Made by a program: the position numbers and the translations under genes
From: Candidatus Woesearchaeota archaeon
GTDB lineage: Archaea > Nanobdellota > Nanobdellia > SCGC-AAA011-G17 > PNOQ01
Reading direction: 5' to 3'
NCBI GenBank assembly: GCA_964344655.1
Contig: CAYFOF010000003.1
Span: 428 to 64,427 of the forward strand
Length of the DNA: 64,000 nt
The notes under the pieces: generated by a model
Database searches by the model: none
Seen by the model: the letters and a program-made list of their open reading frames with translations, nothing else
What the model was told of the DNA's origin: nothing
Shown: piece after piece, positions 1-64,000 of the stretch
Layout of the letters: the number at the start of each line of letters is the position of its first letter
How positions within the stretch are numbered: position 1 is the stretch's first letter

Positions 1-42
1 TTTTTTTTGGGGTAAAATTTAATAAAAAAATAATTATTGAGA

Positions 43-150
43 TTAACTCTTCAATCTCTTTCTCTTTCTCTTCTCTTTCTTCATTCTCTTACGTTGCCAC
101 TTCCAACGCATTTGTCCTTTCTTTTTCCAACGTCTTGAACTTCTTTTCAT
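43..150 (-). CDS. Very small, highly basic protein (35 aa, MKRSSRRWKKKGQMRWKWQRKRMKKEKRKRKRLKS); possible L41e-like ribosomal micro-protein
   Basis: Hand-translated ORF absent from the ORF track (<60 aa). It is extremely K/R/W-rich, like eukaryotic/archaeal L41e. A TATA-like TTTATAAA lies about 30 nt upstream (178-192, palindromic so it reads on either strand). Confidence 0.3.
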   Translation of the reverse strand: MKRSSRRWKKKGQMRWKWQRKRMKKEKRKRKRLKS

Positions 151-177
151 CTTGAGTGTTTTTCAAAGTTAAACTGT

Positions 178-192
178 GTTTTATAAATGTTT
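178..192 (-). promoter_or_regulatory. Putative archaeal TATA box (gttttataaatgttt) upstream of the 43..150 micro-ORF
   Basis: TTTATAAA core about 28-35 nt upstream of the ATG at 150. Similar TTTATAAAT elements recur upstream of other genes in this window. Confidence 0.3.
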
Positions 193-206
193 CTAAAATT
201 AATTCA

Positions 207-1232
207 TTAGATTGACCTAAATAAATTTGCTCCCCATGTGAATCCTGCACCGAATGCTACATAAGCAACTAGATCTCCTCTCTTTATTATTTCCTTTTCA
301 TATGCTTCATTTGCTGCGATTGGAATTGAAGCTGTTGATGTATTTCCATATTTTTGTAAGTTTGTATAAATGACCCCATCAAATTCATCTCTTCTTAATC
401 TTTTTTCTGGACGATCAATTATTCTCATATTTGCTCCATGAGGTATTATTCCATTTAAATCTTCTAATATATATTGTGTTCCTTCTAAAACTTTTCTTAC
501 TGCATGTTCCATTATTGGGGCTGCATATTCAAATACTGACCTTCCATCCATAACTAAATAGTTTTGTTCTGCTTCAATAGTTTTTAGACCTCCTTGTCCA
601 TCGGAAACTAATTTTTTCCCCAGTTTTTTTTCTAAAGATAATTTTCCAAATGGGAAATCCTCACTTCCCTCGTCGGGTTTTCCACCAACTACATTATTTA
701 TTATTCCTTCTTGACCTTCTAATCTTTCTAATAAATATGCTCCAGCACCATCTCCAAATAAAACACATGTATTTCTGTCTGAGTAGTCTGTCATGTCTGT
801 TAATCTTTCTCCACCAATAACTAAAATTTTTTTTAAACTTGGATCAGCTACTAAATTATTGTGGGCTTGTCGTATAGCATAAACTAATCCAGAACAACCA
901 GCACCCACATCAGAAAGTGCTGCGTTTTCTATTTCTAATTCTTTTGCAACATGGCCAGCATGACAAGGAAATTCTTTACTCCCATCATGTAAATTTGTAG
1001 CAAAGATAATTTCATCAATTTCACGATCAAAAATTAGTTCTTTATCCAATAATTTTTTTGCTGAAATTGCTCCCATTTCACTAATTCCGAGATCTAATGA
1101 AATTCTTCTTTCTCCCATTCCTGTTCTTTCTCTTATCCATTCATCTGAAGTATCTACTATTGTTTCTAGAAATTCGTTTGTGATTATTGTTTCTGGAATG
1201 TGAACTGCCGGTCTTGATAATATAATTCCCAT
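207..1232 (-). CDS. fabH: 3-oxoacyl-[ACP] synthase III-like (KAS III / FabH family) condensing enzyme
   Basis: FabH-like motifs IRERTGxxxR, active-site Cys in DVGAGCSGLVYAI, and His/Asn in HGANMRIID...AFGAGFTWG; 341 aa is the right length for KAS III. Confidence 0.8.
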   Translation of the reverse strand: MGIILSRPAVHIPETIITNEFLETIVDTSDEWIRERTGMGERRISLDLGISEMGAISAKKLLDKELIFDREIDEIIFATNLHDGSKEFPCHAGHVAKELEIENAALSDVGAGCSGLVYAIRQAHNNLVADPSLKKILVIGGERLTDMTDYSDRNTCVLFGDGAGAYLLERLEGQEGIINNVVGGKPDEGSEDFPFGKLSLEKKLGKKLVSDGQGGLKTIEAEQNYLVMDGRSVFEYAAPIMEHAVRKVLEGTQYILEDLNGIIPHGANMRIIDRPEKRLRRDEFDGVIYTNLQKYGNTSTASIPIAANEAYEKEIIKRGDLVAYVAFGAGFTWGANLFRSI

Positions 1233-1279
1233 TGAAATGCTAATGTGTTTGTATTAATATAACTTATGATAATAAAGAA

Positions 1280-1354
1280 TGCTCCTGCCGGGATTTGAAC
1301 CCGGGTCTTCGGCGCGAAAGGCCGAAATGCTGGACCGGACTACACTACAGAAGC
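1280..1354 (-). tRNA. tRNA-Glu (anticodon UUC)
   Basis: On the reverse complement: 7-bp acceptor GCTTCTG/CAGGAGC with one GU, anticodon stem TCGGC/GCCGA with loop CTTTCGC (anticodon TTC), and T-arm CCGGG-TTCAAAT-CCCGG. Length 75 nt. Confidence 0.8.
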
Positions 1355-1402
1355 ATATTCATTTTGGGTAAATCTTTCCTTTTTAAATGTTTTGAAAAAG
1401 AG

Positions 1403-1516
1403 TGGGCCTGACCGGATTTGAACCGGCGACCTCTGGTGTTCCTAGCATGCTATTGGATTATATCCAATAACCGTCATATAAGACCAGTGCTATAAACCAG
1501 ACTAAGCTACAGGCCC
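1403..1516 (-). tRNA. Intron-containing tRNA (about 114 nt); anticodon tentatively UAU (Ile) with a roughly 38-nt intron after position 37
   Basis: On the reverse complement: acceptor GGGCCTG/CAGGCCC plus discriminator A, and T-arm GCCGG-TTCAAAT-CCGGT. Anticodon stem CTGGT ... ACCAG is split by an insert that contains an internal TTGGAT/ATCCAA hairpin. The exon loop reads CTTATA|intron|C. Confidence 0.6.
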
Positions 1517-1791
1517 GCTAGCAATATTTGTTTACTAGAAATTGTTTTTAAAACTTTCGAGTTTAAAGAAATTCTTCTTCTAATTGATTTTTTGGCATTA
1601 ACACTTCTGGGATTTCCGCAGGCATATCTAATGTTTCAGAACCTTCATAATGCGTTCCAATAGAAGAAGGTAAATATAATGAAATTAATATTGGTAAAGT
1701 ATAATTAATAACTGCCTTTCTTAGTCCTCTCATGTCGTCCATAAATTTACTTTTTGCGTGATATTCCATTTTTTTGTGAATTGTTTTTATT

Positions 1792-2253
1792 TTATAAATT
1801 TATTTTTCCTTTGGCATATAAATAAACAAACCAAAGAAATCCTAAACCCATATCTATTATTGCTAAAGGGATGTGTTTTATCCCGTTCAATAGTGAAACC
1901 GTTTGTGTAGTTTGATAAATTGAGATCCATGGATAAAATGGCCATAATAATTGAACTCCTGGACCTGTGAATAAATCTAGGAAAATATGGATTAATATTC
2001 CTATTGGAAATAGGAGTGCGTATTTGTTTTTTCTTACTAATAGTATAGAGAAAAATGCAAAAAATAATGAGTGAGTTATTGTTCTGTGTATTGGTTCTTG
2101 GAGTAATATTTGAAAAATGAAATCTATATCTGGGAAAATTCCTCCCAGAAATAAAAGTATCCAAGCTTGTTTTGGTAATTTTTTATTTGAAACTTTTTGT
2201 ATAATTAATCCTACTATCCAAGCTCCAATTAAATGACCGAAAGCAAATGCCAT
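1792..2253 (-). CDS. Polytopic membrane protein, likely a membrane-bound metal-dependent hydrolase (YdjM/DUF457-like)
   Basis: Four to five hydrophobic helices, conserved His/Asp (PDIDF, HRTITHS, HIFLD), 153 aa. The overlapping ORF 1787..2164 in another frame is judged spurious. Confidence 0.45.
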   Translation of the reverse strand: MAFAFGHLIGAWIVGLIIQKVSNKKLPKQAWILLFLGGIFPDIDFIFQILLQEPIHRTITHSLFFAFFSILLVRKNKYALLFPIGILIHIFLDLFTGPGVQLLWPFYPWISIYQTTQTVSLLNGIKHIPLAIIDMGLGFLWFVYLYAKGKINL

Positions 2254-2370
2254 AATTTTTTGAATAGTGATTATTTTAAAAGAGTTTTGAAAGATAATTA
2301 TTGTTTACTTTATAGTAGTTACAATAGAAAGGTTTATATAGTGTGGATTTTCTTTGTGGTTTACTTAAAA

Positions 2371-3159
2371 ATGAAAAATAAATTTGTAAATGGGGCGTTA
2401 GCTTTTTTTGCGGGGGGTATTTTTGCTATTGGAGCTGGCCTATTTGGGGCAGAGGTTGTATCAAAAATTGAAGATAGATTTAGAGATATACCTCAAGAAA
2501 ATAGATTAGAAGAAGTAATAAAGAAACCAATTTATTTTAACTTTAATTCTGGAGATGAAAAAAGACAAAATTTAGTAAGAGAATTTGGACTAGTATACAA
2601 CTTGGCAAGAAAAAATTGGGATAATTTCGATGAACAATGGGATTTAGTAAAAAATGTTCGTTTAAATGTTGATTCTGAAAGTCCAAAAAGAACGGGGAGA
2701 ACCGATAGATTTGATAGATTACATTTGACTTTATATGGAGATCAAAGAGAGGCTATAATCCTCATCCATGAACTAGCACATATTTGGGAAAGAAATAAAA
2801 CAGACCAAAGATTTTCACAAAAATGGCAGGCGCTATCTAAAGGAGAATATACTCCCGATTGGAAAAATGCATCTTTTTCAGATGTTATAAAAAATGGCTC
2901 TGTTTCTTATTATTCTATGAAAAGTATTCATGAAGATATAGCAACAATTTGTGAATTTGTTTTTGCTTTGAATAGCCCTCATATTTTTGTGGGTGGCTAT
3001 CCAAATACGCTAGTTGGTAAAGATTTTTATTATAGAGATTTTATTACTTCGAGTATTTCACACCCTAAAATTAGAGAAAAGTTGAAACTATTAAGAAATT
3101 ATGATTTTTTTTCGGAGAGAGAATATAGAATTACTCTTGATGAGATGGCGGAAGATTAA
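2371..3159 (+). CDS. Membrane-anchored HExxH zinc metallopeptidase-like protein
   Basis: HELAHIWE matches HExxH. N-terminal hydrophobic anchor MKNKFVNGALAFFAGGIFAIGAGLF. Start moved to the internal Met at 2371 because the track's 2233 start overlaps the convergent membrane-protein gene. Confidence 0.55.
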   Translation: MKNKFVNGALAFFAGGIFAIGAGLFGAEVVSKIEDRFRDIPQENRLEEVIKKPIYFNFNSGDEKRQNLVREFGLVYNLARKNWDNFDEQWDLVKNVRLNVDSESPKRTGRTDRFDRLHLTLYGDQREAIILIHELAHIWERNKTDQRFSQKWQALSKGEYTPDWKNASFSDVIKNGSVSYYSMKSIHEDIATICEFVFALNSPHIFVGGYPNTLVGKDFYYRDFITSSISHPKIREKLKLLRNYDFFSEREYRITLDEMAED

Positions 3160-3204
3160 TGGATGGAAATTATTCGGATCATATGCAAGGAATGATTGAG
3201 TACG

Positions 3205-6200
3205 CTAGATAGATTCAGAAAATAAATAATCTACAATTCTTTGCCATATTGATTTTTCTGAAGATAGTTTTGGAACTTTTTTTGTTACTGGTTCTTCAGT
3301 TTTTGTTATTGACTCTCCGGTTTTTGTTGAAGGTGTTGTCTCTTCATCTCTTATTGGTATAGTTGGATTTTCAATTCCTTCTGGGTCTTCTAATGTTTCG
3401 GGAAAATCCCTTATCTCTGGCAGGGTTTCTTCGTCTTTACAAGCTATTGTTTGAACTTGTGTGCAACCATCATTAATTGTTGCTCTATTTGCAGATCCAA
3501 ATGTTGATTCTGGAACACTACACTTCATGTCCATTTCGTTTAAACATATCTTATTATTTGAAAAAGTATTGCCCGTTGCTAGATGACTAATATCTACTCC
3601 TCTTTGATTATTTGAAATTTCATTAAAGTTAAATTCATTATTATTTGCGTTGTAAATACTTAACCCTACAAGAGGGTTGTCCTTTCCAACAATTTTATTG
3701 TTATCAAATATATTATCATGAGAATGTTTTGTTCCTATTCCGATTAATTCATTTATTATTGTATTATCTTTGATTATATTATCATTTGATAAATACATGT
3801 TTATTCCTACTATGTATTCTTTAATTGTACATCCATATATCGTTACTCCAGATCTTTGAGTTAGATCTATCCCTGCACCATTTTGGATTCCGTTTATTTC
3901 TGCATCGTGGCAATTGAATTTAATATTATCTGCCAATATTTTTACTCCATTATCTAAGTAATATTTTTTGGGACAAACCCATGTGTCTGTAGTTATTTCT
4001 TCTATTTCTGAATTGTATTCTGAACAATAGGTTTGATCAAAATCTGTGTGAGATATGTGTTCTGTGAAAACGTTTGGAAAATCATTGGCAACCGTTTCAT
4101 AAGAATATGCGCCATCGGTTCTTTTTAACTCTATACTTACTAATTCATATTGTCCGGTGCCAAGAGAATTATATATTTCTTTTCCACGGAAAGTTTCTTT
4201 TAGAGTGTGTGTTCCTGGTTTTAGGGTTTGTTTGCCATCATTAAAAAAACTATAAATTATGTCTCCTCCAGGAGTACGCAAATGACCACTTAACGAATAT
4301 TCTCCTTCTTCATATATTTCTACTTCTGCATTCCATTTTAATAGTTCATATTTTCCATCATCATTTAAGTCTTCAATTAAATAATCATAATCTCCTGTAA
4401 ATTCTGCCACTATGTTTTCGTGTTGAAAATCAGAATATTTGTATGAGCTTGTTACAAACGGAAAATTTCCACAATGTATTCTTGATGTTTCTTCTCTTGC
4501 ACACATAGATACCAATTCATAAGGCCCATCAAGTCCTGCACGATATATATTTGATCCAGGATGTAAAGAAGTTAATGTGTGTGTTCCAGGAATTAAATAA
4601 ATTCCAGAAGAGGGCTCAGAGTGGGAGGAATGTGTAATTTCATCTCTTTCTCCTAAATAAATCTGAGAGGTTAAATGATAATAACCTGGTTCAGTTACTT
4701 GTACATCTGAGTCTATAGCGAGGTAATCATACAGCCCATCTCCATCAGTATCGATAGGATAGTCTTCATAATTTCCTGTTATTAAAATTCCTGGTTCATC
4801 GAAATTTAAAGTGATTGTGTTAGATTCAAACCCGGCGGGGTAAGCACTTTCGGGTATGCCTTCGTATACAACTTTTAATTCGTGATCTCCTGAAGTGAAA
4901 AAATCTTTATCTATTTCTTGATGTGTGAAGCGTATTGGGATGATTTTTGCTCCATCTACATAAAAATAAAATGGTAACTTTCCACAATTTGCTCCAAGAT
5001 TGTCTGTGCATGTACCAGATAAATCCAATACACATTTTGTTGATATTGGAGAAACGGGATCTATTATACAATCTTCAGAAGAAATAGCAAAATCTAAATC
5101 TGATATTTCTCTTTGTTTTATTGCAATTGGCTCTATCGTATAGTATATAGAACTCTCTCCCAAAGATATGTCAACTCTAAAACTTATACTTTCACTAGAT
5201 ATTTGCCCTAGGTTAACTTCAACTTCAGGATAATTTATGGTTGGTTGAATTTCAATCCAACTACCGTCTGTTTTATAATAGGTATTTAATGATAATTGAG
5301 CTTGGCTTCCAAGATTATTTTCTATTATTCTGAACTTTAATATTTTGTCTTGATTAGAATTATAGTAAGACTCAGATTCAATAAATTCTATATGGGGGAA
5401 TTCATAGTCTTTAGAAGAGGATATTGTTGTTTCGCCTTCTATTGTATAGTTTCGTACATCATCGTAAGAAGGCATATGTAAATTAAATGAGTATGTGTCT
5501 CCAGAAGTTAATGTAAATAATTCTCCAATTTCTTCTCCGGGATTACGATATTTTTCGTGGTGATATTCATCAAATTCGTCTGTTGACACTTGAACACCAT
5601 TTATGTATTCTTTTAATACAGGATACATTGATCTGTCTTTTAGATCTTGTATAATGACATAATTTACTTCAGTAGGATACAGCACGCTTTTTAGTGTTAA
5701 AGCATATTCTCCACCCAAAGTATTATTTAAATATGGTTCTGTAAAATATAATATTTGGCTAAAGAAATTTGCGTTATATGTTTGTCCTAGATCTAGAGGT
5801 CCTTCGAAATATTGCTCTTTGTAAATATTATCGAAATTATCATCTTCGTCATATCCCCATATTCTTGATTCTACATCTAAAAATGTGAAGTCGTCATTGA
5901 ATGGTCTAAAATATTCTATTGTACCATCTGGGTTGTATGTTTTAGAAAATAAATGAGATGTTCTATCATAGGGTAAAACCCCCATACTTCCAACTGCAGT
6001 GATAGATCCAGTAAAAGGATCTATAAGATGTAGAAAAGTGTATATGCTGTCTTCTGAAACGGCGCCAAGTAAATTTGTTTTTGCATTAAAATGTGTTAGT
6101 TCTCCTTGTGAAAAATCTAAATTTGTGGAAGTTGAATCACTTACATCTTTTAATATATAATATTCTATATATTCTTCTTCTGCCATATTATAATATGGAG

Positions 6201-6279
6201 AAACATAACAACCAGATATGAATAATAGTGAGGATAACAGAAATATTACTGCCGATATTTGAAACTTATGTTGGATCAC
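3205..6279 (-). CDS. Large (1024 aa) secreted/lipobox surface protein with a C-terminal right-handed parallel beta-helix (PbH1/NosD-like) repeat region and a T/P/K-rich stalk
   Basis: N-terminal signal with lipobox-like LFISGC. Repeated N/D/G-x-I/V turns (DNTIINE, FDNNKIVG, NFNEISNN, TFSNNKI) typical of beta-helix repeats. C-terminal low-complexity TPSTKTGESITKTEEPVTKKVP. Overlaps the upstream subtilisin gene by 14 nt, so likely an operon. Confidence 0.7.
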   Translation of the reverse strand: MIQHKFQISAVIFLLSSLLFISGCYVSPYYNMAEEEYIEYYILKDVSDSTSTNLDFSQGELTHFNAKTNLLGAVSEDSIYTFLHLIDPFTGSITAVGSMGVLPYDRTSHLFSKTYNPDGTIEYFRPFNDDFTFLDVESRIWGYDEDDNFDNIYKEQYFEGPLDLGQTYNANFFSQILYFTEPYLNNTLGGEYALTLKSVLYPTEVNYVIIQDLKDRSMYPVLKEYINGVQVSTDEFDEYHHEKYRNPGEEIGELFTLTSGDTYSFNLHMPSYDDVRNYTIEGETTISSSKDYEFPHIEFIESESYYNSNQDKILKFRIIENNLGSQAQLSLNTYYKTDGSWIEIQPTINYPEVEVNLGQISSESISFRVDISLGESSIYYTIEPIAIKQREISDLDFAISSEDCIIDPVSPISTKCVLDLSGTCTDNLGANCGKLPFYFYVDGAKIIPIRFTHQEIDKDFFTSGDHELKVVYEGIPESAYPAGFESNTITLNFDEPGILITGNYEDYPIDTDGDGLYDYLAIDSDVQVTEPGYYHLTSQIYLGERDEITHSSHSEPSSGIYLIPGTHTLTSLHPGSNIYRAGLDGPYELVSMCAREETSRIHCGNFPFVTSSYKYSDFQHENIVAEFTGDYDYLIEDLNDDGKYELLKWNAEVEIYEEGEYSLSGHLRTPGGDIIYSFFNDGKQTLKPGTHTLKETFRGKEIYNSLGTGQYELVSIELKRTDGAYSYETVANDFPNVFTEHISHTDFDQTYCSEYNSEIEEITTDTWVCPKKYYLDNGVKILADNIKFNCHDAEINGIQNGAGIDLTQRSGVTIYGCTIKEYIVGINMYLSNDNIIKDNTIINELIGIGTKHSHDNIFDNNKIVGKDNPLVGLSIYNANNNEFNFNEISNNQRGVDISHLATGNTFSNNKICLNEMDMKCSVPESTFGSANRATINDGCTQVQTIACKDEETLPEIRDFPETLEDPEGIENPTIPIRDEETTPSTKTGESITKTEEPVTKKVPKLSSEKSIWQRIVDYLFSESI

Positions 6280-8677
6280 TTTCTACCCCCTTTCTTTGGA
6301 AAAATACACCCATCTCATCATTAAAATCGGTGGGTTTTTTTGACACATATATTTTGTAACTTCCAGTTTTGGGATAACTAGAAGTAAATCTAGACCTAAC
6401 AAGATCTATTCCGTTTGAAAAATAATATCCTGATTCTTGATTCGAACTGAGATCTTTTCCATTTATTGATTTTCCTTCAACTATGAATTCTTTTGCATCT
6501 GCTATTCTTAAATTAAGTGTTTTGTCTTGATTTTCTTGGAGGTACACAGAATCATACAAAAAATATTCTGAATCTTGAGTTCCAAACATTGTTGCAGTAA
6601 TAAGATATTGTTGTTCTCCCTTGAAGGCACCCACCATTGATTCGTCCCTTCCAAGATAAGCATATTTTCTAGAAGATGCAAAATCAGAGTTATATACAAT
6701 AAAGGAAAAAATGGGATTAACTATATAGTCTTGTCTATCTTCTATATTTATTGTAACTTTGCTTAATTTTGTAATTGTGTAGGGTATTACATGGGGCTTT
6801 CCATTTTGTATAAGCTTTATTTTTCCAAAAAATATTCCAGACTTTCCAGTCGCATCTATGTTAAAATTTAATGTTTTTTCATTTTCTCCCCTTACGTATA
6901 ATGTTGAAACTTCTGGAGTCATTATATTGTGTTGTGTAGTAATCCCCTCTTTTATATCAAAAAATTCATTTGCTGGCTCTACTATAACATCCAGTACAAG
7001 AGTTTCTAATCCAAGATTGGAAATAACTATATTATCATTTCCCGTTGGGTTTCCGGCTTCTACATTCACAGATAATGAAGATTTGTCAGTAGAAAATTTT
7101 AAATCGTTTGTTCCTGATAAATTTAATTGACCAGATCCTTGGTAGAGTGTGTTTGGAGATCCTGTAGCGCCCGGAGCGCCAAAATCTAATTCTGTTGCAG
7201 AAAGAGTTATTGCAGTTTTGATTTGTTGAGGAGTCCAATCTGGATTAGCTTGTTTTATTAGAGCTGCTGCTCCTGCAACATGAGGAGTTGCCATACTAGT
7301 ACCAGAAATTGCTATATGATCCCCATCTTTACATGAATTAGAAGATTGATAGGTTCCATGTTGAGATGCACAAATTTCCACCCCTGGTGCAACTATGTCT
7401 GGTTTTGATATTGATTCTCCGATTACTATTGCTGGACCCTTTGAACTAAAAGCTGCAATTGGAAATTCTTCTCTACAATAAGGCAAATACTCTCCGGTCC
7501 AAGAGATTGATCCTCCTTGGTTATACGCTTTACATGAGGCACCCACCGTAATTGCAGTTCTTGCAATTCCAGGAGTTTTTATTTTTCCGTAATCCCATGA
7601 ATTTCCTGCAGCAATTGCTGCAGTCACGCCTATTTCTGTTGCTGCGTCTATTGCTTCAGCCATTGAATCATAATATCTTGTGCTTCCTCCCAAACTTAAA
7701 CTTATTACGTCTAAATGATCTGAAAAATCATCATCCCCATTTGGATCCATTGAGGCTTCAATTCCTGCGATAATGCTTGCTGCCGATCCGCCACCAGAAG
7801 AACTTAAAACTTTGTAAGCATAAATTGTTGCATCTGGAGCAACTCCCTTCAATCCTAATCCATAAGCATCTATTCCTGCAGCAGTGGCAGCGCAATGAGT
7901 TCCGTGTCCATGATCATCAATTGGATCAGGATCTTCATTAATGAAATCGTACCCTCCTTCAACCTTGCAACCACTTCCAAAACACCCTCCCAAATCTGAA
8001 TGAGTGTAATCTACTCCAGTGTCTAATATTCCAATTGTGGTTCCTTGGCCAGTATAACCTTGATTCCAAAATGCATCTGAAGAAATAATTCCTGTTGATT
8101 GATCCAATGATGCAGTTACTCCAGTATTTGGCATTATCCTTTTAATATTTGGATTTTTTTCTAATTCATTTAATTCTTCGTTTGTAAGTTTCTTTTCTAT
8201 TACAATACCATTAATTGCTTTATAAAATTCTTTTTTAACGACGATATTTTCATTGATTTTTTTTAAATCATCTTTTAGTTTTTTTTGTTCTTCTTTTATT
8301 GTTATTTTTTGTGCTTCTTTTGTTGCTTTGTTGTGGAATTTATACAATGGTTCAGACTTTAGTTCTATTATATGCCCTATAGAATATTCTATATCTATTG
8401 GTAATGAATTTATATCTGTGTTTTTGAATATTATGTCTCCCTTGTCCCCCATTGAGATTGTTATTAAATCTTCAATTCCCTCTAAACGGAAAGTGTAATC
8501 TCCGTAGTTGAAATCATATGATGCTAAAGTTAATTCTCCTGTTTCTCTATTTAATATTTCAAAATCGACAATTTTTGCATTGTCTTGAGTGATTGCTTTG
8601 GAAAATTGTGGTTCAAATTGTGTACAACCACTCAAAAACAGAACTGAAATTAGTATTAATATTACACCCCTTTTCAT
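6266..8677 (-). CDS. Subtilisin-like serine protease (peptidase S8), lipoprotein-type signal peptide, with a C-terminal extension
   Basis: Catalytic triad in canonical order: Asp in GILDTGVDYTH, His in HGHGTHCAATAAG, oxyanion Asn in AIAAGNS, Ser in GTSMATPHVAGAAALI. N-terminal MKRGVILILISVLFLSGC is a lipobox. Confidence 0.9.
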   Translation of the reverse strand: MKRGVILILISVLFLSGCTQFEPQFSKAITQDNAKIVDFEILNRETGELTLASYDFNYGDYTFRLEGIEDLITISMGDKGDIIFKNTDINSLPIDIEYSIGHIIELKSEPLYKFHNKATKEAQKITIKEEQKKLKDDLKKINENIVVKKEFYKAINGIVIEKKLTNEELNELEKNPNIKRIMPNTGVTASLDQSTGIISSDAFWNQGYTGQGTTIGILDTGVDYTHSDLGGCFGSGCKVEGGYDFINEDPDPIDDHGHGTHCAATAAGIDAYGLGLKGVAPDATIYAYKVLSSSGGGSAASIIAGIEASMDPNGDDDFSDHLDVISLSLGGSTRYYDSMAEAIDAATEIGVTAAIAAGNSWDYGKIKTPGIARTAITVGASCKAYNQGGSISWTGEYLPYCREEFPIAAFSSKGPAIVIGESISKPDIVAPGVEICASQHGTYQSSNSCKDGDHIAISGTSMATPHVAGAAALIKQANPDWTPQQIKTAITLSATELDFGAPGATGSPNTLYQGSGQLNLSGTNDLKFSTDKSSLSVNVEAGNPTGNDNIVISNLGLETLVLDVIVEPANEFFDIKEGITTQHNIMTPEVSTLYVRGENEKTLNFNIDATGKSGIFFGKIKLIQNGKPHVIPYTITKLSKVTINIEDRQDYIVNPIFSFIVYNSDFASSRKYAYLGRDESMVGAFKGEQQYLITATMFGTQDSEYFLYDSVYLQENQDKTLNLRIADAKEFIVEGKSINGKDLSSNQESGYYFSNGIDLVRSRFTSSYPKTGSYKIYVSKKPTDFNDEMGVFFQRKGVESDPT

Positions 8678-8696
8678 GGTTTTATTGTGTTGTTTT

Positions 8697-8710
8697 GGTT
8701 TATAAATATT
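8697..8710 (+). promoter_or_regulatory. Putative archaeal BRE/TATA promoter element (ggtttataaatatt) for the GTPase gene
   Basis: TTTATAAAT about 55 nt upstream of the ATG at 8763. An identical 14-mer recurs at 46091-46104. Confidence 0.35.
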
Positions 8711-8762
8711 TCTGTAAATTTTGAAAGATAAATCTTTTAAACTTTAATTTTTAACTTTTTTT

Positions 8763-9935
8763 ATGTTAATTGGAATAGTGGGAAAACCAAATGTAGGAAA
8801 GTCAACTTTTTTTAAGAGTATGACTTTGGCTGAAGTAGAAATTGCTAATTATCCTTTTGCAACTATTAATCCAAATACTGGTGCGGGGCATGTGAAAATA
8901 AGAGATGTTGCTCGTGAATTTGATAAAGTTGCTAATCCTAGGGAGGGTTTTGTTTTAGATAAATATAGGTTTGTTCCGGTTGAATTGTTAGATGTTGCTG
9001 GTTTGGTTCCTGGAGCTTATGAAGGAAAGGGTTTGGGAAATAAATTTTTAGATGATTTAAATCAAGCTAATGCTTTAATTCATGTTATTGATATTAGTGG
9101 AAGTACAAATGAAAAAGGAGAACCAGTTGAACCATTGTCTTACGATCCTATTGAAGATATTAAATTTTTAGAGTATGAATTAGATATGTGGTTTTTAGGT
9201 ATTTTGAAAAAAGGTTGGGAAAAACTTTCTAGAACCATAAAATATGAAGGAAAAGAAGTTGCAATTCCTTTGGCTAAACAATTATCTGGATTGAGAGTTA
9301 CTGAGGATATGGTTAAAGATTGTATTAGAGATTTAGATAAAGATCCAACAACTTGGGGTGAAGACGTTTTAATGAAATTAGCTAGTTCTTTGAGAAAGAT
9401 GGCTAAACCAATGGTTATTGCTGCGAATAAACTTGATGTTGATGGAGGAAAAGAAAATTTAGAAAGAGTAAAAAAAGAATTTCCAGAATATAAAATAATT
9501 TCATGTAGTGCTGAATCTGAATTAGCATTGAAAGAAGCTGCAAAACATGATTTGATTTCTTACATTCCTGGGGAAAATGATTTTAATGTTAATGGAGACT
9601 TAAATGAAAAACAAAAAAAAGCTTTAGAATTTATTAAAAAAAATAGTTTACCAACCGGAGTTCAAGAAATATTGGATTATGTTGTGTTTGAAATATTAAA
9701 TAGGATTGCTGTACATCCTGGCGGAGCAAATAAATTAGAGGATTCTGAAGGTAATGTTTTGCCAGATTGTTTTTTAATGAAAGAGGGTTCAACAGCTTTA
9801 GATTTTGCATTTAGGTTACACACAGATTTTGGAAAGAATTTTGTTCGTGCTATTGATGTTAAAACTAAGAAAGTTATTGGTAAAGATTATTTGTTGAAAC
9901 ATTTAGATATTATTGAATTAATCCTTGGCAAATAG
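8763..9935 (+). CDS. Obg-like GTPase of the YchF/OLA1-Ygr210 type (P-loop GTPase with C-terminal TGS-like domain)
   Basis: G1 motif GIVGKPNVGKSTFF; NYPFATINPNTG; G3 DVAGLV; NKLD; 390 aa. Confidence 0.8.
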   Translation: MLIGIVGKPNVGKSTFFKSMTLAEVEIANYPFATINPNTGAGHVKIRDVAREFDKVANPREGFVLDKYRFVPVELLDVAGLVPGAYEGKGLGNKFLDDLNQANALIHVIDISGSTNEKGEPVEPLSYDPIEDIKFLEYELDMWFLGILKKGWEKLSRTIKYEGKEVAIPLAKQLSGLRVTEDMVKDCIRDLDKDPTTWGEDVLMKLASSLRKMAKPMVIAANKLDVDGGKENLERVKKEFPEYKIISCSAESELALKEAAKHDLISYIPGENDFNVNGDLNEKQKKALEFIKKNSLPTGVQEILDYVVFEILNRIAVHPGGANKLEDSEGNVLPDCFLMKEGSTALDFAFRLHTDFGKNFVRAIDVKTKKVIGKDYLLKHLDIIELILGK

Positions 9936-9965
9936 TTTTATAAAAGAAATAGTTTATTTTATGAT

Positions 9966-11174
9966 ATGTATAAAAAAGAGGAATTAAAACACCTTTGGAA
10001 ATTTTACGTTATTAATTTTACTGAGCATCTATTTGGTTTGGGAGTACTTATTTGGATAGTATATTTTGTAAGTAAAGGTTTTTCGTTTACAGAAGTGAGT
10101 TTAGCCTTAGCAATTTTTTCTGGGACATTATTTTTATTGGAAGTTCCCACTGGGGCGATTGCAGATATTTTTGGTAGGAAAAGAAGTGTATTTTTATCAT
10201 TCTTTTTAGTTGCATTATCCTCTTTACTAGTGCCATTTGTATCTGGATTTCTACAATTATGCGCTTTATGTTTTCTTTGGGGAGGAGCATTAACATTAGC
10301 ATCGGGAGCAGATGAGGCATTAGTAATAGATTATTTGCACAGAAAAAAAAGGAAGGACTTAATTGATGATTACTATGCAAAATCTGCTAGTATAAACCAG
10401 GTGGGTTTATTTTTTTCTGGTCTGTTATTAACGGGGCTTTTATTTATTTTAAATGATTCAATTAATTTTTCGGCCTATGATAAGATTTGGTTCATACAGG
10501 CAGGAGGTATGTTTCTTGTTGGATTAATAGCATTAACTATTGATGAAAAAATAAAAAAACCCAAGAAGCAAAATATTACATTTTTAAATACTTTGCATTT
10601 TTCAAAATCTGGATTTTCTTATGTAAAAAATCACAAAAAACTTTTGAAGATATTTATAGGATTCTCCTTTTTTAGTTTTGCTGGGTCTCTTTGGTATTTT
10701 GCATATCAACCATTTTTATTGAATTCTGGATTTGAAATGAAAGATTTTGGATGGATAGAAAGTTTAACAAGTATTTTTGGGGTATTTCTTCCTCTCTTTG
10801 CTATTAAGTTAGGAAAAAAATTCAAAGATAAGTATAAATTAATCTACTTTATATCCTTATTTAAGTTTATATTTATGTTTACAGTTTTATTATTTTTTGG
10901 CCCATTATTTGCACTAACATTTTATCTTATAATGGGAGGATTTGGTTTTTTTATATTTCCTATCTTAAATCCTATCATTCAAAAAAATATTCCATCTGAA
11001 AAGAGGGCTACAATTGGATCTATAAGGAATATGTTTTTTTCAATTGGAGAAATAGTGCCCCTATTATTTGCGGGGTTATTAGTAGATTTAATAGGTACAA
11101 AATTCACAATAATTGTTTCTGCATTGTTTATTATTCCTTTGATCTGGATATTTTATAGTTTAAGAAAAAGTTAA
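9966..11174 (+). CDS. Major facilitator superfamily transporter
   Basis: About 12 predicted TM helices, MFS-like loop motif GAIADIFGRKR between TM2 and TM3, 402 aa. Confidence 0.7.
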   Translation: MYKKEELKHLWKFYVINFTEHLFGLGVLIWIVYFVSKGFSFTEVSLALAIFSGTLFLLEVPTGAIADIFGRKRSVFLSFFLVALSSLLVPFVSGFLQLCALCFLWGGALTLASGADEALVIDYLHRKKRKDLIDDYYAKSASINQVGLFFSGLLLTGLLFILNDSINFSAYDKIWFIQAGGMFLVGLIALTIDEKIKKPKKQNITFLNTLHFSKSGFSYVKNHKKLLKIFIGFSFFSFAGSLWYFAYQPFLLNSGFEMKDFGWIESLTSIFGVFLPLFAIKLGKKFKDKYKLIYFISLFKFIFMFTVLLFFGPLFALTFYLIMGGFGFFIFPILNPIIQKNIPSEKRATIGSIRNMFFSIGEIVPLLFAGLLVDLIGTKFTIIVSALFIIPLIWIFYSLRKS

Positions 11175-12028
11175 TCCTTGGCAAATAGTTCTAGTGATTT
11201 TTTAACTGCGTTTAGCCTTGCTTGGAATATGTTATCACTATCTTTATAATTATGATCTAAAATGTGGTAAACAAAGGCTTCTGCAAATTGTTCATCGGCT
11301 TTTGCTATAGCATATTCTGCATCTATATCAAATCCTGGAGGGATTGAACTATAGAGGGATAAGTATGATGGATGGCCGGGAATTTTTTCTCCGTTATATG
11401 CTGCTGCATTATCTAGAAATTGAAATTGTAGCGTTAAATCTATTTGATTTTCTAACCCAATCATATCAAAATAAACATGTCCCATATTGTGGAGTACTTG
11501 TGCAACCATTGGTTTATCATATGGGACTGAAAATCTTTCATCTATTGGTTTAGGTAATGCACCAAAAAGAACAGGGATTGAGTTATTAAATGGGAAGTCC
11601 TTTTGATGTTCTTCAAAATTTTTCATAACAATTAGATAATGACCATAAGGATTCCAGTAGGGAACATTTACTTCAAAGAGATTTTCTGTGTTTGATCTTG
11701 GAACTCCGGGCATAGATTCACAAAATAGACTATCTGCTTCTGCAGATAGTTTGTCTATGTGTTTTTTTTCTATGAAAAATATGTCAGGTAAAAAATATTT
11801 TTCTTGAACGTTTATTTGGGCTACTGCTATAGCAGAAACTCCAAAAACAGAGAAACCATCTGTTGATAAATTTAGTTTTTGAGCTAGTGATTGTCCTTCT
11901 CTTAAATCTTCTTGTGTAATGTCTACTGTTTTTCTTGGTAAGTCTTGTTCTAACCTTCTTTCTAAACATCCGGACGAAGTTAAACTAATTGAAATTGCTG
12001 CTATTGCGGGAAGAATCAAATTTCTCAT
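11171..12028 (-). CDS. Hypothetical secreted lipoprotein (about 285 aa)
   Basis: Start trimmed to the internal Met giving MRNLILPAIAAISISLTSSGC (signal plus lipobox). The longer track ORF would overlap the LAGLIDADG gene. No recognizable catalytic motif. Confidence 0.5.
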   Translation of the reverse strand: MRNLILPAIAAISISLTSSGCLERRLEQDLPRKTVDITQEDLREGQSLAQKLNLSTDGFSVFGVSAIAVAQINVQEKYFLPDIFFIEKKHIDKLSAEADSLFCESMPGVPRSNTENLFEVNVPYWNPYGHYLIVMKNFEEHQKDFPFNNSIPVLFGALPKPIDERFSVPYDKPMVAQVLHNMGHVYFDMIGLENQIDLTLQFQFLDNAAAYNGEKIPGHPSYLSLYSSIPPGFDIDAEYAIAKADEQFAEAFVYHILDHNYKDSDNIFQARLNAVKKSLELFAKD

Positions 12029-12129
12029 AAAAAAGGAAGTTGAAGTTATGTTATAAAATGTTTGATTGTGGTTGTCAGCTTGCCAAACGTGCAGAGATTG
12101 TTTATATATTAAGTAAATAATAAAATCAT

Positions 12130-12840
12130 ATGGATAAAATAAGTGAAGAATTGGCGGAACTGATCGGGATACATATTGGTGATGGATGTTTGAGTAATAA
12201 TGGAAGATATAAGGAGGTCGCATTGGCGGGAGACCTTTTAGAAGAAAAGTCATATTATGATGATTACGTAGTTCCTCTTTTTAATAAAATAATCGCAAAA
12301 AATATTTTAAATAAAGAAGTAAAGGCCAAGGCATACCCATCAACAGGAGTTTATGGATTTTTTATTTTTAATGGAGCTCTTTTTGATCATTATGAATCAT
12401 TGGGGATCACAGTGGGATCGAAAATACGAACTAAAATCCCAGAAATCTTTTTGTCAAAAAAATTAATTAAGCATGTCATAAGAGGAATTTTTGATACAGA
12501 CGGAAATTTGTATTTTGACAAAAATAGAACTGCTAAAAATCCTATTAATAAAGTTCCAATAATTAAGTTATCTAGTACATCTAATATTCTTATAGAACAA
12601 GTTTTTAATGAATTAGTTAAATTAGGATATCACCCAAGAAAGAAAAAACCGTATAAGGGAAAAAGAGATAAAAATCAAAACCATATACTTCTCATTTATA
12701 GAAAAAAAGATGTAAAAAGATATATAGAAGAAGACATAGGATTCAATAATTTAAAACATCAAGTAAAGTGGGACTTTTTCAAAAAATATGGATACTATGT
12801 CCCTCGCATGACTACAAAAGACAGACAAAAACTTTTATAA
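12130..12840 (+). CDS. Free-standing double-motif LAGLIDADG homing-endonuclease-like protein
   Basis: Two LAGLIDADG-type motifs, LIGIHIGDGCL (N-terminal) and IRGIFDTDGNLYF (mid-protein). 236 aa and a basic C-terminus are typical of single-chain monomeric LAGLIDADG enzymes. Confidence 0.75.
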   Translation: MDKISEELAELIGIHIGDGCLSNNGRYKEVALAGDLLEEKSYYDDYVVPLFNKIIAKNILNKEVKAKAYPSTGVYGFFIFNGALFDHYESLGITVGSKIRTKIPEIFLSKKLIKHVIRGIFDTDGNLYFDKNRTAKNPINKVPIIKLSSTSNILIEQVFNELVKLGYHPRKKKPYKGKRDKNQNHILLIYRKKDVKRYIEEDIGFNNLKHQVKWDFFKKYGYYVPRMTTKDRQKLL

Positions 12841-12866
12841 ACACTCGCAGTTCCATTTTTGTATAC

Positions 12867-12952
12867 GCGGGTGTGCCAGAGTTCGGTCAAATGGGGTGGA
12901 CTTAAGATCCATCGGCTTAGTGCCTGCGCAGGTTCAAATCCTGTCACCCGCA
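12867..12952 (+). tRNA. tRNA-Leu (anticodon UAA), class II with long variable arm
   Basis: Acceptor GCGGGTG/CACCCGC plus discriminator A, anticodon stem GTGGA/TCCAT with loop CTTAAGA (anticodon TAA), long variable arm, and T-arm GCAGG-TTCAAAT-CCTGT. Length 86 nt. Confidence 0.85.
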
Positions 12953-13537
12953 TTCATTTTTACTTTTTTTAGCTACGATAAATACTAATATTGTTAGAAT
13001 AATCATGCCCCATATAATATAGTCGTTTAACCAAATAAAACTTATTCCTAAAAAGTATCCTAGAAATTGCCATAAAATTGACCAAATGATTATCCCAATA
13101 GTTGAATAAAAAAAGAAAATCCAAAATGGCATTTTAATCATTCCTGCGGGAATTGAAACAATCGATCTAACAATCGGTATGCATCTAAAAATTCCCACCC
13201 AATGTGCACCATCGATTCTAAATTTTTTTGCCATATCATCTAATGATTTTTTATCTATAAATCTCCTGGCTAAATTTATCCTCAGTATCCAATCATAACC
13301 AAATAATCTTCCTAAGATATATAAAATAATTGCACCAAATAAATTTCCAAATGTTGCTGAAGCAATTGTGTGAATTAGATTGTAATCCGAAGCGTAAGCA
13401 TAAATCCCAGCCATAAAAAGAATTGCTTCGCTTGGTATGATTCCAATTGAGCCATTAATTGCCATCAATATAAATAATACAAAAATTCCCATGTTATTGA
13501 TTAATTGATCGAACATGTTTACGACAATGTCATTCAA
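12944..13537 (-). CDS. DedA/SNARE-associated (TVP38/TMEM64) family membrane protein
   Basis: DedA-like hydrophobic topology and conserved G/R-rich re-entrant loop region (LGRLFGYDWI ... GIFRCIPIVRSIVSIPAG). 197 aa. Confidence 0.7.
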   Translation of the reverse strand: MNDIVVNMFDQLINNMGIFVLFILMAINGSIGIIPSEAILFMAGIYAYASDYNLIHTIASATFGNLFGAIILYILGRLFGYDWILRINLARRFIDKKSLDDMAKKFRIDGAHWVGIFRCIPIVRSIVSIPAGMIKMPFWIFFFYSTIGIIIWSILWQFLGYFLGISFIWLNDYIIWGMIILTILVFIVAKKSKNECG

Positions 13538-13577
13538 TTTATAAAATTAGTTAATTTTAAAAATAATTATTTAATAT

Positions 13578-13651
13578 TTGATTTAATGCCCATGTAGCAT
13601 AGTTGGTTAATGCACTGCATTGGTAATGCAGAGATCCGGAGTTCAAGTCTC
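13578..13651 (+). tRNA. tRNA-Thr (anticodon GGU)
   Basis: Acceptor GCCCATG/CGTGGGC (one GU), anticodon stem CTGCA/TGCAG with loop TTGGTAA (anticodon GGT), and T-arm CGGAG-TTCAAGT-CTCCG. Length 74 nt. Confidence 0.85.
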
Positions 13652-13725
13652 CGCGTGGGCTTCCAATTATATATTTAAATTTGTAAATTAGATAGTTTTT
13701 TATATATTTTTGGTAAACCTTTATT

Positions 13726-14838
13726 ATGAAATCTGCAATTGCATTGGTTTTATTCCTTTTAATTATTCCTTCCGTATCTGCAGATAAATGTCAAGACTAT
13801 GTTGGAGATATACATTTAGAAGTCGAATCTTTTGAGGGATGGACATCAACAAATTCTTATTCTTTAAATTTTAAAGAATTTACAACATTAAGAATAACTG
13901 AGATTTCTATAATAAATGTAGGAGATTGTGATATACCTCCCTCTAGATTAATATTAAAAATAACTAATCCTTGGGGTGAAAATAATTTTGCCTTTACAAG
14001 ATATGAAGGAATAGATACTCCTCAAATCCTAAAAGGAGAAACAATAAAAAGCTCGCTATTGGGTTCCTACTATAACTATAATGGATTTCTTAAAAATAAA
14101 TCTATAATAGGAAAATCTTTAGACTATGAAGGGATTTGGAATATGGAATATAATTGGCAAACAAAAAATGGAGAATTTATTAGCAATTCTCTCACTTTAA
14201 ATAACTATTTTTTTAATGGGAGATCTCGTAATTTTAAAGTTGTTTCTGCATTAGATTTTATTTCCTTGGAAAATAGTGAAAAAATTGGCAAAATATCCAT
14301 TATTGCTTTATTCCTTGTTACTTTTCTCTCGATAATAATTTCAACGCTTGCGCTCCGATTTTTTACAAATAAACAAATCAAAAAAATGGATGAACATTAT
14401 AAAAAAACAATAGAAAAAGAAGAGCAAAGAGAAGAAGAAAAACAATTTGATTTATTAAATATTATACTTCTTGAGTTGAAATTTTTAGAAGATAATTTAA
14501 AATCATATAAGAATAGTTTTTCTAAAAAAAATCATTATCCTATGTGGGATTTATGGAATATTGATGTTGCAACATATATTAAAACACTAAGTCATAAAAT
14601 AAGTAAAAAAGATACCATCAAGTTAAAAGAAAAACTTATGAAAATTAAAGATAAAATTTCGATTATAAATAATATGGAAGTACAATCCAAAAAAGATACA
14701 GAAGAAAGAGGAAATGAAGAGTTAATTCGAATTAGGATAGAAGCGATGAGAAATAAAATAGTAATAACAATTGATGAGTTACTTTCCATTTTGAAAATAT
14801 CAAAGCAAATTATTAAAAAAAATTGGAGTATTGAGTAA
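13726..14838 (+). CDS. Hypothetical type-I membrane protein: signal peptide, extracytoplasmic domain, single TM, K/E-rich coiled-coil cytoplasmic tail
   Basis: N-terminal MKSAIALVLFLLIIPSVSA; TM IIALFLVTFLSIIISTLAL near residue 190; charged heptad-like C-terminus. Confidence 0.5.
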   Translation: MKSAIALVLFLLIIPSVSADKCQDYVGDIHLEVESFEGWTSTNSYSLNFKEFTTLRITEISIINVGDCDIPPSRLILKITNPWGENNFAFTRYEGIDTPQILKGETIKSSLLGSYYNYNGFLKNKSIIGKSLDYEGIWNMEYNWQTKNGEFISNSLTLNNYFFNGRSRNFKVVSALDFISLENSEKIGKISIIALFLVTFLSIIISTLALRFFTNKQIKKMDEHYKKTIEKEEQREEEKQFDLLNIILLELKFLEDNLKSYKNSFSKKNHYPMWDLWNIDVATYIKTLSHKISKKDTIKLKEKLMKIKDKISIINNMEVQSKKDTEERGNEELIRIRIEAMRNKIVITIDELLSILKISKQIIKKNWSIE

Positions 14839-14931
14839 AGTAGTATGTTTAATAATTTGTTGCTACAATAAAATATTATCTTCCTAAAACTTTTCGTAAG
14901 ATTTTTATATTGTTTTATTCATGCTAATTCG

Positions 14932-15387
14932 ATGTCTTCAAGAGTTATTGTTCCGTGGGCAAGAGCAGATTTGGTGAAAAAACCAGAGCTTGTATCCGCG
15001 TTTGTAAAAGGAGGTATTTCTATAGATTATATTAGTGATGCAAGAGACGCTGTTGAAACTTTAACTAAAGAAGAATATCCAATAATTATGGTTGATATGG
15101 TTCAGACTAGTTTACATGATATTGGGATGGAAGAAGATCTTCCTAGGTTATTTTGTGGAGCACATAATGAATCTTGGAAAGTTGGTTGTTATGTTTTAGA
15201 AAAAATTTTATCAAAAAAATCTAAAAATAAGGATAGTTTAGTTATAGTTACGGGCAAACACGATTTAGATTCTGAAGTTAATTTATTGGGAGTTAGAAAA
15301 TATATTGAAGAAGTGGGAGCACATAGTTATTACCATATGCAAGAAGGGGTTTCTGGTTTAGTTGAATTAGTGAAAAGATTGGTTTAA
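14932..15387 (+). CDS. Hypothetical protein (151 aa), possibly a divergent receiver-like fold
   Basis: ORF with good codon usage. PIIMVDM resembles the hydrophobic strand before the phospho-acceptor in receiver domains, but the canonical Asp pair is absent. Confidence 0.35.
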   Translation: MSSRVIVPWARADLVKKPELVSAFVKGGISIDYISDARDAVETLTKEEYPIIMVDMVQTSLHDIGMEEDLPRLFCGAHNESWKVGCYVLEKILSKKSKNKDSLVIVTGKHDLDSEVNLLGVRKYIEEVGAHSYYHMQEGVSGLVELVKRLV

Positions 15388-15487
15388 ATTTTCCATAATA
15401 TCCTTTATTTCCTTACTATTTTCAAGTAATAACAAAACAAAAGATTTATAAACCATATCATTGTTCCAAAGATAGGATAGTTATAAA

Positions 15488-16282
15488 ATGACAGAAAAAT
15501 ATCGTTTATTGAGAGCAGAAAAAAGATTGCCAGAAATAAATTTACTTGTGGCCCCACAGGGTGGGAAAACCAAGATTTTTGGCATTTTTGGAAAAAAACC
15601 ATTTCAATTTAATCTTGAAGATATGGGTTATGATTGTTATGATCCAACACATTATGGGGGTGTTGCTTATTTTAATTCAGCCGAGTTTCCAAATTTGTTA
15701 TTTAGGGAACCGCAAACCCAAGAATCGATATCTGTTATGTCTAATTGTGTTGAAAACATAGAAGAGTTTCAATTTGTTGGAGATATGGTCCCATTACAGT
15801 TGGGTAGGATGGTGATAACATCGGATGGTGTTTTTACAAATACTTATGAAACAAATGAACAAAAACTTATTGAACTTTTAAAAAACGCGGAAAAAGTTAA
15901 TGGAATTTATTTAATTAATGGTGGAATGGCCTTTGCGCCTTATGAAAGTTTTAAAATGGGTGTCCAATCTGGAGAAGATTTTGTGCAAGGAGGACTTGCA
16001 AGAGCATTAGAGCACACCCTAGAAAAATCTGCAGACAGATTGGAGACTATTGCATCAGAAGAATTTTTTCCAGAAGGAGTGAATGTTTCAGGATTTAATG
16101 ATCGAAGAAGAAATGACTCTCAAAGAATTGTTTCATTTTATCCTCAGGATTTACGTGGAATCGAATATCATAATTGTTTTTTTGAAGATCCTAAACTTAG
16201 ACTGATTGTTAGCTGTCAACACCCAAATGATTCTGGTTATGGGTATCTATTTGGAGTTTCAACAAACGAAAAAGTAGAATAA
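15488..16282 (+). CDS. Hypothetical protein (264 aa)
   Basis: Long ORF with typical composition; no motif recognized. Confidence 0.45.
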   Translation: MTEKYRLLRAEKRLPEINLLVAPQGGKTKIFGIFGKKPFQFNLEDMGYDCYDPTHYGGVAYFNSAEFPNLLFREPQTQESISVMSNCVENIEEFQFVGDMVPLQLGRMVITSDGVFTNTYETNEQKLIELLKNAEKVNGIYLINGGMAFAPYESFKMGVQSGEDFVQGGLARALEHTLEKSADRLETIASEEFFPEGVNVSGFNDRRRNDSQRIVSFYPQDLRGIEYHNCFFEDPKLRLIVSCQHPNDSGYGYLFGVSTNEKVE

Positions 16283-16406
16283 ATTTTAAATATTCATTTT
16301 CGAAAGTACTAATTGAACATACCCAGATAGTTATATATGAAACAAATAGGAGATATTTTATTGAAACGATACCTTTAAAAAATAAAAATAAGTTAAAAAA
16401 GATAAT

Positions 16407-16530
16407 GCAGGCGTGCCGGAGTGGTCAAACGGGCTAGAGATTTATCGTCGGCTAAGCTTAGGCTACTCTTTAAGAGTATGAGAAACCTAGTGACTTAGTG
16501 TCTACGCAGGTTCGAGTCCTGTCGCCTGCA
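16407..16530 (+). tRNA. Interrupted (intron-containing, possibly multiply) tRNA of about 124 nt; isotype unresolved (D-arm resembles class II Leu/Ser tRNAs)
   Basis: Clean acceptor GCAGGCG/CGCCTGC plus discriminator A, T-arm GCAGG-TTCGAGT-CCTGT, and D-arm-like GCCGGAGTGGTCAAACGGGC. The interior contains palindromes CTAAG/CTTAG and ACTCT/AGAGT and roughly 35-40 extra nt; I could not place the anticodon by eye. Confidence 0.55.
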
Positions 16531-16538
16531 TTTTATTT

Positions 16539-19500
16539 TTATCTAAAAACTTCCATAAAAGTAGTTCCGCCAATTACAGCATGTGCTTGACTATTTGGAT
16601 GTAATCCGTCTCCATCGTATTCTGATTTTAAGTAACCATTTCCATCATCTAGTGGAGTGAATACATCTACTGCAAAATCAACATTATTATTTGTTAATAT
16701 CCAATTATTTATATCTTTAATTATTTTAACTGAATCACTTACGTCTTCACAGTTTTTACGCTCTTCGTACCATCTTCCTGCAGGAGTTAAGGTTAGAGCA
16801 ATTACTGTTTTTCCTTGAGCTTTTAGGTAAGAATATATTGTTTCTAATTTGTTTGCGTATGTTTCGTAATTTCCTTCACAAGGTATGTCATTTATTCCAG
16901 CAAATACTAAAACAGTGTCATAATTATTTAGGTTAAAGCTATCTACGGTTCCTCCCGCGCAATCTCTTGTTTGTTCTGATCCAAGAAGTCTTAATCTTAT
17001 ATTATCTATGCCACAACTAGAATATCCTCTATAATCTAAATTTATATTGTAGCTTTCTAAATTTGCTTTTAGGTGATTTGCATAACCTCCGTTGGCAGTT
17101 ATAGAATCTCCTATGGCCAAAACGTTTGTTATTTGTTTTGTGTTTTTGAAATTAGTAGTTGAAGTTCCGCAGGAAATAAATCCATAATATCTATCATTTA
17201 GTTTGTCTATGTTGTCGGTTGTTTTTGCAACAGTACATCCATAATTTGTATTTGTCGGATGGCAATTTGTATTCCAGCGATTTCCTCCTATTCTTTCAAT
17301 TTCTTCTACATTATTATTTGCATCTACAGAAACTCCTGTTACGACATCACAATGTCCTGATCTATCTGGGGTTAGTGTGTTATATGTGGTTGATCCAGAT
17401 TCAACTCTGCACAAAATGTCTCCAGGTTTTATATTGTTTATATTTGATATGTCATTTGTTTTACAACTATATTCATTTGGATTGTCTCTTAATTCTGTGA
17501 AATACACTGAATGTTTTCCACTTACTGGGAAATCTGAAACTCCGGCATTTTTCATAACGTAAGAAATAAATGCTCCAGACCATGGAGTATCTTCGCAATC
17601 CCAATTTGTTGTTGATGTTGTACTGAAATAAGATTGTAATTTATTTTGCATGTCGCATTCTTTTCTAGCTCCCTCTCCCCATGCAGAATATTCTGCTTTG
17701 GCAACGTCGACAATATCATTTTTACTTTCTAATTGTGTTGTGATAATATTTCTTGATGCAAAGCCGAATTTAGATTTTAAAACATTATATTTTTCCATTA
17801 CTCCTTCAACGTAATTTGGATGGTGCCCGCAAGTATATCCAGCGTATCCTCTTACTGCGGCCTCCCAACCATTGTAGGTTGTTGTGGGACCATCACATGT
17901 TTTTTGGAAACTCATTCCATTCTCTCTTTCACCCCAATAACGATAAGCATTACTTAAAACATAGACTCCACATTGAACATTTGCTTTGGTATTTGTTTTT
18001 AATCCGTCAACAGAGCTAGCCCCAGATACTCTTCCATCGGAACAAGCATCGTCAAATCCTGTTCCTGTAATTTGCATTAAACCTCTGGCTCCAGTGTTGG
18101 ATGTTGCACTTTGATCACACCCACTTTCGTGCATCATAATTGCTAAAACTAATAGAGGATCAATATCTTTTTCTTCTGAGTATTGATCTATGTATTGAGC
18201 GTATAACTGGCAATTGTTTCCACAATCGCATCTTCTGTCACCAATTACATTTTCTTTCGCATATTGTATTGCTCCGTAAACATCTCCTGTTCCAGTGACT
18301 GTTGTGGTTCCTCTAGAATCACATTTTGTGGCTTGAGTTTGTATCCATGAGATTATTTTATTGAAATCATTTAGTTCTGTTGTTTTTTCAAATTTTATTC
18401 CGTTTTCACATTTCATTTCAAGTTCATTTATGTTTGTATTGCTATCTACGTATGCCCTTAGAACAGTTTCAAATCCTTCCCACCAATAATATTTTTTACT
18501 TATTCCACCTTTTTTTTCTACGTAAAACCCATTCCAGTGAATTGTTTTATCGTTATCAAATATTAATAAATCGTTTCCTGCTCGTTTTATATCTAGTTCA
18601 AATGGTTGCATCCCGTTTTCTACTCTTTCATAAATTGCATAATATAACCATTCAGCTAATCTGGAAGGAGAAATACCATTTACTACGTTTTGACCATTAA
18701 ATGTATCATATTTATTTTTATCTCCTGTTTTATGTTCAATTATTACTTTATTCCAGTTGTTCATATTTTCCCTAATTACTTGGGCTATCCCATAGGATGC
18801 AGGGGAAAGAGAAATTTCTTCAAAATCTGGGGAGAATACTACTTCTTCATAATCTTCCCATTCTTGATTTGGTCTTTTTAGAGATAATTCTCCGTCATTT
18901 ACCCTAAATTGTGTGTTTGATGAAGTTGGTTCAACTTTTATTTCAATTTCTTTATCTGTTAATTCCGAATATGCTAATTGATCTCTTATTTCTGAAGTTG
19001 CTCTACTATCTTCTTGTCCGCAAAACTCTAATATGTCTAGTATATTTGCCCCACCAGATTCAAATTTGGATTTTCTATTATCTCCTTTGTGTACGGTAAT
19101 ATGATCATCATCCTTTCCTGGAGGGTTGTTTACAGTTTCTACTATTTCTTTTACTCCGCCAGAAAAATCTTTTCCAACTAAACCTTCACAAACGTCAGAA
19201 AGAATTGTTGCGTATTTTGAATTTTTTATTAAATTACAATCTTCATTTTGATATATTTTTATCCATTCTTCATTGTTTGTTGGACCTTCTAATTTGTATT
19301 CCCACGTTCCAAATAAATATCTGAATGAGGCTCTATCGCTATTACTATTTGAATCATCAGCGTCGTAAAATATAGAACATTGAGCAGATTGTTCATCAAG
19401 TTTTCTTTGGGCTTCTTGTTGGGTTTCTTCTATTTTTTTGTATCCTGCCAGGGTTATTAGATGTTCTGCTGCTAATGAATGTGATTTTTCTATCACTTCA

Positions 19501-22500
19501 AAATCTCTTGCTCTGTCAATTAAATCATATAATTTTCCTATAAATTCTATTTTTGTTTGACGATCTCTTGGATCTATTCCTAGTGATTCGAATGCAAGGG
19601 ATTGGTATTCTTCTTCTGAATTATCATCTAATGTTTGTTGTATTTCGTTTCTTCTTTCTTGTTCTTGTGCTGGAGTATATTCATTATTTCTTTGAGCTTC
19701 TGCGATTACTTCTGATAAATTATATGAAGTATCATGTAATGATTGTTTTATTCCAGCAGAATAAAGATAGCAATTTCCTAGCTCTCTTCCTAAATCATCT
19801 TGTCCACAAGTTCCTACAAATTCCCATTCATCTCCCACACCATCGGGGTCGTATGCTGCACAAACTCTTTTTACTCCAGAAGTAAATAATCCAGGAACAT
19901 AACTTCTTTCTCTTGGAACACATTGTTCTGCAGTTTGGATATTATCGTTTAATGTTGATTTTATTAATTCATCTTTTAGATATTGAGTTGAGAATCCACT
20001 TGATGTACTTCCGAATCCACATTCTTGAATACCATCTATGATTATACACATTTCTACAAATCCTGGAGGTAAATTTGGAAGTGTGAAACTTTGATCTACA
20101 CTTTCTCCTCTTCTTAGGATTCTATCTCCTTGGAATAATCCAGGATCGTTAACTGTGATTGTTTGTCCGTTTATGTCTTTCAAAACTACTTTATACCTTA
20201 TGTCTTTATTTCTTCCAGCGTATATGTGATAGTAAATTCTGTATGTTGATTGCCCGGTTCCTATTGTAGCTTGAGTGTTTATGAAACCAGATTGTAAATT
20301 TACTTCTGAAGATCTATCTTCTTCAAACCATCCTGTGAATTGCGGTGGACTCTCTGGTGATGTTAATTGACCCAGTAGATCTCCTCCTGCGGGGGTTCTT
20401 CCGAATATTGCTTGTTTACAAAGTGTGCTTCCTACTTCGCTGGAGGTTCTTCCTCTGAATGCTGAGAATGCTGAAGATGCATAACTCTTTGTGAAAAAGT
20501 TTACAGAATCTCCAAGTCTACTCCAACTAGATTCCCATAATTTATATTCTCCTCCGCCGGATGAACCAAATACTGCTGTTGAGATGAAACTTTGTATCTT
20601 TCCAAAGACATTTACTAATGCTAAAGCTTCTTCCCATAAAATATTACACATGTATAAACTTCTTATTTCATTACAGATTCCTACAGATTCCCCACTTGTT
20701 TTGGCTACTTCTAGACAATCTCTGAAACTACCAAACATAGAATAGATGTTTTCTAATCCTGCATGTATTCCAGTTAAACAAATTGGAAGAATATCTCCAT
20801 TGCCCCATCCTAGTGTGATTGAACCAATGATTCCTTTTTGTACTACAGATCCTGCATCTCCCCCAAGATCCCATCTCCCTCCAAGATTAAATCTTGATGG
20901 CGGACACATTACAGGATCACAAACATTGTATAAAATTTTACAATCTGTAGAAGACATTGAATCTTCACATTGTCCATTTGGATCTAATCTTGATCCTATA
21001 TTTCCTTCGTATTGTTCAATTAATATGTCTTGACCGTTGAATTTTACTATTGATCCCTTGTCTTTTGTAGCTAGTGGAACTGCTTGTTGATATGTTCTTT
21101 CTATTTCATAAGCTAACCTATCATTTTCTTTTAATCTTGTATCTGGATGTAATTGTGTTGAGGACATTACTAGTTTATCATCTTCTGTGTCTGGAATTCC
21201 GTCTGAGCCAATATTCCATACTGAAAATCTATATCCTCCTCTTCTTTCTGCATTTTCATCTACTTGTATGTAGTTTGCAAAACTTAGTGATTCTTCTCCA
21301 CCATTATATTGGAATGGGATTAATGTTGGAGTGTTAGTTTCATCGTCGAAGTAAATTCTTGGAACTGTTGTATATTGAGTTAAGAAAGATCCTTCTGAAA
21401 GTCCGGCAAGGTAAATGTTTCCGTTTGCTTCATAAAAGTCTCCTCTGGTACTTGAAAGGATTTCACTTCCATCCATTATTGGGGTTACAGTTATTTTATT
21501 TCCTTCCGTATCTATTATGTATTTGTTATCTCCATCTGTGTAAAGCGGGAATGGGTTATTGTTTGGTCTGGAGATTATATCTCTTCCTTGAAGTGTTTGT
21601 TGTGCACGAGTGTCTTGATCTGTGAAGAATGCATTTGAAGGAGTTGTTAAAGAACCAGTTCCAACACTTAATCTGTATCTTAATTCAATTTCTTTTATTT
21701 CTTTATCAGAAAGTTCTTGATCTCCTATTTCTTCTCTTATTGATCGATCAATTTTATTTACTTTTTGTAGTTGTTCGTCAAAGTCTAAACTGCCGTCTTG
21801 CCAAACTTCTTCATCATACATTGATTCGTATAATTCTTGACCTGAAAGATCTCCGTATTTGTGTAATAATGTTAAGTTTGTTACATCCATGTTTAATCTT
21901 GTAGCTATTCCTTGTAAAGATTCTTCATCTTCAAAATCTACATCTTTGAATAATTCATCTAATTCGTTTTTTGTTCTTTGAGAAATTTCTACTCTTTCTT
22001 CTATTTCATTTTTAGCATCGTTGAAACAATTTATTGAGGCTTGAGTGTTAGTCCCGTGTACACTTTCACAGTCTTCTCTTACTCTATTTTCAATTAATCT
22101 TTTTGCAGGATTTGAAAAGAAAGCATTTTTTATTGTTAGTGCAGCAAATGTTGCATAACAAACTCCTTTCCAGGTTGAAATTATACTTCCTAGTCTATTT
22201 ATTATTCCGTCTAGTCTAGAAAGTGTTCTATCTGTTGAGGCAATCATCTTATCAATTTCTTCAGGAGTCCATTGCCATAATCTTTTTTCTATTGGCAAGT
22301 GAATTGTAAATTGAGAAGTTCCATAATTATCTCTTGTTCCTGGAGTTACAGTTATTATTGCACTTTCAACTACATCTATTTTATCTATGTAAATGAATCT
22401 AGATTGAGTACCGAAAGGAACTTGAGTTTTTTTGCCTATTTCTAATGTTCTTGTATTTGCTTCTGGTCTGTTTCTTGAATTTAATTCTGTGAATTCTTGT

Positions 22501-24017
22501 TGGATCACAACTTCATTTGAGCTTATTGAAGTTATTGCCCATCTATATTTATTTCCTGACTCGTCAATTATCTCTGGAGAAATGTATTCTCCGATTGTTC
22601 CTTCATCAAAATCGAAATTTATTATGCTATCATCAAAACTGTTTAATACAGCATAATTTACTTTACTTTGTTCTGCATCATCATCAATTGATATTAAAGT
22701 TATTAACATATCATCTGCTTTGACATAATTGTATTTGTTTTGTAATCTTAATTGAGAATTATCTAATCTTTCTTGATATTTTTCTTGCAATGAAGGATCT
22801 GCTTGTATTGCATTTAGTAAGAAAAGATTTGCTTTTTCTATTGAATTAAGACCTTCGTAAGCCTCAGAAATTTTTACATAGTATTCTGCTTCTTCTGTTG
22901 AAGTTTCTGCTAGTTGTAATGCAGATCTGTAATCTTCAATTGCTTGACAGTATAACTGAGTTGAAGAAGCAGCGCTTAATTGTTCACTTGGTAGATATCT
23001 GAAATTTGCACACGGATCTGAAATTTCACTTCCCTCTTCATATGCTATGAATAATTCATTTCCATCTGTGTCAACTATTATTAATCCGTCAGAAAATATT
23101 TCTTTTACAACCCATTCACTGTTTAATTTCATTCCAGCAACATAATCTTTTGTTGATGAAACAATTTCTTCTCCTAAATCTTCTTCAATTAGTAACCTTG
23201 CTTTGTTTTCGTTTTTACTTACTCTTTCTAGTTTTAGATTAATTCTACTTTCCAGTAAACTTGGAGCCCCTGGGAGTGTAACTTCTTTTGGTTCTCCTCC
23301 AGCTGTTAATTTAACTTGATTAGCAAATCCTATTTTTCTTTTATTTCCGTCGTATAATTGTACTCTTGCGGTGTTTCCATTTATTTCTATAACTCTTATG
23401 TACCCTCTTCCGCCCCATAAAGCACTATCTTTTAGTTCTTTGTTTAGCCATGCTTCTTCATCCTTTTGAGGAGCGAGATTGAAACTTTGTGTACTTAAAA
23501 CTCCAAATCCAGATTCAACATCAAAATAAATTCTTGCATCAACTTCAATTGTTATTTCTTCAGGAACTTTTTCTTCTAGTGGTTGACGTTTTAGTCTTAC
23601 AGTTGTGTATCCTAGATCTATGTTTCCATTTGCATCAACTACTAATTCTTCTCCTTTTGGTCTTACTAGAGAAGTTAATCCTCCTTGAATGTATTTACTT
23701 GATTCTCGGTTTGGGATTAAATCTATATGTTTAATTTTCATATCTCCGTAAAATGGAGCCCCCGCAGGAGATTGAGAATCACCGAATAATGCAGTGCCTA
23801 AAGTTTTACCAGAAAGAAATACGTGAACATTTGCTGCTCTGTGTTGGAATAAATCAGAAGTTATTGGAGTTGGGCTTACGTGATCTACGTTTATTGTAAG
23901 TGCTTCTCCTAAGTCTCTTGTGTCTCCTTCTATTGGATCGTTGTAATATCCAAAGGAAGTTACTGGAGTACTAACTATTAAAATTATACAAATTATTGCG
24001 TATATTGCTTTATTCAT
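16539..24017 (-). CDS. Giant secreted protein (2492 aa): about 1900 aa N-terminal region of unknown function followed by lytic transglycosylase (SLT), CHAP-like Cys/His peptidase and SGNH/GDSL hydrolase domains
   Basis: Signal peptide MNKAIYAIICIILIVSTPVTSFG. SLT motif AIMMHESGCDQ...GARGLMQIT (coding around 17.9-18.25 kb). CHAP-like Cys region WSGAFISYVMKNAGV and His region SGHCDVVTGV (around 17.3-17.6 kb). SGNH block I AIGDSITANGG and block V DGLHPN (16.54-17.14 kb). The start codon overlaps the stop of the upstream gene (ATGA). Confidence 0.85.
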   Translation of the reverse strand: MNKAIYAIICIILIVSTPVTSFGYYNDPIEGDTRDLGEALTINVDHVSPTPITSDLFQHRAANVHVFLSGKTLGTALFGDSQSPAGAPFYGDMKIKHIDLIPNRESSKYIQGGLTSLVRPKGEELVVDANGNIDLGYTTVRLKRQPLEEKVPEEITIEVDARIYFDVESGFGVLSTQSFNLAPQKDEEAWLNKELKDSALWGGRGYIRVIEINGNTARVQLYDGNKRKIGFANQVKLTAGGEPKEVTLPGAPSLLESRINLKLERVSKNENKARLLIEEDLGEEIVSSTKDYVAGMKLNSEWVVKEIFSDGLIIVDTDGNELFIAYEEGSEISDPCANFRYLPSEQLSAASSTQLYCQAIEDYRSALQLAETSTEEAEYYVKISEAYEGLNSIEKANLFLLNAIQADPSLQEKYQERLDNSQLRLQNKYNYVKADDMLITLISIDDDAEQSKVNYAVLNSFDDSIINFDFDEGTIGEYISPEIIDESGNKYRWAITSISSNEVVIQQEFTELNSRNRPEANTRTLEIGKKTQVPFGTQSRFIYIDKIDVVESAIITVTPGTRDNYGTSQFTIHLPIEKRLWQWTPEEIDKMIASTDRTLSRLDGIINRLGSIISTWKGVCYATFAALTIKNAFFSNPAKRLIENRVREDCESVHGTNTQASINCFNDAKNEIEERVEISQRTKNELDELFKDVDFEDEESLQGIATRLNMDVTNLTLLHKYGDLSGQELYESMYDEEVWQDGSLDFDEQLQKVNKIDRSIREEIGDQELSDKEIKEIELRYRLSVGTGSLTTPSNAFFTDQDTRAQQTLQGRDIISRPNNNPFPLYTDGDNKYIIDTEGNKITVTPIMDGSEILSSTRGDFYEANGNIYLAGLSEGSFLTQYTTVPRIYFDDETNTPTLIPFQYNGGEESLSFANYIQVDENAERRGGYRFSVWNIGSDGIPDTEDDKLVMSSTQLHPDTRLKENDRLAYEIERTYQQAVPLATKDKGSIVKFNGQDILIEQYEGNIGSRLDPNGQCEDSMSSTDCKILYNVCDPVMCPPSRFNLGGRWDLGGDAGSVVQKGIIGSITLGWGNGDILPICLTGIHAGLENIYSMFGSFRDCLEVAKTSGESVGICNEIRSLYMCNILWEEALALVNVFGKIQSFISTAVFGSSGGGEYKLWESSWSRLGDSVNFFTKSYASSAFSAFRGRTSSEVGSTLCKQAIFGRTPAGGDLLGQLTSPESPPQFTGWFEEDRSSEVNLQSGFINTQATIGTGQSTYRIYYHIYAGRNKDIRYKVVLKDINGQTITVNDPGLFQGDRILRRGESVDQSFTLPNLPPGFVEMCIIIDGIQECGFGSTSSGFSTQYLKDELIKSTLNDNIQTAEQCVPRERSYVPGLFTSGVKRVCAAYDPDGVGDEWEFVGTCGQDDLGRELGNCYLYSAGIKQSLHDTSYNLSEVIAEAQRNNEYTPAQEQERRNEIQQTLDDNSEEEYQSLAFESLGIDPRDRQTKIEFIGKLYDLIDRARDFEVIEKSHSLAAEHLITLAGYKKIEETQQEAQRKLDEQSAQCSIFYDADDSNSNSDRASFRYLFGTWEYKLEGPTNNEEWIKIYQNEDCNLIKNSKYATILSDVCEGLVGKDFSGGVKEIVETVNNPPGKDDDHITVHKGDNRKSKFESGGANILDILEFCGQEDSRATSEIRDQLAYSELTDKEIEIKVEPTSSNTQFRVNDGELSLKRPNQEWEDYEEVVFSPDFEEISLSPASYGIAQVIRENMNNWNKVIIEHKTGDKNKYDTFNGQNVVNGISPSRLAEWLYYAIYERVENGMQPFELDIKRAGNDLLIFDNDKTIHWNGFYVEKKGGISKKYYWWEGFETVLRAYVDSNTNINELEMKCENGIKFEKTTELNDFNKIISWIQTQATKCDSRGTTTVTGTGDVYGAIQYAKENVIGDRRCDCGNNCQLYAQYIDQYSEEKDIDPLLVLAIMMHESGCDQSATSNTGARGLMQITGTGFDDACSDGRVSGASSVDGLKTNTKANVQCGVYVLSNAYRYWGERENGMSFQKTCDGPTTTYNGWEAAVRGYAGYTCGHHPNYVEGVMEKYNVLKSKFGFASRNIITTQLESKNDIVDVAKAEYSAWGEGARKECDMQNKLQSYFSTTSTTNWDCEDTPWSGAFISYVMKNAGVSDFPVSGKHSVYFTELRDNPNEYSCKTNDISNINNIKPGDILCRVESGSTTYNTLTPDRSGHCDVVTGVSVDANNNVEEIERIGGNRWNTNCHPTNTNYGCTVAKTTDNIDKLNDRYYGFISCGTSTTNFKNTKQITNVLAIGDSITANGGYANHLKANLESYNINLDYRGYSSCGIDNIRLRLLGSEQTRDCAGGTVDSFNLNNYDTVLVFAGINDIPCEGNYETYANKLETIYSYLKAQGKTVIALTLTPAGRWYEERKNCEDVSDSVKIIKDINNWILTNNNVDFAVDVFTPLDDGNGYLKSEYDGDGLHPNSQAHAVIGGTTFMEVFR

Positions 24018-25987
24018 TGTACTTCTGGGTATATGAAATTTTGATTATTTGCATTTGCATTCATGTTATTGAAAACATCTAACATTTCTGATTGTGTTCT
24101 TGGAGTTTTATCATATGGGACGTAAACTGTTAGTTTATTTCTATTGAAAACATCAGCATACCATTCGTATGCAGCTCCGCCGACAATAACATCCGTTAGT
24201 GTTCCTCCATCAAATTCGGATTCAAAACATTTTTCTTCACTTGAGAATAATCCAAGTATTCCTGGACGTGGAACTTTTACACAACTTATTTCTGAATCGG
24301 ATTTAAGTTCTATGTTTGTATTTTCTTCAGTTAGTAAGTATGAAGTTACTTGGTAGTTTCCGTCGGTTAATTTTATTTCAGTGTCTTCATTTGTTACCAT
24401 AGTTATGTATCCATTATCTAGGTTTTCAAATTGTACTACCGCTTGTTTGTCATTTACGGAACTAGTGAATCCATCTCCAAGTTGAACTTCTTTTATTTCT
24501 AATTCTAGAGTGTAGTGTTTGTCTAGTAGAACTGTAGTTTCTTGATCTATGTTTGTTGAAATAAATTCTCCGCCAAGCTCATAGCCATCTTTTTGTGCAA
24601 TTATTGCACCGTTTAAACATGGAGGGAAGTTTGCATTTATTTTTCCTTGTTCATTTGTTTCTCCAATATAACAAGTAGATGTGAAACATTTGTATAGTAT
24701 ACTTGTATCTTCAATATCTCTGAATGTTTTGCTGTCATAAACTGTTACTTCCATTGGTTTTACTTTGTTTTCACAGAAATTATCTGTAAATTCATTTGAA
24801 TATTCTGTGTTGAATACTTCTCCCTCATATGCTCTTGGATTGTTGTTATCTATGATTACTGTTGTTGCGTATTGGAAAGTTAATCCAGTATTGTCGTCGG
24901 TTAATCCAATTAATACTGGGTATTTTACGTCGTAAACAAAATGGTAATTGTTTAAACAGAAAAATAAGTTTAGGAATTTACTTATCTCTGGAGTTTGTTG
25001 TGTTAGAGCATCTCCTACTAAAATTTCTCCTTTTGTTGGTGAGACATCCATAAACATTGGGAAGTCGGTTGAATAGGTGAATGATTCAGTTATATATTCG
25101 GGTTTTGTTATGTCTATTTCAAAATAATCTCTATTTGTTGGAAGATATGCAGATGAAGTTGGGTCTTTTAAGGTTAGGGCAGCTATGTTTGTGTTTGTTA
25201 TTGATTTAAGATCTTCTAGAACTCTTGATTTTTGCCAAACTTTTCTTTCACATGAAAACTCTGTTGTTGAATATGGAATTTCTTCGTATGTTGCCATTAG
25301 ATCAATTGTTTTTTCTTCTAGGAATAATTCTTCATTTTCTTTTTCCATAACTTCTTTTGCAAGATTGTATAGTTCTCCTAATTTTGAATCTGCTATTACC
25401 ATTAGTTTATCTATATCAGTATAAACTTCTTTTAGTGAAATTTGTAAATCAGAATTTAATTTTACTTGAACATTGTTTTGGTTTATTTTTACTTCTGAAG
25501 ATAATATTTCTGGATAGTTTATTGTGAATCCATCTTCTTCAAAACTTTGAGCAAAATATTCGCAGTTGTTGAAATTATTGTTTATGTATTCTTCAAGTTC
25601 TCTTTCCATTTCTTCTATAGTTGGAATTTGTTGTTGTTGGATTCCATTTGAGGTTTCATAAAACCAATATGCAACTTCATGGATTGAGTAAAGATTTAAT
25701 GTATTTGAGAATTCATCATTTATTGTTCTTTTGTAAGGTTCTTCTGGAAGGTTTATGTATCCTCCTTGAGAAGCTAAAATGTTTATTCCATCTTGAGTTA
25801 TTCCTTCTAAACATACATCAAAATAGTCTTTTGCGGGTCTTATTTGTTCTGGAATTATTATAGAATTCATCTCTGATTCAAAATCTTGTTCTAATATTTG
25901 AGATCTGAAGGAAAATAGTATTGTAAATACTGCTAAAATGACAATTCCTAGAATTATAAATACAGTAACTTGACCCCTCTTTTTCAT
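24014..25987 (-). CDS. Hypothetical 657-aa protein with an archaeal class III (type IV prepilin-like) signal peptide
   Basis: N-terminal MKKRGQVTVFIILGIVILAVFTILF: basic residues, Gly, then a 20-residue hydrophobic helix is typical of archaeal prepilin/archaellin signal peptides processed after the KRG. The rest is rich in T/N/E/Y with no motif recognized. The stop overlaps the start of the giant gene. Confidence 0.65.
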   Translation of the reverse strand: MKKRGQVTVFIILGIVILAVFTILFSFRSQILEQDFESEMNSIIIPEQIRPAKDYFDVCLEGITQDGINILASQGGYINLPEEPYKRTINDEFSNTLNLYSIHEVAYWFYETSNGIQQQQIPTIEEMERELEEYINNNFNNCEYFAQSFEEDGFTINYPEILSSEVKINQNNVQVKLNSDLQISLKEVYTDIDKLMVIADSKLGELYNLAKEVMEKENEELFLEEKTIDLMATYEEIPYSTTEFSCERKVWQKSRVLEDLKSITNTNIAALTLKDPTSSAYLPTNRDYFEIDITKPEYITESFTYSTDFPMFMDVSPTKGEILVGDALTQQTPEISKFLNLFFCLNNYHFVYDVKYPVLIGLTDDNTGLTFQYATTVIIDNNNPRAYEGEVFNTEYSNEFTDNFCENKVKPMEVTVYDSKTFRDIEDTSILYKCFTSTCYIGETNEQGKINANFPPCLNGAIIAQKDGYELGGEFISTNIDQETTVLLDKHYTLELEIKEVQLGDGFTSSVNDKQAVVQFENLDNGYITMVTNEDTEIKLTDGNYQVTSYLLTEENTNIELKSDSEISCVKVPRPGILGLFSSEEKCFESEFDGGTLTDVIVGGAAYEWYADVFNRNKLTVYVPYDKTPRTQSEMLDVFNNMNANANNQNFIYPEVQ

Positions 25988-26049
25988 GTTAAGAAATTAC
26001 GCATTTAGCTTTATAAAGTTTGTGATGAAAAATAGACGATAAAATTAGA

Positions 26050-27603
26050 TTATTTTCTCCATCTTCCTTTAATGATTGGAAGTGCTTGAACTAATCCTCC
26101 TTCATATAGTACCCCATTGCCCGCCATTGAAGTTGAAGGTTGTCCTAATTGATAATCTAAAGGTATTAATGAACTTGTTCCAACAGACATTGATCCTTTG
26201 CTTACTTCTAGTTGATGAACGTGCCCCATAATGACTTTTCCATAGGCTTCTATTAAACTTTTTAGTGAGCCTCTTCCGCCATTTTTTCCTTTGTGACCAT
26301 GGGCACCACATTGATATCCCCAATACATTGCGTCTTCACCAAGTCTTAGGAATCTTAGATTATTTGGGATTTTATTTTCAAAAAGTTTTCTTATTGCTAC
26401 TTCAAGTGCATTATCTTTAACAGAATTAAAAGATTCAGCCCCCAATATTCTGTGTGCCATTTTTCTATTTTGTGGATCACTTCTATAAGCTCCTTTTGCT
26501 AACCAACGATATAACATATCGTCATGATTGGAGTAGTTAACGATTACTTCACCTTTTCCTGCTCTTTTTGCTTTCTCTATTAGATATTCTCCAGTTTCAT
26601 AAAGCTCTTCTTCAAGACTTCTAACTCTTCTTTCATGTTTGTCTGTTTGTGCAACTTCGTCATCTAGTTCATGAAGATTTATTGATTGAGCACTGAATGC
26701 GTCGTGAATGTGTATGTGTTCTGGAGCAAAATAATCTATCATTTCGTTGTTTGCTTCATCTGTTTCTGGATCTAATTCAGAAACGTGGGAATCTCCAAGA
26801 ACTAAAGCAACTGTTTTTGCTTTGTGGGGTTTTACTCCTTTTGCGTACTTTATTCCTAAATCTATAAATGTTCCATTTGCTTGAGCAGGAACTATTCTTG
26901 GAAGGTATAATTTTTCATCTAAAACATCAACAACTACAAATCCAAATTCATGCTCTTCATCAGCATCATATCCCCTTCTATTTGTAGTGTTATAACTTGG
27001 ATGAGTGCAACATCCTGTCGTTAACATTAATTTTGGGTATTCTCCAGATTGTCCTTTTGCTACAGGAGTTAATACTTGTTTTGGGCTTGGCATAACAATT
27101 GAACTTCCGCCGTGTTTTTTTGTATATTTTCCTTTCCCAGTTAAAGGATTTTGATTTTGAGAGGGTTCTGGAACCGCTATTAGTCGTACATTTGTATTTA
27201 ATCTTTCTCCCGTTGTTTCATAATTAGTATTTGGCATTTCATTCCAAAAAAAATGCATTGGCATTTTTGGAGATCTTCCTTTTTCTCTCCAATTATCTCT
27301 CTTTTCTTGTTCTCTTTCTTTTTGCATTTCTAATCTGCCTTTTGCATTACTTTCCATATATACATCATCTCTTTTGTGGAAAAATGGATGTAATTCAATT
27401 TCATTAACGTAAGATCCGGGAATTGCACAAATTCTTAATTCCCCTTCGTTATCTCGAACATATCTTTCTAAATTTTTTATAAGTGGTAAATTTGGAGCAC
27501 CTTTAGAAGAATCTCTTCCATAGTGTTCAGCAGAATGAGGATTTTGAATGCCTTGCGCAGCAGTTATAGCAATAGTTTTAGTTTTAGAATTATCACCCTC
27601 CAT
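26050..27603 (-). CDS. Two-domain protein: N-terminal region of unknown function plus C-terminal calcineurin-like metallophosphoesterase domain
   Basis: Phosphoesterase motifs LGDSHV (GDxH), HIHDAF, YSNHDD (GNHD/E-like) and GHVHQ (GHxH) in residues about 260-470. 517 aa. Confidence 0.7.
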   Translation of the reverse strand: MEGDNSKTKTIAITAAQGIQNPHSAEHYGRDSSKGAPNLPLIKNLERYVRDNEGELRICAIPGSYVNEIELHPFFHKRDDVYMESNAKGRLEMQKEREQEKRDNWREKGRSPKMPMHFFWNEMPNTNYETTGERLNTNVRLIAVPEPSQNQNPLTGKGKYTKKHGGSSIVMPSPKQVLTPVAKGQSGEYPKLMLTTGCCTHPSYNTTNRRGYDADEEHEFGFVVVDVLDEKLYLPRIVPAQANGTFIDLGIKYAKGVKPHKAKTVALVLGDSHVSELDPETDEANNEMIDYFAPEHIHIHDAFSAQSINLHELDDEVAQTDKHERRVRSLEEELYETGEYLIEKAKRAGKGEVIVNYSNHDDMLYRWLAKGAYRSDPQNRKMAHRILGAESFNSVKDNALEVAIRKLFENKIPNNLRFLRLGEDAMYWGYQCGAHGHKGKNGGRGSLKSLIEAYGKVIMGHVHQLEVSKGSMSVGTSSLIPLDYQLGQPSTSMAGNGVLYEGGLVQALPIIKGRWRK

Positions 27604-27703
27604 GTTTATGTTTAGTTAGGTTTTATATTTAAAGAATTATATACTTGAAAATGTAGAATGTTGTTATTTGTAAACTTTTAAAGTATTTATTGTTTCTTTT
27701 TTT

Positions 27704-27946
27704 ATGAAATTGACAAGAATTTTAAGTCATACTGTAGAGACATATAATTCTGAAAATGAATCTACTAGAACTCATACATATAGAATTGATGGTGAAGAAG
27801 TTGATTTAGAAACTTTTTCTAGAGCAGAAAATCAAAGATGTTTATATAGTTCTGAAAAACATTGGTATGAGCCTATGGCGCATGTAATGCCAGAAGGCCG
27901 TGTAGGTGCAAGTGGAGAAATTATAAAACAATATTTTCCTTTTTAA
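27704..27946 (+). CDS. Small hypothetical protein (80 aa)
   Basis: ORF between the phosphoesterase gene and tRNA-Val; no motif; could be non-coding. Confidence 0.3.
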   Translation: MKLTRILSHTVETYNSENESTRTHTYRIDGEEVDLETFSRAENQRCLYSSEKHWYEPMAHVMPEGRVGASGEIIKQYFPF

Positions 27947-27950
27947 AATA

Positions 27951-28022
27951 TGGTCCCAAGGAGAATCGAACTCCTGTCTCTGCCAAGTCAGGGCAGCGTC
28001 TTAACCACTGGACTATGGGGCC
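27951..28022 (-). tRNA. tRNA-Val (anticodon GAC)
   Basis: On the reverse complement: GGCCCCA ... TGGGACC plus A (one C-A mismatch in the acceptor), anticodon stem CTGCC/GGCAG with loop CTGACTT (anticodon GAC), and T-arm AGGAG-TTCGATT-CTCCT. Length 72 nt. Confidence 0.7.
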
Positions 28023-28127
28023 TTTAACCTAAATTAGAAACCCACATGAATAATAACACAAATAAAATTATGATAAATAGTATGCTGGACATCCAACCTA
28101 AAGTTTTTGGGTTTACAAACATGATTA

Positions 28128-28295
28128 TTATTTCTTCTTCAACCAAGAAAACATTCTTAGTTTAGAAGTTTTTCCATATCCGCAGCTAGAACACTTTTTC
28201 TTCCTTATATGGTATGATGCTTTTCCACATCTTCTACATCTGATAAAGTTCTTTTTACCAGATTTCTTCCCCATGGATGGTGTTCCTTTAGTCAT
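28128..28295 (-). CDS. rpl37e: Ribosomal protein L37e (55 aa, C4 zinc ribbon)
   Basis: Hand translation MTKGTPSMGKKSGKKNFIRCRRCGKASYHIRKKKCSSCGYGKTSKLRMFSWLKKK matches the L37e pattern (MTKGTxSxGKR...CRRCG...KKxCxxCGY). Not in the ORF track (<60 aa). Sits immediately downstream of the LSm gene, the conserved archaeal arrangement. Confidence 0.85.
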   Translation of the reverse strand: MTKGTPSMGKKSGKKNFIRCRRCGKASYHIRKKKCSSCGYGKTSKLRMFSWLKKK

Positions 28296-28299
28296 TTTC

Positions 28300-28524
28300 T
28301 TATGCTGGTGATATTAGAATTATTGTGTCGCCTCTAACGAATACGGTTCCAAGTTTTCTTTTTGTTTCTCCGTTTTCTCTTTCTTCAGCGTCATCTAATA
28401 CAGTATTTATGTGAATATCAAATGCTTTTAATGTACCTAGAAATTGCTTTCCGTTTTTTAACTCAAGCATTACTCTGCTTCCACGTGCTTTGTTTAATGC
28501 GTCTAATGGTCTACTTTCTTCCAT
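28300..28524 (-). CDS. Sm-like archaeal protein (LSm/SmAP)
   Basis: Sm1/Sm2 motifs (VMLELKNGKQFLGTLKAFDIHINTVL ... GTVFVRGDTIILI). 74 aa. Confidence 0.85.
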   Translation of the reverse strand: MEESRPLDALNKARGSRVMLELKNGKQFLGTLKAFDIHINTVLDDAEERENGETKRKLGTVFVRGDTIILISPA

Positions 28525-28599
28525 TTTTATTTAATCCCCCTAAAATATAGAATTTAGCTTAAACTTCTTGTTTATAAGATTATCGGTAATTGTGTAAAA

Positions 28600-28875
28600 T
28601 TAGTTTTTTAATTTTTCATAAGCATCATTAACTTTGACTGCTAATCCGTTATAAAAATCTGTAAATTCCGGATTTGTATCTGGATGAATATCTCTCATTA
28701 TTGCATTTCTTGCTTGTTTAATTTGTTCAAGAGTTGCGTCTTCAGATATTCCAAGTACTTCATAAGGATTTGAAGAACAAACTATTCTGGTTTCTAAAGA
28801 ACCGATTATATCTAGTATGCTTTTTTTAGATGTAGGAATAATTGTTGAATATTTCCTTGGAGTTACTTGCATCAT
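28600..28875 (-). CDS. J-domain (DnaJ-like) protein
   Basis: YEVLGISEDATLEQIKQARNAIMRDIHPD contains the HPD tripeptide of J-domains. Start trimmed to an internal Met to avoid overlap with the upstream ORF. Confidence 0.6.
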   Translation of the reverse strand: MMQVTPRKYSTIIPTSKKSILDIIGSLETRIVCSSNPYEVLGISEDATLEQIKQARNAIMRDIHPDTNPEFTDFYNGLAVKVNDAYEKLKN

Positions 28876-28879
28876 TTTT

Positions 28880-29308
28880 TTATTTTTGATGATTTGCAGC
28901 ATACCATAAACTTTCTAGTAAAATTTCTGCATCTGTTTCTAATAATGCATATAATCTTGGGTCAGTAATTCCTTGATCAACAAAATAATCTCTCAAATTT
29001 GGAAAGCTAGGATTTGGTAAATGTGGAACAAATCTAGAACGGTTACACGATAATGCTAAATCTGCATATTCTTCTTCCCATGCTTCTTTGTAACCTTCAA
29101 TTGCCCTAGTAACTTTTTCTCTTAAATCTGGGTTGCCATTTAAGTAAGCTAAAACAACTGGACTTAAATCTTCAATTCTTCTCGGTGTTAAAATTCCTTC
29201 CGCTGAAAATGTTTCAAGCATAGATGCTTTGAAAGAACTAAGACCTTCGTCTGCTCTATCTTCAATTCTCTTATTAGGTTCAATAAATGTTTTTGATTTT
29301 GTATCCAT
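28880..29308 (-). CDS. Hypothetical protein (142 aa)
   Basis: ORF with normal composition immediately upstream of the J-domain gene; no motif. Confidence 0.4.
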   Translation of the reverse strand: MDTKSKTFIEPNKRIEDRADEGLSSFKASMLETFSAEGILTPRRIEDLSPVVLAYLNGNPDLREKVTRAIEGYKEAWEEEYADLALSCNRSRFVPHLPNPSFPNLRDYFVDQGITDPRLYALLETDAEILLESLWYAANHQK

Positions 29309-29431
29309 TTTAATATTGCCTCTACTGTCTAGTGGTATAATTATTTATAAAGGTTTCTGTTTTTTATTTATTGATAAATCGGGGAGAAATAAAAAGTTTT
29401 ATAAAGAGAATGAGTTCCAAAAAAGTTACAA

Positions 29432-29809
29432 ATGGCAATAAGTCAAGAAAGATCAAGAAGGAAAGTAAGTGGATCAAGATATGTAGCTTTGAGAAAAAAG
29501 AAAAGCTATGAATTGGGAAGAGATCCTACGTACACTAAGCTAGGTACTGAAAAGAAAAAAACTATTCGGAAAATGGCTGGTGGAAGAAAAGAAGTTTTAC
29601 TTACTGCAGAAACTATTAATTTACTTGATCCTAAAACAAAAAAGAGTTCTAAGATAAAAATTGATAAAGTTTTGGAGAATCCAGCTAATAGACACTTTGT
29701 TAGAAGAAATATTTTAACTAAGGGCACTGTTATTGAGACTTCAAAAGGAAAAGCTAAAATTACTTCACGTCCTGGACAAGAAGGAAGTATTAACGCTGTT
29801 TTGATTTAA
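29432..29809 (+). CDS. rps8e: Ribosomal protein S8e
   Basis: N-terminal RRK-rich region and C-terminal ...KITSRPGQEGSINAVLI are characteristic of S8e. 125 aa. Confidence 0.85.
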   Translation: MAISQERSRRKVSGSRYVALRKKKSYELGRDPTYTKLGTEKKKTIRKMAGGRKEVLLTAETINLLDPKTKKSSKIKIDKVLENPANRHFVRRNILTKGTVIETSKGKAKITSRPGQEGSINAVLI

Positions 29810-29835
29810 GTTAATTTTATATATAATGAGTATTT

Positions 29836-30246
29836 TTGCGATTTATGAAAAATGAACGCAAAGGATTAATTTATTTGTTATCTGCCGTCGCAGTAAGCAT
29901 TCCCGGGATTGTTTATATGGAAAGAAATGATCTAAAGATAAGAGAAACTTCTCCTCCCCCAATAGTACAGGAATATAATGAATTAGAAGAAAATATTAAT
30001 CAAATTTCTGAAGCAATAAGATGGGCCCCGGGAGTAGAAAGTTTATTGGCTGACGAAAGAATTCAATATGTTGCAAAAAAGGATAGTTTAGAAAATACCC
30101 AACCATATAGAGTTGCATCTCAAGATTATGATAATTCCTTGAAAGATATACGTAATAAAAATAAAAAAGTAGCCATCCCCATGCTTTTGGTAGTGGGGGG
30201 TCTTGCAGTTAAAGGATTACGTATTTCGAAAAAAAGAGATTCTTAA
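29836..30246 (+). CDS. Hypothetical membrane protein with N- and C-terminal TM segments
   Basis: LIYLLSAVAVSIPGIVYM and IPMLLVVGGLAVKGL hydrophobic segments. 136 aa. Confidence 0.4.
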   Translation: MRFMKNERKGLIYLLSAVAVSIPGIVYMERNDLKIRETSPPPIVQEYNELEENINQISEAIRWAPGVESLLADERIQYVAKKDSLENTQPYRVASQDYDNSLKDIRNKNKKVAIPMLLVVGGLAVKGLRISKKRDS

Positions 30247-30308
30247 AATAGAAAGTTTTATAAATAGATAATCGACTTGCTATATAAACCTTACTGGACT
30301 TTCAGTAG

Positions 30309-31268
30309 GTGGTGAAATACAATATGTCTGCTAATTATATAAAAAAATGTCCCGAATGTGGGAGTATTAACCTAATGTCTCGAGATGAGAGAGGAGAAAT
30401 CATCTGCAAAGATTGTGGTTTAGTTATTGAAGAACGTATGATTGACTTTGGTCAAGAATGGAGAGAGTTTGATTCTGAATCTGCTGATAAGAGAAGAAGA
30501 ACTGGTGCACCAATAACTGCTACTAAATTTGATGGTGGATTAGGTACAAGCATTGGTACTGATGCTGATATTTTGAAATTAAATACTAAATCTAAAAATA
30601 AATATATGAGATTACAAAAATGGCAACATAGAATTTCTACTGCTATTGAAAGAAATTTAAAATTAGCTTTAGCTGAATTGAAAAGAGTAAGTTCATTCTT
30701 GAAATTACCAAATCCGGTTTTAGAAGATGCTTCTGAAATTTACAGACAAGCTGTTCAACGTGGATTAGTTAGAGGAAGATCTATGGAGAGTGTTGTTTCT
30801 GGTGCATTATACGCTGCATGTAGAAGACATGAAATTCCTAGAACTTTAGATGAATTAGCTGAGGCTTCTGGAATTGATAAGAAAGAAATTGGAAGAACTT
30901 ATAGATTTATTACTAGAGAATTGGGAGTTAGAATTTTACCATCTAATCCTGTAGATTATATTCCAAGGTTTTCATCTGAATTAAAATTAAACGCTGAAAC
31001 TCAGAGTAAAGCTGTTGAAATTTTAGAGATGGCTCAAAAAGCTGAATTAACTTCTGGTCGTGGACCAACAGGAATTGCGGCCGCTTCATTGTATGTTGCT
31101 GCTGTGATGAATAATGAAAAAAGAACTCAAAGAGAGGTGGCTGATGTTGCCGGTGTAACTGAAGTTACAATCAGGAATAGATACAAAGAGTTGCTTAAGA
31201 AGTTAGATTTAGAAGATGAGTTGAAGAAGAAACAAAAAGAGAATAAAGAAGAAAACGAAGAAGAGTAG
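30309..31268 (+). CDS. tfb: Transcription initiation factor IIB (TFB)
   Basis: N-terminal zinc ribbon CPECGS...CKDCG, B-finger/linker, two cyclin-like repeats, and an acidic K/E tail. Confidence 0.9.
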   Translation: MVKYNMSANYIKKCPECGSINLMSRDERGEIICKDCGLVIEERMIDFGQEWREFDSESADKRRRTGAPITATKFDGGLGTSIGTDADILKLNTKSKNKYMRLQKWQHRISTAIERNLKLALAELKRVSSFLKLPNPVLEDASEIYRQAVQRGLVRGRSMESVVSGALYAACRRHEIPRTLDELAEASGIDKKEIGRTYRFITRELGVRILPSNPVDYIPRFSSELKLNAETQSKAVEILEMAQKAELTSGRGPTGIAAASLYVAAVMNNEKRTQREVADVAGVTEVTIRNRYKELLKKLDLEDELKKKQKENKEENEEE

Positions 31269-31288
31269 AAAGGTTTTTATATTCTAAT

Positions 31289-31678
31289 TTGAATTTATAT
31301 TATATGGCTTTGAAATGTGCTAGATGCGGAAAGGCATTGACAGGAAGACAAAAGAAGTGGTGTTCTGTTTCTTGCAGAAATGAAGGCAGTCAAAAAGCTG
31401 GAAGTTCTGAATTAAAAAGATTAGTTGAAGTTAGTGTTTTATCACAAAAAACTAATTTAGCATTGGCTAAATCTGTAAATGATTTAAGTTCTAGAATTGA
31501 TAGAATGATTTCTATGTTTGAAAAAGCTGCCGAGGGTGTTGGAGATGTTAGGGAAGTTACAAAAGATGAGGTAAATCAGGTAGCTAAACAATTGAAAGAG
31601 GTTGTCCAACAAAATAAAGATTTAGCAGAAGGCTTGCTTGCATTAGATAATTATGTGAGAAGGCATAAAAATGGATGA
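31289..31678 (+). CDS. Hypothetical zinc-finger plus coiled-coil protein
   Basis: CARCG...CSVSC four-Cys cluster at the N-terminus followed by a heptad-rich C-terminus. 129 aa. Confidence 0.45.
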   Translation: MNLYYMALKCARCGKALTGRQKKWCSVSCRNEGSQKAGSSELKRLVEVSVLSQKTNLALAKSVNDLSSRIDRMISMFEKAAEGVGDVREVTKDEVNQVAKQLKEVVQQNKDLAEGLLALDNYVRRHKNG

Positions 31679-31819
31679 AATATTTTTTGTTAATGATAAA
31701 TATACTTTAGACAAAGATAGTTTGTTTAGAAAATTAAGTATTATGTTGGATGCAGAGGAAAGAGAGAAAGCAAAGTTCATGAAGGACTATGTTTTCAAAT
31801 TGATTAGAGCAAGTAAAAA

Positions 31820-32212
31820 ATGAAATCGTTTTTGATATTATTGATGTTATTAGTAATACCTTTTTCTAGTGCTTACTCTGTTGGAGATTTTATTGATGAT
31901 GGAAAAGATTTTTTTGAAGATTATTTTGCTTTAACTGGTTCTGTTATTGTTAAGTTAACTGAGAGAATAACTGATTTGGGTGGGGGAAGTTTTGAAAGTA
32001 TTCACCCTTCTCAAGAATATGTTTTTGAAGGATGTATTGATAATGATAGGGGAAATTATAAATTTAAAGGAACTTGTGAGTTTGAAGGTGAAAAATTTGT
32101 AGATTATTGTAGTGAAGATTCAGTTATGGTTTATGAACATTCTTGTAATAATGGTTGTGTTGGTTCTTGGTATTTGTGTGAGAATAAGTGTGAAGATGGA
32201 GCTTGCATATAG
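31820..32212 (+). CDS. Small secreted cysteine-rich protein
   Basis: Signal peptide MKSFLILLMLLVIPFSSAYS. Ten Cys in the C-terminal 70 residues, consistent with disulfide-stabilized extracellular protein. Confidence 0.45.
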   Translation: MKSFLILLMLLVIPFSSAYSVGDFIDDGKDFFEDYFALTGSVIVKLTERITDLGGGSFESIHPSQEYVFEGCIDNDRGNYKFKGTCEFEGEKFVDYCSEDSVMVYEHSCNNGCVGSWYLCENKCEDGACI

Positions 32213-32246
32213 AAAAGTATTTATATTCTTATTGTAATTTTTTATT

Positions 32247-32756
32247 ATGAATAATATCTCAAGAGCATTAGGAGGGCTAATTATTTTAGTATTGTTATTT
32301 TTGGGTTTAGCTGGAGTTAATTATACTGGAAATGTTGTTGGTTCTTTTGAGAAACATCCATTAGTTGCTGTTGAATTTAATTATGAAGATGATAGTTTTT
32401 CTAAAGATGTTCATAGAGAATTAGTTTCAGGAGATTATTCTTTGAATACAGTTGATGAAGGAAAGTATTTGGTTTTGAGATGGAATAAAGAAATCATAGA
32501 ATTAAATTTAATTGTTAATGGAAATTCAAAATTTGAAATATGGTCTGAAGATGATATTTTGGTTGCTTCTGGAGAAATAGATCATAAAAATTTTAGAGAG
32601 TATACTTTTGAATTAAGTGGAGACTTATCTCACGGAGATTATGCTTTATTTAATTATGGACCTGAAAAAATTGTAATTGATAGTATTTCGGGAGTTGAAG
32701 TTTCTGAATCTAAATTAAATAAATTTTTAGAATTAATTGCAGAAGGGTTTATTTAA
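32247..32756 (+). CDS. Hypothetical secreted or N-terminally anchored protein
   Basis: N-terminal TM/signal GGLIILVLLFLGLAGV. 169 aa. Confidence 0.45.
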   Translation: MNNISRALGGLIILVLLFLGLAGVNYTGNVVGSFEKHPLVAVEFNYEDDSFSKDVHRELVSGDYSLNTVDEGKYLVLRWNKEIIELNLIVNGNSKFEIWSEDDILVASGEIDHKNFREYTFELSGDLSHGDYALFNYGPEKIVIDSISGVEVSESKLNKFLELIAEGFI

Positions 32757-33732
32757 CCCAATCTACTAAAACTTGATCGGTTCTTTGGTATGGGTAAATT
32801 TTTGGATCTTTATTTTTTGTTTTGTGTCCACCTTTGTGCATTAAATATGCCGTTAAACCAATCATTGCGGCGTTGTCAACTAAAAATTGATTTTCTGGAA
32901 TAAAACATTTTGCATCTCTTTCTTTACACATTATTTGTGACATTTCTTTTAATCTTGTGTTGCAAGCAACTCCACCACCCAGGGCAAGTTCTTTTTTGTC
33001 ACAGTGAGCCATTGCTCTTTCTGAAACTTCTAATAACATTGCAAAAGATGTTTCTTGTAGGGAGTACGCAAGATCTTCAACTTTGTATTTTTTTGAATCG
33101 TATAATTGTTTTAGTTTTGTTAACATCCCAGTTAGAGAAATATCCATGCCTTTTACAGAATAAGGAAGTTCTATGTAGTTTTTTGATTTGTCTGCCAAGT
33201 TAGAAAGTTTTGGTCCACCAGGAAATCCTAGTCCTAAATATCTTGCGAAAGAATCTAGAAAATTACCAATACCTTGATCTAAAGTTTCTCCGAAAATTCT
33301 GTATTTTCCACCCTCAAAAGCAATCACTTGCGTGTTAGCTCCTGAAGCGTATAATAAAACTGGGTCTTTTGCTCCAGTTAGAACTTTTGTGACTTCTAAA
33401 TGTGCCACGCAATGATTTACTTCTATGAAAGGGATTTTATATTTTTCATTTAATTTTTTTATGAAATCTTTTCCTACATGTAAGCAAGGTGCTATTCCTG
33501 GACCGGCAGAATATGCAAGTAAGTCAATCTCTTCTATTTTTGTATTTGATTCATTTAATGCTTGTTCTAATAATTCATCTTTGTGTTTTTTGTGATGGTT
33601 TGCGGCATTTGTTGGAATTATTCCGCCAGATTCTGTTGTATAAGATTTTTTTAAATTAATTAGAACTTTTTCATCTTCTATTATTGCTATTCCAAAAGTA
33701 TGTGCAGTGGATTCTACTGATAAAATCTTCAT
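32749..33732 (-). CDS. kae1: tRNA N6-adenosine threonylcarbamoyltransferase Kae1 (Kae1/TsaD family), not fused to Bud32
   Basis: MKILSVESTAHTFGIAI N-terminus; metal-binding HCVAHLE (HxxxH); ASKH-fold motifs GGGVACN. Start set at MKIL, whose ATG overlaps the stop of the upstream micro-ORF. Confidence 0.85.
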   Translation of the reverse strand: MKILSVESTAHTFGIAIIEDEKVLINLKKSYTTESGGIIPTNAANHHKKHKDELLEQALNESNTKIEEIDLLAYSAGPGIAPCLHVGKDFIKKLNEKYKIPFIEVNHCVAHLEVTKVLTGAKDPVLLYASGANTQVIAFEGGKYRIFGETLDQGIGNFLDSFARYLGLGFPGGPKLSNLADKSKNYIELPYSVKGMDISLTGMLTKLKQLYDSKKYKVEDLAYSLQETSFAMLLEVSERAMAHCDKKELALGGGVACNTRLKEMSQIMCKERDAKCFIPENQFLVDNAAMIGLTAYLMHKGGHKTKNKDPKIYPYQRTDQVLVDWVK

Positions 33733-33833
33733 TTTTGACATTCTGAACAAACTGGTTTTTTCTTTTCGTATGTTCCTTTTATTTTTCCTAAAAAAGTTTG
33801 TTCTATTTCCTTATTACATTTTGAACATTTCAT
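33729..33833 (-). CDS. 34-aa zinc-ribbon micro-protein (MKCSKCNKEIEQTFLGKIKGTYEKKKPVCSECQK), translationally coupled to kae1
   Basis: CxxC...CxxC spacing. Its TGA overlaps the kae1 ATG (ATGA). Not in the ORF track. Confidence 0.35.
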   Translation of the reverse strand: MKCSKCNKEIEQTFLGKIKGTYEKKKPVCSECQK

Positions 33834-33867
33834 TTTAGAAATAAAGAAAATAATTGATTAATATAGT

Positions 33868-34521
33868 TTATTGTTTTTCTGCAAAATGTTTTTCAATATA
33901 AAATCTTAGTAATTGCTCTGCTTCTGGGATACAGTTTTTATCTTGCACTCCAATTTTTGTTCTTTTTTGAAGCTCTTCAAATGTTCTTACTCCCTCTAAA
34001 ACAGCTTCTTCAATGTCATGGTCAGTAATTCTTAAAGTTTTATCAATTACTTTAACTCCAGATCTTCGTATTCTATCATATTGTTCAGTTCTTTCATAGT
34101 AATCATTAACTGCTGCTCTTAATGCTTTGTCTGCCAATACAGAACAGTGATATTTATTTGTTGGAAGTCCATCTAGTCTTGATACTATGTCTTGCGGTTT
34201 AACTTCTAACGCTTGTTCTAGTGTCATTCCGCCATTTTCTGTAATCATTTCTGAAAATATTGAAGTTGATGCAATTGCAGATGCGCATCCAAATGTTTGC
34301 CATTTACATTCTGTTATTCGTTCTTGATCATTAACTTTAATCCACATCTTCATCATATCTCCGCATGCAGCAGAACCTTCTATTCCAACACCGTTTGCTT
34401 CCGAAGCATATTTTGTGGCTTCATCTTGGCTTGTAATTAAATTTCTTGGGTTGAAGAAATGATCTTTAACTTTTTCAGAGTAGATCCATTCTTGACCGTC
34501 CCTTGTAAATCCATCACTCAT
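33868..34521 (-). CDS. iscU: Fe-S cluster assembly scaffold, IscU/NifU N-terminal-domain protein with C-terminal extension
   Basis: Three conserved scaffold Cys: GSAACGD, FGCASAI, plus a downstream Cys/His region. 217 aa. Overlaps iscS by 4 nt. Confidence 0.75.
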   Translation of the reverse strand: MSDGFTRDGQEWIYSEKVKDHFFNPRNLITSQDEATKYASEANGVGIEGSAACGDMMKMWIKVNDQERITECKWQTFGCASAIASTSIFSEMITENGGMTLEQALEVKPQDIVSRLDGLPTNKYHCSVLADKALRAAVNDYYERTEQYDRIRRSGVKVIDKTLRITDHDIEEAVLEGVRTFEELQKRTKIGVQDKNCIPEAEQLLRFYIEKHFAEKQ

Positions 34522-35690
34522 TTTTCTAAATCCTCCTTTGTTAATGTTACTGGAGACATTCCTCTTAATCTTTCGATTATTGGAGGAATTTCTTTTAGTA
34601 CATAATCTAAATCTTTTTTTGTTGTGTATTTGCTTAGAGAAAATCTTATACTTCCATGTGCCATTTCATATGGTTGACCCATTGCTAAAATTACATGACT
34701 TGGATCTAAAGATTTAGAAGTGCATGCACTTCCAGAAGATGCGTAAATTCCTTTTTCATTTAACATTAATAATATTGCTTCTCCTTCAATGTTTAGGAAG
34801 GTTATGTTTGCATTATTTGGAAGTCTTTGTCTTGGATCTCCATTTAGGAAAGTGTTTTCTAATTTTAATAATTCTTGAATAAAGTAATCTCTTAGTGGCG
34901 TTAATTCTTTTGTGTATCTTTCTCTGTTTCTTTGTGCTAGATCTAGTGCTTCAGCAAATCCAACAATTGCTGGAACGTTTTCAGTTCCGCTTCTTAGTTT
35001 GTGTTCTTGTCCACCGCCGTGAATTAAAGTTTCTAATCTTATTTTTTTATTTCTGTATAGAACTCCAACTCCCTTTGGACCGTATAGTTTGCTGGAATTT
35101 AAACTCATCATATCTACTCCAAGATCTTGGACGTCTAATGATTCAGAGTTTCCAGCTTGACATGCATCTGTGTGGAACGTTATGCCGTTTTCTCTAGCTA
35201 TTTGAGAAATTTCTCTTATTGGTTGTATTGTCCCGACTTCATTATTAGCATACATTATTGAAATTAATGAAGTATTTTCAGTTATTGCTTCTTTTACTTT
35301 AATTGGATCAACTATTCCTTCTTTTCCGACTGGGATGTAGGTTACTTCAAACCCTTGAGACTCTAAATAATCTAATGTTTCTAGTACTGCATGATGTTCG
35401 ATTGAGCTTGTGATTATGTGACTTCCTTTTTTCTTATTTTTATTTACAAATCCTTTTATTGCTAAGTTTATACTTTCTGTTCCGGAACTTGTGAAAATAA
35501 TTTCTTCTAATTTACAGTTTAATGTTGTTGCAACTTTTTTTCTTGCTTCATCTAGAGCTTGATTTGCTTGGAATCCTAAATTATGCATGCTTCCAGGATT
35601 TCCATATTGATCTTCTAAATAAGGTTGCATAGCTTTCAATACTTCTGGATCAATTTGTGTTGTTGAGGAAGTGTCTAGATAGATATTCAT
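34518..35690 (-). CDS. iscS: Cysteine desulfurase (IscS/NifS class V aminotransferase)
   Basis: PLP-lysine region SLNSSKLYGPKGVGVLY; active-site loop SSGSACTS; start trimmed to MNIYLDTSSTTQ. The track's 5' extension encodes an implausible R/K-rich leader and would engulf the upstream gene. Confidence 0.85.
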   Translation of the reverse strand: MNIYLDTSSTTQIDPEVLKAMQPYLEDQYGNPGSMHNLGFQANQALDEARKKVATTLNCKLEEIIFTSSGTESINLAIKGFVNKNKKKGSHIITSSIEHHAVLETLDYLESQGFEVTYIPVGKEGIVDPIKVKEAITENTSLISIMYANNEVGTIQPIREISQIARENGITFHTDACQAGNSESLDVQDLGVDMMSLNSSKLYGPKGVGVLYRNKKIRLETLIHGGGQEHKLRSGTENVPAIVGFAEALDLAQRNRERYTKELTPLRDYFIQELLKLENTFLNGDPRQRLPNNANITFLNIEGEAILLMLNEKGIYASSGSACTSKSLDPSHVILAMGQPYEMAHGSIRFSLSKYTTKKDLDYVLKEIPPIIERLRGMSPVTLTKEDLEK

Positions 35691-35887
35691 TTTATTATTT
35701 GGTTTAGTTTTTTTATTGTTGATTCTATTTCTTTGTTGTTTTTTCCGTGGGATTTTAGTCCTTGTTCTATTGTTTCGAAACCTGCTGCGAAACATCCGAT
35801 GCAATGAAATCCAATACTCAATAAATAGTCTGCTGTTTCTGGATATTTTGAAATGCACTCTCCAATTATCATATCTTTAGTTATCAT
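35687..35887 (-). CDS. Small CxxC redox-disulfide protein (DUF1858-like, hybrid-cluster-protein-associated redox disulfide family)
   Basis: 66 aa with GFHCIGC motif; 4-nt ATGA overlaps on both sides within the isc operon. Confidence 0.55.
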   Translation of the reverse strand: MITKDMIIGECISKYPETADYLLSIGFHCIGCFAAGFETIEQGLKSHGKNNKEIESTIKKLNQIIK

Positions 35888-36231
35888 TTTTCAAAACAAA
35901 GATTGCAATTTTCTGGAATGCAATCATATTCTCGATGAATATCACAAATTGTATGAGTTTCTTTGATTATTTTTGTTAGTCTTAGTAATTCTGGTTGTGC
36001 CGTAAACCTATTTTTTATTATTCTATTTTTTGAAATTTCAATTTCTTTTTTTAGATTTAATTTTGTTTGTCCTCGTTTTTCTTTTAGATATTGAGAAACG
36101 GCGGCAGGAGTTATGTTTAATATTGAGGCTATTTCTTTTTGTTTTAGATCTTTAGATAAAGCTAAAGCTAATTCTCTTCTTAGTGCAGGAAGTATATATC
36201 TTACTTCAATTTCTTGGGGCATAAGTTTCAT
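35884..36231 (-). CDS. HTH transcriptional regulator with C-terminal four-Cys cluster (candidate Fe-S/redox-sensing regulator of the isc operon)
   Basis: Helix-turn-helix KQKEIASILNITPAAVSQYL; C-terminal CDIHREYDCIPENCNLC. First gene of the four-gene overlapping operon. Confidence 0.55.
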   Translation of the reverse strand: MKLMPQEIEVRYILPALRRELALALSKDLKQKEIASILNITPAAVSQYLKEKRGQTKLNLKKEIEISKNRIIKNRFTAQPELLRLTKIIKETHTICDIHREYDCIPENCNLCFEK

Positions 36232-36271
36232 AAGAAAAAGTTAACAATAGTTTATTTATAAAGTTTATGGA

Positions 36272-36508
36272 TTATATTATTTGTTTATTATTCTTTAAAT
36301 CAACTATATTGATTGCATTGGTTGGACAGGTTTTTGCTGCCTTTAGGGCTTTTTCTAATTCATCTTTAGAAATTTCTAAGATATTTTCTTTACTTCCTTT
36401 TAGAATTGGTTTTTCAGAATTTCCTTTTATGAATTTTTTATATATCTCTGTACAAAGCAATGTACCCATACAGGTTTCTTCATCGAATATTATTTTGTAG
36501 TCTTTCAT
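36272..36508 (-). CDS. Single-cluster [4Fe-4S] ferredoxin-like protein (Fer4_13/DUF1271 type)
   Basis: CMGTLLC...CP spacing (CxGxxxC plus distal CP). 78 aa. The plus-strand ORF 36267..36500 is rejected. Confidence 0.5.
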   Translation of the reverse strand: MKDYKIIFDEETCMGTLLCTEIYKKFIKGNSEKPILKGSKENILEISKDELEKALKAAKTCPTNAINIVDLKNNKQII

Positions 36509-37884
36509 TTTTTATGCATATGTTGGGCAGTAATATTTATTCCCTTTCCTGGTAGGGAAGATATTGCTTGTACAAATAATTTTTTGGAATCTACTTCTTC
36601 ATGTTCTTCTATATCTTTTAATCTTGGAAGGAAAAATAGTGAAATTGCTAGTCTTAATATTCCTCCAATTAAGAATATTGGCATGTATTGAGAGAAGAAT
36701 ACGTTTGATAAGATAGTATTTGATGTGAAATCTACATTTTGGAATAATTTAATTAGTCCTGCACCAGCTATACTTCCTAAGAATGTGAAGGTTCCAACCA
36801 TTAGATTGAAATATGATTTTGAAGTTACCCTTTTATCTGGATGAGTAACTTCAAGCATGAAATTGAATGAAGATAACATAAATCCAGACATTGTGAAACC
36901 AGCATAAATTTGTATTAATACTGCACCAATTAAATCTCTAGGTATCATCCATAGTATTGGGTTTATGGTCATCATTATACCAGTTAGTTTTAGTATTGGT
37001 AAAGCACCGTATCTATCAGATAGTTTTCCCCAGATGATAAAAAATATCATTTGCACTATTAAGAATGCGGCAGTAGAAATTGTATATTGGAAATATGTGA
37101 AATTTAAAGATTTTAATAAATTAGCAACAATATATGGGGCTGAAAGATATAATGCAAAACTCATAAATGCTAAGTAAAGTACTAACGTATTGAAATGACC
37201 TTTTTTGAATCTTTTTTTAAAATGATATAAGAAATCTTTAATTCTAAATTCATTTTCGGAATCTACTTTTAATGGGGGTTCGTATTGTTTGGTTAAAAAT
37301 GCTGCAGAGAAAAATCTAGCAACTAATGCTAACCCAAATATAATTGCAAATCCTAAAAATTCATTTCCTAAAGTTCCCTTTGCGTATGTTAAAATTAAAC
37401 CACCAATAACAAATGAAGCAAATAAAGCAAATGCAGTAACTAAACTTCTTCTTCCGAAAAACCTTCCTCTAACTTCTTTTGGTACTAAATCGGCAACCCA
37501 GCTAGTCCATATTGCATTTGTCATCAATCCAAATACCCAATAGAGAGTTACGAAAAATATTAAACTTGAAACATTCCCTTTGGTTAAAAAGTAAGTTAAT
37601 ATTATTGGTATCCAGATTAATCCCTGGATTGCGGCGAAAGTTACTGTCGCATGTCTTCTTGTCCGCATTTTATGCATTAATTTTACAGAATATAATTGAG
37701 CAATTGAAGCAATTAAAATTGGGAATGTTGCAACTAAAGCTAGTTGTAAATCAGATGCTGCTAAGAAAATTGCGTATGCTAAAAGGTAGTGTTCTCCTAT
37801 CCCAAGCATTGCAGAATGTGCTGCTCCATCTAGAATAGAATATTTCAAACCAGATCTTACTTTTTTGGTTAATCTCTCTTGCAT
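36505..37884 (-). CDS. Major facilitator superfamily transporter
   Basis: Twelve hydrophobic helices; 459 aa; 4-nt overlap with the ferredoxin gene. Confidence 0.75.
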   Translation of the reverse strand: MQERLTKKVRSGLKYSILDGAAHSAMLGIGEHYLLAYAIFLAASDLQLALVATFPILIASIAQLYSVKLMHKMRTRRHATVTFAAIQGLIWIPIILTYFLTKGNVSSLIFFVTLYWVFGLMTNAIWTSWVADLVPKEVRGRFFGRRSLVTAFALFASFVIGGLILTYAKGTLGNEFLGFAIIFGLALVARFFSAAFLTKQYEPPLKVDSENEFRIKDFLYHFKKRFKKGHFNTLVLYLAFMSFALYLSAPYIVANLLKSLNFTYFQYTISTAAFLIVQMIFFIIWGKLSDRYGALPILKLTGIMMTINPILWMIPRDLIGAVLIQIYAGFTMSGFMLSSFNFMLEVTHPDKRVTSKSYFNLMVGTFTFLGSIAGAGLIKLFQNVDFTSNTILSNVFFSQYMPIFLIGGILRLAISLFFLPRLKDIEEHEEVDSKKLFVQAISSLPGKGINITAQHMHKK

Positions 37885-37940
37885 AAGTAGAAAATTGGAT
37901 TATATTTTTATAAATTTAACTGAAAAAAAGAAAAAAAGAT

Positions 37941-38234
37941 TTAGAAGTCGTCTTCTTCTTCATCTAAGTCTTGAGGTTCTTCAGAAGGTTCTTCTTCTTT
38001 TGGTTCTTCCTCTTCTGCTGGTTCCTCTTCTTTTTCTTCTGATTCTTCTTCGGAAGGTTCTTCCTCTTCTGCTGGTTCTTCAGATTCTTCTTCAGAACTT
38101 TCTTCTTCTCCAGATTCTTCTTCAGTTGACTCTTCAGATTCTTCTTCAGAATCTTCGGATTCTTCAGTAGTAGGTTCTTCAGTAGTTTCTTCTTCTTTAG
38201 TTTCTTCTAAATTTTCGTTCATGTTTTCTTCCAT
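37941..38234 (-). CDS. Extremely acidic Glu/Ser/Pro-rich low-complexity protein (97 aa)
   Basis: About 60% Glu plus Asp with repeated EEESEE/EPAEEEEP units. Has an ATG and stop; the underlying DNA is GAAGAA-type simple sequence. Confidence 0.45.
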   Translation of the reverse strand: MEENMNENLEETKEEETTEEPTTEESEDSEEESEESTEEESGEEESSEEESEEPAEEEEPSEEESEEKEEEPAEEEEPKEEEPSEEPQDLDEEEDDF

Positions 38235-38326
38235 TTTATAATCTACCTCCGTTGATAATGATTAGACATTGTTTTGTTTTATAAAGATTTTGTAAATAAA
38301 AAAGATATATAGAAAAAAAGAAAAAT

Positions 38327-39121
38327 TTAGGATTTATCCCAAACTAATCCAAATAAGTTATCTAATGCTCCTGCAAAGTATGGTGCATCTACCCAAATTC
38401 CTAAATCATACGTTGGGTGTACATCTTTATCATCCATTACCATGAACATTACTTCTTTTCCGTCAACTATACAAAATCTTGCATCTAGGTTATTTATTCC
38501 TTTTAATTTTGCAAATTTTTTGACATCTTTTACTTGTTCGTGGTCTGCTCCTTCGGTTGGAGCGGCAATTCTAACTTTTACACCTTTTCTGCTTAGCTTA
38601 GAAAGAGTTGGTTGAAGTGCTTCAACTTTTCTTAGAACACCTTTTGAAGTAGTCATTATTGTTACAGAATCATTTGCTCTTTTGATCATTGTTTCTAAGT
38701 GATCGTAGATATTATGTCTTCCTTTTATTGCACCAGAAAGATCTGCTGGTTCAACGTATTCAACACCTTGGCTGAATAAAGTATTTAATTCTGTTAGAAC
38801 ATCATTATTGTTTAAGTCTTTTAGTTTTTGTAAGTTTTTGTCTGCATCTAATTTTACAGATTTTTTTAATCTTTCAACAACTTCTTTTGGTTCAACTGCT
38901 AAATATTGTATTGGTTTTCCAACTTTCAATGTAACGAAACCTTTCTTTTCTAAAGATTCTAGAACATCGTAAGCTCTTGATCTTGGAACTTCACCAATTT
39001 CAGAAAGTTCTCCAGCTGTTGATTTTCCCCTCGATAACAAGGCTGTCCAGATTCTAACCTCATATAAATTAAGTCCAAAAAATTGTCTCAGTTTTGTAAG
39101 AAACTCATCTTTAACTATCAT
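38327..39121 (-). CDS. TrmB-family transcriptional regulator
   Basis: N-terminal winged helix LYEVRIWTALLSRGKSTAGELSEIGEVPRSRAYDVLESLEKKGFV plus a C-terminal TrmB-type domain. 264 aa. Confidence 0.75.
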   Translation of the reverse strand: MIVKDEFLTKLRQFFGLNLYEVRIWTALLSRGKSTAGELSEIGEVPRSRAYDVLESLEKKGFVTLKVGKPIQYLAVEPKEVVERLKKSVKLDADKNLQKLKDLNNNDVLTELNTLFSQGVEYVEPADLSGAIKGRHNIYDHLETMIKRANDSVTIMTTSKGVLRKVEALQPTLSKLSRKGVKVRIAAPTEGADHEQVKDVKKFAKLKGINNLDARFCIVDGKEVMFMVMDDKDVHPTYDLGIWVDAPYFAGALDNLFGLVWDKS

Positions 39122-39238
39122 ATATATACCCCTCCGTTTAAGGAAACCCCCTTTTTTAGTTTATTACTAATGAATAACATAAACTATTATCAAATGGTGA
39201 TTGAACAGTATATAAATATTATTGTAATGAAGTAGTAG

Positions 39239-40996
39239 TTATTTTACTTTGTGTTGAGAAATAAATATTTTTTTTACTTTTGTTATATCGTCGATATCTG
39301 TGAATCCTAAATCTTTTCTTATGTTTACTACTTTTGGAAATCTTAAAGCATAACCTGATTTGTAAGTTGGAGATTTTTGTATTTCTTCATATCCTATCTC
39401 TAAAATTATTTTTGGTTTTAATATAACGTGTTTTCCTTTTTCTTCTTTTATCAAAGGTTTAAGTTCTTTTGTTAATGATTCAAAGGTTATGTCTGCATCT
39501 TTTTCAGAAATTCCAGTTCCAACCTTTCCAATTGTGAAGAGTTCATTTTTATCTCTGCATGATAGAGTAAAAGAAGCTAACCATTTTGAACGTTTTCCCT
39601 CTCCCCAATCAGCTTCGGTGATTACTAAGTCTAGAGTTTCTTTTATTGGTTTTAGTTTTACCCATCCTCCAACTCTTCTTCCGGGGATATATTTTGCTTC
39701 TAAGTTTTTTATCATGATTCCTTCATTTCCTTCTTTTAGGGATTTTTTGTAGAACTCTTCCATTTCTTTTTTTGATTTTGTTATTAGTTTTTTTGTAATT
39801 ACGATTTTTGTTTTTTCTTGCTTTACTGATTTTTCTAAAATTTCTCTTCTTTCTTTTTGTGCTAAATGTAGTAAAGCTTCTCCTTCTTTATTTAAGATGT
39901 CAAAAATTTGTATTTCTACAGGGAGTTTTTCTGCAGTTCTTTCTATGTTATATTTTCTTTTTATTCTTTGAGAAATATGTTGGAAAGGCAAGTGTTTTTT
40001 TGTTTCTGGGTCGTACCCAACTAGTTCGGCGTCTAAAATTGTATTTTTTAATTTTATATTTGATTTTATTATTGGAAGAATTTCTTTGAATTGATTTGTT
40101 ATGTTTTCTAATCTACGTGTGAATAGTGTTATTTTATCTTCTTCTTTGTGAATTTGTAATCGGAACCCATCTAGTTTATCTTCTACTAATGCTGGAACTC
40201 CAACTGCTTCAAATGCTTCTTCTGGTGATTCTATTCTTACTGCAAGCATTGGATTTATTGGTTTTCCAATTTGCATTTTTAGAGATTTTAGATTATTCTT
40301 TTTTGCTGCTTTAGCTACTTCTGCAAAATCATTTGTTAAGTTATATGCTTCTTCTATTTGTTTTACTTGTTTATTGTATTCTTCTCTGGCTTCTTTTTCT
40401 GAGGATTTTTCTATGGTTTTGAATCCTTCTTCGTCGTTGATTCCTTTTATTCTAGGGAAATATGTGTAAACTATGGCATCTCTGATTACTCCATCTTTAA
40501 CTCCGATTCTTAAATCTTCAATTACAGTTCTTGCAATGAATTTTGCTTCATTAGTTTCTGCAGAAGTTAATAATTCTGTTATGTATTGAATTTTTTTAGT
40601 TACAGTTCCTTGTCCTTCAAGTTCAGAAAGTTTTTGTATATTTTCGAATACTTTTTCTACTGTTAATTTTGTTTTGAATAATGAAGTTTGTTTTGATTTT
40701 TTTATTAACTTTTCAACTACTATGCCTAAATCTCCTTCTCTTGCCCATTCTCTTTCTATTTTAGAGATTGTTTCCCCGGTTGAAGAATTAATTGCTTTTA
40801 GAACTAATCTTGATGACATTCCGGTTTTTCTTTCATCCCATTTTGGAAAAACTTTTCCTTGAAGTAAATATATTATTTTATCTAGTAAATTTTCTGGAGT
40901 TTCTTTTAGTAATCTAGAAATTATTTTTGTTTTTTCTAACCTTTTCGTTGTTTTTTCTAGTTTCTCATAGGTTTCAACTAATTTAGAATAATCCAT
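39239..40996 (-). CDS. lig: ATP-dependent DNA ligase
   Basis: Motif I EDKLDGFR (KxDGxR), motif III/IV EGIMIKN, motif V WVKLK. 585 aa with N-terminal DNA-binding, adenylation and OB domains. Confidence 0.9.
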   Translation of the reverse strand: MDYSKLVETYEKLEKTTKRLEKTKIISRLLKETPENLLDKIIYLLQGKVFPKWDERKTGMSSRLVLKAINSSTGETISKIEREWAREGDLGIVVEKLIKKSKQTSLFKTKLTVEKVFENIQKLSELEGQGTVTKKIQYITELLTSAETNEAKFIARTVIEDLRIGVKDGVIRDAIVYTYFPRIKGINDEEGFKTIEKSSEKEAREEYNKQVKQIEEAYNLTNDFAEVAKAAKKNNLKSLKMQIGKPINPMLAVRIESPEEAFEAVGVPALVEDKLDGFRLQIHKEEDKITLFTRRLENITNQFKEILPIIKSNIKLKNTILDAELVGYDPETKKHLPFQHISQRIKRKYNIERTAEKLPVEIQIFDILNKEGEALLHLAQKERREILEKSVKQEKTKIVITKKLITKSKKEMEEFYKKSLKEGNEGIMIKNLEAKYIPGRRVGGWVKLKPIKETLDLVITEADWGEGKRSKWLASFTLSCRDKNELFTIGKVGTGISEKDADITFESLTKELKPLIKEEKGKHVILKPKIILEIGYEEIQKSPTYKSGYALRFPKVVNIRKDLGFTDIDDITKVKKIFISQHKVK

Positions 40997-41073
40997 GGTT
41001 TTTGATTATTTATTTTAGATATAAAAGTTTTGGTTAGGAAATGTTTATATAGTATTTTTGTATTGTTTTTATT

Positions 41074-41475
41074 ATGGATTGTATTTTTTGTAAGATTGTG
41101 AAGGGAGAAGTTCCTTGTAATAAAGTTTATGAGGATGATGAAGTTTTTGCTTTTTTAGATATTAATCCTGTTTCTGCTGGACATACTTTAGTTATTCCTA
41201 AAGAACATTATGAAAATATTTACGATATTCCTGAAGAAGTATTAGGGAAAATTGCAATTGTTGCCAAAAGATTGGCTTTAGTTTATCGAGATAAATTGGG
41301 GATTGAAAATGTTAATATTTTAAATTCTAATGGATCTGCTGCACAGCAAGATGTGTTTCATTATCATATGCATATTATTCCAAGAAGAAAAGGAGATGGG
41401 ACATTATTTAAATGGAATAAGGAAGAAGTTGATTTTGATGCTTTTTTGAAAAAGTTGGGAGAAGTAAAAATATGA
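41074..41475 (+). CDS. HIT-family nucleotide hydrolase
   Basis: Histidine triad FHYHMHIIP; 133 aa. Confidence 0.85.
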   Translation: MDCIFCKIVKGEVPCNKVYEDDEVFAFLDINPVSAGHTLVIPKEHYENIYDIPEEVLGKIAIVAKRLALVYRDKLGIENVNILNSNGSAAQQDVFHYHMHIIPRRKGDGTLFKWNKEEVDFDAFLKKLGEVKI

Positions 41476-41999
41476 AAAAAATTATCCAAGGATTAAGTGT
41501 TACTAAGAATTATTTAGATAAAAAAATTAAATGGGATAAATTAACTGAAATTTTAGATGCTATAAGATATGCTCCAAGTTCTGGAGATTTACAAAATTGG
41601 AAAGTTGTTGTTGTGGATGATTTAGAAACTAAAAAAGAATTAGCTAAGTTTTCTTATGATCAAACATGGATTGCAAAATCTTCTGTTGTTTTGGTTATTT
41701 GTAATGATCAGTCTGAAGTTAAAAGGATGTTTAAGAATAAAGCGGATTTTTATTCTACACAAAATTGTGCAGCGGGAATTCAAAATATGTTACTGAGAGC
41801 TACATCTTTAGGAATTGATAGTGCGTGGATTAGAACATATAACGCCGATAGAATTAAAGGATTGTTAAAAATTCCTGAAGATATAAAGATTGACGCTTTG
41901 ATTACTTTGGGTTATGCAAAAAAAAGAGAAAGTAAAGCAAGAGTCAATGAATTAAAAAATATTGTTTATTTTAGAGAGTGGGGAAAGAGTGAGTTATAA
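41472..41999 (+). CDS. Nitroreductase-family protein
   Basis: AIRYAPSSGDLQNWKVVVV and a flavin-binding-like C-terminal half; 175 aa; 4-nt overlap with the HIT gene. Confidence 0.75.
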   Translation: MKKIIQGLSVTKNYLDKKIKWDKLTEILDAIRYAPSSGDLQNWKVVVVDDLETKKELAKFSYDQTWIAKSSVVLVICNDQSEVKRMFKNKADFYSTQNCAAGIQNMLLRATSLGIDSAWIRTYNADRIKGLLKIPEDIKIDALITLGYAKKRESKARVNELKNIVYFREWGKSEL

Positions 42000-42428
42000 T
42001 CCGGTAGAACCGAAATTGTTTTCTCCTCTTTCTGTTTCATCTAATTCTTGAACTTCTTCAATTGGAAAATGATTTGCAACTGGTTGTATTAGTATTTGAG
42101 CAATTCTCATTCCTTTTTCTACTTTAAATATTTCACTTCCTAAATTCTTTACTACAATTCCAACTTCTCCTCGATAATGAGAATCTATTACTCCTGCCAT
42201 AATATGTATTGCATTTTTGTAAGCTAAACCACTTCTGTCCCAAATTAAGCCAACATGATTATTTGGAATGTCCATCTTTAATCCAGTTTTTACTAATCTA
42301 TGTTCTCCGGGATGAATTTCATAATCTTCTACTGAAGATAAATCTAAACCCGCATCTCCTTGTTTTGCAAATTTTGGTATTATTGCGTCATCATGTATTT
42401 TTTTGAATTTTATTTTCATCCTCCGCAC
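41994..42428 (-). CDS. dut: dUTP diphosphatase (dCTP deaminase/dUTPase superfamily)
   Basis: GDAGLDL motif plus beta-rich trimeric dUTPase-like sequence; 144 aa; overlaps the 3' end of the RNR gene. Confidence 0.8.
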   Translation of the reverse strand: MRRMKIKFKKIHDDAIIPKFAKQGDAGLDLSSVEDYEIHPGEHRLVKTGLKMDIPNNHVGLIWDRSGLAYKNAIHIMAGVIDSHYRGEVGIVVKNLGSEIFKVEKGMRIAQILIQPVANHFPIEEVQELDETERGENNFGSTGL

Positions 42429-45400
42429 CCCCCTACTTTATCTCCGCAAGTACATTCATAACATCCGGGACCGGTTTGTTTCATTGTTCTGCCGCATCTG
42501 CATGTAACTCCTGTTGAAGCTGTTTTTTTCTTAGATTTAGTTTTGCCGTTTTTTCCTTTTGTAAAACCGCCGGTTTCAGAATCTTCTAAAACATCATCTA
42601 TTTCCCATTCATTAATGTCTTTTCTTTCTAAATATCTAAATGAGCCACTACCTTCGCCTCTTAATTTTGAAACATCAACTTTCTCCGGTTCTTGTGCAAC
42701 GGATGTGTCCCCTAAATACTCTATTCTTAGTATTTTTTGTGCTGCATCAAATATAGAACTTGCTTGTTTTACGTGTTCATTATCAAAGACCAACCCTCTT
42801 GGTTCCATTGTATGGCCTTTCCAAGAATCTAATATTACTTCTAATGGTGTTCCAGTTTTTAGAGATTTTGATGCTTGAATCCCGGCAACTTTTAATACAC
42901 TATTTAGTGTGGTTCCACCATCATAAGCTAAAAGAGCTATTTGTCCAGGCAATCCTGTTTCAGGATATTCACTTGTAATTAGGTGTACGGGGGTTTCTCC
43001 AATTTTAAATTCCCATTCATACGCTTGTCTACTTGTTGGGAGATCTACTTTTTCGCCCCAAGAAGGCTGGTTTAAACTTCTATCCTCCCCAAACGATAAA
43101 GCATATGATAATTTGCTATTAGACCTAAATGCTGCTACCGCCTTTAAACCATGTTCGTGAGATTGAATTAGGCCATCATAAATTTCTTTTACTGTAGTAT
43201 GTTCTGGGAAATTATTTGTTTTTGAAATAGCCCCAGATATGAATGGTTGCATTGCACCTAGCATTTTTACATGTCCCAGGAAAGGAATACTTCCTTCTCC
43301 ACTTATGTTTCCTAATGCTGTTTCGAAAACTTTGTGATGTTCTGGTTTTAAATCTAAAGATCCTAGTGTTGTTCCATGTTCAGCAATGTGAGAAGATATT
43401 TTTGTTATGTCTTCTTCATTATATCCAAGATTTCTTAATCCATTTGGAATTTCTTTATTTGATTCTAGGTTTAAACTTCCCCCGCCTGCGAGATCTTTTT
43501 TTATTGAAAAAGCTATGTAGGGTTCTGGCCCAGTAGTTTCACAACCAAGTAAATAAGAAATTGTTCCCGTTGGTGCAAGAACAGAAACTTGAGAATTTCT
43601 AAATCCAGTTTTATTCCCTTTTGTTTCTGCTACATCCCAAGAAGAATATGCTGCCTCTTTAATATTTTCTGGAATAGAATCCCAAACTATATCATCTAGA
43701 CTTTTTTTATGTTTTTTAATAACATCCATCATTGGATTTTTATTAAACTCAAAATGTTCAAATGTACCTATACTTTCTGCCAAATTTGCAGAAGTTTGGT
43801 ATGCTGTACCAGTCAATAATGCAGTTATTGAAGCAGCAAATTGCCTTCCTTCATCTGAATCATATGGCAATCCTTTTCTCATCAAAACAGCACCTATGTT
43901 TGCATAACCTAGTCCAATATTATTTAATTCTGGACTTATTTGGGCAACACTTCTTATAGGATACCCAGAAGATTGATTTAATATGTTTTGCCCAGTTGCC
44001 ATAATGTTTACAGCATATTGAAATCCTTCAACATCAAAATTTCCTTCTAAGTCTGTAAATTCTAATAAATTTAGTGATGCTAAGTTACATGCTGTGTCAT
44101 TTATTGACATATATTCTGAACAAGGATTACTAGAATTTATTCTTCCAGAGTTTTTTACAGTGTGCATTCTTTGAATTGTATCTTCAAATTGTGCTCCTGG
44201 GTCTCCCGTTCTCCAAATACCAAAAGAAATCTCTTTAAGCATTCTGTCTGCGGAAATTTCATCAACTATTTCTCCATTTTTTATATTTCTTAATTCAATA
44301 TTTCCTCCATTTCTTACTTGTTCAAAGAAATGATCATCTAACCTGACAGAAATATTTGTATTTTGATAATCTACAGATGTTACTGCTGGTCCATCCATCC
44401 CTCCCTCATAGCCTGCACGCATTAAAGCTAGAGTTTTTTTCTCTTCTCCAACTTTGGATCTTATGAATTTCATAACATCTGGATGGCCTTGCCGCATTGT
44501 TGTCATTCTTGCTGCACGTCTGCTCTTTCCACCAGATTTTATTGTTCCTGCCCAAACATCATATCCTTTCCAAAAACTTAATGGTCCAGAAGATTCTCCA
44601 CCACAAGATAAAGATTCTCCTTCTGCTCTTAATACTCCAATATCTTGACCAATCCCAGATCCAGATTCAAAAATATCAATTTCATGAACAGCGTGTTGTG
44701 CTATGCTTGTTAAATCATCTTGAGGTCCAGCAATAAAACATGCATGATTTTGGGGTCTAATGTTTCCCCCTTCTTCTATTTCTTCTACATCTCCTGTTTC
44801 TGGATTTCTCCAATGTTTTGTAGTTCCATTTCCTTCAATTCCATATTCTGAATATAATCCTGCATTAAATTGTACTGGAGAATTAAATGCTGCTTTCCTA
44901 TTAGCCATCAACCATAATAATTCATCTCTAAATATTTCTTTGTCTTCAGTAGAAGAAAAATATCCAAACTCTTCACCTGAATCGGCTATGTAATTTGCAA
45001 CCCTTGTCCATATATGTTTTACTGAGTTTTCGTGATTGTTTCCTATTATTGCTTCTAATTTTCTTGTTTCTTCTTCTCCTTTTGGAACATAAGCATATTT
45101 GCTCATTACAACTGTTGCATCATTATCTGACCAAGAAGAAGGCACTTCTGCGTCTTCCATATCAAATATAATCTCTCCCTCTTTGTCTTTATTAGTTAAA
45201 TGTCTTATTTCGTATGGCCCAATTGTATCAAGAGGGTTTGTTGTACCATCAGTATTATATCTTTGAAAGCTGATTCCTTGGGGATTTTCATTTGTTTGAT
45301 GGAATAGTCTTCCTAAAGCTAACCTGTCTACGTAAAGGTCATTTCCTTTTTCCAAAGTAATTACGTCTCCCGAACTAACCGCATCTTCTAATCTTGAAAC

Positions 45401-45556
45401 GCCATTAGCTAAATAAGGATTTGTTGTACTTTCTGAAGAAATTAAAGATCTTGCATCATCCAAACTTATGTGTCTTTCTGGGTCATATATGTTTAATCTT
45501 GATCCTGAAGGATCGTACATAGGACTATCATTAGAATTTATTTTTACTTTACTCAT
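42416..45556 (-). CDS. nrdJ: Ribonucleotide reductase, class II (adenosylcobalamin-dependent, NrdJ-like) with C-terminal Cys-rich zinc ribbon
   Basis: Active-site NPCSEY...CNLASLNL, ten-stranded-barrel RNR-like length (1046 aa), C-terminal CRCGRTMKQTGPGCYECTCGDKVGGCGG tail. No glycyl-radical motif. Confidence 0.8.
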   Translation of the reverse strand: MSKVKINSNDSPMYDPSGSRLNIYDPERHISLDDARSLISSESTTNPYLANGVSRLEDAVSSGDVITLEKGNDLYVDRLALGRLFHQTNENPQGISFQRYNTDGTTNPLDTIGPYEIRHLTNKDKEGEIIFDMEDAEVPSSWSDNDATVVMSKYAYVPKGEEETRKLEAIIGNNHENSVKHIWTRVANYIADSGEEFGYFSSTEDKEIFRDELLWLMANRKAAFNSPVQFNAGLYSEYGIEGNGTTKHWRNPETGDVEEIEEGGNIRPQNHACFIAGPQDDLTSIAQHAVHEIDIFESGSGIGQDIGVLRAEGESLSCGGESSGPLSFWKGYDVWAGTIKSGGKSRRAARMTTMRQGHPDVMKFIRSKVGEEKKTLALMRAGYEGGMDGPAVTSVDYQNTNISVRLDDHFFEQVRNGGNIELRNIKNGEIVDEISADRMLKEISFGIWRTGDPGAQFEDTIQRMHTVKNSGRINSSNPCSEYMSINDTACNLASLNLLEFTDLEGNFDVEGFQYAVNIMATGQNILNQSSGYPIRSVAQISPELNNIGLGYANIGAVLMRKGLPYDSDEGRQFAASITALLTGTAYQTSANLAESIGTFEHFEFNKNPMMDVIKKHKKSLDDIVWDSIPENIKEAAYSSWDVAETKGNKTGFRNSQVSVLAPTGTISYLLGCETTGPEPYIAFSIKKDLAGGGSLNLESNKEIPNGLRNLGYNEEDITKISSHIAEHGTTLGSLDLKPEHHKVFETALGNISGEGSIPFLGHVKMLGAMQPFISGAISKTNNFPEHTTVKEIYDGLIQSHEHGLKAVAAFRSNSKLSYALSFGEDRSLNQPSWGEKVDLPTSRQAYEWEFKIGETPVHLITSEYPETGLPGQIALLAYDGGTTLNSVLKVAGIQASKSLKTGTPLEVILDSWKGHTMEPRGLVFDNEHVKQASSIFDAAQKILRIEYLGDTSVAQEPEKVDVSKLRGEGSGSFRYLERKDINEWEIDDVLEDSETGGFTKGKNGKTKSKKKTASTGVTCRCGRTMKQTGPGCYECTCGDKVGGCGG

Positions 45557-45557
45557 T

Positions 45558-46010
45558 TTATTCCCCCTTTCTTAAATTATTAACCATATCTTCAAACGAA
45601 TCTATGTCTGTGAAATCTTTGTACACAGATGCAAATCTTACGTAAGCAACTTTATCCAGTTTTTTTAGTTTTCTCATGACTAATTCTCCAATTATTTTTG
45701 AATGAACTTCTGGAGTATCATTGCTTCTTAGTTCGTTTTCTATTTCTGTGAATGTTTTTTGAAGTTGTTCTGTTGAAACTGGTCTTTTTTCACATGCCCT
45801 TATTATTCCTTTTTTTAGTTTGTCTCGGTCAAAAATTACTCTTTCGCCAGATTTTTTGACAACTCTTAAATCTAAGGTTTCTATTCTTTCGTGTGTTGTA
45901 AACCTTTTTTCGCAATCATTACATTCTCGTCTTCTTCTTACTGCTTCTTCAGAATGATCCCTCTTATCAACTACTTTCATAGATTGGCTATTACAGAACG
46001 GACACCTCAT
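45558..46010 (-). CDS. nrdR: NrdR transcriptional repressor (zinc ribbon plus ATP-cone)
   Basis: MRCPFCNSQSMKVVDKR...CNDCEKRFTTHE zinc ribbon followed by an ATP-cone. 150 aa. One nucleotide separates it from nrdJ. Confidence 0.85.
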   Translation of the reverse strand: MRCPFCNSQSMKVVDKRDHSEEAVRRRRECNDCEKRFTTHERIETLDLRVVKKSGERVIFDRDKLKKGIIRACEKRPVSTEQLQKTFTEIENELRSNDTPEVHSKIIGELVMRKLKKLDKVAYVRFASVYKDFTDIDSFEDMVNNLRKGE

Positions 46011-46011
46011 T

Positions 46012-46060
46012 TTTCAATATGTTGTGGTAGTTACATGTTTTTTGACACAATATATTGTGT
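46012..46060. promoter_or_regulatory. NrdR operator: perfect 16-bp NrdR box ACACAATATATTGTGT (46045-46060) plus a degenerate second box (46012-46027)
   Basis: Box 1 is a perfect palindrome matching the published NrdR-box consensus acaCwAtATaTwGtgt. It lies 35-50 nt upstream of the nrdR start on the minus strand, where an archaeal TATA box/TSS would sit. Box 2 matches 11 of 16 positions, centred about 33 bp away. Confidence 0.6.
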
Positions 46061-46166
46061 TTTACTCACAACAACCTATTTTTTAGGATTTAGGTTTATA
46101 AATATTTAGTAAGTTTGGTGTATAGATTATCAAAACTTTTATATTTGGTTTAGTGTTTGTGAAATT

Positions 46167-46391
46167 ATGGTAGATAGTTATAAAGAAACTCAAAATATGG
46201 ATAGATATACTATGATTTTAGGATATTACATGGAAAATCCAGGAAGAATAGAGAATAATTCTGAACTTTTAGATCAGGCAATTGATGAAATCGATAAAGA
46301 AATGGATAGTTTGGGATTTCCAGAAGATGTAAAGTTAGATTTTTATGAAGAATTTGATCCTGTTATTAATTGGAGAAAATACGTTAATTAA
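46167..46391 (+). CDS. Small hypothetical protein (74 aa)
   Basis: ORF preceded by the ggtttataaatatt promoter-like element at 46091-46104; no motif. Confidence 0.3.
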   Translation: MVDSYKETQNMDRYTMILGYYMENPGRIENNSELLDQAIDEIDKEMDSLGFPEDVKLDFYEEFDPVINWRKYVN

Positions 46392-46481
46392 AAAAACAAG
46401 GGAAGGAGTTAGACTCCTCCCAAAAAAATTCTAAAGTAGTGAGTCAACTTATGGGGGTTAAAATGAATGGAGTTAATCCCA

Positions 46482-47561
46482 CTACTTGAGCATGTCAATT
46501 CCCAGCATATCTTTCATTTGGGTAGCTTCTTCAGCTTTCGCTTGTGCCCTATCGATTTTGCCAAGGATATATGGTGATTTTACACCAGTAATTATGGTCA
46601 TGACTCTTAGTTTTCCATCCATGGATGGATCTACGCTTGCTCCCCAGATTACTAAAGCATCTTCATCTAGAGAACCAGTAACCATATTACCAATTTTCTC
46701 AATATCATCTAATAGTAAGTCTGAACCACCAGATATATTGATTAATGCACCAGTTGCACCTTCGTAACTTACATCCAGTAAAGGATTTGAAAGTGCTTTC
46801 TTTACAGCTTCTTCAACTCTGTTTTCTGTAGTTGATTCGCCTATTCCAACAACTGAAACTCCTCCTCCAGTCATTATTGTTTTAACATCTGCATAATCTA
46901 AGTTTACTAAACTTGGAACTGCAATTGTTTCTACTATTCCTTTAATCATTGTGGAAAGTAGTTCATTTGCAACTGCGAATGCTTGTTGTAAAGGTAATTG
47001 TCCAGCAATCATAGATAATCTATTGTTGTCCATAACAATTACAGTATCACAAACATCTCTTAGTTCTTGTAAACCGAATTCTGCTTTGTCACATCTTGCT
47101 TTTTCAATATTGAAAGGCATTGTAACATTTGCAATGACTATTGCTCCAGCTTCTTTTGCCATTTGAGCAATTATTGGTGCTGCACCCGTTCCGGTTCCAC
47201 CACCCATTCCAGCAGTAATAAATACCATATCAGTATCTCTTAAGATTTCTCTTAATTCATGATTATTTTCTTGTGCTGCTTCTCTACCTTTGTTTGGCAT
47301 TCCACCTGCACCAAGTCCTCGTGTTAATTCTCTTCCAAGAAGTATTTTTCTATCACCATGGCACATATCTAAGTGTGCTTTATCAGTGTTAGCAATTATA
47401 ACTTCTGCTCCATTTACACCTTTTTTGTATAGCCAAGAAGCAATATTTCCACCAGCTCCGCCGGTTCCAATTACCTTCATGTTGGCTTTACCAACTTGTA
47501 AATCATCGTCGTTATTATTTGTGTCTACGTTTTTCAATGCGTCTTGTATAATAAATTCCAT
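46482..47561 (-). CDS. ftsZ: Cell division GTPase FtsZ
   Basis: GGAGGN and tubulin signature GGGTGTGAAP. 359 aa. Confidence 0.9.
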   Translation of the reverse strand: MEFIIQDALKNVDTNNNDDDLQVGKANMKVIGTGGAGGNIASWLYKKGVNGAEVIIANTDKAHLDMCHGDRKILLGRELTRGLGAGGMPNKGREAAQENNHELREILRDTDMVFITAGMGGGTGTGAAPIIAQMAKEAGAIVIANVTMPFNIEKARCDKAEFGLQELRDVCDTVIVMDNNRLSMIAGQLPLQQAFAVANELLSTMIKGIVETIAVPSLVNLDYADVKTIMTGGGVSVVGIGESTTENRVEEAVKKALSNPLLDVSYEGATGALINISGGSDLLLDDIEKIGNMVTGSLDEDALVIWGASVDPSMDGKLRVMTIITGVKSPYILGKIDRAQAKAEEATQMKDMLGIDMLK

Positions 47562-47878
47562 TTTGTCTTATTTTTTCCCCCTTTTTTATATGTTGTATCA
47601 CAACAAATTTTATATATGTGTGAATGTAATTTTCTTCTAAGAAAAAGTTGTTTAATCGCCAAATTAAAACGCTTTTTTGAGATAGTAAAAACTAAGACTT
47701 GATACAAATCGTGTGTATTTTCATTCGGAATCGCCAAAAACCGTTGAAAATGTTAAGACCTAAGAGTATTTTAATTCTGATTGTTTATAAATGTTTTTGG
47801 AGTTTAATTTATATTTTCGAGTAGATAGGTTGCTATTTTTTGGATAAGTTTTTATATTAGTAATTTAGTTTTCTTCTT

Positions 47879-49114
47879 ATGAAAAGTGGAGATTATGTTG
47901 AAATTAAAACTTCTGAAAAAATCTTTAAGGGAATTTTAATGCCAGATTCTGTTGCTGGAAAATTAGTTTTGAAATTAGATTCTGGGTATAATATGGGACT
48001 TGATAAAAAGAAAATTAAATCTAAGAAAATTCTGAAAAATGTTGCAAAAAAGTTTTCTAAAGTTGTAAAAGTAAAACAGAATTCTAAGCTTCCTAAAATC
48101 CTTATTTTACATACTGGAGGAACTATTGCTAGTAAAGTTTCATACAAAACTGGAGGAGTTATTGCTAAGTTTAAACCAGAAGAATTGTTGGAATTAATTC
48201 CAGAATTAGGAAAAATTGCAAATATTGAGACAAAATTAGTTTCAAATGTGTTTTCTGAGGATATGGGTTTCAAAGATTATAATAATTTGGCCAAGGAAAT
48301 AAAAAAAGCTAAAGGATATTCTGGTGTGATTATTACTCATGGAACAGACACCATGCATTATACTTCTGCTGCTTTGTCATTTATGTTGGAAGGATTGGGA
48401 TTCCCAGTTATTTTAGTTGGATCTCAGAGGAGTTCAGATAGAGGAAGTTCAGATGCAGGAATAAATATGATCTGTGCTGCAAATTTCATTGCAAATTCTG
48501 ATTTTGCTGGCGTTGGAATATGTATGCATTCTTCAATGGATGATGATAAGTGTTGGATTTTACCAGGATTGAAATCTAGAAAATTCCACAGTTCAAGAAG
48601 AGATGCTTTTCAAGCAGTAAATACAAAACCCCATGCTTTAGTTGGGGTTAATGGGAAAATTAAGATAATTGACAATAATTTTAGAAAAAGAGAGGATTTG
48701 AAGGTTAAGGTTGATTTATTTAATGAAAAATTGAAAATCGGAATTTTGAAAGTTCACCCAGGAATGAATGTTAGTGAAATTCCTTCTGGTCTTAATGGAT
48801 TGATTATTGAAGGAACTGGATTGGGACATATGCCCGTTAATTTAGATTCTAAGATATTTAACAAGTTGAAAAGTTTGAAAATCCCTATTGTTATGTGCAG
48901 TCAAACTGTTTTTGGTAGAGTGAATATGAATGTTTATTCAACTGGCCGTAAATTACAAGAATTTATTATTTCTGGCTCGGATATGACTTCTGAAACTGCT
49001 TTTATGAAATTAGCTTGGTTATTAAGCAGTAAAAAGGATATTAGTTTAATGACTTCTAATCTGAAAGGAGAAATTAATGAAAGAATTTCTGATGAATTTT
49101 TATCTTTGTATTAA
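47879..49114 (+). CDS. gatD: Glutamyl-tRNA(Gln) amidotransferase subunit D (GatD)
   Basis: Archaeal GatD layout: N-terminal domain plus L-asparaginase-like domain with HTGGTIASK and ITHGTDTM threonine motifs. 411 aa. Confidence 0.85.
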   Translation: MKSGDYVEIKTSEKIFKGILMPDSVAGKLVLKLDSGYNMGLDKKKIKSKKILKNVAKKFSKVVKVKQNSKLPKILILHTGGTIASKVSYKTGGVIAKFKPEELLELIPELGKIANIETKLVSNVFSEDMGFKDYNNLAKEIKKAKGYSGVIITHGTDTMHYTSAALSFMLEGLGFPVILVGSQRSSDRGSSDAGINMICAANFIANSDFAGVGICMHSSMDDDKCWILPGLKSRKFHSSRRDAFQAVNTKPHALVGVNGKIKIIDNNFRKREDLKVKVDLFNEKLKIGILKVHPGMNVSEIPSGLNGLIIEGTGLGHMPVNLDSKIFNKLKSLKIPIVMCSQTVFGRVNMNVYSTGRKLQEFIISGSDMTSETAFMKLAWLLSSKKDISLMTSNLKGEINERISDEFLSLY

Positions 49115-49116
49115 TT

Positions 49117-49521
49117 TTATTTAAGTCCGTGATCATGGAAGCATTTTATGTATTTTTGATCTGACCCTAAAACATGCCCAACAATCCATTTTAATACAAA
49201 TTCTAATAGTTCTTTTGTAACTTTTTCTTCGTCAATATTATTTTCTTCAAGGCTTTTTTGTATTTGTTTTTTGAATGATTCGTGTTCGGTTTTATGTTCT
49301 TCTTTGAATTCATAATCAAATTTTTCAAAGTATTTTTCTTCTGTTTCGAAATGGTATACAGAATAGTCTATTAATTCTTCAATTACTTTTGTTAAGAATT
49401 CATGTTCTCTTTTGTCTTTTATCGATGCGTCTAATTTTTTAAGAATTTCAAATATTTTTTTGTGTTGATCATCGATTTCTTTTACTTCAACACTGTACTC
49501 TGGTTTCCAGTTTAAATCCAT
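49117..49521 (-). CDS. Hemerythrin-like (HHE cation-binding) protein
   Basis: H/E spacing IDDQH ... HFETEE ... HKTEHE ... HV typical of bacteriohemerythrin-type four-helix bundles. 134 aa. Confidence 0.65.
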   Translation of the reverse strand: MDLNWKPEYSVEVKEIDDQHKKIFEILKKLDASIKDKREHEFLTKVIEELIDYSVYHFETEEKYFEKFDYEFKEEHKTEHESFKKQIQKSLEENNIDEEKVTKELLEFVLKWIVGHVLGSDQKYIKCFHDHGLK

Positions 49522-49537
49522 GAGCTTAATTTTGGGT

Positions 49538-50326
49538 TTACTTATTTATAAATTTATTGAATCCGATTAGTTTGTAAACTAATTTTGCTGCTGTGTATGA
49601 GGAAAGCTCTTCTTTGGGGCATAATTCAACGATATCTGCACCGAGAACGTTTCTATGTTTGAAAACTTCTTTTAATAAATCTGTAACTTGTTTGAATTGT
49701 AATCCTACTGGTTCTGGTGTTCCAACATCGGGGATTACTGTTGGATCGAAAGAATCTAGATCTATTGTTATGTATACATTTTTCTTTAATGTTTTTAGAA
49801 TCTTTTTAATATTAAATTTGTTATGTGCATAAAAAGTATTTATTTTGTGTTTTTTTATGTAATTATATTCATCTTTGTCCAAAGCTCTTACTCCAACTTG
49901 AGTTATGTTTTTGTTGAATTCTGAAATTCTTCTTGCTACACAAGCATGACTTAATTTTTTTCCGTCAAATTCATCTTTTAGATCTGCATGAGCATCAATT
50001 TGTAATATAGAAAGATCTTTTTGCGGCAATCTTTTGATTAGGGGGTAAGAAATTGTGTGTTCTCCTCCAAGTGCAATTATAAATTTATTTGATTTTAAGT
50101 TTTCAAGTTGTTTTAGTGTTTTTATTTCTTTTAATGTTGTTATTCCAATTTTGTATGGTTCTATGTTTAGTTCTGGATCATATAAGTATAATTCATTTGA
50201 AGCTTTAATTATTTCTTTTGGGCCATTTTTTGTTCCTTTTTTATAAGATGTTGTAGATTCAAATGGAACTGGCAAAATAGCTACTTTTGCTTCTTCAAAT
50301 TCTGGCAAATTCATGAATGTTTTCAT
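49538..50326 (-). CDS. Agmatinase/arginase (ureohydrolase) family protein
   Basis: Mn-binding motifs GGEHTISYP, DAHADL, DLDSFDP. 262 aa (short for the family). Confidence 0.8.
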   Translation of the reverse strand: MKTFMNLPEFEEAKVAILPVPFESTTSYKKGTKNGPKEIIKASNELYLYDPELNIEPYKIGITTLKEIKTLKQLENLKSNKFIIALGGEHTISYPLIKRLPQKDLSILQIDAHADLKDEFDGKKLSHACVARRISEFNKNITQVGVRALDKDEYNYIKKHKINTFYAHNKFNIKKILKTLKKNVYITIDLDSFDPTVIPDVGTPEPVGLQFKQVTDLLKEVFKHRNVLGADIVELCPKEELSSYTAAKLVYKLIGFNKFINK

Positions 50327-50361
50327 GAAAATTCGGAGAAAATAACGTGTTATAAAGGTTT

Positions 50362-51108
50362 TTATTTGATTATTGGTCCTTTATTTTGTGCCCAATCTAG
50401 TAAATCTCGAGTAGTATACCATCCAAAATCATGATTTTTTTGGTCCATTGGGTTTAACCACCATATGGGATTTCCATCATCATCAAATCTTTTTACACTT
50501 AATGCTATATATTTTTGTCCTGATTCTTTTAAAGCCTCTAGAACTCCGCTTTCTTCCTCTGCTTTTTTGCATCTAATTGTGTGATCTCTAGCTTTTTTAT
50601 CTTCAAATCTTGCTTCTTCTAGCATATCTTCAGGAATTTGCCTGTAATCTAGTAATATCAATCCAGAATTGCCAAAGGGATCTTCTCTTCCACCCAGAGT
50701 GATTACTCCATTGTTTGTTCTAAATGCATCATCTAAATTTTCTAAGACATAACTATTTTTTTCTAAAACTGCAATTCCGAAATCGTTATTACTCCATGCA
50801 GCACCAATTTCTGTATCGCCATAAGGAATTAGGGATCTACTTGAGGCAATACTATTTATTCTTGAATCATCTAAATATGAATTGTAAACAAGATACGATC
50901 TTCCTTCGCTATTATGGAATATTAATCCTTCTGGAACAATAGTATTTTTTCTTCCTTCAAATCCAAGAAGTTCTGTATTTAATCCAAAAGCATTTGTTAG
51001 GTCAGAAATCCCCCATTCATGTTCTGCGGTAAAATCCCATCCTAAATTAACTCCAATAATTTTTTCGTCTAAAGTTATAAAATCAGTATCATGTGTACCC
51101 CTTCTCAT
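50362..51108 (-). CDS. Hypothetical protein (248 aa)
   Basis: Long ORF; no motif recognized. Confidence 0.45.
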   Translation of the reverse strand: MRRGTHDTDFITLDEKIIGVNLGWDFTAEHEWGISDLTNAFGLNTELLGFEGRKNTIVPEGLIFHNSEGRSYLVYNSYLDDSRINSIASSRSLIPYGDTEIGAAWSNNDFGIAVLEKNSYVLENLDDAFRTNNGVITLGGREDPFGNSGLILLDYRQIPEDMLEEARFEDKKARDHTIRCKKAEEESGVLEALKESGQKYIALSVKRFDDDGNPIWWLNPMDQKNHDFGWYTTRDLLDWAQNKGPIIK

Positions 51109-51175
51109 TGTAATATAGGGGATGTAAAACTATTTATAAATTTATTTGAAAAAAAAGAAAAAAATTAATTGGTTT

Positions 51176-51370
51176 TTACTCTTTTTTATGCATGAAAATC
51201 ATGTATAAAGCAGATAGACCAACTAGAATATAGATTAAGCTCAATAACCAAGTTACAGAACCAAAGATTGCGCTAACTAAATTCCAATTAAAAGCTCCAA
51301 CTAAACCCCAGTTCAAGCCTCCAACAATAAGAAGCACATAAGCAATCCAATCAAGAGTACCCATCTTCAT
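51176..51370 (-). CDS. Small two-TM membrane protein (DUF378-like)
   Basis: LDWIAYVLLIVGGLNWGLVG ... WLLSLIYILVGLSALY. 64 aa. Confidence 0.5.
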   Translation of the reverse strand: MKMGTLDWIAYVLLIVGGLNWGLVGAFNWNLVSAIFGSVTWLLSLIYILVGLSALYMIFMHKKE

Positions 51371-51480
51371 CTGGTTACACCTCCTTTTTTAATAGTTGAA
51401 ATTGGAATTTTCATTATTTAAAGGTTTCTTATATGTTTTAGAAGTTAAAATCTTATAAATTCTTTATAATTTTCCTTTTT

Positions 51481-52077
51481 ATGCTAATTGGCCATGATGT
51501 TGACGAAATGTTATTACAATTTTTACCTAGTTTTTTGAGATGGCACAACTTAGAATACGGATCTTGTTTAGAAATGGAGGATATGGATGATTTTGATATG
51601 AGCAATAGATTAGATTGTAATAGAGAAGAATGTGCCAGAAGAATATTTGAATTTTATGACCATCCTATGATGGAAAATCTTATTCCTGTGCCTGGGGCAG
51701 TTGATGCTTTGTCTTACCTTGGCTTAAAACATGAAAATATTGCAATAACATCTAGAACTAAATCCTTGAGAGAAATAACTCAAAGATCTATAGACAAATA
51801 TTTTTATGATTCTATAAAAGGACTTTATTTAACTGGAGAATGGATAGGCAATGGTGGAAAAACAAAAGGCGAAGTTTGTTTAGATTTGGGTGTTGACGTT
51901 TTAGTTGATGATCGCCCAAAGTACTGTCATGAAGCAGTTGATGTTGGTATTGATGCAATTTTGTTTAATTACAAAGGAAAATATGGATATGGCGAGCCAT
52001 ATGCTGTTAGAGAGGGGTTATATCACGCTCAAGATTTTGACGAAGTTATTGGAATAATTGAAGATTTAGATTCGTAA
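51481..52077 (+). CDS. HAD-superfamily 5'(3')-deoxyribonucleotidase-like hydrolase
   Basis: Length and overall pattern of NT5C-type HAD enzymes (PVPGAVDAL ... VLVDDRPKY C-terminal Asp motif). The DxD nucleophile is not clearly resolved at the N-terminus. Confidence 0.45.
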   Translation: MLIGHDVDEMLLQFLPSFLRWHNLEYGSCLEMEDMDDFDMSNRLDCNREECARRIFEFYDHPMMENLIPVPGAVDALSYLGLKHENIAITSRTKSLREITQRSIDKYFYDSIKGLYLTGEWIGNGGKTKGEVCLDLGVDVLVDDRPKYCHEAVDVGIDAILFNYKGKYGYGEPYAVREGLYHAQDFDEVIGIIEDLDS

Positions 52078-52108
52078 GTTTTATATTTTTGTTTGATTAT
52101 TTTTTATT

Positions 52109-52600
52109 ATGAAAGAGATTGAGGTAAAAATTTTAGAGATTGATGTTGACTCTGTTATTGAAAAATTAAAATCTCTTGGGGCAGAAAAAGAAAAAGAAGT
52201 TGATATTTTAGCTTTTCATTATGATGTTGATGGTGTTTCTTTGAGGCTTAGAAAGGTTGGAGATAAAGTAGAATTTACTTCTAAGAAAGATATAGAATCT
52301 GAAAATGCAAAAATTCGTGAGGAATTAGAAGTTGAAGTTGATGATTTTGAAAAAATGTCTGAAATTTTAGAGAGTATTGGATTTATCGAAAAAATTGAAT
52401 TGCGTAAAAAAAGAATTTCTTATGTTTTGGAAGATGTTCGTTTTGAAATAGATACTTATGAAGGAATTCCTACTTTTTTAGAAATTGAAGTACCAAATGA
52501 GGAGAAATTGTTTGAAATGGTTTCTAAGTTAGGATTCTCTGTTTCTGATACTAAACCTTGGAGTTGGAAGAAGGTTTTGAAGCATTACGGAAAGCTTTAA
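52109..52600 (+). CDS. CYTH-domain protein (class IV adenylyl cyclase / triphosphate tunnel metalloenzyme family)
   Basis: N-terminal EIEVKILEID (ExExK) and later acidic strands EVEVDD, EIEV. 163 aa. Confidence 0.65.
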   Translation: MKEIEVKILEIDVDSVIEKLKSLGAEKEKEVDILAFHYDVDGVSLRLRKVGDKVEFTSKKDIESENAKIREELEVEVDDFEKMSEILESIGFIEKIELRKKRISYVLEDVRFEIDTYEGIPTFLEIEVPNEEKLFEMVSKLGFSVSDTKPWSWKKVLKHYGKL

Positions 52601-52625
52601 AAGCCTTATTTTTAGCTCAATTTTA

Positions 52626-53561
52626 ATGGAATTTGTTAAAGATTTTAGATGGAAAGAAGGAATGGATGTGAATGATTTAGTTAGTTCTCTAGGTAAAGTT
52701 GGATTCCAGAGTGTTGAATTGAAAAAAGCACAAGAAAATATAATCAAGATGAAAAAAGATGGCGCTAAAATTTATTTAACTTTTACTTCAAATATGGTTA
52801 CCTCTGGTTTGAGAGGATTTTTTGCTCAATTAATTAAGTTAGGAATCCCAGATGTTATTGTTACAACAGTTGGTGGAATTGAAGAAGATATTATGAAAGC
52901 ACATGGAGAAGAATTTGTTATTGGAGATTTTCAAGCGGATGATGTTGAATTGTATGAGAAAGGAGTGAATAGAGTTGGAAATTTATTTATTAGAAACGAG
53001 AGTTATTCTAAATTTGAAGATTTGGTTAGCCCAATGATAAAAAGAATTTATGCTAAGAAAAAAAGAGTCACTCCTTCTGAAATTTTTAAGGAAATTGGGT
53101 TGGGATTAGAAGATGAAGATTCTATTTTGTATCAAGCGGCGAAGAAGGGAATTCCTGTTTTTTGTCCAGCAATAACGGATGGGGCTTTTGGATTTCATTT
53201 GTTTATGTTTCAACAAAACAATAAAGATTTCATTGTAGATGTTGTTGAAGATTTTCAAAATATATTATTTAGTACTTCACAAGATGAAAAGAAAGGTTTG
53301 ATTAGTTTGGGCGGGAGCATTTCTAAACATCATGCAATCTTAGCTTGTTTGCTAAATGGCGGGTTAGACTATGCTGTGTATATGACAACTGCGAGACATA
53401 CTTCGGGATCAATGTCTGGTGCTACAACAAATGAGGCAAAATCTTGGGGAAAAGTAAAAGATGATAGTGATGCTGTTACAGTTATTGGAGATGTTTCAAT
53501 TAATTTTCCATTAGTTATGATTTCTGTATTGGAAGAATTAAAGAAAGATGAACTTATCTGA
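52626..53561 (+). CDS. dys: Deoxyhypusine synthase
   Basis: Length (311 aa) and Rossmann-like NAD pocket of archaeal DHS with GGSISKHH at the catalytic Lys region. Confidence 0.75.
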   Translation: MEFVKDFRWKEGMDVNDLVSSLGKVGFQSVELKKAQENIIKMKKDGAKIYLTFTSNMVTSGLRGFFAQLIKLGIPDVIVTTVGGIEEDIMKAHGEEFVIGDFQADDVELYEKGVNRVGNLFIRNESYSKFEDLVSPMIKRIYAKKKRVTPSEIFKEIGLGLEDEDSILYQAAKKGIPVFCPAITDGAFGFHLFMFQQNNKDFIVDVVEDFQNILFSTSQDEKKGLISLGGSISKHHAILACLLNGGLDYAVYMTTARHTSGSMSGATTNEAKSWGKVKDDSDAVTVIGDVSINFPLVMISVLEELKKDELI

Positions 53562-53775
53562 AGCGATTGTTAATAAAGAATATATTATTTCTAATCTTGA
53601 AATGGATGGAGAGAGTAAATCTAAATTTTATGAAAGAGGAATTATTCCGGGTTTAGAAATAGTTCCTTATAGATATTTTCAAGGATCTTGTATGATAAGA
53701 TCTATTCGGGGTAGATTTGCAATTAGTAAAGATTACTTAGAAATGATAATTGTAGAAGAATTACATTCCCAATAA
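53548..53775 (+). CDS. FeoA-domain (SH3-like) small protein
   Basis: FeoA-like pattern ...NLEMDGESKSKFYERGIIPGLEIVPYR...IRGRFAISKDYLEMIIV. 75 aa. Overlaps the 3' end of the DHS gene. Confidence 0.45.
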   Translation: MNLSEAIVNKEYIISNLEMDGESKSKFYERGIIPGLEIVPYRYFQGSCMIRSIRGRFAISKDYLEMIIVEELHSQ

Positions 53776-53958
53776 TTTATAGACTAACATTGCAGGCCAT
53801 ACTAAAGCTTTTAGAACTCCTAAAACGCCGTTCCAGAATCCTGTTGCGGTTGAAATGTAATAAACAACTGCACCGACAAATCCTAGACCATATATGCAAG
53901 ATGGGGCATTCCCCATTTTTGGTCCACAATCGCATGATTTTTTCTTTGATTTTTTCAT
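53761..53958 (-). CDS. Small membrane protein with N-terminal CxC...C motif
   Basis: 65 aa; KKSCDCGPKMGNAPSC followed by two hydrophobic helices. Confidence 0.35.
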   Translation of the reverse strand: MKKSKKKSCDCGPKMGNAPSCIYGLGFVGAVVYYISTATGFWNGVLGVLKALVWPAMLVYKLLGM

Positions 53959-54015
53959 GGTTTAAATTTATCTTATTTGTTTATATATGTTTCTAAGAAG
54001 ATTTATATATTTTAG

Positions 54016-54294
54016 TTGCTTTTTCTTTTTATGGAGAAGTTAAATCTTGAAGGAAAGATTGATTTGGGAACTGCTATGATTCTTTGGAGGGCAGTTAATG
54101 TTCCTCAAAATATTTTTGATTTAATTGAAAAGCATTATACTATGAAAAGTGTTTCTTATGTTGCTTATATTCCTGATCATATTTGTCAAGTTGATGGATT
54201 GCCCAGATTTATGATGAGTGGAACCCCTTTTGCATTGAATTATACAGAACAATTGCCTTGTAAAGAAGGCACTTTGGTTATAGGATATCATTAA
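54016..54294 (+). CDS. Hypothetical protein (92 aa)
   Basis: ORF only. Confidence 0.3.
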   Translation: MLFLFMEKLNLEGKIDLGTAMILWRAVNVPQNIFDLIEKHYTMKSVSYVAYIPDHICQVDGLPRFMMSGTPFALNYTEQLPCKEGTLVIGYH

Positions 54295-54364
54295 AAGCAA
54301 GGCTTTATAAAGTGTAAATTTTTCATTATTGTAGATGATCTTAGAATCATCAGGAGAAAAATAA

Positions 54365-54625
54365 ATGAAAGGAACAGTAAAGTTTTTTAACGATGACAAA
54401 GGTTTTGGATTTATTTCCGGAGAAGATGGAAATGAATACTTTGTTCATGTTTCTGGTCTTGCAGAAGGTGTAAGATTACAAGAAAATGATCCTGTTACAT
54501 TTGATGTAGAGGAAGGCGACAGAGGACCAAAAGCAGTTAATGTTAAAACGGGTGGTTCTGAAGAAGCTAGTACAGAAGAAGAAGCTAGTTCTGAAGAAGT
54601 TGCTGAAGATTCAGAAGAATTCTAA
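54365..54625 (+). CDS. csp: Cold-shock-domain protein (CspA family) with acidic C-terminal tail
   Basis: MKGTVKFFNDDKGFGFISGEDGNEYFVHVSGL contains RNP1 (KGFGFI) and RNP2 (VFVHF-like). 86 aa. GGAG-like RBS upstream. Confidence 0.85.
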   Translation: MKGTVKFFNDDKGFGFISGEDGNEYFVHVSGLAEGVRLQENDPVTFDVEEGDRGPKAVNVKTGGSEEASTEEEASSEEVAEDSEEF

Positions 54626-54670
54626 TTATTTTGAATTTTTGAGTTTGAGTAAATTAAATTTTTTCTTTTT

Positions 54671-55384
54671 TTATTTTATAAATTTTGGATATTTCCATGC
54701 ATACCATTTTTTTACTTTGAATTTATCTCTAAATTTGGGGCTTACTATTGCGATGAAAATTGCTATTGACAATAAACACCAAATTGCAGGAATTTCATTT
54801 GGACTATCTGCGATTAATCTTACTAAGACTGGGCCGACCATTATATGGTATAGGTTTAATTTCCATGATCCGTAGATTAGAGGTAATACAAATAATCCGA
54901 AAGCATAGGCATAAGTGAAAACAAAACCAACATTTTTTAGAGGGATTTGCCAAGCAAGATGCCAGTTGCCTGCGGTAGAGCAAAGGTTTGTTCCGCACAA
55001 CCAATCTGTGCCTACCTTGCAAGCTTCTGCCCATAAAAATGGATAAACTCTAATTAAAATTAAAATTGCCACAGCGAAAGATATTGCGTAAACAAAACCA
55101 GATATTTTGTCTTTAACTTTCTTAGGGATAAAATATAACAAAAGCATATTCATAAAAAATGGTTGGAATGCAATGTGTAAATATCCAAGATAAGTTAATA
55201 TTTGATTTGCTGGCTTATCGCACTGGTTTAAATATAGATATGTGAAAACTTGTAAAAGTTCCATTAAAGTAAAATATAGTAAAGGAACCCATAGGAGAGA
55301 ACTGTTTCTTTTTTTAATTAGATAGCCTGTTGCAATTAATCCTGCTACTGTGAATATTATTGACGCTGTAAAACTCCAACACAT
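54671..55384 (-). CDS. Polytopic membrane protein, hypothetical
   Basis: Six to seven TM helices; 237 aa. Confidence 0.5.
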   Translation of the reverse strand: MCWSFTASIIFTVAGLIATGYLIKKRNSSLLWVPLLYFTLMELLQVFTYLYLNQCDKPANQILTYLGYLHIAFQPFFMNMLLLYFIPKKVKDKISGFVYAISFAVAILILIRVYPFLWAEACKVGTDWLCGTNLCSTAGNWHLAWQIPLKNVGFVFTYAYAFGLFVLPLIYGSWKLNLYHIMVGPVLVRLIADSPNEIPAIWCLLSIAIFIAIVSPKFRDKFKVKKWYAWKYPKFIK

Positions 55385-55472
55385 AAATAGAAATATTTGT
55401 TATGAGTATTAAAAGGTTGTTGTTTTTTTACTAATAAAAAGCTTTAAAAGGTATATTTCTCGCTCAATTTTA

Positions 55473-56480
55473 ATGAAAGCTAAATTTATTTTAAGCAGAG
55501 AAAAAGTATTTGAACAGTTGGAAATAGTTCAAAATATTTCTGATGAAGTTTCTTATAGTGTTAAAACTAATATTGAAGTTGCCAAGGTTTTAGAAGGGAA
55601 TTGTTGGTTTAGCGTTCACTCTTTACAAAATTTAATGTTATTAGAAGACAAATCAAAAGTTTGGTTTTTTGGGCAGGGTTGGAATAATGAATTAGTAAAA
55701 AAATTATTAGATTTGGGCGTTTCTAGTTTTGTTGTTGATAATGAAAATGATTTGAAAGTTTTAATGGATAATGCCAATAAGAAAATTAATTTATTACTTC
55801 GTATGAGATTAAAAGAACATACAATACACACAGGAAAACATTTTGTCTTTGGTTTTAGTTCTGAGAGGATCAATCAACTTATTCCTGAATTAAAAGATAA
55901 AGTGAATAAGTTAGGAATACATTTTCATAGAAAAACTCAAAATGTTTCTGAATGGTCATTAAAAGAAGAGTTATTGGATAGTATTTCTTCTGAGAATCTT
56001 TCTAAATTAGATTATGTTAATATTGGAGGAGGAATTCCTGCACAGTACAAAAACTTTAGAAAAGAAGTAATTGATTATATTTTTAAGAAAATTAAAGAGT
56101 TGAAAGAATTTTTGAATTCTCAAAATATAAAGATGATTATTGAGCCAGGAAGATTTATTGCGGCTCCTTCTGTTAATTTAGAGTGTTCTGTTGTTAATGT
56201 TTATGGAAATAATGTTATTGTAAATGCTTCAGTGTATAATTCTGCTATGGATACTTTTGTTGCAAATATTAGATTGTTAGTTGAAGATGAAGTTGAGAAT
56301 TCTGAATATTGTTATGTTATTAAGGGATTTACTCCAGATTCTTTAGATATTTTTAGATATAAAGTTTGTTTTGATAAAGAATTAAAAGTTGGAGATAAAA
56401 TTGTTTTTTTGAATGCTGGAGCTTATAATTATTCTAGCAATTATTTCAATTTAGAAAAAGTTGAAACTGAAGTTTTATAA
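55473..56480 (+). CDS. PLP-dependent decarboxylase of the Orn/Lys/Arg/DAP (alanine-racemase fold) family
   Basis: PLP-Lys motif YSVKTN, Gly-rich NIGGGIP, and a C-terminal beta-domain. 335 aa (short). Confidence 0.7.
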   Translation: MKAKFILSREKVFEQLEIVQNISDEVSYSVKTNIEVAKVLEGNCWFSVHSLQNLMLLEDKSKVWFFGQGWNNELVKKLLDLGVSSFVVDNENDLKVLMDNANKKINLLLRMRLKEHTIHTGKHFVFGFSSERINQLIPELKDKVNKLGIHFHRKTQNVSEWSLKEELLDSISSENLSKLDYVNIGGGIPAQYKNFRKEVIDYIFKKIKELKEFLNSQNIKMIIEPGRFIAAPSVNLECSVVNVYGNNVIVNASVYNSAMDTFVANIRLLVEDEVENSEYCYVIKGFTPDSLDIFRYKVCFDKELKVGDKIVFLNAGAYNYSSNYFNLEKVETEVL

Positions 56481-56502
56481 ATAACTAGCATGAGGTAAAA
56501 AT

Positions 56503-56856
56503 ATGAAAAAATCTAAAATTTTGGGAATAAGTAAACAAGAGAATAGAGTTAGTGTTGTTTTAAAAAAAGAACAAAAATTTGTAAAACTATTTAGGGACTT
56601 TATGGGAGATTTGAAGTTTGATAGAATATATTCTTTAATGGATGAAACAGACTATCGAGAAGGTGGGAAATCTATAAAATACGATATTATGAATGAAAAA
56701 GATGTTCATCACTGGGAAAGAAATGAAGAATTTGATGTCGATTTAGTAATTGGAGATAAAAAAATATTTTTAACAGTATATTCTAGGAAAAAAGATTTGC
56801 AAAAAGGAATTTCAGAAAAAATATTTAAGTTCTGTGAATTTGAAGAAAGTTTATAA
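56503..56856 (+). CDS. Hypothetical protein (117 aa)
   Basis: ORF with an SD-like sequence upstream; no motif. Confidence 0.4.
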   Translation: MKKSKILGISKQENRVSVVLKKEQKFVKLFRDFMGDLKFDRIYSLMDETDYREGGKSIKYDIMNEKDVHHWERNEEFDVDLVIGDKKIFLTVYSRKKDLQKGISEKIFKFCEFEESL

Positions 56857-56879
56857 ATAACCAATATTATTTTATTTTA

Positions 56880-58289
56880 ATGGATTATAAGAAGTTAGGT
56901 TTTAAGTGTGGGATTGAAATTCATCAACAATTAGAGACCCATAAATTATTTTGTAATTGTCCTTCAGAGTTAAGGGATGATCCTCACAATATTTCTGTGA
57001 AAAGAAAATTAAGACCAGTTCCTGGAGAAGAAGGAGAAATAGATATTGCTGCAAAACATGAAACTGAAAAAGATTTGGAATTTACTTATGAAGGTTATTC
57101 TGATTCAATTTGTTCTGTGGAATTGGATGAAGAACCACCACACGATTTAAATCAAGATGCATTAAAAATTGTTTTAGAGATTTGTAAGTTGTTGAATTGT
57201 AAGGTTGTAGATGAAGTGCAAGTTATGAGAAAAACTGTTGTGGATGGTTCAAATACATCGGGGTTTCAAAGAACAATGTTGATTGGTTTTGATGGATATT
57301 TAGAAACATCTTACGGAAAAGTTGGAATTGATAGTGTTTGTTTAGAAGAAGATTCTGCAAGAAGAGTTGGAAGGGTTTTACAAGACAAAAAGGAGAAATC
57401 AAAAGTTTATAGATTAGATAGATTGGGAATTCCATTAGTTGAAATTGCGACTAATCCAGATATAAAAAATCCTGAACAGTGTAAAGAAACTGCAGAAAAG
57501 TTAGGAATGATTTTGAGAAGTACTGGAAAAGTAAAAAGGGGAATCGGGGTTATAAGGCAAGATGTTAATGTTTCTATAAAAAAAGGAGCAAGAGTTGAGA
57601 TAAAAGGTTTTCAGGATTTAAGAAATATTCCGAAAGTCGTTGATGGTGAAATAAAAAGACAACAAAAAGGTAAAGTAAAAGAAGAAGTCAGAAATGCAAA
57701 TGCGGATGGGAGTACAACTTTTATGAGGCCAATGCCTGGAGCAGCAAGAATGTATCCAGAAACGGATGTTAAGCCAGTTGTTATTAGTAAAAAATTATTA
57801 AACAGTGTAAAGGTTTCAGAATTGATTGATGATAAAGTTTTGAAATATGAAAAGATGGGTTTAAATTCTGAATTATCTAAAAACTTAGTTAGTTCTGGAA
57901 TAAATTTAGAAGATTATCAATATGATTTGGATTTAAAATTAATTGCTAATGTTTTAGTGGAAATTCCTAAAGATGTAAAATCTAGGTATAATTTAGATTA
58001 TGAATTTAAAGAAGAAGATTTTAGGTTTGTTTTGGAAGCAATTGAATTGAATAAGATTTCTAAAGATTCTGTTACTGAAATTCTTATCGATATTGCAAAA
58101 GGTAAAAAAGTTAACTTGAAAAAATACTCTCCAATGGATTCTTTGAAGTTAGAAGAAGAAATTAAAAAAATAGTTACTAAAAATAAAGATTTAACTATTG
58201 GTGCTTTGATGGGAGAGGTTATGAAAAAATTCTCTGGGAAAGTTGATGGAAAGCTGGCTGCTAAGTTAGTTGCTAAATATAAAAAATAA
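56880..58289 (+). CDS. gatE: Glu-tRNA(Gln) amidotransferase subunit of the GatB/GatE family; the N-terminus is GatE-like but the length is GatB-like
   Basis: GFKCGIEIHQQLETHKLFCNC is the GatE-type N-terminal signature. C-terminal GatB/YqeY-like domain (ALMGEVMKKFSGKVDG). Only 469 aa versus the roughly 620 aa usual for GatE. Confidence 0.75.
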   Translation: MDYKKLGFKCGIEIHQQLETHKLFCNCPSELRDDPHNISVKRKLRPVPGEEGEIDIAAKHETEKDLEFTYEGYSDSICSVELDEEPPHDLNQDALKIVLEICKLLNCKVVDEVQVMRKTVVDGSNTSGFQRTMLIGFDGYLETSYGKVGIDSVCLEEDSARRVGRVLQDKKEKSKVYRLDRLGIPLVEIATNPDIKNPEQCKETAEKLGMILRSTGKVKRGIGVIRQDVNVSIKKGARVEIKGFQDLRNIPKVVDGEIKRQQKGKVKEEVRNANADGSTTFMRPMPGAARMYPETDVKPVVISKKLLNSVKVSELIDDKVLKYEKMGLNSELSKNLVSSGINLEDYQYDLDLKLIANVLVEIPKDVKSRYNLDYEFKEEDFRFVLEAIELNKISKDSVTEILIDIAKGKKVNLKKYSPMDSLKLEEEIKKIVTKNKDLTIGALMGEVMKKFSGKVDGKLAAKLVAKYKK

Positions 58290-58553
58290 TTATTTTATTT
58301 TGTAGTCTTCTCCTTTTTTTGCTAATATTTCCCATATGTCTTCTATTAATTCTATTCCTTTTTTGTGCATATAAACACATGTTTTTAATTCTTCAATTTC
58401 CATGGCCATACAATTATCTCTTATTTCTGTCCAATATTGACTTAAAACAAAATTAGCTAGACTTAAATTATGACTTTTTATTGCATGAATCATAGTATGA
58501 GAATAGTTTTCTAAAAATTTATCTACTAGACTCATTTTCTCCCATGAATTCAT
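58290..58553 (-). CDS. Hypothetical small protein (start uncertain)
   Basis: The track ORF 58290..58691 overlaps the 3' end of the nuclease gene in another frame. Trimmed to an internal Met. Low confidence. Confidence 0.3.
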   Translation of the reverse strand: MNSWEKMSLVDKFLENYSHTMIHAIKSHNLSLANFVLSQYWTEIRDNCMAMEIEELKTCVYMHKKGIELIEDIWEILAKKGEDYKIK

Positions 58554-59355
58554 CCATTGTTTTTTGTCCAAAACAAATGTCATAAAAATCACAGTAATTG
58601 CATAGTGGCCCGGTTTTTTTTGAGTAGTCTGAAATGTCTTCTGAAATCGTTTGTTCTTGAATAAACTTACATTCAAGTTTTGCAAAATCAACTAGTTCTT
58701 GATCTACATCTAAATGATGGTGTTTGTGTCTTAGAAAATCTATTCCTACTTTGTGTGGTTTTTTTCCGTATTTTTCTTCATATAATAATGCGTAGATTGC
58801 TAATTGTAATTTATACTCTGGGGTCATTTTTTCTCTTTTGGATGTTTTGTAATCCATTAGAGAGATTTCTCCATCGATTTTATGTATTGCATCTATGAAT
58901 CCACGCACTTGATGCTCTTCAGATAGAAAATAAATTTCTGTTTGAGGTTTTACATGGTTGAATCCTTGTACTAAACCTTCTTTCTCTACTTTTGGTTTTA
59001 AGATTTGCATAAAATTATCAAACCAATTATTTATCATAGAAAGTGATTCTCTGAAATAAAATTCTAATTGTTCTGGAGTTAACTCTATTTTTTCTAATTC
59101 TTTCTTTTCTTCAGTCCATTTTTGTTTGAATAAACTTTGAAGTAATGTTTTTAATTCAAATTCATAATGGTCTTCTGTTAGGTTATTTACATCTATTTTG
59201 AATAAATCTTCTAGGGCTGCGTGAACTATTTTTCCACGTTGTAAATGAATAGAAGGGACTTTTTGAGCTATCTTTAATATGTATTGATAGTAATACTTTC
59301 TAGGACATTGTTTGAATGTATTTATTGAGCTTGGACTTTGAATTCTGGGAGCCAT
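58519..59355 (-). CDS. Cas4-like / RecB-family PD-(D/E)xK nuclease with Fe-S cysteine signature (DUF83-type), stand-alone
   Basis: N-terminal FKQCPRKYYYQYI (Cys 1), catalytic core IDAIHKIDGEISLMDYKTSK (D...D/ExK), and C-terminal CNYCDFYDIC (Cys 2-4). 278 aa. Confidence 0.7.
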   Translation of the reverse strand: MAPRIQSPSSINTFKQCPRKYYYQYILKIAQKVPSIHLQRGKIVHAALEDLFKIDVNNLTEDHYEFELKTLLQSLFKQKWTEEKKELEKIELTPEQLEFYFRESLSMINNWFDNFMQILKPKVEKEGLVQGFNHVKPQTEIYFLSEEHQVRGFIDAIHKIDGEISLMDYKTSKREKMTPEYKLQLAIYALLYEEKYGKKPHKVGIDFLRHKHHHLDVDQELVDFAKLECKFIQEQTISEDISDYSKKTGPLCNYCDFYDICFGQKTMDEFMGENESSR

Positions 59356-59466
59356 GTATACTTGAAATTGGCTCTTGTTTTAAAGATTATCTATATTTAT
59401 TATATATTTTCAAGGAAAAAGTTTTTAAATAGGAAAAACAAAATTTATGATGGAGGTTGATATTTA

Positions 59467-59646
59467 ATGGCTAAGAAAAAAAAGTTAGGTTCTAAGACGA
59501 GGTCAGGTTTGATTTTTGCGGGTATTGTTTCTTTGATACTTGGTTGGGCTTTGTGGAATCATTTGTTGAATTTAGAACAACTTGTTGCTTTGTTATTATT
59601 CATCGCAGGATTTTCAAAAATATTCTGGGGAATTTTTTCAAAATAA
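59467..59646 (+). CDS. Small (59 aa) two-TM membrane protein, paralog 1
   Basis: MAKKKKLGSKTRSGLIFAGIVSLILGWALW...; hand-translated. Confidence 0.4.
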   Translation: MAKKKKLGSKTRSGLIFAGIVSLILGWALWNHLLNLEQLVALLLFIAGFSKIFWGIFSK

Positions 59647-59660
59647 AAAGGAGGTAAAAA

Positions 59661-59876
59661 ATGGCTGCTAAAAAGAAGAAAGTTATGAAAAAGGAAGAGA
59701 AATCAGTGCATCATTGTGGTCCAAGTAAAAATGCTTTAGTGTTTAAAGGAATAATTTCTATATTGTTAGGTTTAATACTATGGTTTGGATATTTGAGTTT
59801 TGCACAAGTGTTTGCGATAGTATTGATTTTAGTTGGTATAAAGAAATTATATTATAGTTCACACGCTTGTTGTTAA
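59661..59876 (+). CDS. Small (71 aa) two-TM membrane protein, paralog 2 of the preceding gene
   Basis: MAAKKKKVMKKEEKSVHHCGPSKNALVFKGIISILLGLILWFGY... shares the MA-KKKK...G-I-S-LLG-LW architecture. Perfect GGAGGT SD 7 nt upstream. Confidence 0.45.
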   Translation: MAAKKKKVMKKEEKSVHHCGPSKNALVFKGIISILLGLILWFGYLSFAQVFAIVLILVGIKKLYYSSHACC

Positions 59877-59896
59877 TTCTTTTTTATTTTTTTATT

Positions 59897-61129
59897 TTAT
59901 TCATATCTTAGTGCATCTACAGGTTTTAGTTTTGAAGCTTGTCTAGCTGGAAGTACTCCGGATGCTGCTCCAACTAAAAATGAAAATAATAATGCACCGA
60001 TAATTAATGGGATTGTTACGCTTGCTCCAAGCATGTTTGAACCTAAAGCTTGTTGAGCAATGAATTCTACTAGTTTTGCAATTCCAACTCCAAGTATTAC
60101 TCCAATTGCCCCACCAACCAATCCTAGTGAGCCAGATTCTATTAAGAATATTAATAACACATCAGAATTTTTAGCACCAATAGCTTTCATAGTTCCGATG
60201 TCTTTAGTTCTTTCTAGTACGGAAGTGTACATTGTGTTCATAATTCCAACTCCACCAACTAATAATGAAATTGCTGCAATACCAACAAGAACTGCTGAAA
60301 TTACTGAGAATATTGAACTAAATGAATCTAATAGTTGTTCGGAAGTTTGTACGTTAAATGTTTCTTGATCTTCTTTTTCGTTTCTTGAATCTCTAAGTTC
60401 GTCTTTTATTCTTTCTGCTACGTTTTCAGGATCGAAACCTTCTTCAGTTTTTACTAAAATTTGTGATTCTTCATCTCCAACGTTTAAAATTTCTCTTAGA
60501 GTTTCTTTTGGAACATAAATTGAACCATCATCGTAAGGATTTCCAGATTTTTCAAATACACCAATAATTTTGAATTCATGCCCTTCAATTATTATTGTAT
60601 CTCTTATTCTTAATCCATCATCCCAGATTGCGCTTTCTTCACCGTCTTTGTCGTAAATATGACTGTATCCAACTACGGCTTTGAATTTATCTCCTTTTTT
60701 TAGTGATCTTCCTTCTAAGACATCAAAAGGTTGGGTTTCCAACATTGTGTCTAGTTCATTTGGGTTAACACCGATGGCAAAGCCTATTTCAGATTGATCT
60801 CCCACGGTTGCCTGGCCGGTTTTGACAAGATAACCCATTGCCCACTTTACACCCTTGGTATCTTCTATTACTTGTAAATCTTTACTTGTTAATAAGAGAG
60901 ATTTTGTGGTTACAGATCCGGGAGGACCCATGGTTTTGGGTTCAATGATTATTTTGTCGCTTCCAAGCATTTCAAATTGATCTGAAATAAAGTCTTGAAG
61001 ACCTTGACCAATAGAGATTAAACTAACTACGGCAGCTATTCCAATGAATATCCCTAGCATTGTAAGCCAGGATCTCATTTTTCTCTGCCTTATTCCATTT
61101 ATTGCAAATGTGAAATAGTCAGCAATCAT
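59897..61129 (-). CDS. ABC transporter permease, MacB/FtsX-like (N-terminal TM, large extracytoplasmic domain, C-terminal three-TM FtsX domain)
   Basis: 410 aa; MacB periplasmic-core-like middle region; FtsX-type C-terminal helices. Confidence 0.8.
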   Translation of the reverse strand: MIADYFTFAINGIRQRKMRSWLTMLGIFIGIAAVVSLISIGQGLQDFISDQFEMLGSDKIIIEPKTMGPPGSVTTKSLLLTSKDLQVIEDTKGVKWAMGYLVKTGQATVGDQSEIGFAIGVNPNELDTMLETQPFDVLEGRSLKKGDKFKAVVGYSHIYDKDGEESAIWDDGLRIRDTIIIEGHEFKIIGVFEKSGNPYDDGSIYVPKETLREILNVGDEESQILVKTEEGFDPENVAERIKDELRDSRNEKEDQETFNVQTSEQLLDSFSSIFSVISAVLVGIAAISLLVGGVGIMNTMYTSVLERTKDIGTMKAIGAKNSDVLLIFLIESGSLGLVGGAIGVILGVGIAKLVEFIAQQALGSNMLGASVTIPLIIGALLFSFLVGAASGVLPARQASKLKPVDALRYE

Positions 61130-61965
61130 TGTTTTCGTCTTTTCTTAATTTTCCTGTATATTACGAAAGCAATTATCAACACAACAATTCCAGTAATTAC
61201 AAAAGGAGTATTACTTGTTTGTATTAATCCAAGATCTTTTGCTTCTTTTTGTGTGTATATGTCTATTTCAACACTTTGTACATCTGAATGGATGTTATTT
61301 AGTGCATCTGCGTATTCTATGTAAACTTTAATTGGTAGATTTCTTCCAGCCAAAGGATAGTTTATTTTTAGATCAAATTCTGCAGTATCGTAATCATCAG
61401 AATCTAAATCCCCAATGTAAACATCATTTGTTGAAATTATATCATAGAATGCACTATGTCCTAACTTTACATTTAAGAATTGTATGTCAGCTAGACCCTT
61501 ATTTACTATTTTTACATCTATTGTAGATCTATCTCCAACAATAAAATCAGGATTATCTATTGAAATTGATAATTTAGCATTTGTGTCAACTATGAAGCTA
61601 ATTACATCTTCTTTAGTTTCATCATCGTATTCTATCAAAACAGGGATTTTATATATTCCTGGTTTTGCATTTGGCAATACGATAACATCAAATTCTATAT
61701 TTTCTTTATCATCATATCTTATTTCATCTATAGTTTGTGTACTTGAACCTGCTGGTGAGATTGGCATGTCACTTGAGGATAAATCAAGTTTTACTATTAC
61801 GTCTTGTATTGTATTTTCTAAGTTATTTTCTATTTTTAATTCGATTGTTGCTCTGTTTCCAGGTTCTACTGTTGATGGAGATGTTTCTACTTGATCTATG
61901 TTTATAGCAGATACATTTGCCATTAGTAAAACTGAAAATATTGCAACTAACATTATTTTGTTCAT
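61126..61965 (-). CDS. Secreted protein with C-terminal TM anchor, partner of the MacB-like ABC transporter
   Basis: Signal peptide MNKIMLVAIFSVLLMANVSA, a beta-rich body, and C-terminal VITGIVVLIIAFVIY-RKIKKRRKQ (TM plus basic tail). 4-nt overlaps with both ABC genes. Confidence 0.5.
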   Translation of the reverse strand: MNKIMLVAIFSVLLMANVSAINIDQVETSPSTVEPGNRATIELKIENNLENTIQDVIVKLDLSSSDMPISPAGSSTQTIDEIRYDDKENIEFDVIVLPNAKPGIYKIPVLIEYDDETKEDVISFIVDTNAKLSISIDNPDFIVGDRSTIDVKIVNKGLADIQFLNVKLGHSAFYDIISTNDVYIGDLDSDDYDTAEFDLKINYPLAGRNLPIKVYIEYADALNNIHSDVQSVEIDIYTQKEAKDLGLIQTSNTPFVITGIVVLIIAFVIYRKIKKRRKQ

Positions 61966-62654
61966 TTTACAATCCTCCCGTCTTGTATCTTGATCACCCT
62001 TTTTGCTCTACGCGCAATGTTAGAATCATGAGTTATAATAACAACAGTTTTGTTGTGTTGTTCGTTTAGTGTTTTTAGTAATTCCATAATTTCTTCTCCG
62101 GTTTTAGAATCTAAATTTCCAGTTGGTTCGTCTGCAAGAATAACTTCAGAATTTGTTACTAAAGCTCTAGCAATTGCAACTCTTTGTCTTTCTCCACCAG
62201 ATAATTCAGTTGGTTTGTGAGTTAATCTATGATCTAGTTTAACTTTTTCAAGTTCTTGTTTTGCTCTCTTTGTTGCTTCACTTTTTGGAATTCCTTGAAA
62301 TGTTAAAGGAAGTGTTACATTTTGTAAAGCAGTTAGAGAAGGTATTAAGTTAAAATTTTGAAATATGAATCCTATCTTTTTTCCTCTTAGTTGTGCTAAT
62401 TCTGATTCGTCTAGTTTTGAAATATCTTTATTATCTAAGTAAATTATTCCTCTTGTTGGAGTATCTAGAGAACCAATCATGTTCATTGTTGTTGATTTTC
62501 CAGAACCCGAAGGACCAATAATTGCTAGAAATTCTCCTTTTTTTATATCTAGATCTATTCCTTTTAATATTGGAACTTCATTTTTTGCCAGAATGTAACT
62601 TTTTTCTACATTTTCCAGCTTAATTACGGTATTTTCCATGTTCAGTACCACCAA
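61962..62654 (-). CDS. ABC transporter ATP-binding protein (MacB/LolD-type)
   Basis: Walker A GPSGSGKST, Q-loop, ABC signature LSGGERQR, Walker B ILADEPTGNLD, H-loop ITHD. Confidence 0.9.
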   Translation of the reverse strand: MVVLNMENTVIKLENVEKSYILAKNEVPILKGIDLDIKKGEFLAIIGPSGSGKSTTMNMIGSLDTPTRGIIYLDNKDISKLDESELAQLRGKKIGFIFQNFNLIPSLTALQNVTLPLTFQGIPKSEATKRAKQELEKVKLDHRLTHKPTELSGGERQRVAIARALVTNSEVILADEPTGNLDSKTGEEIMELLKTLNEQHNKTVVIITHDSNIARRAKRVIKIQDGRIVK

Positions 62655-62711
62655 TAAGTGGTTTATAAATGTTGTGTATCATAGAAAGATTTATATATTA
62701 GTAACTATTCC

Positions 62712-62727
62712 TTATTAATAATTATTC
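62712..62727. promoter_or_regulatory. Candidate Fur-family operator: AT-rich palindrome TTATTAATAATTATTC centred on AATAATTATT, 13 nt upstream of the fur start
   Basis: Perfect 10-bp palindrome AATAATTATT (62717-62726) within an inverted-repeat context resembling Fur/PerR boxes (TTATAAT-N-ATTATAA-like). Confidence 0.3.
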
Positions 62728-62739
62728 TTAATAGTAAAA

Positions 62740-63108
62740 ATGGAAACTCGTATGACAAACCAAAAATTGAAAATTATGCAGCATTTAGAGAGTGTTAGAA
62801 CTCACCCAACTGCTGAAATGATATTCAAAGAAGTTTCCAAAGAATTGCCAGCAATTTCATTAGCTACAGTTTATAGAAATTTAAACTTGTTGGCTTCTGA
62901 AGGAAGGATATTGAAATTAGAAATAAATGGAGAAGCACATTTTGATGGATTTTGTAGTGGACATCCACATTTTGTATGTAGTAATTGTGGAAAAATTTAT
63001 GATATTGATCAAGAAGAAATTTCTAAATATGCTTTAAAGAAATTGAAAAGTTTTGAAGCTAGTTCTGTTAAAGTTATTTTTAATGGAATTTGTAAAAGTT
63101 GTAAGTAA
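62740..63108 (+). CDS. fur: Fur-family metalloregulator (Fur/PerR-like)
   Basis: DNA-binding helix SLATVYRNLNLLASEGRI, His cluster HFDGFCSGHPHF, and C-terminal CxxC...CKSC. 122 aa. Confidence 0.85.
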   Translation: METRMTNQKLKIMQHLESVRTHPTAEMIFKEVSKELPAISLATVYRNLNLLASEGRILKLEINGEAHFDGFCSGHPHFVCSNCGKIYDIDQEEISKYALKKLKSFEASSVKVIFNGICKSCK

Positions 63109-63120
63109 GGAGGAATAAAA

Positions 63121-63696
63121 ATGAAATTAGAATATGATTATGGAGCATTAGAGCCATATATAGATGAAGAAACAATGAAAATACATCATGATAAACACTA
63201 TCATGCTTATTATGATAATTTTATGAAAGCAATCACAGGAACTGAATTAGAAGAAAAAGATGTAAAAGAAATATTATCAGATTTAGATTCGATTCCAGAA
63301 GAAATTAAAACTGCTGTTGTAAATAATGGTGGAGGATATTTTAATCACAGATTTTTCTGGACAATATTAAAGAAAGATGTTCCCTTTGAAGGAGAGATTG
63401 CCGAAGCAATAAAAGAGAAATTTGATAATTTTGAAGAGGAATTTAGTAATGCGGCTACAACTCAATTTGGAAGTGGATGGGCTTGGTTAGTTTTAGATGA
63501 TGGAGAATTAAAAATTATAAAAACTTCAAATCAAGAATCTCCAATTAGTAAAGGAATGATTCCTTTATTGACTATTGATGTTTGGGAGCATGCGTATTAT
63601 TTGAAATATCAAAATAAAAGACCAGATTATGTTAAGAATTTTCTTAATGTGATAAACTGGAAAAAAGTAAATGAATATTATATGGAGGCAAAATAA
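63121..63696 (+). CDS. sod: Fe/Mn superoxide dismutase
   Basis: KHHDKHYHAYYDNF and DVWEHAYYL metal-ligand motifs. 191 aa. GGAGG SD upstream. Confidence 0.9.
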   Translation: MKLEYDYGALEPYIDEETMKIHHDKHYHAYYDNFMKAITGTELEEKDVKEILSDLDSIPEEIKTAVVNNGGGYFNHRFFWTILKKDVPFEGEIAEAIKEKFDNFEEEFSNAATTQFGSGWAWLVLDDGELKIIKTSNQESPISKGMIPLLTIDVWEHAYYLKYQNKRPDYVKNFLNVINWKKVNEYYMEAK

Positions 63697-63697
63697 A

Positions 63698-64000
63698 ATG
63701 GAAGAACAAAAATTAGAAATAGGAAAACCAGCTCCAGATTTTGAATTGGAAGCTTTTCAAGATGGTGATGTTAAAAAAGTAAAATTATCTTCTTTGCGAG
63801 GAAAGTGGGTGGCATTAGTATTTTATCCAGCCGACTTTACGTTTATTTGTCCAACTGAATTGGGCGAATTAGCAGATAAATATCCAGAATTTAAAGAAAA
63901 TAATATTGAGATATTAAGTGCGAGTACGGATACTGTTTTTGTGCATAAAGCATGGTTTGATAACTCTGAAACTATTAAAAAAATAAAATATCCAATGTTA
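63698..64000 (+). CDS. Peroxiredoxin (2-Cys Prx/AhpC type), 3'-truncated by the window end
   Basis: PAPDFELEAF ... FYPADFTFICPTE peroxidatic-Cys motif. ATG at 63698 with AGGAGG-like RBS. Runs off the window. Confidence 0.85.
   Translation, partial: MEEQKLEIGKPAPDFELEAFQDGDVKKVKLSSLRGKWVALVFYPADFTFICPTELGELADKYPEFKENNIEILSASTDTVFVHKAWFDNSETIKKIKYPML

Follow-up and report, generated by a model that had tools for sequence, protein, structure and literature searches.

A giant Woesearchaeote protein with an exchangeable C-terminal cassette of predicted murein-directed enzymes

Giant SLT proteins and related systems

Woesearchaeota and Pacearchaeota (DPANN/Nanoarchaeota) have been described in PMC8204110 and PMC9723730 (cited in PMC12352652) as encoding giant extracellular SLT proteins with a proposed action against bacterial murein. 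These proteins appear there and elsewhere as fam00969 (Castelle 2021, PMC8204110), as a gene of AR20 (Castelle 2015) and as 'large lytic murein transglycosylase' (Vigneron 2022, PMC9723730). The protein studied here is encoded by the largest gene of the window, i.e. the whole stretch of 64,000 nucleotides of Candidatus Woesearchaeota DNA that was analysed. It shares with fam00969-type giants the lineage, a length of 2000–3000 residues, a predicted N-terminal export signal, an SLT/GH23 domain and a proposed role against the bacterial wall, but differs in adding a DUF2272 and an SGNH domain after the SLT domain. Its size, lineage and agreement with the published SLT description, together with a relative of its conserved core in the AR20 genome (locus L048), suggest that its family and fam00969 are one and the same. 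The sequence-only reading of this DNA had thus overrated its novelty, since both the family and the bacterial-murein interpretation were already published. Compared with the passages on these giants in PMC8204110 and PMC9723730, the conserved trunk, the partner gene, the swapping of C-terminal cassettes and the non-SLT modules appear to be new; the present analysis adds cassette swapping, the pairing of SGNH with 3D domains, the 4-bp overlap with the partner gene and an upstream A1-like gene.

A combination of an SGNH esterase with a family-1 lytic transglycosylase is also found in the LtgA-Ape1 system of Neisseria and Campylobacter, in which de-O-acetylation of the MurNAc C6 position precedes transglycosylase action (PMC7083599, PMC6174289). 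Ape1-type SGNH esterases relieve the O-acetyl block on both lytic transglycosylases and lysozyme (PMC6174289, PMC7083599). Unlike LtgA-Ape1, the giant fuses both predicted activities in one archaeal polypeptide that is presumably directed against a foreign wall, and no sequence match of its SGNH domain to solved Ape1 was detected. A glycan-cleaving domain in tandem with a papain-fold domain of the peptidoglycan amidase/endopeptidase type, which serves to breach the wall locally, is likewise seen in multi-domain phage endolysins, virion-associated lysins and the hydrolases of Gram-positive conjugation systems. SLT or lysozyme domains are combined with CHAP or NlpC/P60 domains in LysGH15, LysK and PlyGRCS, and in the TraG and PrgK types. 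The giant differs from these in its putative Ser nucleophile, its 1900-residue non-viral trunk and its location as a chromosomal archaeal gene.

Conserved N-terminal trunks with recombining C-terminal cassettes are a property shared with polymorphic toxins and contact-dependent effectors (CdiA, Rhs, MAF, T6SS Tae/Tse). In contrast to those, the trunk of the giant has no homology to them, its cassettes consist of predicted wall hydrolases, not of nucleases or pore-forming domains, and no same-strand immunity gene follows it; none would be needed if the producer has no murein. Finally, small secreted peptidoglycan hydrolases of archaea, prominent in Nanoarchaeota, have been described by Strock et al. 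2025 (PMC12352652), and share with the giant the archaeal origin and bacterial murein as (here proposed) target. The enzymes tested there are small, modular and haloarchaeal with demonstrated activity (PMC12352652), whereas the giant, at about 280 kDa, includes a large trunk and its activity is a prediction.

The gene, its neighbours and its family

The following features of the locus precede the enzymatic C-terminus in the protein or lie upstream of the gene:

16539..24017, minus strand: giant gene, intact ORF of 2492 residues, member of a Woese-/Pacearchaeota giant-protein family
23943..24017, minus strand: N-terminal hydrophobic segment (aa 1-25), predicted Sec-type signal peptide or signal anchor
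20988..23942, minus strand: conserved N-terminal and middle trunk (aa 26-1010), 59-91% identical to the closest relatives
19758..20987, minus strand: most conserved core and family signature (aa 1011-1420), Cys-rich, with motifs CDPVMCP and YHIYAG
18243..19757, minus strand: variable linker (aa 1421-1925), with the breakpoint of module swapping at about aa 1450-1500
24014..25987, minus strand: partner gene (657 aa), its stop overlapping the start of the giant gene by 4 bp
26050..27603, minus strand: phage T5 A1-like metallophosphoesterase gene (517 aa), separated by 62 bp from the partner gene downstream of it

The archaeal nature of the host, as read earlier from informational genes, is borne out by ORFs for S8e, TFB, Kae1, ATP-dependent DNA ligase, LSm and L37e, by an intron-containing tRNA, and by the named homologues of the giant, which come from Woesearchaeota and Pacearchaeota. 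Full-length homologues are 36-64% identical. The segment of residues 1-26 forms the strongest hydropathy peak of the protein (KD 2.22), and an equivalent segment is present in all eight aligned homologues (8/8); a second, weaker peak lies at residues 1131-1150 (KD 1.45). On the basis of this segment and the many invariant cysteines we infer that the giant is exported, and it is probably associated with the cell surface. No Pfam family could be assigned to the trunk (aa 26-1010) in a Pfam scan. It contains beta-rich regions, a PIEKRLWQWTPEEID motif at aa 575-589 and a TPR-like stretch at about aa 345-415, with weak TPR matches. In the core, a beta-sandwich (about aa 1226-1336) comes after the CDPVMCP and YHIYAG motifs.

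The 4-bp overlap between the stop of the partner gene and the start of the giant gene is always present, and we propose that the two genes of this operon are translationally coupled. Loci L001, L004 and L007 carry in this position a gene with 55-86% identity to the partner, and a 31%-identical partner fragment is found upstream of P0008, the most divergent giant. Neither Pfam nor PHROG contained a match to it. It has a conserved N-terminal anchor, MKKRGQVTxFIxxGIVIL; this N-terminus (MKKRGQ followed by VTVFIILGIVIL) resembles a [KR]G-x-hydrophobic pattern and is invariant in four orthologues; a Pfam scan at E<=10 gave no match to the Class_IIIsignal model for a class III signal, as expected of an archaeal type IV pilin-like protein. 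The A1-like gene, which may be co-transcribed with the partner and the giant, matches phrog_1745 'DNA transfer protein' (E 9.7e-73), and tblastn with its product returned 1123 phage records. A counterpart with 85% identity occupies this position in L007; L001 and L004 lack the gene. Downstream of the giant, a gene of 264 residues lies on the opposite strand; it is missing at the locus of the closest relative and has no family in Pfam or PHROG. Its orientation and its absence from that relative do not support an immunity gene in the style of polymorphic toxins at this position.

The gene order LSm, L37e, tRNA-Val, 657-aa partner and giant is conserved down to 36% identity of the giants. Word-index homology searches, which yielded just 8, 1 and 6 proteins, made the family look small, but an exhaustive HMMER search and a genome scan showed it to be large: the genome scan found at least 539 relatives of the core in archaeal genomes, and the best 80 of these, AR20 among them, all come from Woesearchaeota, Nanoarchaeota or unclassified 'archaeon' records. 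A comparison of the core with the 2.9 million viral contigs of IMG/VR gave no relatives (0). The giant is an archaeal chromosomal gene that is vertically inherited. The conserved cellular synteny and the archaeal-only core matches led us to reject a provirus, and they do not support the earlier suggestion of a virion- or lysis-type protein.

Past about residue 1450, identity to the closest relatives falls from 60-92% to 14-34%. For P0002 and P0003 it is 82-92% over aa 1001-1400, 54-60% over aa 1401-1500 and 18-34% thereafter. A more similar cassette belongs to a more distant relative of the giant. The protein is thus conserved to about residue 1450, while its last 1000 residues or so behave as a swapped cassette. 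Among 44 giants retrieved by similarity to the C-terminus, 31 have SLT only, seven SLT with DUF2272 and four DUF2272 only; of these 44, only the giant described here has SLT, DUF2272 and SGNH together. Other cassettes of the family are SLT+YkuD, SLT+DUF1615, M23, 3D+SGNH and NlpC/P60. The swapped modules therefore include SLT, DUF2272, SGNH, M23, YkuD and 3D, and probably also M15, which was found in P0068, and as SLT+M15_4 in P0090 with a score slightly under the Pfam cut-off (23.7 vs 25 bits). SLT, DUF2272 and SGNH domains were all missing within 3 kb of the core at 57 of 80 species-representative loci, so that murein hydrolysis may not be the core function of the family; alternatively, these domains lie outside the fetched 3-kb flanks.

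The three C-terminal domains

The C-terminus consists of three domains:

17763..18242, minus strand: GH23/SLT domain with an N-terminal CxCGxxC extension (aa 1926-2085), Pfam SLT, with Glu1964 and then GLMQ
17169..17726, minus strand: DUF2272 domain with a CHAP/NlpC-P60 papain-like fold (aa 2098-2283), proposed site Ser2147, His2222 and Asn2246
16572..17123, minus strand: SGNH/GDSL esterase domain of the carbohydrate O-acetylesterase type (aa 2299-2482), with S2305, N2376, D2470 and H2473

The motifs from which three enzymes had been read were all found in place: HESGC (1963-1967), GLMQIT (1979-1984), PWSGAFISYV (2145-2154), SGHCDVVTGV (2220-2229), GDSIT (2303-2307) and DGLHPN (2470-2475). Pfam confirmed the SLT and SGNH domains of that reading, and replaced its CHAP/NlpC domain in the middle by DUF2272. 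The matches are to SLT PF01464 (aa 1942-2035, E 2.5e-11, 43.6 bits, cut-off 21.3), DUF2272 PF10030 (aa 2138-2250, E 6e-16, 59.3 bits, cut-off 27) and Lipase_GDSL_2 PF13472 (aa 2301-2480, E 3.1e-13, 51.1 bits, cut-off 32.9); all three exceed the curated cut-offs and are therefore not due to chance. In MAFFT alignments of single-domain fragments with the three-domain query the fragments were stacked, and per-domain alignments were used instead.

The SLT domain can be aligned with MltC, MltF and Slt70. The expected glutamate is present: the HES motif with Glu1964 coincides with IES, TES and QES in MltC and MltF. Goose-type (g-type) lysozymes also align end to end with the SLT family profile. The residue after GLMQI in the giant is a Thr rather than an Asp, at the position where goose lysozyme has Asp97, and this hints at a transglycosylase rather than a g-type lysozyme. 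The chemistry of SLT/GH23 enzymes requires MurNAc with a free C6-OH, and both lytic transglycosylases and lysozymes are blocked by O-acetylation of MurNAc at C6 (PMC6174289).

For the middle domain, the CHAP (PF05257) and NLPC_P60 (PF00877) models gave no match even at E<=1, and the match to TIGR02594 is only marginal (E 0.096). Its structure is predicted with confidence as a papain-like alpha+beta fold of the CHAP/NlpC type; the best structural matches are CHAP endolysins, and Tse1 and Tae3 are also among the structural neighbours. The domain contains four invariant cysteines. The sequence-only reading took it for a Cys/His CHAP peptidase, but the start of the core helix, which is the usual Cys site, is occupied by Ser2147 (residue 63 of the model), invariant in 29/29 aligned DUF2272 sequences. 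His2222 (in GHCD) and Asn2246 (in GGN), on model strands E137-147 and E153-163, are invariant across the same 29 sequences, as are the WS[AG]AF and HCD motifs in the alignment. The WSAAFI motif presumably corresponds to DCSGFV, with Ser in place of Cys. In the whole DUF2272 family Ser replaces the catalytic Cys, and the peptidase activity of the family has been called speculative (PMC10318531). An hhalign comparison of the DUF2272 alignment with three NlpC-like tails from sister giants gave a probability of 2% and was useless for mapping the nucleophile; the assignment of the Ser hence rests on its position in the secondary structure, the motif analogy and PMC10318531. An invariant Ser at the usual Cys site indicates a putative Ser/His(/Asn) papain-fold domain rather than a Cys/His peptidase, and because the nucleophile would be Ser instead of Cys, its peptidase activity is uncertain.

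In the SGNH domain, the catalytic blocks I, III and V (G2303-D-S2305, G2374-x-N2376 and D2470-x-x-H2473) were checked and are invariant in the subfamily; the Gly of block II was assigned by eye in RGYSSCG, in a column that is not invariant in the subfamily alignment. The best solved relatives are the SGNH proteins 9KR0/9KQZ and the acetyl-xylan esterases 7TOG-7TOJ, and the nearest of these are carbohydrate O-acetylesterases (PMC9105624). A PDB profile search (E<=0.1) listed acetyl-xylan esterases, acylhydrolases and a sialate O-acetylesterase, and no entry named Ape1, OatA or PatB. The substrate could therefore be another acetylated glycan. The subfamily is, however, fused to murein hydrolases in seven independent architectures, among them SLT+SGNH, NlpC/P60+SGNH and DUF2272+SGNH+M15, and such fusions also occur in other DPANN and CPR proteins. 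In two sister giants it is paired with 3D, an unrelated transglycosylase-type domain, which supports a role in de-O-acetylation. This fusion context supports the prediction of a peptidoglycan de-O-acetylating esterase. A metagenome scan with a single-protein query gave no match, and a scan with the SGNH alignment gave for the most part generic SGNH proteins, near which neither SLT nor DUF2272 nor the core was present.

Proposed function and alternative explanations

Judged from the domains and the SGNH fusions, the earlier idea of a trio for de-O-acetylation, glycan cleavage and peptide cleavage still describes a coherent, predicted murein-directed set in an archaeon, and with an archaeal host it is rightly set apart from housekeeping remodelling of a murein wall. 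We propose that the conserved trunk of about 1450 residues, made together with the coupled 657-aa partner, carries the exchangeable C-terminal enzyme cassette. The SGNH esterase would strip O-acetyl groups from MurNAc C6, after which the GH23/SLT domain (Glu1964) would cut the MurNAc-GlcNAc glycan, and the CHAP-fold DUF2272 domain (Ser2147/His2222) would cut or bind the stem peptide. The outcome would be a local opening of the sacculus in the bacterium, host or prey, that the archaeon has attached to, possibly for attachment, penetration or predation. To this explanation as a whole, in which giant and partner present a cassette that opens a bacterial sacculus, we assign a probability of about 0.55.

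Several other explanations were considered. The giant could be a diffusible bacteriolysin or scavenging exoenzyme, rather than a device for contact-dependent attachment or penetration; released into the medium, it would kill competing bacteria or obtain amino sugars and amino acids from murein debris. Some archaea are documented to secrete peptidoglycan hydrolases with which they kill distant bacteria (PMC12352652), Woesearchaeota are predicted to be recyclers of cell material (PMC9723730), and the giant has an N-terminal hydrophobic segment only, with no recognisable C-terminal anchor. We nevertheless consider this rather unlikely: a non-enzymatic conserved trunk of 1450 residues and an obligatory membrane-anchored partner are hard to fit to a simple lysin, the characterised archaeal peptidoglycan hydrolases are small modular proteins, and for an organism with a very small genome, making and releasing an enzyme of about 280 kDa would be expensive. 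More doubtful still is that the cassette modules are mainly binding or adhesin modules, which would hold the archaeon on murein or some other glycan with little hydrolysis. The Ser in place of a Cys nucleophile in DUF2272 would agree with this, as would the 'attachment to bacterial cell walls' proposed by Castelle et al. (PMC8204110) and the existence of catalytically dead NlpC/P60 relatives that only bind peptidoglycan, e.g. DUF1175 (PMC10318531). However, the SLT Glu is present and invariant, the SGNH Ser-Gly-Asn-Asp/His set is complete, with blocks I, III and V invariant, and the invariance of the DUF2272 Ser, His and Asn in 29 sequences points to selection for catalysis.

The target might also be an archaeal polymer, of the archaeon itself or of an archaeal host, such as pseudomurein, S-layer glycans or other acetylated polysaccharides. 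GH23 includes chitinases too, and the nearest solved relatives of the SGNH domain act on xylan rather than murein. In addition, the known DPANN hosts are archaea, and an association of Woesearchaeota with methanogens has been proposed (PMC5994134, cited in PMC9723730). Such a target is nonetheless very unlikely, as the companion modules of the family (M23, YkuD, 3D, NlpC/P60 and M15) belong to murein-specific families. A lytic transglycosylase can form its 1,6-anhydro product only if the -1 sugar carries a C6-OH, and N-acetyltalosaminuronic acid of pseudomurein, as is established chemistry, does not have it. In lineages that make pseudomurein, Strock et al. detected hardly any peptidoglycan hydrolases (PMC12352652). 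Derivation from a virus or mobile element, with the giant as a virion-associated lysin or tape-measure-like protein of an integrated element, could account for the PHROG matches of the enzymatic domains ('lytic tail protein', 'transglycosylase', 'lipase'), a weak TMP_3 match in one giant homologue, the match of a tape-measure protein to the SLT profile, and the phage T5 A1-like gene closely upstream, beside a tRNA. We regard it as hardly credible, since giants that are only 36-39% identical occupy the same slot between tRNA-Val/L37e/LSm and cellular genes, the matches to the core are archaeal to the exclusion of IMG/VR, the GC content of the gene is in line with that of its flanks, and no capsid, terminase or integrase genes adjoin it.

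A more far-reaching form of the preferred explanation, in which a cassette opens the bacterial sacculus, is that the giant, its partner and, in this lineage, the A1-like phosphoesterase form an undescribed archaeal contact-dependent apparatus that breaches bacterial envelopes, the conserved trunk displaying recombining 'warhead' cassettes of murein enzymes much as polymorphic toxins do. This is speculative and rather unlikely. If true, Woese- and Pacearchaeota would open the walls of bacterial hosts and extract cell contents, and the apparatus would be the first molecular handle on episymbiosis or predation of an archaeon on a bacterium.

The C-terminal enzyme set is compact (about 570 residues), with E1964 (SLT), S2147/H2222 (DUF2272) and S2305/H2473 (SGNH) as its key residues. 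If the enzymes are active they would constitute new lysins, including a serine-nucleophile CHAP-fold enzyme, of which to our knowledge none has been characterised biochemically. We also know of no host for any Woesearchaeote or Pacearchaeote, and the genomic case for some DPANN archaea living on bacteria instead of archaea rests mainly on giant SLT proteins. The observed cassette swapping, the repeated pairing of SGNH with two unrelated transglycosylase-type domains and the obligatory partner gene offer a way to catalogue the bacterial wall chemistries that these archaea may attack.

Three enzyme domains at the end of a giant protein

The sequence-only reading had described a triad of lytic transglycosylase, CHAP-type peptidase and SGNH esterase at the end of the largest gene of the window. 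The ORF proved intact, and the motifs quoted in that reading are found at their positions. With the curated Pfam gathering scores as threshold, three domains were called in the final 570 residues.

16539..24017, minus strand: giant protein, 2492 aa, largest ORF of the window
aa 1942-2035: SLT (PF01464), 43.6 bits (cut-off 21.3)
aa 2138-2250: DUF2272 (PF10030), 59.3 bits (cut-off 27)
aa 2301-2480: Lipase_GDSL_2 (PF13472), the SGNH domain, 51.1 bits (cut-off 32.9)

The triad is therefore real in its SLT and SGNH members, while the middle domain is DUF2272 rather than CHAP. The NCBIfam models hit were those for MltC, MltF and murein transglycosylases of the Slt type, all in part only. Residues 1-1900 have no assigned family (TPR matches are sub-threshold only), and structure prediction of the trunk was poor (pLDDT 54.7), its confident part being a generic beta-sandwich. 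A single N-terminal hydrophobic segment and many invariant cysteines suggest that the protein is exported. GC content is even over the whole window (about 0.28-0.35), without a compositional island at the gene.

The glutamate expected of a transglycosylase is present: Glu1964 in HES, which precedes GLMQ, is in register with the E-S motif seen in MltC and MltF. The SLT family profile matches family-1 lytic transglycosylases and also goose-type lysozymes, the latter end to end. Goose lysozyme carries an Asp at the position after GLMQI; its absence here is a hint that the domain is a transglycosylase and not a hydrolase.

The middle domain is missed by both Pfam models, CHAP and NLPC_P60, and the DUF2272 profile found no match among PDB sequences. 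An AF2 model built from 29 sequences is confident (pLDDT 90.5). CHAP/NlpC-type enzymes have a nucleophilic Cys at the start of the core helix; in DUF2272 this helix opens with an invariant serine, Ser2147, and His2222 (GHCD) and Asn2246 (GGN) are likewise invariant. DUF2272 is named in a survey of papain-like enzymes as one of few families in which a conserved Ser replaces Cys, with activity considered plausible but unproven (PMC10318531). The earlier label of Cys/His peptidase was thus right on the fold and wrong on the catalytic type.

In the SGNH domain, blocks I (GDS, with the anticipated serine S2305), III (GxN, N2376) and V (DxxH, D2470/H2473) are invariant across the subfamily. Among solved structures it stands closest to SGNH proteins 9KR0/9KQZ and to FjoAcXE-like acetyl-xylan esterases 7TOG-7TOJ, which are carbohydrate O-acetylesterases (PMC9105624). 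No PDB entry named Ape1, OatA or PatB was matched.

An archaeal gene pair and its neighbourhood

24014..25987, minus strand: partner, 657 aa, no known family, many invariant cysteines
26050..27603, minus strand: metallophosphoesterase, 517 aa, phage T5 A1 "DNA transfer protein" family (phrog_1745, E 9.7e-73)
1279..1355: tRNA-Glu, adjoining the next feature
1403..1516, minus strand: tRNA of 114 nt (Rfam 59.2 bits; missed by ARAGORN), presumably an intron-containing archaeal tRNA
3205..6279, minus strand: NosD/right-handed beta-helix protein, 1024 aa
6266..8677, minus strand: subtilase with I9 propeptide, 803 aa, in tandem with the preceding gene

The host is archaeal, as had been read from its informational genes: S8e, TFB, Kae1, an ATP-dependent DNA ligase, and L37e and LSm ORFs surround the giant, and the intron-containing tRNA agrees with them. 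Where homologues bear a source name, it is Candidatus Woesearchaeota or Pacearchaeota. The order LSm - L37e - tRNA-Val(GAC) - gene of about 656 aa - giant recurs in the closest relative (locus L007), and also in L001-L003 and L004, whose giants are just 36-39% identical to this one. The partner overlaps the start of the giant by 4 bp in every locus compared, and is 55-86% identical among orthologues, a conservation exceeding that of the giant. Even P0008, which at 26% identity diverges furthest among the giants, has a 31%-identical partner fragment upstream that ends 4 bp into it. The partner N-terminus, MKKRGQVTxFIxxGIVIL, is invariant in orthologues; its KRGQ-hydrophobic pattern looks like the class III signal of archaeal type IV pilins, with no Pfam match for such a signal.

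The best-conserved stretch of the trunk, 420 aa long (the core), was searched against a genome set with a single representative for each prokaryotic species, and at least 539 relatives were confirmed. All of the best 80 belong to Woesearchaeota, Nanoarchaeota or MAGs labelled "archaeon", and the complete AR20 genome is one of them. The same query had no match in 2.9 million viral contigs. Giant and partner are a vertically inherited chromosomal gene pair; a provirus is excluded by the conserved synteny and by the contrast between archaeal and viral matches.

The metallophosphoesterase gene shares the strand of the pair and is separated from it by 62 bp on the upstream side, just downstream of tRNA-Val. 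It is missing from this spot in distant relatives, and present in L007 at 85% identity, more conserved than the giant (64%). By tblastn it matches 1123 phage records, with identities near 28-31%. The product looks cytoplasmic. A gene of the kind that bacteriophages use for host takeover is a puzzling find in an archaeon apparently equipped against bacteria. The NosD-type protein and the subtilase could belong to the same extracellular degradative repertoire as the giant.

Exchange of enzyme modules

Against its two closest relatives, the giant is 60-92% identical to about residue 1450 and 14-34% thereafter, whereas P0004, a homologue more distant overall, has a more similar cassette (35-44%). 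This incongruence between trunk and cassette indicates that the last ~1000 aa were exchanged by recombination, in an architecture reminiscent of polymorphic toxins.

15488..16282, plus strand: ORF of 264 aa, directly downstream of the giant and convergent, no Pfam or PHROG family
14932..15387: next gene, 151 aa

The 264-aa ORF has no counterpart at L007, where the 151-aa gene is kept (67% identity), and is thus an extra gene beside the swapped cassette.

Among 44 giants retrieved through C-terminal similarity, 31 carry SLT only, seven SLT and DUF2272, and four DUF2272 only; the full set with SGNH occurs in this giant alone. Other family members combine SLT with YkuD, DUF1615 or, just under the Pfam cut-off, M15_4, and another has an internal M23. 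P0068, a Woesearchaeota protein cut by a contig end, terminates in DUF2272, SGNH and M15_4. In P0019 (2960 aa), a YkuD L,D-transpeptidase catalytic domain (aa 2735-2939) follows the SLT of an archaeal giant; such enzymes normally build or remodel murein cross-links. In L016, L021, L024, L038, L043, L048 (AR20), L052 and L059, SLT is found some 2-2.7 kb upstream from the core and not C-terminally; modules have therefore been inserted at differing trunk sites.

Close SGNH relatives occur in SLT+SGNH proteins, one of them named Patescibacteria (CPR), and in an NlpC/P60+SGNH protein. In two sister giants from Nanoarchaeota MAGs (L040, L037), the final ~420-620 aa hold 3D (PF06725, MltA-type), a domain unrelated to SLT, then Cys-rich repeats and SGNH, an independent pairing of transglycosylase-type and SGNH domains on the same trunk. 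O-acetyl groups on MurNAc C6 stop both transglycosylases and lysozymes (PMC6174289), and in Neisseria LtgA works together with Ape1, an SGNH esterase (PMC7083599). The recurrence of the pairing therefore supports the previously suggested de-O-acetylation as a predicted function, through domain context and not through homology to Ape1.

Proposed role

The giant family and its interpretation as an attack on murein are already published. Castelle et al. propose that the protein attaches to bacterial walls or breaks them down, and that the archaea carrying it are possibly episymbionts of bacteria, citing sightings by Rinke 2013 and Castelle 2015 (PMC8204110). Vigneron et al. 2022 describe five Woesearchaeota MAGs with genes called "large lytic murein transglycosylase" and argue for predation (PMC9723730). 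Strock et al. 2025 found that ~5% of archaeal genomes encode peptidoglycan hydrolases, Nanoarchaeota being prominent among them, and demonstrated bacterial killing for haloarchaeal enzymes (PMC12352652). The central idea of the sequence-only reading, an enzyme aimed at a bacterial wall, thus stands as a largely published family hypothesis.

Most likely, with a probability of roughly 0.55, a surface-exposed complex of trunk and partner presents the cassette to a bacterium touching the archaeon. The SGNH domain would take O-acetyl groups off the glycan, SLT would cut the glycan, and DUF2272 would cut or grip the peptide. That the giant is instead a diffusible lysin or a scavenging enzyme seems unlikely, and a role mainly as adhesin more doubtful again. 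An archaeal polymer as target is slightly less probable still, as transglycosylase chemistry speaks against it and the companion modules are uniformly murein-specific. A virion or lysis-type protein, the other option of the sequence-only reading, is rejected, and viral origin is very improbable, with gene order shared down to 36-39% identity and the core absent from viral contigs.

What is new here is the unusually complete domain set and its comparative context: the architectures, the cassette swapping and the link between SGNH and transglycosylases. In 57 of 80 species-representative loci (the best 80 of at least 539), none of SLT, DUF2272 and SGNH was seen up to 3 kb from the core; the enzymes may be encoded farther out than the flanks covered, other or divergent modules may be present, or many trunks may have none. 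Cutting murein may be an accessory activity of the giant family and not the one that defines it.

Follow-up and report, generated by a model that had tools for sequence, protein, structure and literature searches.

Among uncultured archaea, Woesearchaeota and Pacearchaeota rank with the most widespread, and their genomes suggest a reliance on other cells; to our knowledge, neither their hosts nor their mode of attachment is known. Giant exported multi-domain proteins termed SPEARE have reportedly been found in DPANN episymbionts of the Nanohaloarchaeota, and were reportedly proposed to act in host contact and envelope breaching; they belong to a different lineage from the protein described here and differ from it in domain content (protease, adhesion, restriction endonuclease). 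The closest described systems are the fam00969-type giant LT proteins of Woesearchaeota and Pacearchaeota, exported proteins of up to approximately 3,000 aa that are confined to these two lineages, are defined by their SLT domain and are cast, in the accessible parts of the papers concerned, as wall-binding or wall-degrading enzymes (PMC8204110; AR20, Castelle 2015; Vigneron 2022, PMC9723730). No description of the body of these proteins or of a partner was found in those parts. The giant protein analyzed here is of the same family, the copy of AR20 being recovered as locus L034 by a profile of the core. It is a predicted exported protein of 2,492 aa with an SLT domain (PF01464), and the family occurs in Pacearchaeota and Woesearchaeota (with Nanoarchaeia also represented among its best 80 loci). 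It differs from the literature definition, as far as the accessible parts of that literature give it, in that SLT is an optional tip (13 of 63 species-level members), while a body of ~1,500 aa and an obligate partner define the family.

The giant gene lies on the minus strand (16539..24017) of the 64-kb stretch of DNA that was analyzed, referred to here as the window, in which it occurs as a single copy. It is one ATG-to-stop ORF, so that positions 18300–24017 of the window correspond to aa 1–1906 of its product. By our own arithmetic, the chance of 2,492 open codons is ~e^-190 (at ~33% GC, with ~7.5% stops among random codons), hundreds of homologs are known from a profile search, and the family HMM aligns with the protein from end to end. 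The antisense strand of the gene has twelve ORFs of 62–110 aa; these had been regarded as artifacts in an earlier note on this DNA, and nothing was found that points to genes.

Word-indexed searches gave only 7–9 proteins, an apparent rarity that proved to be an artifact of sensitivity when an exhaustive profile search was conducted. The latter identified 1,064 clusters (50% identity), 915 of them at E ≤ 1e-30, with members mostly of 1,800–3,300 aa and the core positioned at about residues 1200–1650. Species-representative genomes contain 356 loci; the 80 best of these, AR20 included, are all from Woesearchaeota, Pacearchaeota or Nanoarchaeia. The Woese- and Pacearchaeota genomes that carry the giant gene and its partner number in the hundreds and are tiny. 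One contig among the family loci (L004) is bacterial-looking. In alignments of 40 and of 62 members, collinearity extends from residue 1 through the whole core, which is retained in all members regardless of the tip. What this large family has in common is aa 1 to about 1530, the conserved body; the C-terminal tip is variable.

The protein begins with a signal peptide or N-terminal anchor (aa 1–24; 23946..24017, minus strand), this being its sole strongly hydrophobic 19-aa window. The N-terminus, MNKAIYAIICIILIVSTPVTSFG, has a KD value of 2.22 with every other segment at 1.45 or lower, leaving no second candidate for a membrane helix or signal, and the family consensus has an equivalent of these 24 residues. 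The signal peptide proposed in the earlier note is thereby upheld. The giant protein contains only 2 N-X-S/T sequons where 24.4 ± 3.9 are expected, a strong depletion that is shared by the partner described below and by two other exported proteins of the window, whereas the cytoplasmic proteins of the window have no such depletion. Family-wide, the observed to expected ratio is 0.36 for the giants and 0.30 for the partners, as against 0.74 for neighboring genes. The lone hydrophobic N-terminal segment, this depletion and a co-varying pair of cysteines in the core all speak for an exported protein. The richness in D, E, G, S, T, and N that had been noted earlier was present only mildly; aa 1–1000 are led by E (9.1%), I (8.7%), L (8.6%), S (7.6%), and D (7.4%), and the core at 1000–1430 has 12.3% G, 10.2% S, and 3.5% C.

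That some 1,900 N-terminal residues have no recognizable domain was borne out for aa 1–1905, which gave nothing above threshold against Pfam, NCBIfam, PHROGs, or PDB sequences. At E ≤ 1, Pfam returned only sub-threshold noise in this region (TPR_8, LMBR1, and spectrin repeat). NCBIfam and PHROGs match the giant protein at its C-terminal enzymes only, and PDB sequence searches with 7-sequence and 40-sequence profiles found the SLT part or nothing. A 1,200-residue model compared with PDB and BFVD by Foldseek gave noise (TM below 0.1) and no credible match. AlphaFold2 models of the body, built from the 40-sequence alignment and, for the core, also from 12 sequences at a poor pLDDT of 48, present eight domains that all differ and do not repeat; about 40% of the body is modeled as helical. 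No internal repeats were found, the best hhalign probability between modeled domains being 29%.

These domains are given here in order from the N-terminus, all on the minus strand. The first is beta-rich (aa 40–325; 23043..23900; AlphaFold2 tile residues 16–301, pLDDT mostly 65–87) and probably consists of two to three sub-domains; it has identity of 0.5–0.64 to the six homologs of the first search and an invariant W201-x-GRGY motif. It is followed by TPR-like helical hairpins (aa 344–428; 22734..22988; pLDDT 80–91), in which four helices at aa 352–428 form two TPR-like hairpins in the model. This agrees with the helical, possibly TPR-like patch noticed earlier, although the TPR_8 match itself (aa 377–409) is below threshold, scoring 12.4 bits (E = 0.2) where 25.7 would be required. 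A third domain is composed of beta strands (aa 431–577; 22287..22727; pLDDT 73–89), and between it and a predicted 50-residue helix there is an IEKR motif (aa 576–579; 22281..22292), all four residues of which (I576, E577, K578, and R579) are without variation among the 7 aligned sequences and reach at least 90% conservation among 62. Speculatively, this motif might be a processing site. The helix of ~50 residues opens a long-helix region (aa 585–808; 21594..22265; tile 561–784, pLDDT 57–80); residues 551–650 are among the best conserved, with identity of 0.57–0.71 in the 7-sequence alignment. A mixed beta/alpha domain comes next (aa 826–1002; 21012..21542; tile 802–978, pLDDT 56–86).

The hallmark of the family is a helical core rich in Cys and Gly (aa 1017–1224; 20346..20969) with its CDPVxCPxSR motif, which is the best-conserved part of the giant protein (identity of 0.59–0.74 to six homologs) and is modeled as helical with only moderate to low AlphaFold2 confidence. 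Nine of its cysteines are invariant in the 62-sequence alignment, as are Gly and Pro positions, and invariant polar residues of the core include D1034, S1041, R1042, N1073, S1120, W1128, and Y1179 (tile numbering plus 24). Positions 1043 and 1070 co-vary, being C/C in 53 sequences and F/G in nine. With regard to the scattered cysteines of the earlier note, the conserved ones are real. This helical part is followed by a beta-sandwich with a YHIYAG motif (aa 1226–1333; 20019..20342; pLDDT 67–81), which resembles generic Ig-like sandwiches of the PDB (ApaG, DUF1425, and GH2 Ig-like domains; Foldseek E 3e-4, target-normalized TM 0.34–0.43). A small domain with conserved cysteines 1366, 1386, 1404, and 1416 closes the core (aa 1340–1425; 19743..20000; mixed AlphaFold2 confidence). 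Conservation then falls away along a helical segment that ends the body (aa 1426 to about 1530; 19428..19742), where the family consensus runs on to KAxLxLLRGxAYxxL and then breaks up. The remaining stretch (aa 1531–1905; 18303..19427) is fast-evolving and clade-specific, with identity of 0.10–0.22 and many gaps against six relatives; it has no Pfam match and was matched by only three (P0002, P0018, and L008) of the 243 local family sequences in a phmmer search, its occurrence thus being limited to the closest relatives.

Directly upstream is a gene for a 657-aa protein (24014..25987, minus strand), whose stop codon overlaps the start of the giant gene (ATGA). A homolog of ~650 aa was found in this position and on the same strand in all 59 loci with enough upstream DNA. 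In the window protein, the N-terminal residues MKKRG-QVTVFIILGIVILAVF agree with the pattern of an archaeal class III signal, as in type IV pilins, and in the 59 ORFs of the family with a readable N-terminus there is without exception a K or R, followed by G (51), A (6), or S (2), then Q (57) or A (2), together with an 18-aa hydrophobic run. EppA, an archaeal pilin peptidase, requires glutamine at +1 (PMC4390842), and the partner resembles the substrates of EppA/PibD in having [KR]-G-Q, the +1 Gln included, ahead of about 20 hydrophobic residues. It is, however, four to five times larger than archaeal type IV pilins (~650 aa against about 100–200). The window protein has no match in Pfam, NCBIfam, PHROGs, or PDB, the pilin N-terminal profiles of Pfam and NCBIfam matched neither it nor 57 family members, and no pilus assembly gene or ATPase and no prepilin peptidase was found in the 64-kb window. 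The partner is thus strictly linked to the giant gene and carries, as read from its N-terminus, a pilin-like signal pattern; from the linkage of the genes we infer that the two proteins may also interact physically.

The tip of the giant protein in this genome comprises three enzyme domains, again on the minus strand. An SLT lytic transglycosylase (aa 1942–2035; 17913..18194; Pfam PF01464, E 2.5e-11), with its ES...GLMQ motif intact in the translation and PDB matches to MltC and goose lysozyme, is followed by DUF2272 (aa 2138–2250; 17268..17606; PF10030, E 6e-16) and a GDSL/SGNH hydrolase (aa 2299–2482; 16572..17123; PF13472, E 3.1e-13) in which the GDSIT and DGLHPN blocks are both present. 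Across the family, tips include SLT, M23, YkuD, M15, amidase_3, ankyrin, LRR, and beta-helix. A recognizable cell-wall hydrolase is present in the tails of only 13–18 of the 63 species-level members (about a quarter), and so the job of the conserved body must be independent of peptidoglycan cleavage, and in most lineages the target need not be bacteria.

Our preferred reading, to which we assign a probability of roughly 0.5, takes aa 1 to about 1530 as the conserved structural body of an apparatus that two proteins build at the cell surface and that is peculiar to Woesearchaeota and Pacearchaeota, with swappable tips directed toward bacterial neighbors. The N-terminal Sec-type signal would export the giant protein, and its approximately eight domains would fold outside the cell with stabilization by disulfides. 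Lacking a membrane anchor of its own, it would depend for its retention on the cell surface on the co-translated partner of 657 aa, whose [KR]-G-Q and hydrophobic helix could act as a membrane anchor or, after cleavage by a prepilin peptidase, allow entry into a type IV pilus-like fiber. The body would then be a scaffold or a reach-and-dock module, bearing aa 1531–1905 and the exchangeable tip at its far end. In the case of this genome, SLT would cut bacterial peptidoglycan in its glycan strand, O-acetyl groups that block such transglycosylases would probably be stripped by the SGNH esterase, and DUF2272 is probably a peptidase or amidase; with these three enzymes the archaeon could open the wall of a bacterial neighbor (its host or its prey) where the two cells touch. 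That the partner retains the giant protein at the surface, that the body serves as a scaffold and that bacteria are the target are inferences.

The association of such regions with phage tail, fiber, or tape-measure proteins, raised in the earlier note, was not sustained. A phage- or virus-derived gene (tail fiber, tape measure, or virion-associated lysin) could be suspected from the C-terminal SLT(+DUF2272), which weakly resembles phage tail lysozyme families (phrog_2013, 2e-6; phrog_1259, 0.003), and from the gene two positions upstream, which matches phrog_1745. However, aa 1–1905 have no match in PHROGs, tblastn of the giant protein against 50,697 phage records gave none, IMG/VR contigs have no relative of it, Foldseek against BFVD found no credible match for the body model, and a phrog_1745-like gene is linked in four close loci only. 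The window is archaeal (TFIIB) and the locus chromosomal, in synteny with S8e, TFIIB, LSM, and L37e, and this housekeeping neighborhood is kept across distant lineages. The context is accordingly non-viral, and a viral origin is effectively refuted for the N-terminal region. More of the likeness to polymorphic effectors survived, in that the giant protein, like CdiA, Rhs/YD, and MafB, has a long conserved N-terminal region and a C-terminal domain varying among relatives. A released toxin or bacteriocin, the body of which binds a bacterial receptor and carries the lytic tip through the envelope in the manner of colicins, CdiA, or Rhs/Tc toxins while the partner helps in export or release, would suit this arrangement as well as the long helices and the Gly-rich hydrophobic helical core, and archaea do make peptidoglycan hydrolases that are lethal to bacteria (PMC12352652). 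Unlike these toxins, the giant protein has no sequence or repeat similarity to them, with no RHS, YD, FHA, or other toxin repeat and no pre-toxin demarcation motif (Pfam E ≤ 1, repeat test); no cassette arrays or immunity-like genes lie downstream, where the genes are convergent, being encoded on the other strand, and lack conservation in the family. A toxin-like tip is missing in about 70% of members, many tips being binding repeats or nothing recognizable, and Foldseek matches to Tc toxins are noise (probability 0.02–0.05). Since peptidoglycan is accessible from the outside in many bacteria, translocation would also be unnecessary, and we regard a toxin of this kind as unlikely.

The gene pair might instead encode the main lattice of the envelope, an S-layer analog with the giant protein as canopy, the 657-aa protein as membrane stalk and the enzymes or binding repeats as optional decorations. 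Such a role would fit a vertically inherited two-gene operon that is intact in every testable locus among ribosomal-protein genes and TFIIB, an acidic (pI 4.65), exported giant without its own anchor, and the lack of any enzyme in most members; we also know of no S-layer gene annotated in Woesearchaeota or Pacearchaeota. SlaA/SlaB of Sulfolobales likewise form an operon of a very large anchorless exported protein and a smaller membrane-anchored partner, but here the gene order is reversed, the partner would be anchored N-terminally, conserved Cys abound in the body while sequons are scarce, and no homology was detected. Invariant Cys are unusual among S-layer proteins, archaeal S-layer proteins are typically glycoproteins while sequons are strongly depleted in the body, and the giant protein is far longer than known S-layer subunits. 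Tips that change from member to member are more in keeping with a device for interaction than with a lattice, and neither Pfam profiles, PDB sequences, nor Foldseek detected similarity to any S-layer family, leaving a lattice rather doubtful. It is quite unlikely that the core (aa 1017–1425) is itself an enzyme or ligand-binding module, acting for instance on host surface polymers with the rest of the body accessory: it is conserved far above the rest of the body, has invariant polar residues and is present whatever the tip, but PDB profile searches and Foldseek found no catalytic motif or fold match, and the predominance of Cys, Gly, and Pro among its invariant positions points to a structural role. 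A conventional adhesin built from arrays of cadherin, PKD, or Ig modules and ending in a lytic tail, of which the exported, beta-rich character of the protein and the Ig-like sandwich at aa 1226–1333 are reminiscent, is very improbable; the earlier note had set repeated modules of this type against a new kind of protein, and they are absent, no adhesin family being found in Pfam even at E ≤ 1, the eight modeled domains being mutually unrelated and so much of the body being helical.

An extension of the two-protein surface apparatus, which we put forward only tentatively and consider rather improbable as a whole, is that the body and its pilin-like partner constitute an undescribed archaeal organelle of contact and penetration, a defining host-interaction machine of these archaea. 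The partner would attach the giant protein to a pilus-like fiber or to the base of one, the core (aa 1017–1224) would engage or insert into the envelope of the partner cell, IEKR would be a site of processing or activation, and the tips would be tuned to hosts.

What had been known as a giant transglycosylase appears instead to be a conserved two-gene surface system, with a body of ~1,500 residues that has no credible structural match, an obligate partner with a pilin-type signal and exchangeable tips, and the definition of the family by peptidoglycan cleavage is corrected in this way. The body and the partner are concrete targets for proteomics, antibodies, cryo-tomography, and structural work, and the type of tip carried by each lineage (cell-wall hydrolase, ankyrin/LRR, or none) may provide a read-out of its interaction partner.

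A single open reading frame of 2,492 codons encodes the giant protein (window 16539–24017, minus strand; ORF list and translation), and chance cannot account for so long an open frame at 33% GC. The interval 18300–24017 corresponds to its residues 1–1906, which had been described in the earlier note as lacking recognizable domains. This description was borne out: across residues 1–1905 Pfam at E ≤ 1 gave only sub-threshold noise (TPR_8, E = 0.2, among it), matches to NCBIfam and PHROGs were confined to the C-terminal enzymes and left these residues empty, PDB sequence searches using profiles of 7 and 40 family members did not match them, and tblastn against phage genomes returned 0 matches. 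The domains assigned by Pfam, all on the minus strand, were SLT (aa 1942–2035), DUF2272 (aa 2138–2250), and GDSL/SGNH (aa 2299–2482). A hydropathy scan of the whole protein placed its strongest and sole highly hydrophobic segment at residues 4–22 (KD 2.22), in agreement with the signal peptide noticed previously, and as no other such segment exists the protein is predicted to be exported without a membrane anchor apart from the signal. The antisense ORFs of this gene, earlier taken to be artefacts, do exist (twelve, of 62–110 aa) and show no sign of being genes.

Word-indexed searches with the giant found only 7–9 relatives. An exhaustive HMMER profile search with its most conserved stretch, the core (residues 1005–1425), identified 1,064 clusters (representatives at 50% identity), of which 915 reached E ≤ 1e-30; most are 1,800–3,300 residues long and have the core near position 1200–1650. 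A pattern scan restricted to a single genome from each species gave 356 loci, the best 80 of which all belong to Woesearchaeota, Pacearchaeota or Nanoarchaeia, the complete genome AR20 among them. A frameshifted member lacking the first ~777 profile positions was seen on a metagenome contig (L004:7858–11064) that otherwise has genes of bacterial appearance (bL32, PlsX, ACP, RNase III with dsRBD, SMC, RecG wedge); the gene may have moved into a bacterium, the contig may be chimeric, or its source may be an archaeon rich in bacterial genes. In alignments of 40 and of 62 members, collinearity extends from the signal peptide through the end of the core. Measured against six homologs from the first search, identity is 0.5–0.7 at residues 1–330, 551–650, and 1000–1400, drops past approximately residue 1430, and falls to 0.10–0.22 with many gaps at residues 1530–1905; among 243 local family sequences, residues 1531–1905 were matched in three near relatives only. 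The blank region is therefore real but not uniform, comprising a conserved body (residues 1 to ~1530) and a fast-evolving, clade-specific stretch (1531–1905).

Modeling of residues 25–1224 with AlphaFold2 from the 40-sequence alignment (mean pLDDT 70, pTM 0.40), together with an earlier AlphaFold2 model of residues 1005–1425 from a shallow alignment, divided the body into eight predicted domains, whose relative placement is left undefined by the low pTM. These are a beta-rich D1 (aa 40–325, pLDDT 65–87), D2 (aa 344–428, pLDDT 80–91), a beta domain D3 ending in a near-invariant IEKR motif (aa 431–577, pLDDT 73–89), a long-helix region D4 whose first helix spans 50 residues (aa 585–808, pLDDT 57–80), a mixed beta/alpha D5 (aa 826–1002, pLDDT 56–86), a Cys- and Gly-rich helical core D6 with a CDPVxCPxSR motif (aa 1017–1224, pLDDT moderate to low), a beta-sandwich D7 with a YHIYAG motif (aa 1226–1333, pLDDT 67–81), and a small Cys-containing D8 (aa 1340–1425, pLDDT mixed). 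The helical patch suspected of being TPR-like lies in D2, where it is modeled as two TPR-like hairpins. D1–D8 are mutually unrelated (best hhalign probability 29%), and on this ground a repeat adhesin, such as one built of the repeated cadherin or PKD modules that the earlier note had weighed, was rejected.

Nine cysteines of the core are invariant in the 62-sequence alignment. Positions 1043/1070 are Cys/Cys in 53 of these sequences and Phe/Gly in the other nine, which make up the sub-clade of the window's giant; this is the pattern expected of a disulfide lost as a pair, although it may represent only one evolutionary event. Further cysteines have been lost in this sub-clade at aa 34/66, 255/302/315, and 934/949 (window about 20808–23918, including 1043/1070), positions that are 82–85% Cys across the wider family, and it looks as though whole disulfides were lost in this one lineage.

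The C-terminal tip is variable. The first relatives end in SLT alone, SLT and DUF2272, or, as in the window's giant, SLT, DUF2272, and GDSL. Among 17 large members SLT occurs in five, DUF1615 in three, ankyrin repeats in two, and NosD/beta-helix, M23, LRR, and YkuD in one each. Past the core, 13 of 63 species-level members carry SLT, two carry peptidase M15_4, and amidase_3 (with SH3), DUF1615, DUF2272, and trypsin occur once each, the remaining tails having no recognizable domain. The most distant relative of the first search, the 2,737-aa P0007 (L006:849–9062, 23% identity), carries its M23 peptidase not C-terminally but as an insertion within the N-terminal body, so the body tolerates enzyme insertions. 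The SLT transglycosylase, the feature by which the available portions of the literature describe these giants (PMC8204110; PMC9723730), is an accessory domain, and the family is defined by its body. In the window's giant the ES...GLMQ motif of SLT is intact, and the GDS and DxxH blocks of the SGNH esterase are present. O-acetyl groups obstruct lytic transglycosylases and are stripped off by Ape-type esterases; by analogy, the SGNH domain may de-O-acetylate for the transglycosylase. DUF2272 we take to be related to NlpC/P60-like peptidases.

Immediately upstream lies a gene of 657 aa, the partner (window 24014–25987, minus strand), the end of which overlaps the giant start codon (ATGA). A homolog occupies this position on the same strand in 59/59 loci with sufficient upstream DNA, and no other gene is consistently linked to the giant across loci. 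Each of the 59 homologous ORFs whose N-terminus could be read carries one pattern there: [KR], next to it G in 51, A in 6 or S in 2, after that Q in 57 or A in 2, and finally 18 hydrophobic residues in a row; for EppA, a peptidase specific to pilins, a +1 glutamine was reported to be indispensable (PMC4390842). The partner has no match in Pfam, NCBIfam, PHROG or PDB profiles. As ordinary pilins are far smaller than the partner (~650 aa) and the 64-kb window contains no pilus genes, the likeness to pilin signals holds at the level of pattern only. In 7/80 loci (e.g., L045:8640–9308) a predicted membrane protein of ~223 aa is encoded on the same strand ~10 nt past the giant gene; this is perhaps a third, lineage-specific component, and the window lacks it.

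The window is archaeal (TFIIB, ribosomal protein S8e, GatD/GatB, deoxyhypusine synthase, Kae1/TsaD; GC content about 31%), and the nearest named relative of the giant is from Candidatus Woesearchaeota. A bacterial-type FabH (3-oxoacyl-ACP synthase III; 207–1232, minus strand) fits the bacterial fatty-acid genes of Woesearchaeota mentioned in the available part of PMC8204110. A free-standing LAGLIDADG_3 ORF (12130–12840, plus strand, 236 aa) lies beside tRNA-Leu (12867–12952) and overlaps the end of an adjacent 360-aa ORF; a LAGLIDADG gene is also close to the operon on a relative's contig, L003. Directly upstream of the operon, a 517-aa gene (26050–27603, minus strand) with metallophosphoesterase motifs (GDSH, NHDD, GHVH) matches phrog_1745 "DNA transfer protein" (E 1e-72, 366 residues), an odd, phage-like gene in an archaeal chromosome; as it recurs in only four loci, all closely related, it is probably outside the giant/partner system.

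On the best-supported reading, residues 1 to ~1530 of the giant serve as structural body in a lineage-specific surface apparatus made of two proteins. The body would be exported, stabilized by disulfides and kept on the cell surface through its co-translated partner, and as a scaffold it would present the variable stretch (1531–1905) together with an exchangeable tip, which in the window's giant reads as a coherent wall-opening kit of SLT, SGNH esterase, and DUF2272. Since to our knowledge archaea lack murein, the target of this tip would have to be bacterial. Such a target was proposed earlier for fam00969-type proteins, as far as the accessible portions of those accounts go (PMC8204110; PMC9723730).

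A phage-derived protein would be a rival origin, with the phage-like 517-aa gene close by. The housekeeping surroundings of the giant gene are found again in distant relatives (41 loci have S8e as a neighbor and 34 have TFIIB, annotated loci include LSM and L37e, and further neighbors that appear ribosomal from sequence alone recur), and IMG/VR viral contigs contain no relative; the gene is chromosomal and vertically inherited, neither viral nor mobile. The giant could also form an S-layer-like lattice. It has two N-X-S/T sequons against 24.4 ± 3.9 in shuffles and the partner none against 7.5 ± 2.4, and observed/expected ratios are 0.36 in 136 giants, 0.30 in 57 partners, and 0.74 in conserved neighboring genes, which counts mildly against a classical S-layer glycoprotein. 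The window's NosD-like protein (2 vs. 10.8 expected) and S8 subtilase (1 vs. 6.9) are depleted too, and no depletion was found among its cytoplasmic proteins. This fits exported proteins selected to avoid N-glycosylation, lends separate support to an extracellular location of the giant and the partner, and suggests such selection on the surface proteins of these archaea. Both depleted proteins (1,024 aa with a right-handed beta-helix, and 803 aa) are acidic and encoded by a second large, overlapping exported pair (3205–6279 and 6266–8677, minus strand), a candidate for a further surface or secreted module. A released polymorphic toxin is a further rival, as is an undiscovered enzyme in the core.

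The accessible portions of the literature record the family under the name fam00969 as well as in AR20 and Lake A genomes, by size and SLT domain only (PMC8204110; PMC9723730); in those portions we came across no account of the conserved body of ~1,500 residues and its domain layout, the absence of SLT from most members, the obligate partner and its pilin-type signal, or the sequon depletion. The giant would belong to a known kind, the giant surface proteins with which episymbiotic microbes interact with their hosts. With its partner, and with all function as we infer it, it offers a specific and widely distributed candidate for the attachment machinery of Woese- and Pacearchaeota.

What the first reader, a model, noticed from the sequence alone, without database searches (positions are those of the whole stretch)
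24014..25987. Prepilin-type (class III signal peptide) protein translationally coupled to the giant hydrolase gene
The 657-aa protein starts MKKRGQ followed by a 20-residue hydrophobic helix. This is the archaeal class III signal architecture processed by prepilin peptidase in archaellins and archaeal type IV pilins. Its TGA overlaps the ATG of the giant gene (ATGA at 24014-24017), implying co-translation. A pilus-like or surface-filament subunit welded to a murein-degrading giant protein suggests a contact-dependent delivery or penetration device.
Basis: partly seen in the sequence, partly recalled or inferred. Interest (0 to 1): 0.75.

Follow-up and report, generated by a model that had tools for sequence, protein, structure and literature searches.

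The report
Prepilin-signal partner of giant DPANN hydrolase
A 657-residue surface protein of a tiny DPANN archaeon carries a strongly conserved prepilin-type (class III) export signal, and across its lineage its gene always overlaps the gene of a giant secreted protein whose variable tail often carries enzymes that cut bacterial cell walls; the two probably form a cell-surface complex for attaching to or attacking bacteria, but nothing shows that it is a pilus.

Summary
ORF 24014-25987(-) encodes 657 aa starting MKKRG|QVTVFIILGIVILAVFTILFSF, and its TGA overlaps the ATG of the 2492-aa gene (ATGA). The window is archaeal (S8e, TFB, Kae1; 31% GC) and its relatives are Woesearchaeota/Pacearchaeota.

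The N-terminus passes the FlaFind-type class III rule. Across more than 130 homologues at 30-85% identity, position -2 is K/R, -1 is only G or A, +1 is always Q, +3 is T/S, and 22 hydrophobic residues follow. Leader length varies from 3 to 25 aa, and is about 65 aa where a winged-helix domain is fused in front. This pattern points to a processing site, though cleavage was not tested.

In 77 of 77 evaluable genomes the giant gene follows directly, usually with the same ATGA overlap. Only the giant's first ~1420 aa are conserved. The tails vary from 57 to 1606 aa and recurrently carry SLT, M15, SH3, GDSL and similar domains.

The models show a novel disulfide-rich alpha/beta region followed by three CnaB/transthyretin-like beta-sandwiches. 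No convincing pilin fold appears, and no pilus genes lie nearby.

Best reading: a class III-processed membrane stalk or partner that holds the giant protein at the surface. A true pilus, an uncleaved anchor and an S-layer pair remain as rivals. The giant family is published; the partner gene and its signal appear not to be.

The parts
24014..25987 (-). 657-aa ORF of a large, uncharacterised DPANN family with a class III-type signal
   Evidence: One search found 228 homologues, all about 650 aa with no Pfam match. One search found 9045 representative clusters at E<=1e-3, 6478 at E<=1e-10 and 1620 at E<=1e-30.
25973..25987 (-). Leader MKKRG. The predicted class III peptidase site lies between G5 and Q6.
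   Evidence: FlaFind-type pattern. Family-wide: -2 is K/R in 129/130, -1 is G in 123 and A in 7, +1 is Q in 130/130. Leader length varies while the site stays fixed. Cleavage itself is an inference.
25907..25972 (-). Hydrophobic helix Q6-F27, with T at +3 and G at +9 conserved, followed by R/K at +23
   Evidence: single hydrophobic peak; position table; helix 4-42 in the AF2 models.
24773..25855 (-). Residues 45-405: disulfide-rich alpha/beta ectodomain with no clear structural relative. It holds the most conserved motifs: VAYWFYE, FLEEKTID, FCLNNYHFVYDIKYP and VIIDNNQPR.
24017..24766 (-). Residues 408-657: three tandem beta-sandwich (CnaB/transthyretin/CarboxypepD_reg-like) domains
24014..24017 (-). 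ATGA stop/start overlap between the 657-aa gene and the giant gene
   Evidence: Conserved in 54 of 79 related junctions; nearly all the rest overlap by 8 nt or more, or are 17 nt or less apart.
26010..26017 (-). TTTATAAA, a TATA-box-like element 23-30 nt upstream of the ATG. It suggests the operon has its own promoter and a near-leaderless mRNA.
   Evidence: Read directly from the sequence. Function is inferred, not tested.
16539..24017 (-). Giant 2492-aa secreted protein with a Sec-type signal at residues 1-23. [quoted passage not shown]
   Evidence: Literature: PMC8204110 (fam00969) and PMC9723730.
19758..24017 (-). Conserved core of the giant, residues 1-1420 (blocks 1-280, 500-650, 1000-1420, the last Cys- and Gly-rich). 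This is the part that co-occurs with the 657-aa gene.
   Evidence: Coverage across 77 loci. Alignment A2 has 15 invariant Cys among its invariant columns. No Pfam hit in the core and no PDB sequence relative.
16542..19667 (-). Variable C-terminal tail, residues 1451-2492, carrying SLT (17913-18194), DUF2272 (17268-17606) and GDSL/SGNH (16578-17117)
   Evidence: The tails of homologues differ in length (57-1606 aa) and content: SLT in 5 of the 10 longest, plus Peptidase_M15_4, SH3_3, DUF1615, GDSL and Metallophos.

Best explanation
The 657-aa protein and the giant protein are the two subunits of a lineage-wide cell-surface complex of Woesearchaeota/Pacearchaeota-type DPANN archaea.

Shown:
- The two genes are always adjacent and usually overlap by ATGA. 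In about a quarter of the loci a small winged-helix gene precedes them in the same overlapping fashion.
- The giant protein has a Sec-type signal and no other membrane segment.
- The 657-aa protein has a single N-terminal hydrophobic helix preceded by an invariant [KR]-[GA]-Q site.
- Its ectodomain has 10 invariant cysteines and ends in three beta-sandwich domains.
- Only the first ~1420 aa of the giant co-vary in presence with it. The giant's tail is polymorphic and often carries peptidoglycan hydrolase and binding domains.

Inferred:
- The 657-aa protein inserts N-in and is cut between G5 and Q6 by a PibD/EppA-type class III signal peptidase, as are the Q(+1) pilins of Methanococcus.
- Its mature hydrophobic helix then serves as a membrane anchor, or as a handle for a type-IV-filament machinery as proposed for Sulfolobus sugar-binding proteins.
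- Its ectodomain binds the conserved core of the co-translated giant in 1:1 stoichiometry and holds it at the cell surface.
- The variable tail points outward, where in this organism SLT + DUF2272 + SGNH would bind and cut the murein of a bacterial host or prey.

On this reading the 657-aa protein is a stalk or docking subunit, not a filament-forming pilin.
For: Class III site: pattern match. Conservation is extreme compared with 45% mean column identity for the whole protein: Q(+1) 130/130, G/A(-1) 130/130, K/R(-2) 129/130, T/S(+3) 124/130. The site stays fixed under leaders of 3 to about 25 aa in distant members.

Fusion evidence: in one clade a winged-helix domain of about 65 aa is fused in frame directly before KK[GA]Q, in three cases with no internal Met. 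This is easiest to tolerate if the site is cleaved.

Literature: a +1 Gln and a leader ending in Gly are the hallmark of EppA-processed archaeal pilins (PMC3875500). TFF systems 1 and 4A occur in DPANN/Nanoarchaeota, and non-pilin proteins with class III signals are widespread (bioRxiv 10.64898/2026.04.22.720090). Woesearchaeota express archaellins (PMC11606122).

Complex: the giant gene lies directly downstream in 77/80 loci, and the other 3 end at a contig edge. One locus has the two genes in a single frame.

Other support: the giant has only a Sec signal. The ectodomain has 10 invariant Cys and serial beta-sandwich stalk domains, including similarity to the S-layer stalk SlaB. The tails are polymorphic and murein-directed.
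Against: No cleavage or interaction data exist; everything beyond the sequence patterns is inference. No A24 peptidase, TFF ATPase or platform gene was seen in the 64-kb window or as a recurring neighbour in the 80 related loci. The rest of this genome could not be searched. Pfam and NCBIfam class III/pilin N-terminal models do not match. Position +5 is F/Y, not the Glu of Methanococcus and bacterial pilins. A conserved juxtamembrane motif could serve another purpose. Physical contact between the two proteins rests on gene coupling only. No structure could be predicted for the giant's core, because the protein collection held only 2 homologues of it.
Confidence: 0.5

Rival explanations
1. Uncleaved signal anchor. 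The N-terminal helix is an ordinary type II membrane anchor that tethers the protein, and through it the giant. The KRGQ-T motif would be conserved for topology, lipid contact or helix-helix contact, not for cleavage.
For: Single N-terminal TM with a positive-inside flank. No peptidase or TFF genes in the window or the related loci. No HMM match to class III/pilin N-terminal families. Fused winged-helix variants resemble ToxR-type membrane-tethered regulators.
Against: An anchor does not need an invariant Gln, nor a position restricted to Gly/Ala exactly at the start of the hydrophobic stretch, across proteins only 30% identical and under leaders of very different length. That residue choice is the known specificity of prepilin peptidases (PMC3875500; Szabo 2007 criteria as used in bioRxiv 10.64898/2026.04.22.720090).
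Confidence: 0.22
2. True type IV filament subunit. The protein is a modular minor or tip pilin that a TFF machine encoded elsewhere polymerises into a fibre. The fibre would carry the giant hydrolase to a bacterial cell wall as a contact-dependent penetration device.
Confidence: 0.15
3. Two-component S-layer or envelope scaffold, analogous to Sulfolobus SlaA/SlaB. The giant would be the outer canopy protein and the 657-aa protein its membrane stalk. The hydrolase tails would be decorations.
Against: The topology is opposite to SlaB (N-terminal rather than C-terminal anchor, no coiled coil). The SlaB match is a generic beta-sandwich match. Woesearchaeota transcriptomes list separately annotated S-layer genes (PMC11606122). 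Polymorphic enzymatic tails are unusual for lattice proteins. No lattice evidence exists.
Confidence: 0.1

Closest known systems
[quoted passage not shown]
   Same: A large functional ectodomain sits behind a short basic leader, a [GA] cleavage position and a ~20-aa hydrophobic helix. The gene is not in a pilus operon. The proposed role is to display a function at the surface.
   Different: The ectodomain is unrelated to substrate-binding proteins and has a novel alpha/beta region plus three beta-sandwiches. It is obligatorily coupled to a giant secreted partner. It occurs in DPANN. Cleavage has not been shown.
EppA-processed type IV pilins of Methanococcus maripaludis (DUF361 / Pfam Class_IIIsignal; PMC3875500)
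   Same: [quoted passage not shown] The related TFF 'system 1' is reported in DPANN.
   Different: Position +5 is Phe/Tyr, not Glu. There is no Pfam match. The protein is 657 aa against 60-170 aa. There is no convincing pilin fold.
Modular type IV pilins (Streptococcus sanguinis PilB/PilC; PMC8179133) and the tip pseudopilin GspK
   Different: Those proteins are encoded in pilus operons and have a recognisable pilin module. Neither feature is shown here.
SlaB, the membrane stalk of the SlaA/SlaB S-layer (PDB 8qox)
   Different: SlaB is anchored at the C-terminus through a coiled coil and uses a Sec signal. There is no sequence similarity, and no evidence of a lattice here.
[quoted passage not shown]
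   Same: The downstream giant gene belongs to this published family: up to about 3000 aa, with an SLT domain. AR20's copy is locus L017.
   Different: The papers read here describe the giant alone. The upstream class III partner, the ATGA coupling, the conserved-core/variable-tail split and the winged-helix gene are not mentioned in them.

Membership tests
Archaeal class III (prepilin-type) signal peptide substrates (FlaFind / Szabo 2007 criteria) | Short charged leader ending in [KR]-[GA], immediately before the hydrophobic segment | tested here: met
   MKKRG|Q passes the pattern. In the family, -2 is K/R in 129/130 and -1 is G in 123 and A in 7 of 130. Distant members keep it.
Archaeal class III (prepilin-type) signal peptide substrates (FlaFind / Szabo 2007 criteria) | Uncharged hydrophobic stretch of about 20 residues right after the site, within the first 30 aa | tested here: met
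   Residues 6-27, KD peak 3.1. Positions +2 to +22 are hydrophobic family-wide.
Archaeal class III (prepilin-type) signal peptide substrates (FlaFind / Szabo 2007 criteria) | Actual cleavage by a PibD/FlaK/EppA (A24) peptidase | not testable with these tools
   This needs an assay or N-terminal proteomics. The only indirect hint is the tolerated in-frame winged-helix fusions before the site.
Archaeal class III (prepilin-type) signal peptide substrates (FlaFind / Szabo 2007 criteria) | A class III peptidase encoded in the same genome | not testable with these tools
   None among the ORFs of at least 100 aa in the 64-kb window (Pfam scans). A GxGDxK regex on the 80 loci found none. The rest of the genome is not available. 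The literature gives only lineage-level support.
Pfam Class_IIIsignal (PF04021, DUF361) / Pilin_N / NCBIfam archaeal flagellin-pilin N-terminal models | Significant HMM match at the N-terminus | tested here: not met
   Ten family N-termini at E<=10 in Pfam and five in NCBIfam gave only noise: Tad at E 0.2-0.4 and a pilin model at E 0.07.
Type IV pilin / TFF filament subunit | Pilin fold: a long alpha1 helix packed on an antiparallel beta-sheet | tested here: inconclusive
Type IV pilin / TFF filament subunit | Genomic association with a TFF ATPase, platform protein or other pilins | tested here: not met
   The neighbours in 80 loci are housekeeping genes. The Walker-A candidates near the gene are ABC transporters. 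No other class III ORFs lie nearby. This is not decisive, because archaeal pilin genes can be unlinked.
Type IV pilin / TFF filament subunit | Polymerisation into a filament | not testable with these tools
   Requires microscopy or biochemistry.
SlaB-type S-layer stalk | C-terminal TM helix, coiled-coil stalk and Sec signal | tested here: not met
Woese/Pacearchaeota large murein-like lytic transglycosylase proteins (fam00969), for the downstream giant gene | Secreted protein of more than 1500 aa with an SLT/GH23 domain, in Woese/Pacearchaeota | tested here: met
   2492 aa with a signal peptide and SLT at E 2.5e-11. Homologues occur in 77 Woese/Nano/Pacearchaeota loci, including AR20.

The most novel reading that the evidence does not exclude
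The pair (a triple where the winged-helix gene is present) could be the host-contact organelle of Woesearchaeales/Pacearchaeales. A class III peptidase would cut the 657-aa protein at G|Q, and a type-IV-filament machine would lift it, with the giant protein bound to it, out of the membrane. The lineage-specific hydrolase tail would then open the murein of a bacterial partner, making this a cross-domain attachment or feeding device. In the clade with the in-frame winged-helix fusion, the same cut would release a DNA-binding domain into the cytoplasm. Export of the surface complex would then be coupled to transcription, a use of a prepilin peptidase as a signalling protease that I do not know to have been described.
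Probability: 0.12. Interest if true: 0.9.

Novelty: new variant of a known kind. Interest (0 to 1): 0.6.

Why it matters
Woesearchaeota and Pacearchaeota are among the most abundant uncultured archaea, and how they contact their partners is an open question. Their giant 'murein transglycosylase' proteins have been the main genomic argument for association with bacteria, but until now only as isolated ORFs.

This work shows that every sampled giant has an obligate, translationally coupled partner with a prepilin-type signal. It also shows that the conserved unit is the partner plus the giant's ~1420-aa core, and that the enzymatic tail is a swappable module. A vague annotation becomes a defined two- or three-gene system with direct tests: cleavage at G|Q, binding of the core, localisation by cryo-ET, and tail specificity against candidate hosts.

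The family also extends the range of non-pilin cargo carrying class III signals to a very large DPANN family (more than 6000 representative clusters at E<=1e-10).

Tried and rejected
- Pfam and NCBIfam on the full 657-aa protein and on the 517-aa upstream ORF gave nothing.
- Profile searches of the 657 family (A1) and of the giant's core block (A2) against PDB sequences gave only noise.
- I tried to build an alignment of the giant's core for structure prediction. The protein collection returned only 2 homologues, so no model of the core could be made, and both prediction jobs went to the 657-aa protein.
- A regex hunt for A24 peptidases and secretion ATPases in 1.3 Mb of related loci found no peptidase. 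Two Walker-A candidates upstream of the gene in L038 and L042 turned out to be ABC transporters.
- A 250-aa multi-TM ORF that recurs downstream was rejected as a third component. It matches in only 5 loci, sits 1.2-3 kb away and is absent from the window.
- The 517-aa ORF upstream (26050-27603) is not part of the system: homologues exist in only 4 of 80 loci.
- There is no sequence similarity between the 657-aa protein and the giant.
- I considered and dropped a signal peptidase I site after the helix, because there is no conserved small-x-small motif (FSFRS|Q).
- I ran no further search on a prepilin peptidase. I had no reliable DPANN query, and the result would have been lineage-level only.
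Full report
**What is in the sequence.** ORF 24014-25987 on the minus strand encodes 657 aa, and its ATG is the first start after an in-frame stop. The protein begins MKKRG-QVTVFIILGIVILAVFTILFSF-RS. That is a five-residue basic leader followed by a 22-residue uncharged hydrophobic segment, the only hydrophobic peak in the protein. A TTTATAAA element lies 23-30 nt upstream of the ATG (26010-26017). I read it as an archaeal TATA box for a near-leaderless operon mRNA; this is an inference.

**The organism.** The window is archaeal: it encodes ribosomal protein S8e, TFB and Kae1, has 31% GC, and all relatives found come from Woesearchaeota/Pacearchaeota/'Nanoarchaeia' MAGs.

**The giant protein.** It has a Sec-type signal peptide and no other membrane segment. 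Its C-terminal quarter carries SLT (1942-2035), DUF2272 (2138-2250) and GDSL/SGNH (2301-2480) domains.

**Is the class III signal real?**
- The N-terminus passes the FlaFind-type rule [KRDE][GA][ALIFQMVED][ILMVTAS]x3 followed by a hydrophobic stretch. It is the only ORF of the window that does.
- In 1.3 Mb of related DNA, only 4 of about 2000 non-family ORFs pass a relaxed version, and two of those are Sec signals of the giant.
- The family is large and uncharacterised. One search gave 228 homologues, all about 650 aa with no Pfam domain. An exhaustive profile search gave 9045 representative clusters at E<=1e-3, 6478 at E<=1e-10 and 1620 at E<=1e-30.
- Mean column identity across the family alignment is 45%, yet the site is almost invariant. 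Position -2 is K/R in 129/130, -1 is G in 123 and A in 7, +1 is Q in 130/130, +3 is T/S in 124/130, +9 is G in 120/130, and R/K closes the helix at +23.
- The members my script failed to score visibly carry the same motif with leaders of 3-4 aa (same output).
- Distant ~620-aa members keep [KR][GA]Q[VIL][TS]IF.II under leaders of 5-25 aa.

A position restricted to Gly/Ala next to an invariant residue at the exact start of the hydrophobic helix, under a leader of variable length, is what a peptidase recognition site looks like. It is not what a plain anchor needs. A leader ending in Gly with Gln at +1 is the signature of the EppA-processed pilins of Methanococcus maripaludis (PMC3875500). The related TFF 'system 1' and subsystem 4A are reported in DPANN/Nanoarchaeota, and non-pilin class III substrates are reported as widespread (bioRxiv 10.64898/2026.04.22.720090). 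Woesearchaeota transcriptomes show archaellin expression (PMC11606122).

Against this reading:
- +5 is F/Y rather than Glu.
- The Pfam and NCBIfam pilin N-terminal models do not match.
- No A24 peptidase was found in the window.

Cleavage itself and the presence of the peptidase in this genome could not be tested.

**Is it a pilin?** Probably not in the filament-forming sense.
- The AF2 model of the whole protein (pLDDT 84) and of residues 1-405 (pLDDT 87.8, pTM 0.83) shows a helix at residues 4-42, a break at a conserved VPxQxxPVK loop, an alpha/beta region to about residue 405, and then three beta-sandwich domains.
- Ten cysteines are invariant, consistent with an extracellular, disulfide-stabilised protein. 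No invariant His or Ser suggests an enzyme.
- No pilin, ATPase or platform genes recur next to the gene in 80 loci. The neighbours are housekeeping genes: S15, a RecJ-like protein and S3Ae on one side, S8e, LSm and TFB on the other. Two nearby Walker-A proteins are ABC transporters.

**The coupling to the giant gene.** A scan of species-representative genomes returned 80 loci. In 77 of them a homologue of the giant starts directly after the 657-family gene, and the other three loci end at the contig edge. The junction is ATGA in 53 and GTGA in 1 of 79. Nearly all the others have 8-nt or longer overlaps (ATGAATAA type) or gaps of 17 nt or less; a few loci have broken frames. In L073 the two are in one frame, by a one-base difference. 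The pair is therefore an obligate, translationally coupled unit.

Only parts of the giant are conserved with it: residues 1-280, 500-650 and 1000-1420. The last block is Cys- and Gly-rich, with 15 invariant Cys among its invariant columns. Beyond about residue 1450 the proteins differ. Tails range from 57 to 1606 aa. The ten longest tails carry SLT (5 of 10), Peptidase_M15_4, three SH3_3 repeats, DUF1615, GDSL or a metallophosphatase. The hydrolase module is thus recurrent and aimed at murein, but swappable and dispensable. The conserved partner of the 657-aa protein is the core.

**An additional component.** In 21 of 80 loci a 60-71-aa winged-helix gene sits immediately upstream. Its sub-threshold Pfam hits are consistently winged-helix families (MarR in 13 of 21 members; best PDB profile hit a MarR regulator at E 0.003). 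In several loci its stop overlaps the 657-family start with ATGA again. In one clade that includes the published AR20 genome it is fused in frame. Three of these fusions have no internal Met before KK[GA]Q. If the class III site is cut, the fusion regenerates the same two products as the separate genes, which would explain why it is tolerated. If it is not cut, these variants look like ToxR-type membrane-tethered regulators. The window has no such gene.

**Most likely mechanism (confidence about 0.5).** The 657-aa protein inserts N-in and is processed at G5|Q6 by a PibD/EppA-type peptidase. It keeps its hydrophobic helix as a membrane anchor or as a handle for a TFF machine, as proposed for bindosome proteins. 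Its ectodomain binds the conserved core of the co-translated, Sec-exported giant, which has no anchor of its own. The giant's tail is displayed outward, where in this organism a lytic transglycosylase, a DUF2272 domain and an SGNH esterase could act on bacterial peptidoglycan. The shown parts are the signal pattern and its conservation, the coupling, the domain layout and the core/tail split. Cleavage, binding, orientation and target are inferred.

Rivals:
- An uncleaved signal anchor (0.22).
- A SlaA/SlaB-like envelope scaffold (0.10). This is suggested by the universality of the pair, its housekeeping synteny and the stalk-like sandwiches. It is weakened by the reversed topology and by S-layer genes annotated separately in Woesearchaeota.

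[quoted passage not shown] It has been used to argue for bacterial hosts or prey. Archaeal peptidoglycan hydrolases that kill bacteria have been shown experimentally in haloarchaea (PMC12352652). None of the papers I read mentions the upstream partner, its class III-type signal, the ATGA coupling, the conserved-core/variable-tail organisation or the winged-helix gene.

I therefore rate the finding as a new variant of a known kind: a class III-signal surface protein of the bindosome or modular-pilin type, in a new and very large family, with an obligate giant partner. It works most like a SlaB-type stalk or a bindosome subunit. It passes the sequence criteria for class III substrates. It does not pass the tests for type IV pilins (fold inconclusive, genomic context not met).

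**Verdict.** Interest is 0.6. The system is widespread, well defined and directly testable, and it bears on how the most abundant DPANN lineages touch their partners. Its function remains inferred.

Noticed in passing
L017 9809-10000 (AR20), L051 3524-3715, L021 9806-9997, L037 2118-2309, L022 9809-10000; separate ORFs in L047 9804-9995, L042 7638-7823, L066 9816-10001 and 13 more loci: A 60-71-aa winged-helix gene lies directly upstream of the 657-family gene in 21 of 80 loci, with ATGA-type overlap in several of them. In one clade it is fused in frame before the KK[GA]Q site, in three cases with no internal Met. This could be a released or a membrane-tethered regulator. It is absent from the window.
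   Followed up: partly
L073 1126-5139 (junction near 3150-3170): The 657-family ORF and the giant ORF are in one reading frame (GAA ATA AAA ATG instead of GAA TAA AATG). This is either a natural fusion or a one-base assembly error.
   Followed up: partly
L070 5708-6439: An extra 243-aa ORF matches the first ~220 profile positions of the 657 family (E 1.6e-27), upstream of the full-length copy. It may be a truncated paralogue.
   Followed up: no
window 19758-21050 (giant residues 990-1420): The best-conserved block of the giant is Cys- and Gly-rich (…CDPVMCP.SRFNLGG…VVQTGIIGS…PICLTG…GGGEY…PESPPQF…YYHIYAG…) and has no Pfam or PDB sequence relative. The 5.8-billion-protein collection returned only 2 homologues although 77 genomes encode it, so these giants seem to be nearly missing from that collection.
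   Followed up: partly
window 1403-1516 (-): Rfam reports a 114-nt tRNA here that ARAGORN did not report. It is probably an intron-containing archaeal tRNA, next to tRNA-Glu at 1279-1355.
   Followed up: no
window 12130-12840 (+): A LAGLIDADG_3 ORF (236 aa) lies immediately upstream of tRNA-Leu (12867-12952) and overlaps a 360-aa ORF without Pfam hits on the other strand (11171-12253). It may be a free-standing homing endonuclease.
   Followed up: no
window 26050-27603 (-): A 517-aa ORF lies 62 nt upstream of the 657-aa gene, with no Pfam or NCBIfam match and no hydrophobic segment. Homologues occur in only 4 of 80 related loci, so it is not part of the conserved module.
   Followed up: partly
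window 3205-8677 (-): Two overlapping genes encode large proteins with lipobox-like N-termini (…SGC…): a subtilase S8 protein (803 aa) and a NosD/beta-helix protein (1024 aa). This looks like another surface-protein pair in the same window.
   Followed up: no
window 207-1232, 45558-46010, 62740-63108: Genes typically considered bacterial occur in this archaeal window: a FabH-like ACP synthase III, an NrdR repressor next to a class II ribonucleotide reductase, and Fur. This is in line with published reports of bacterial gene content in Woesearchaeota.
   Followed up: no
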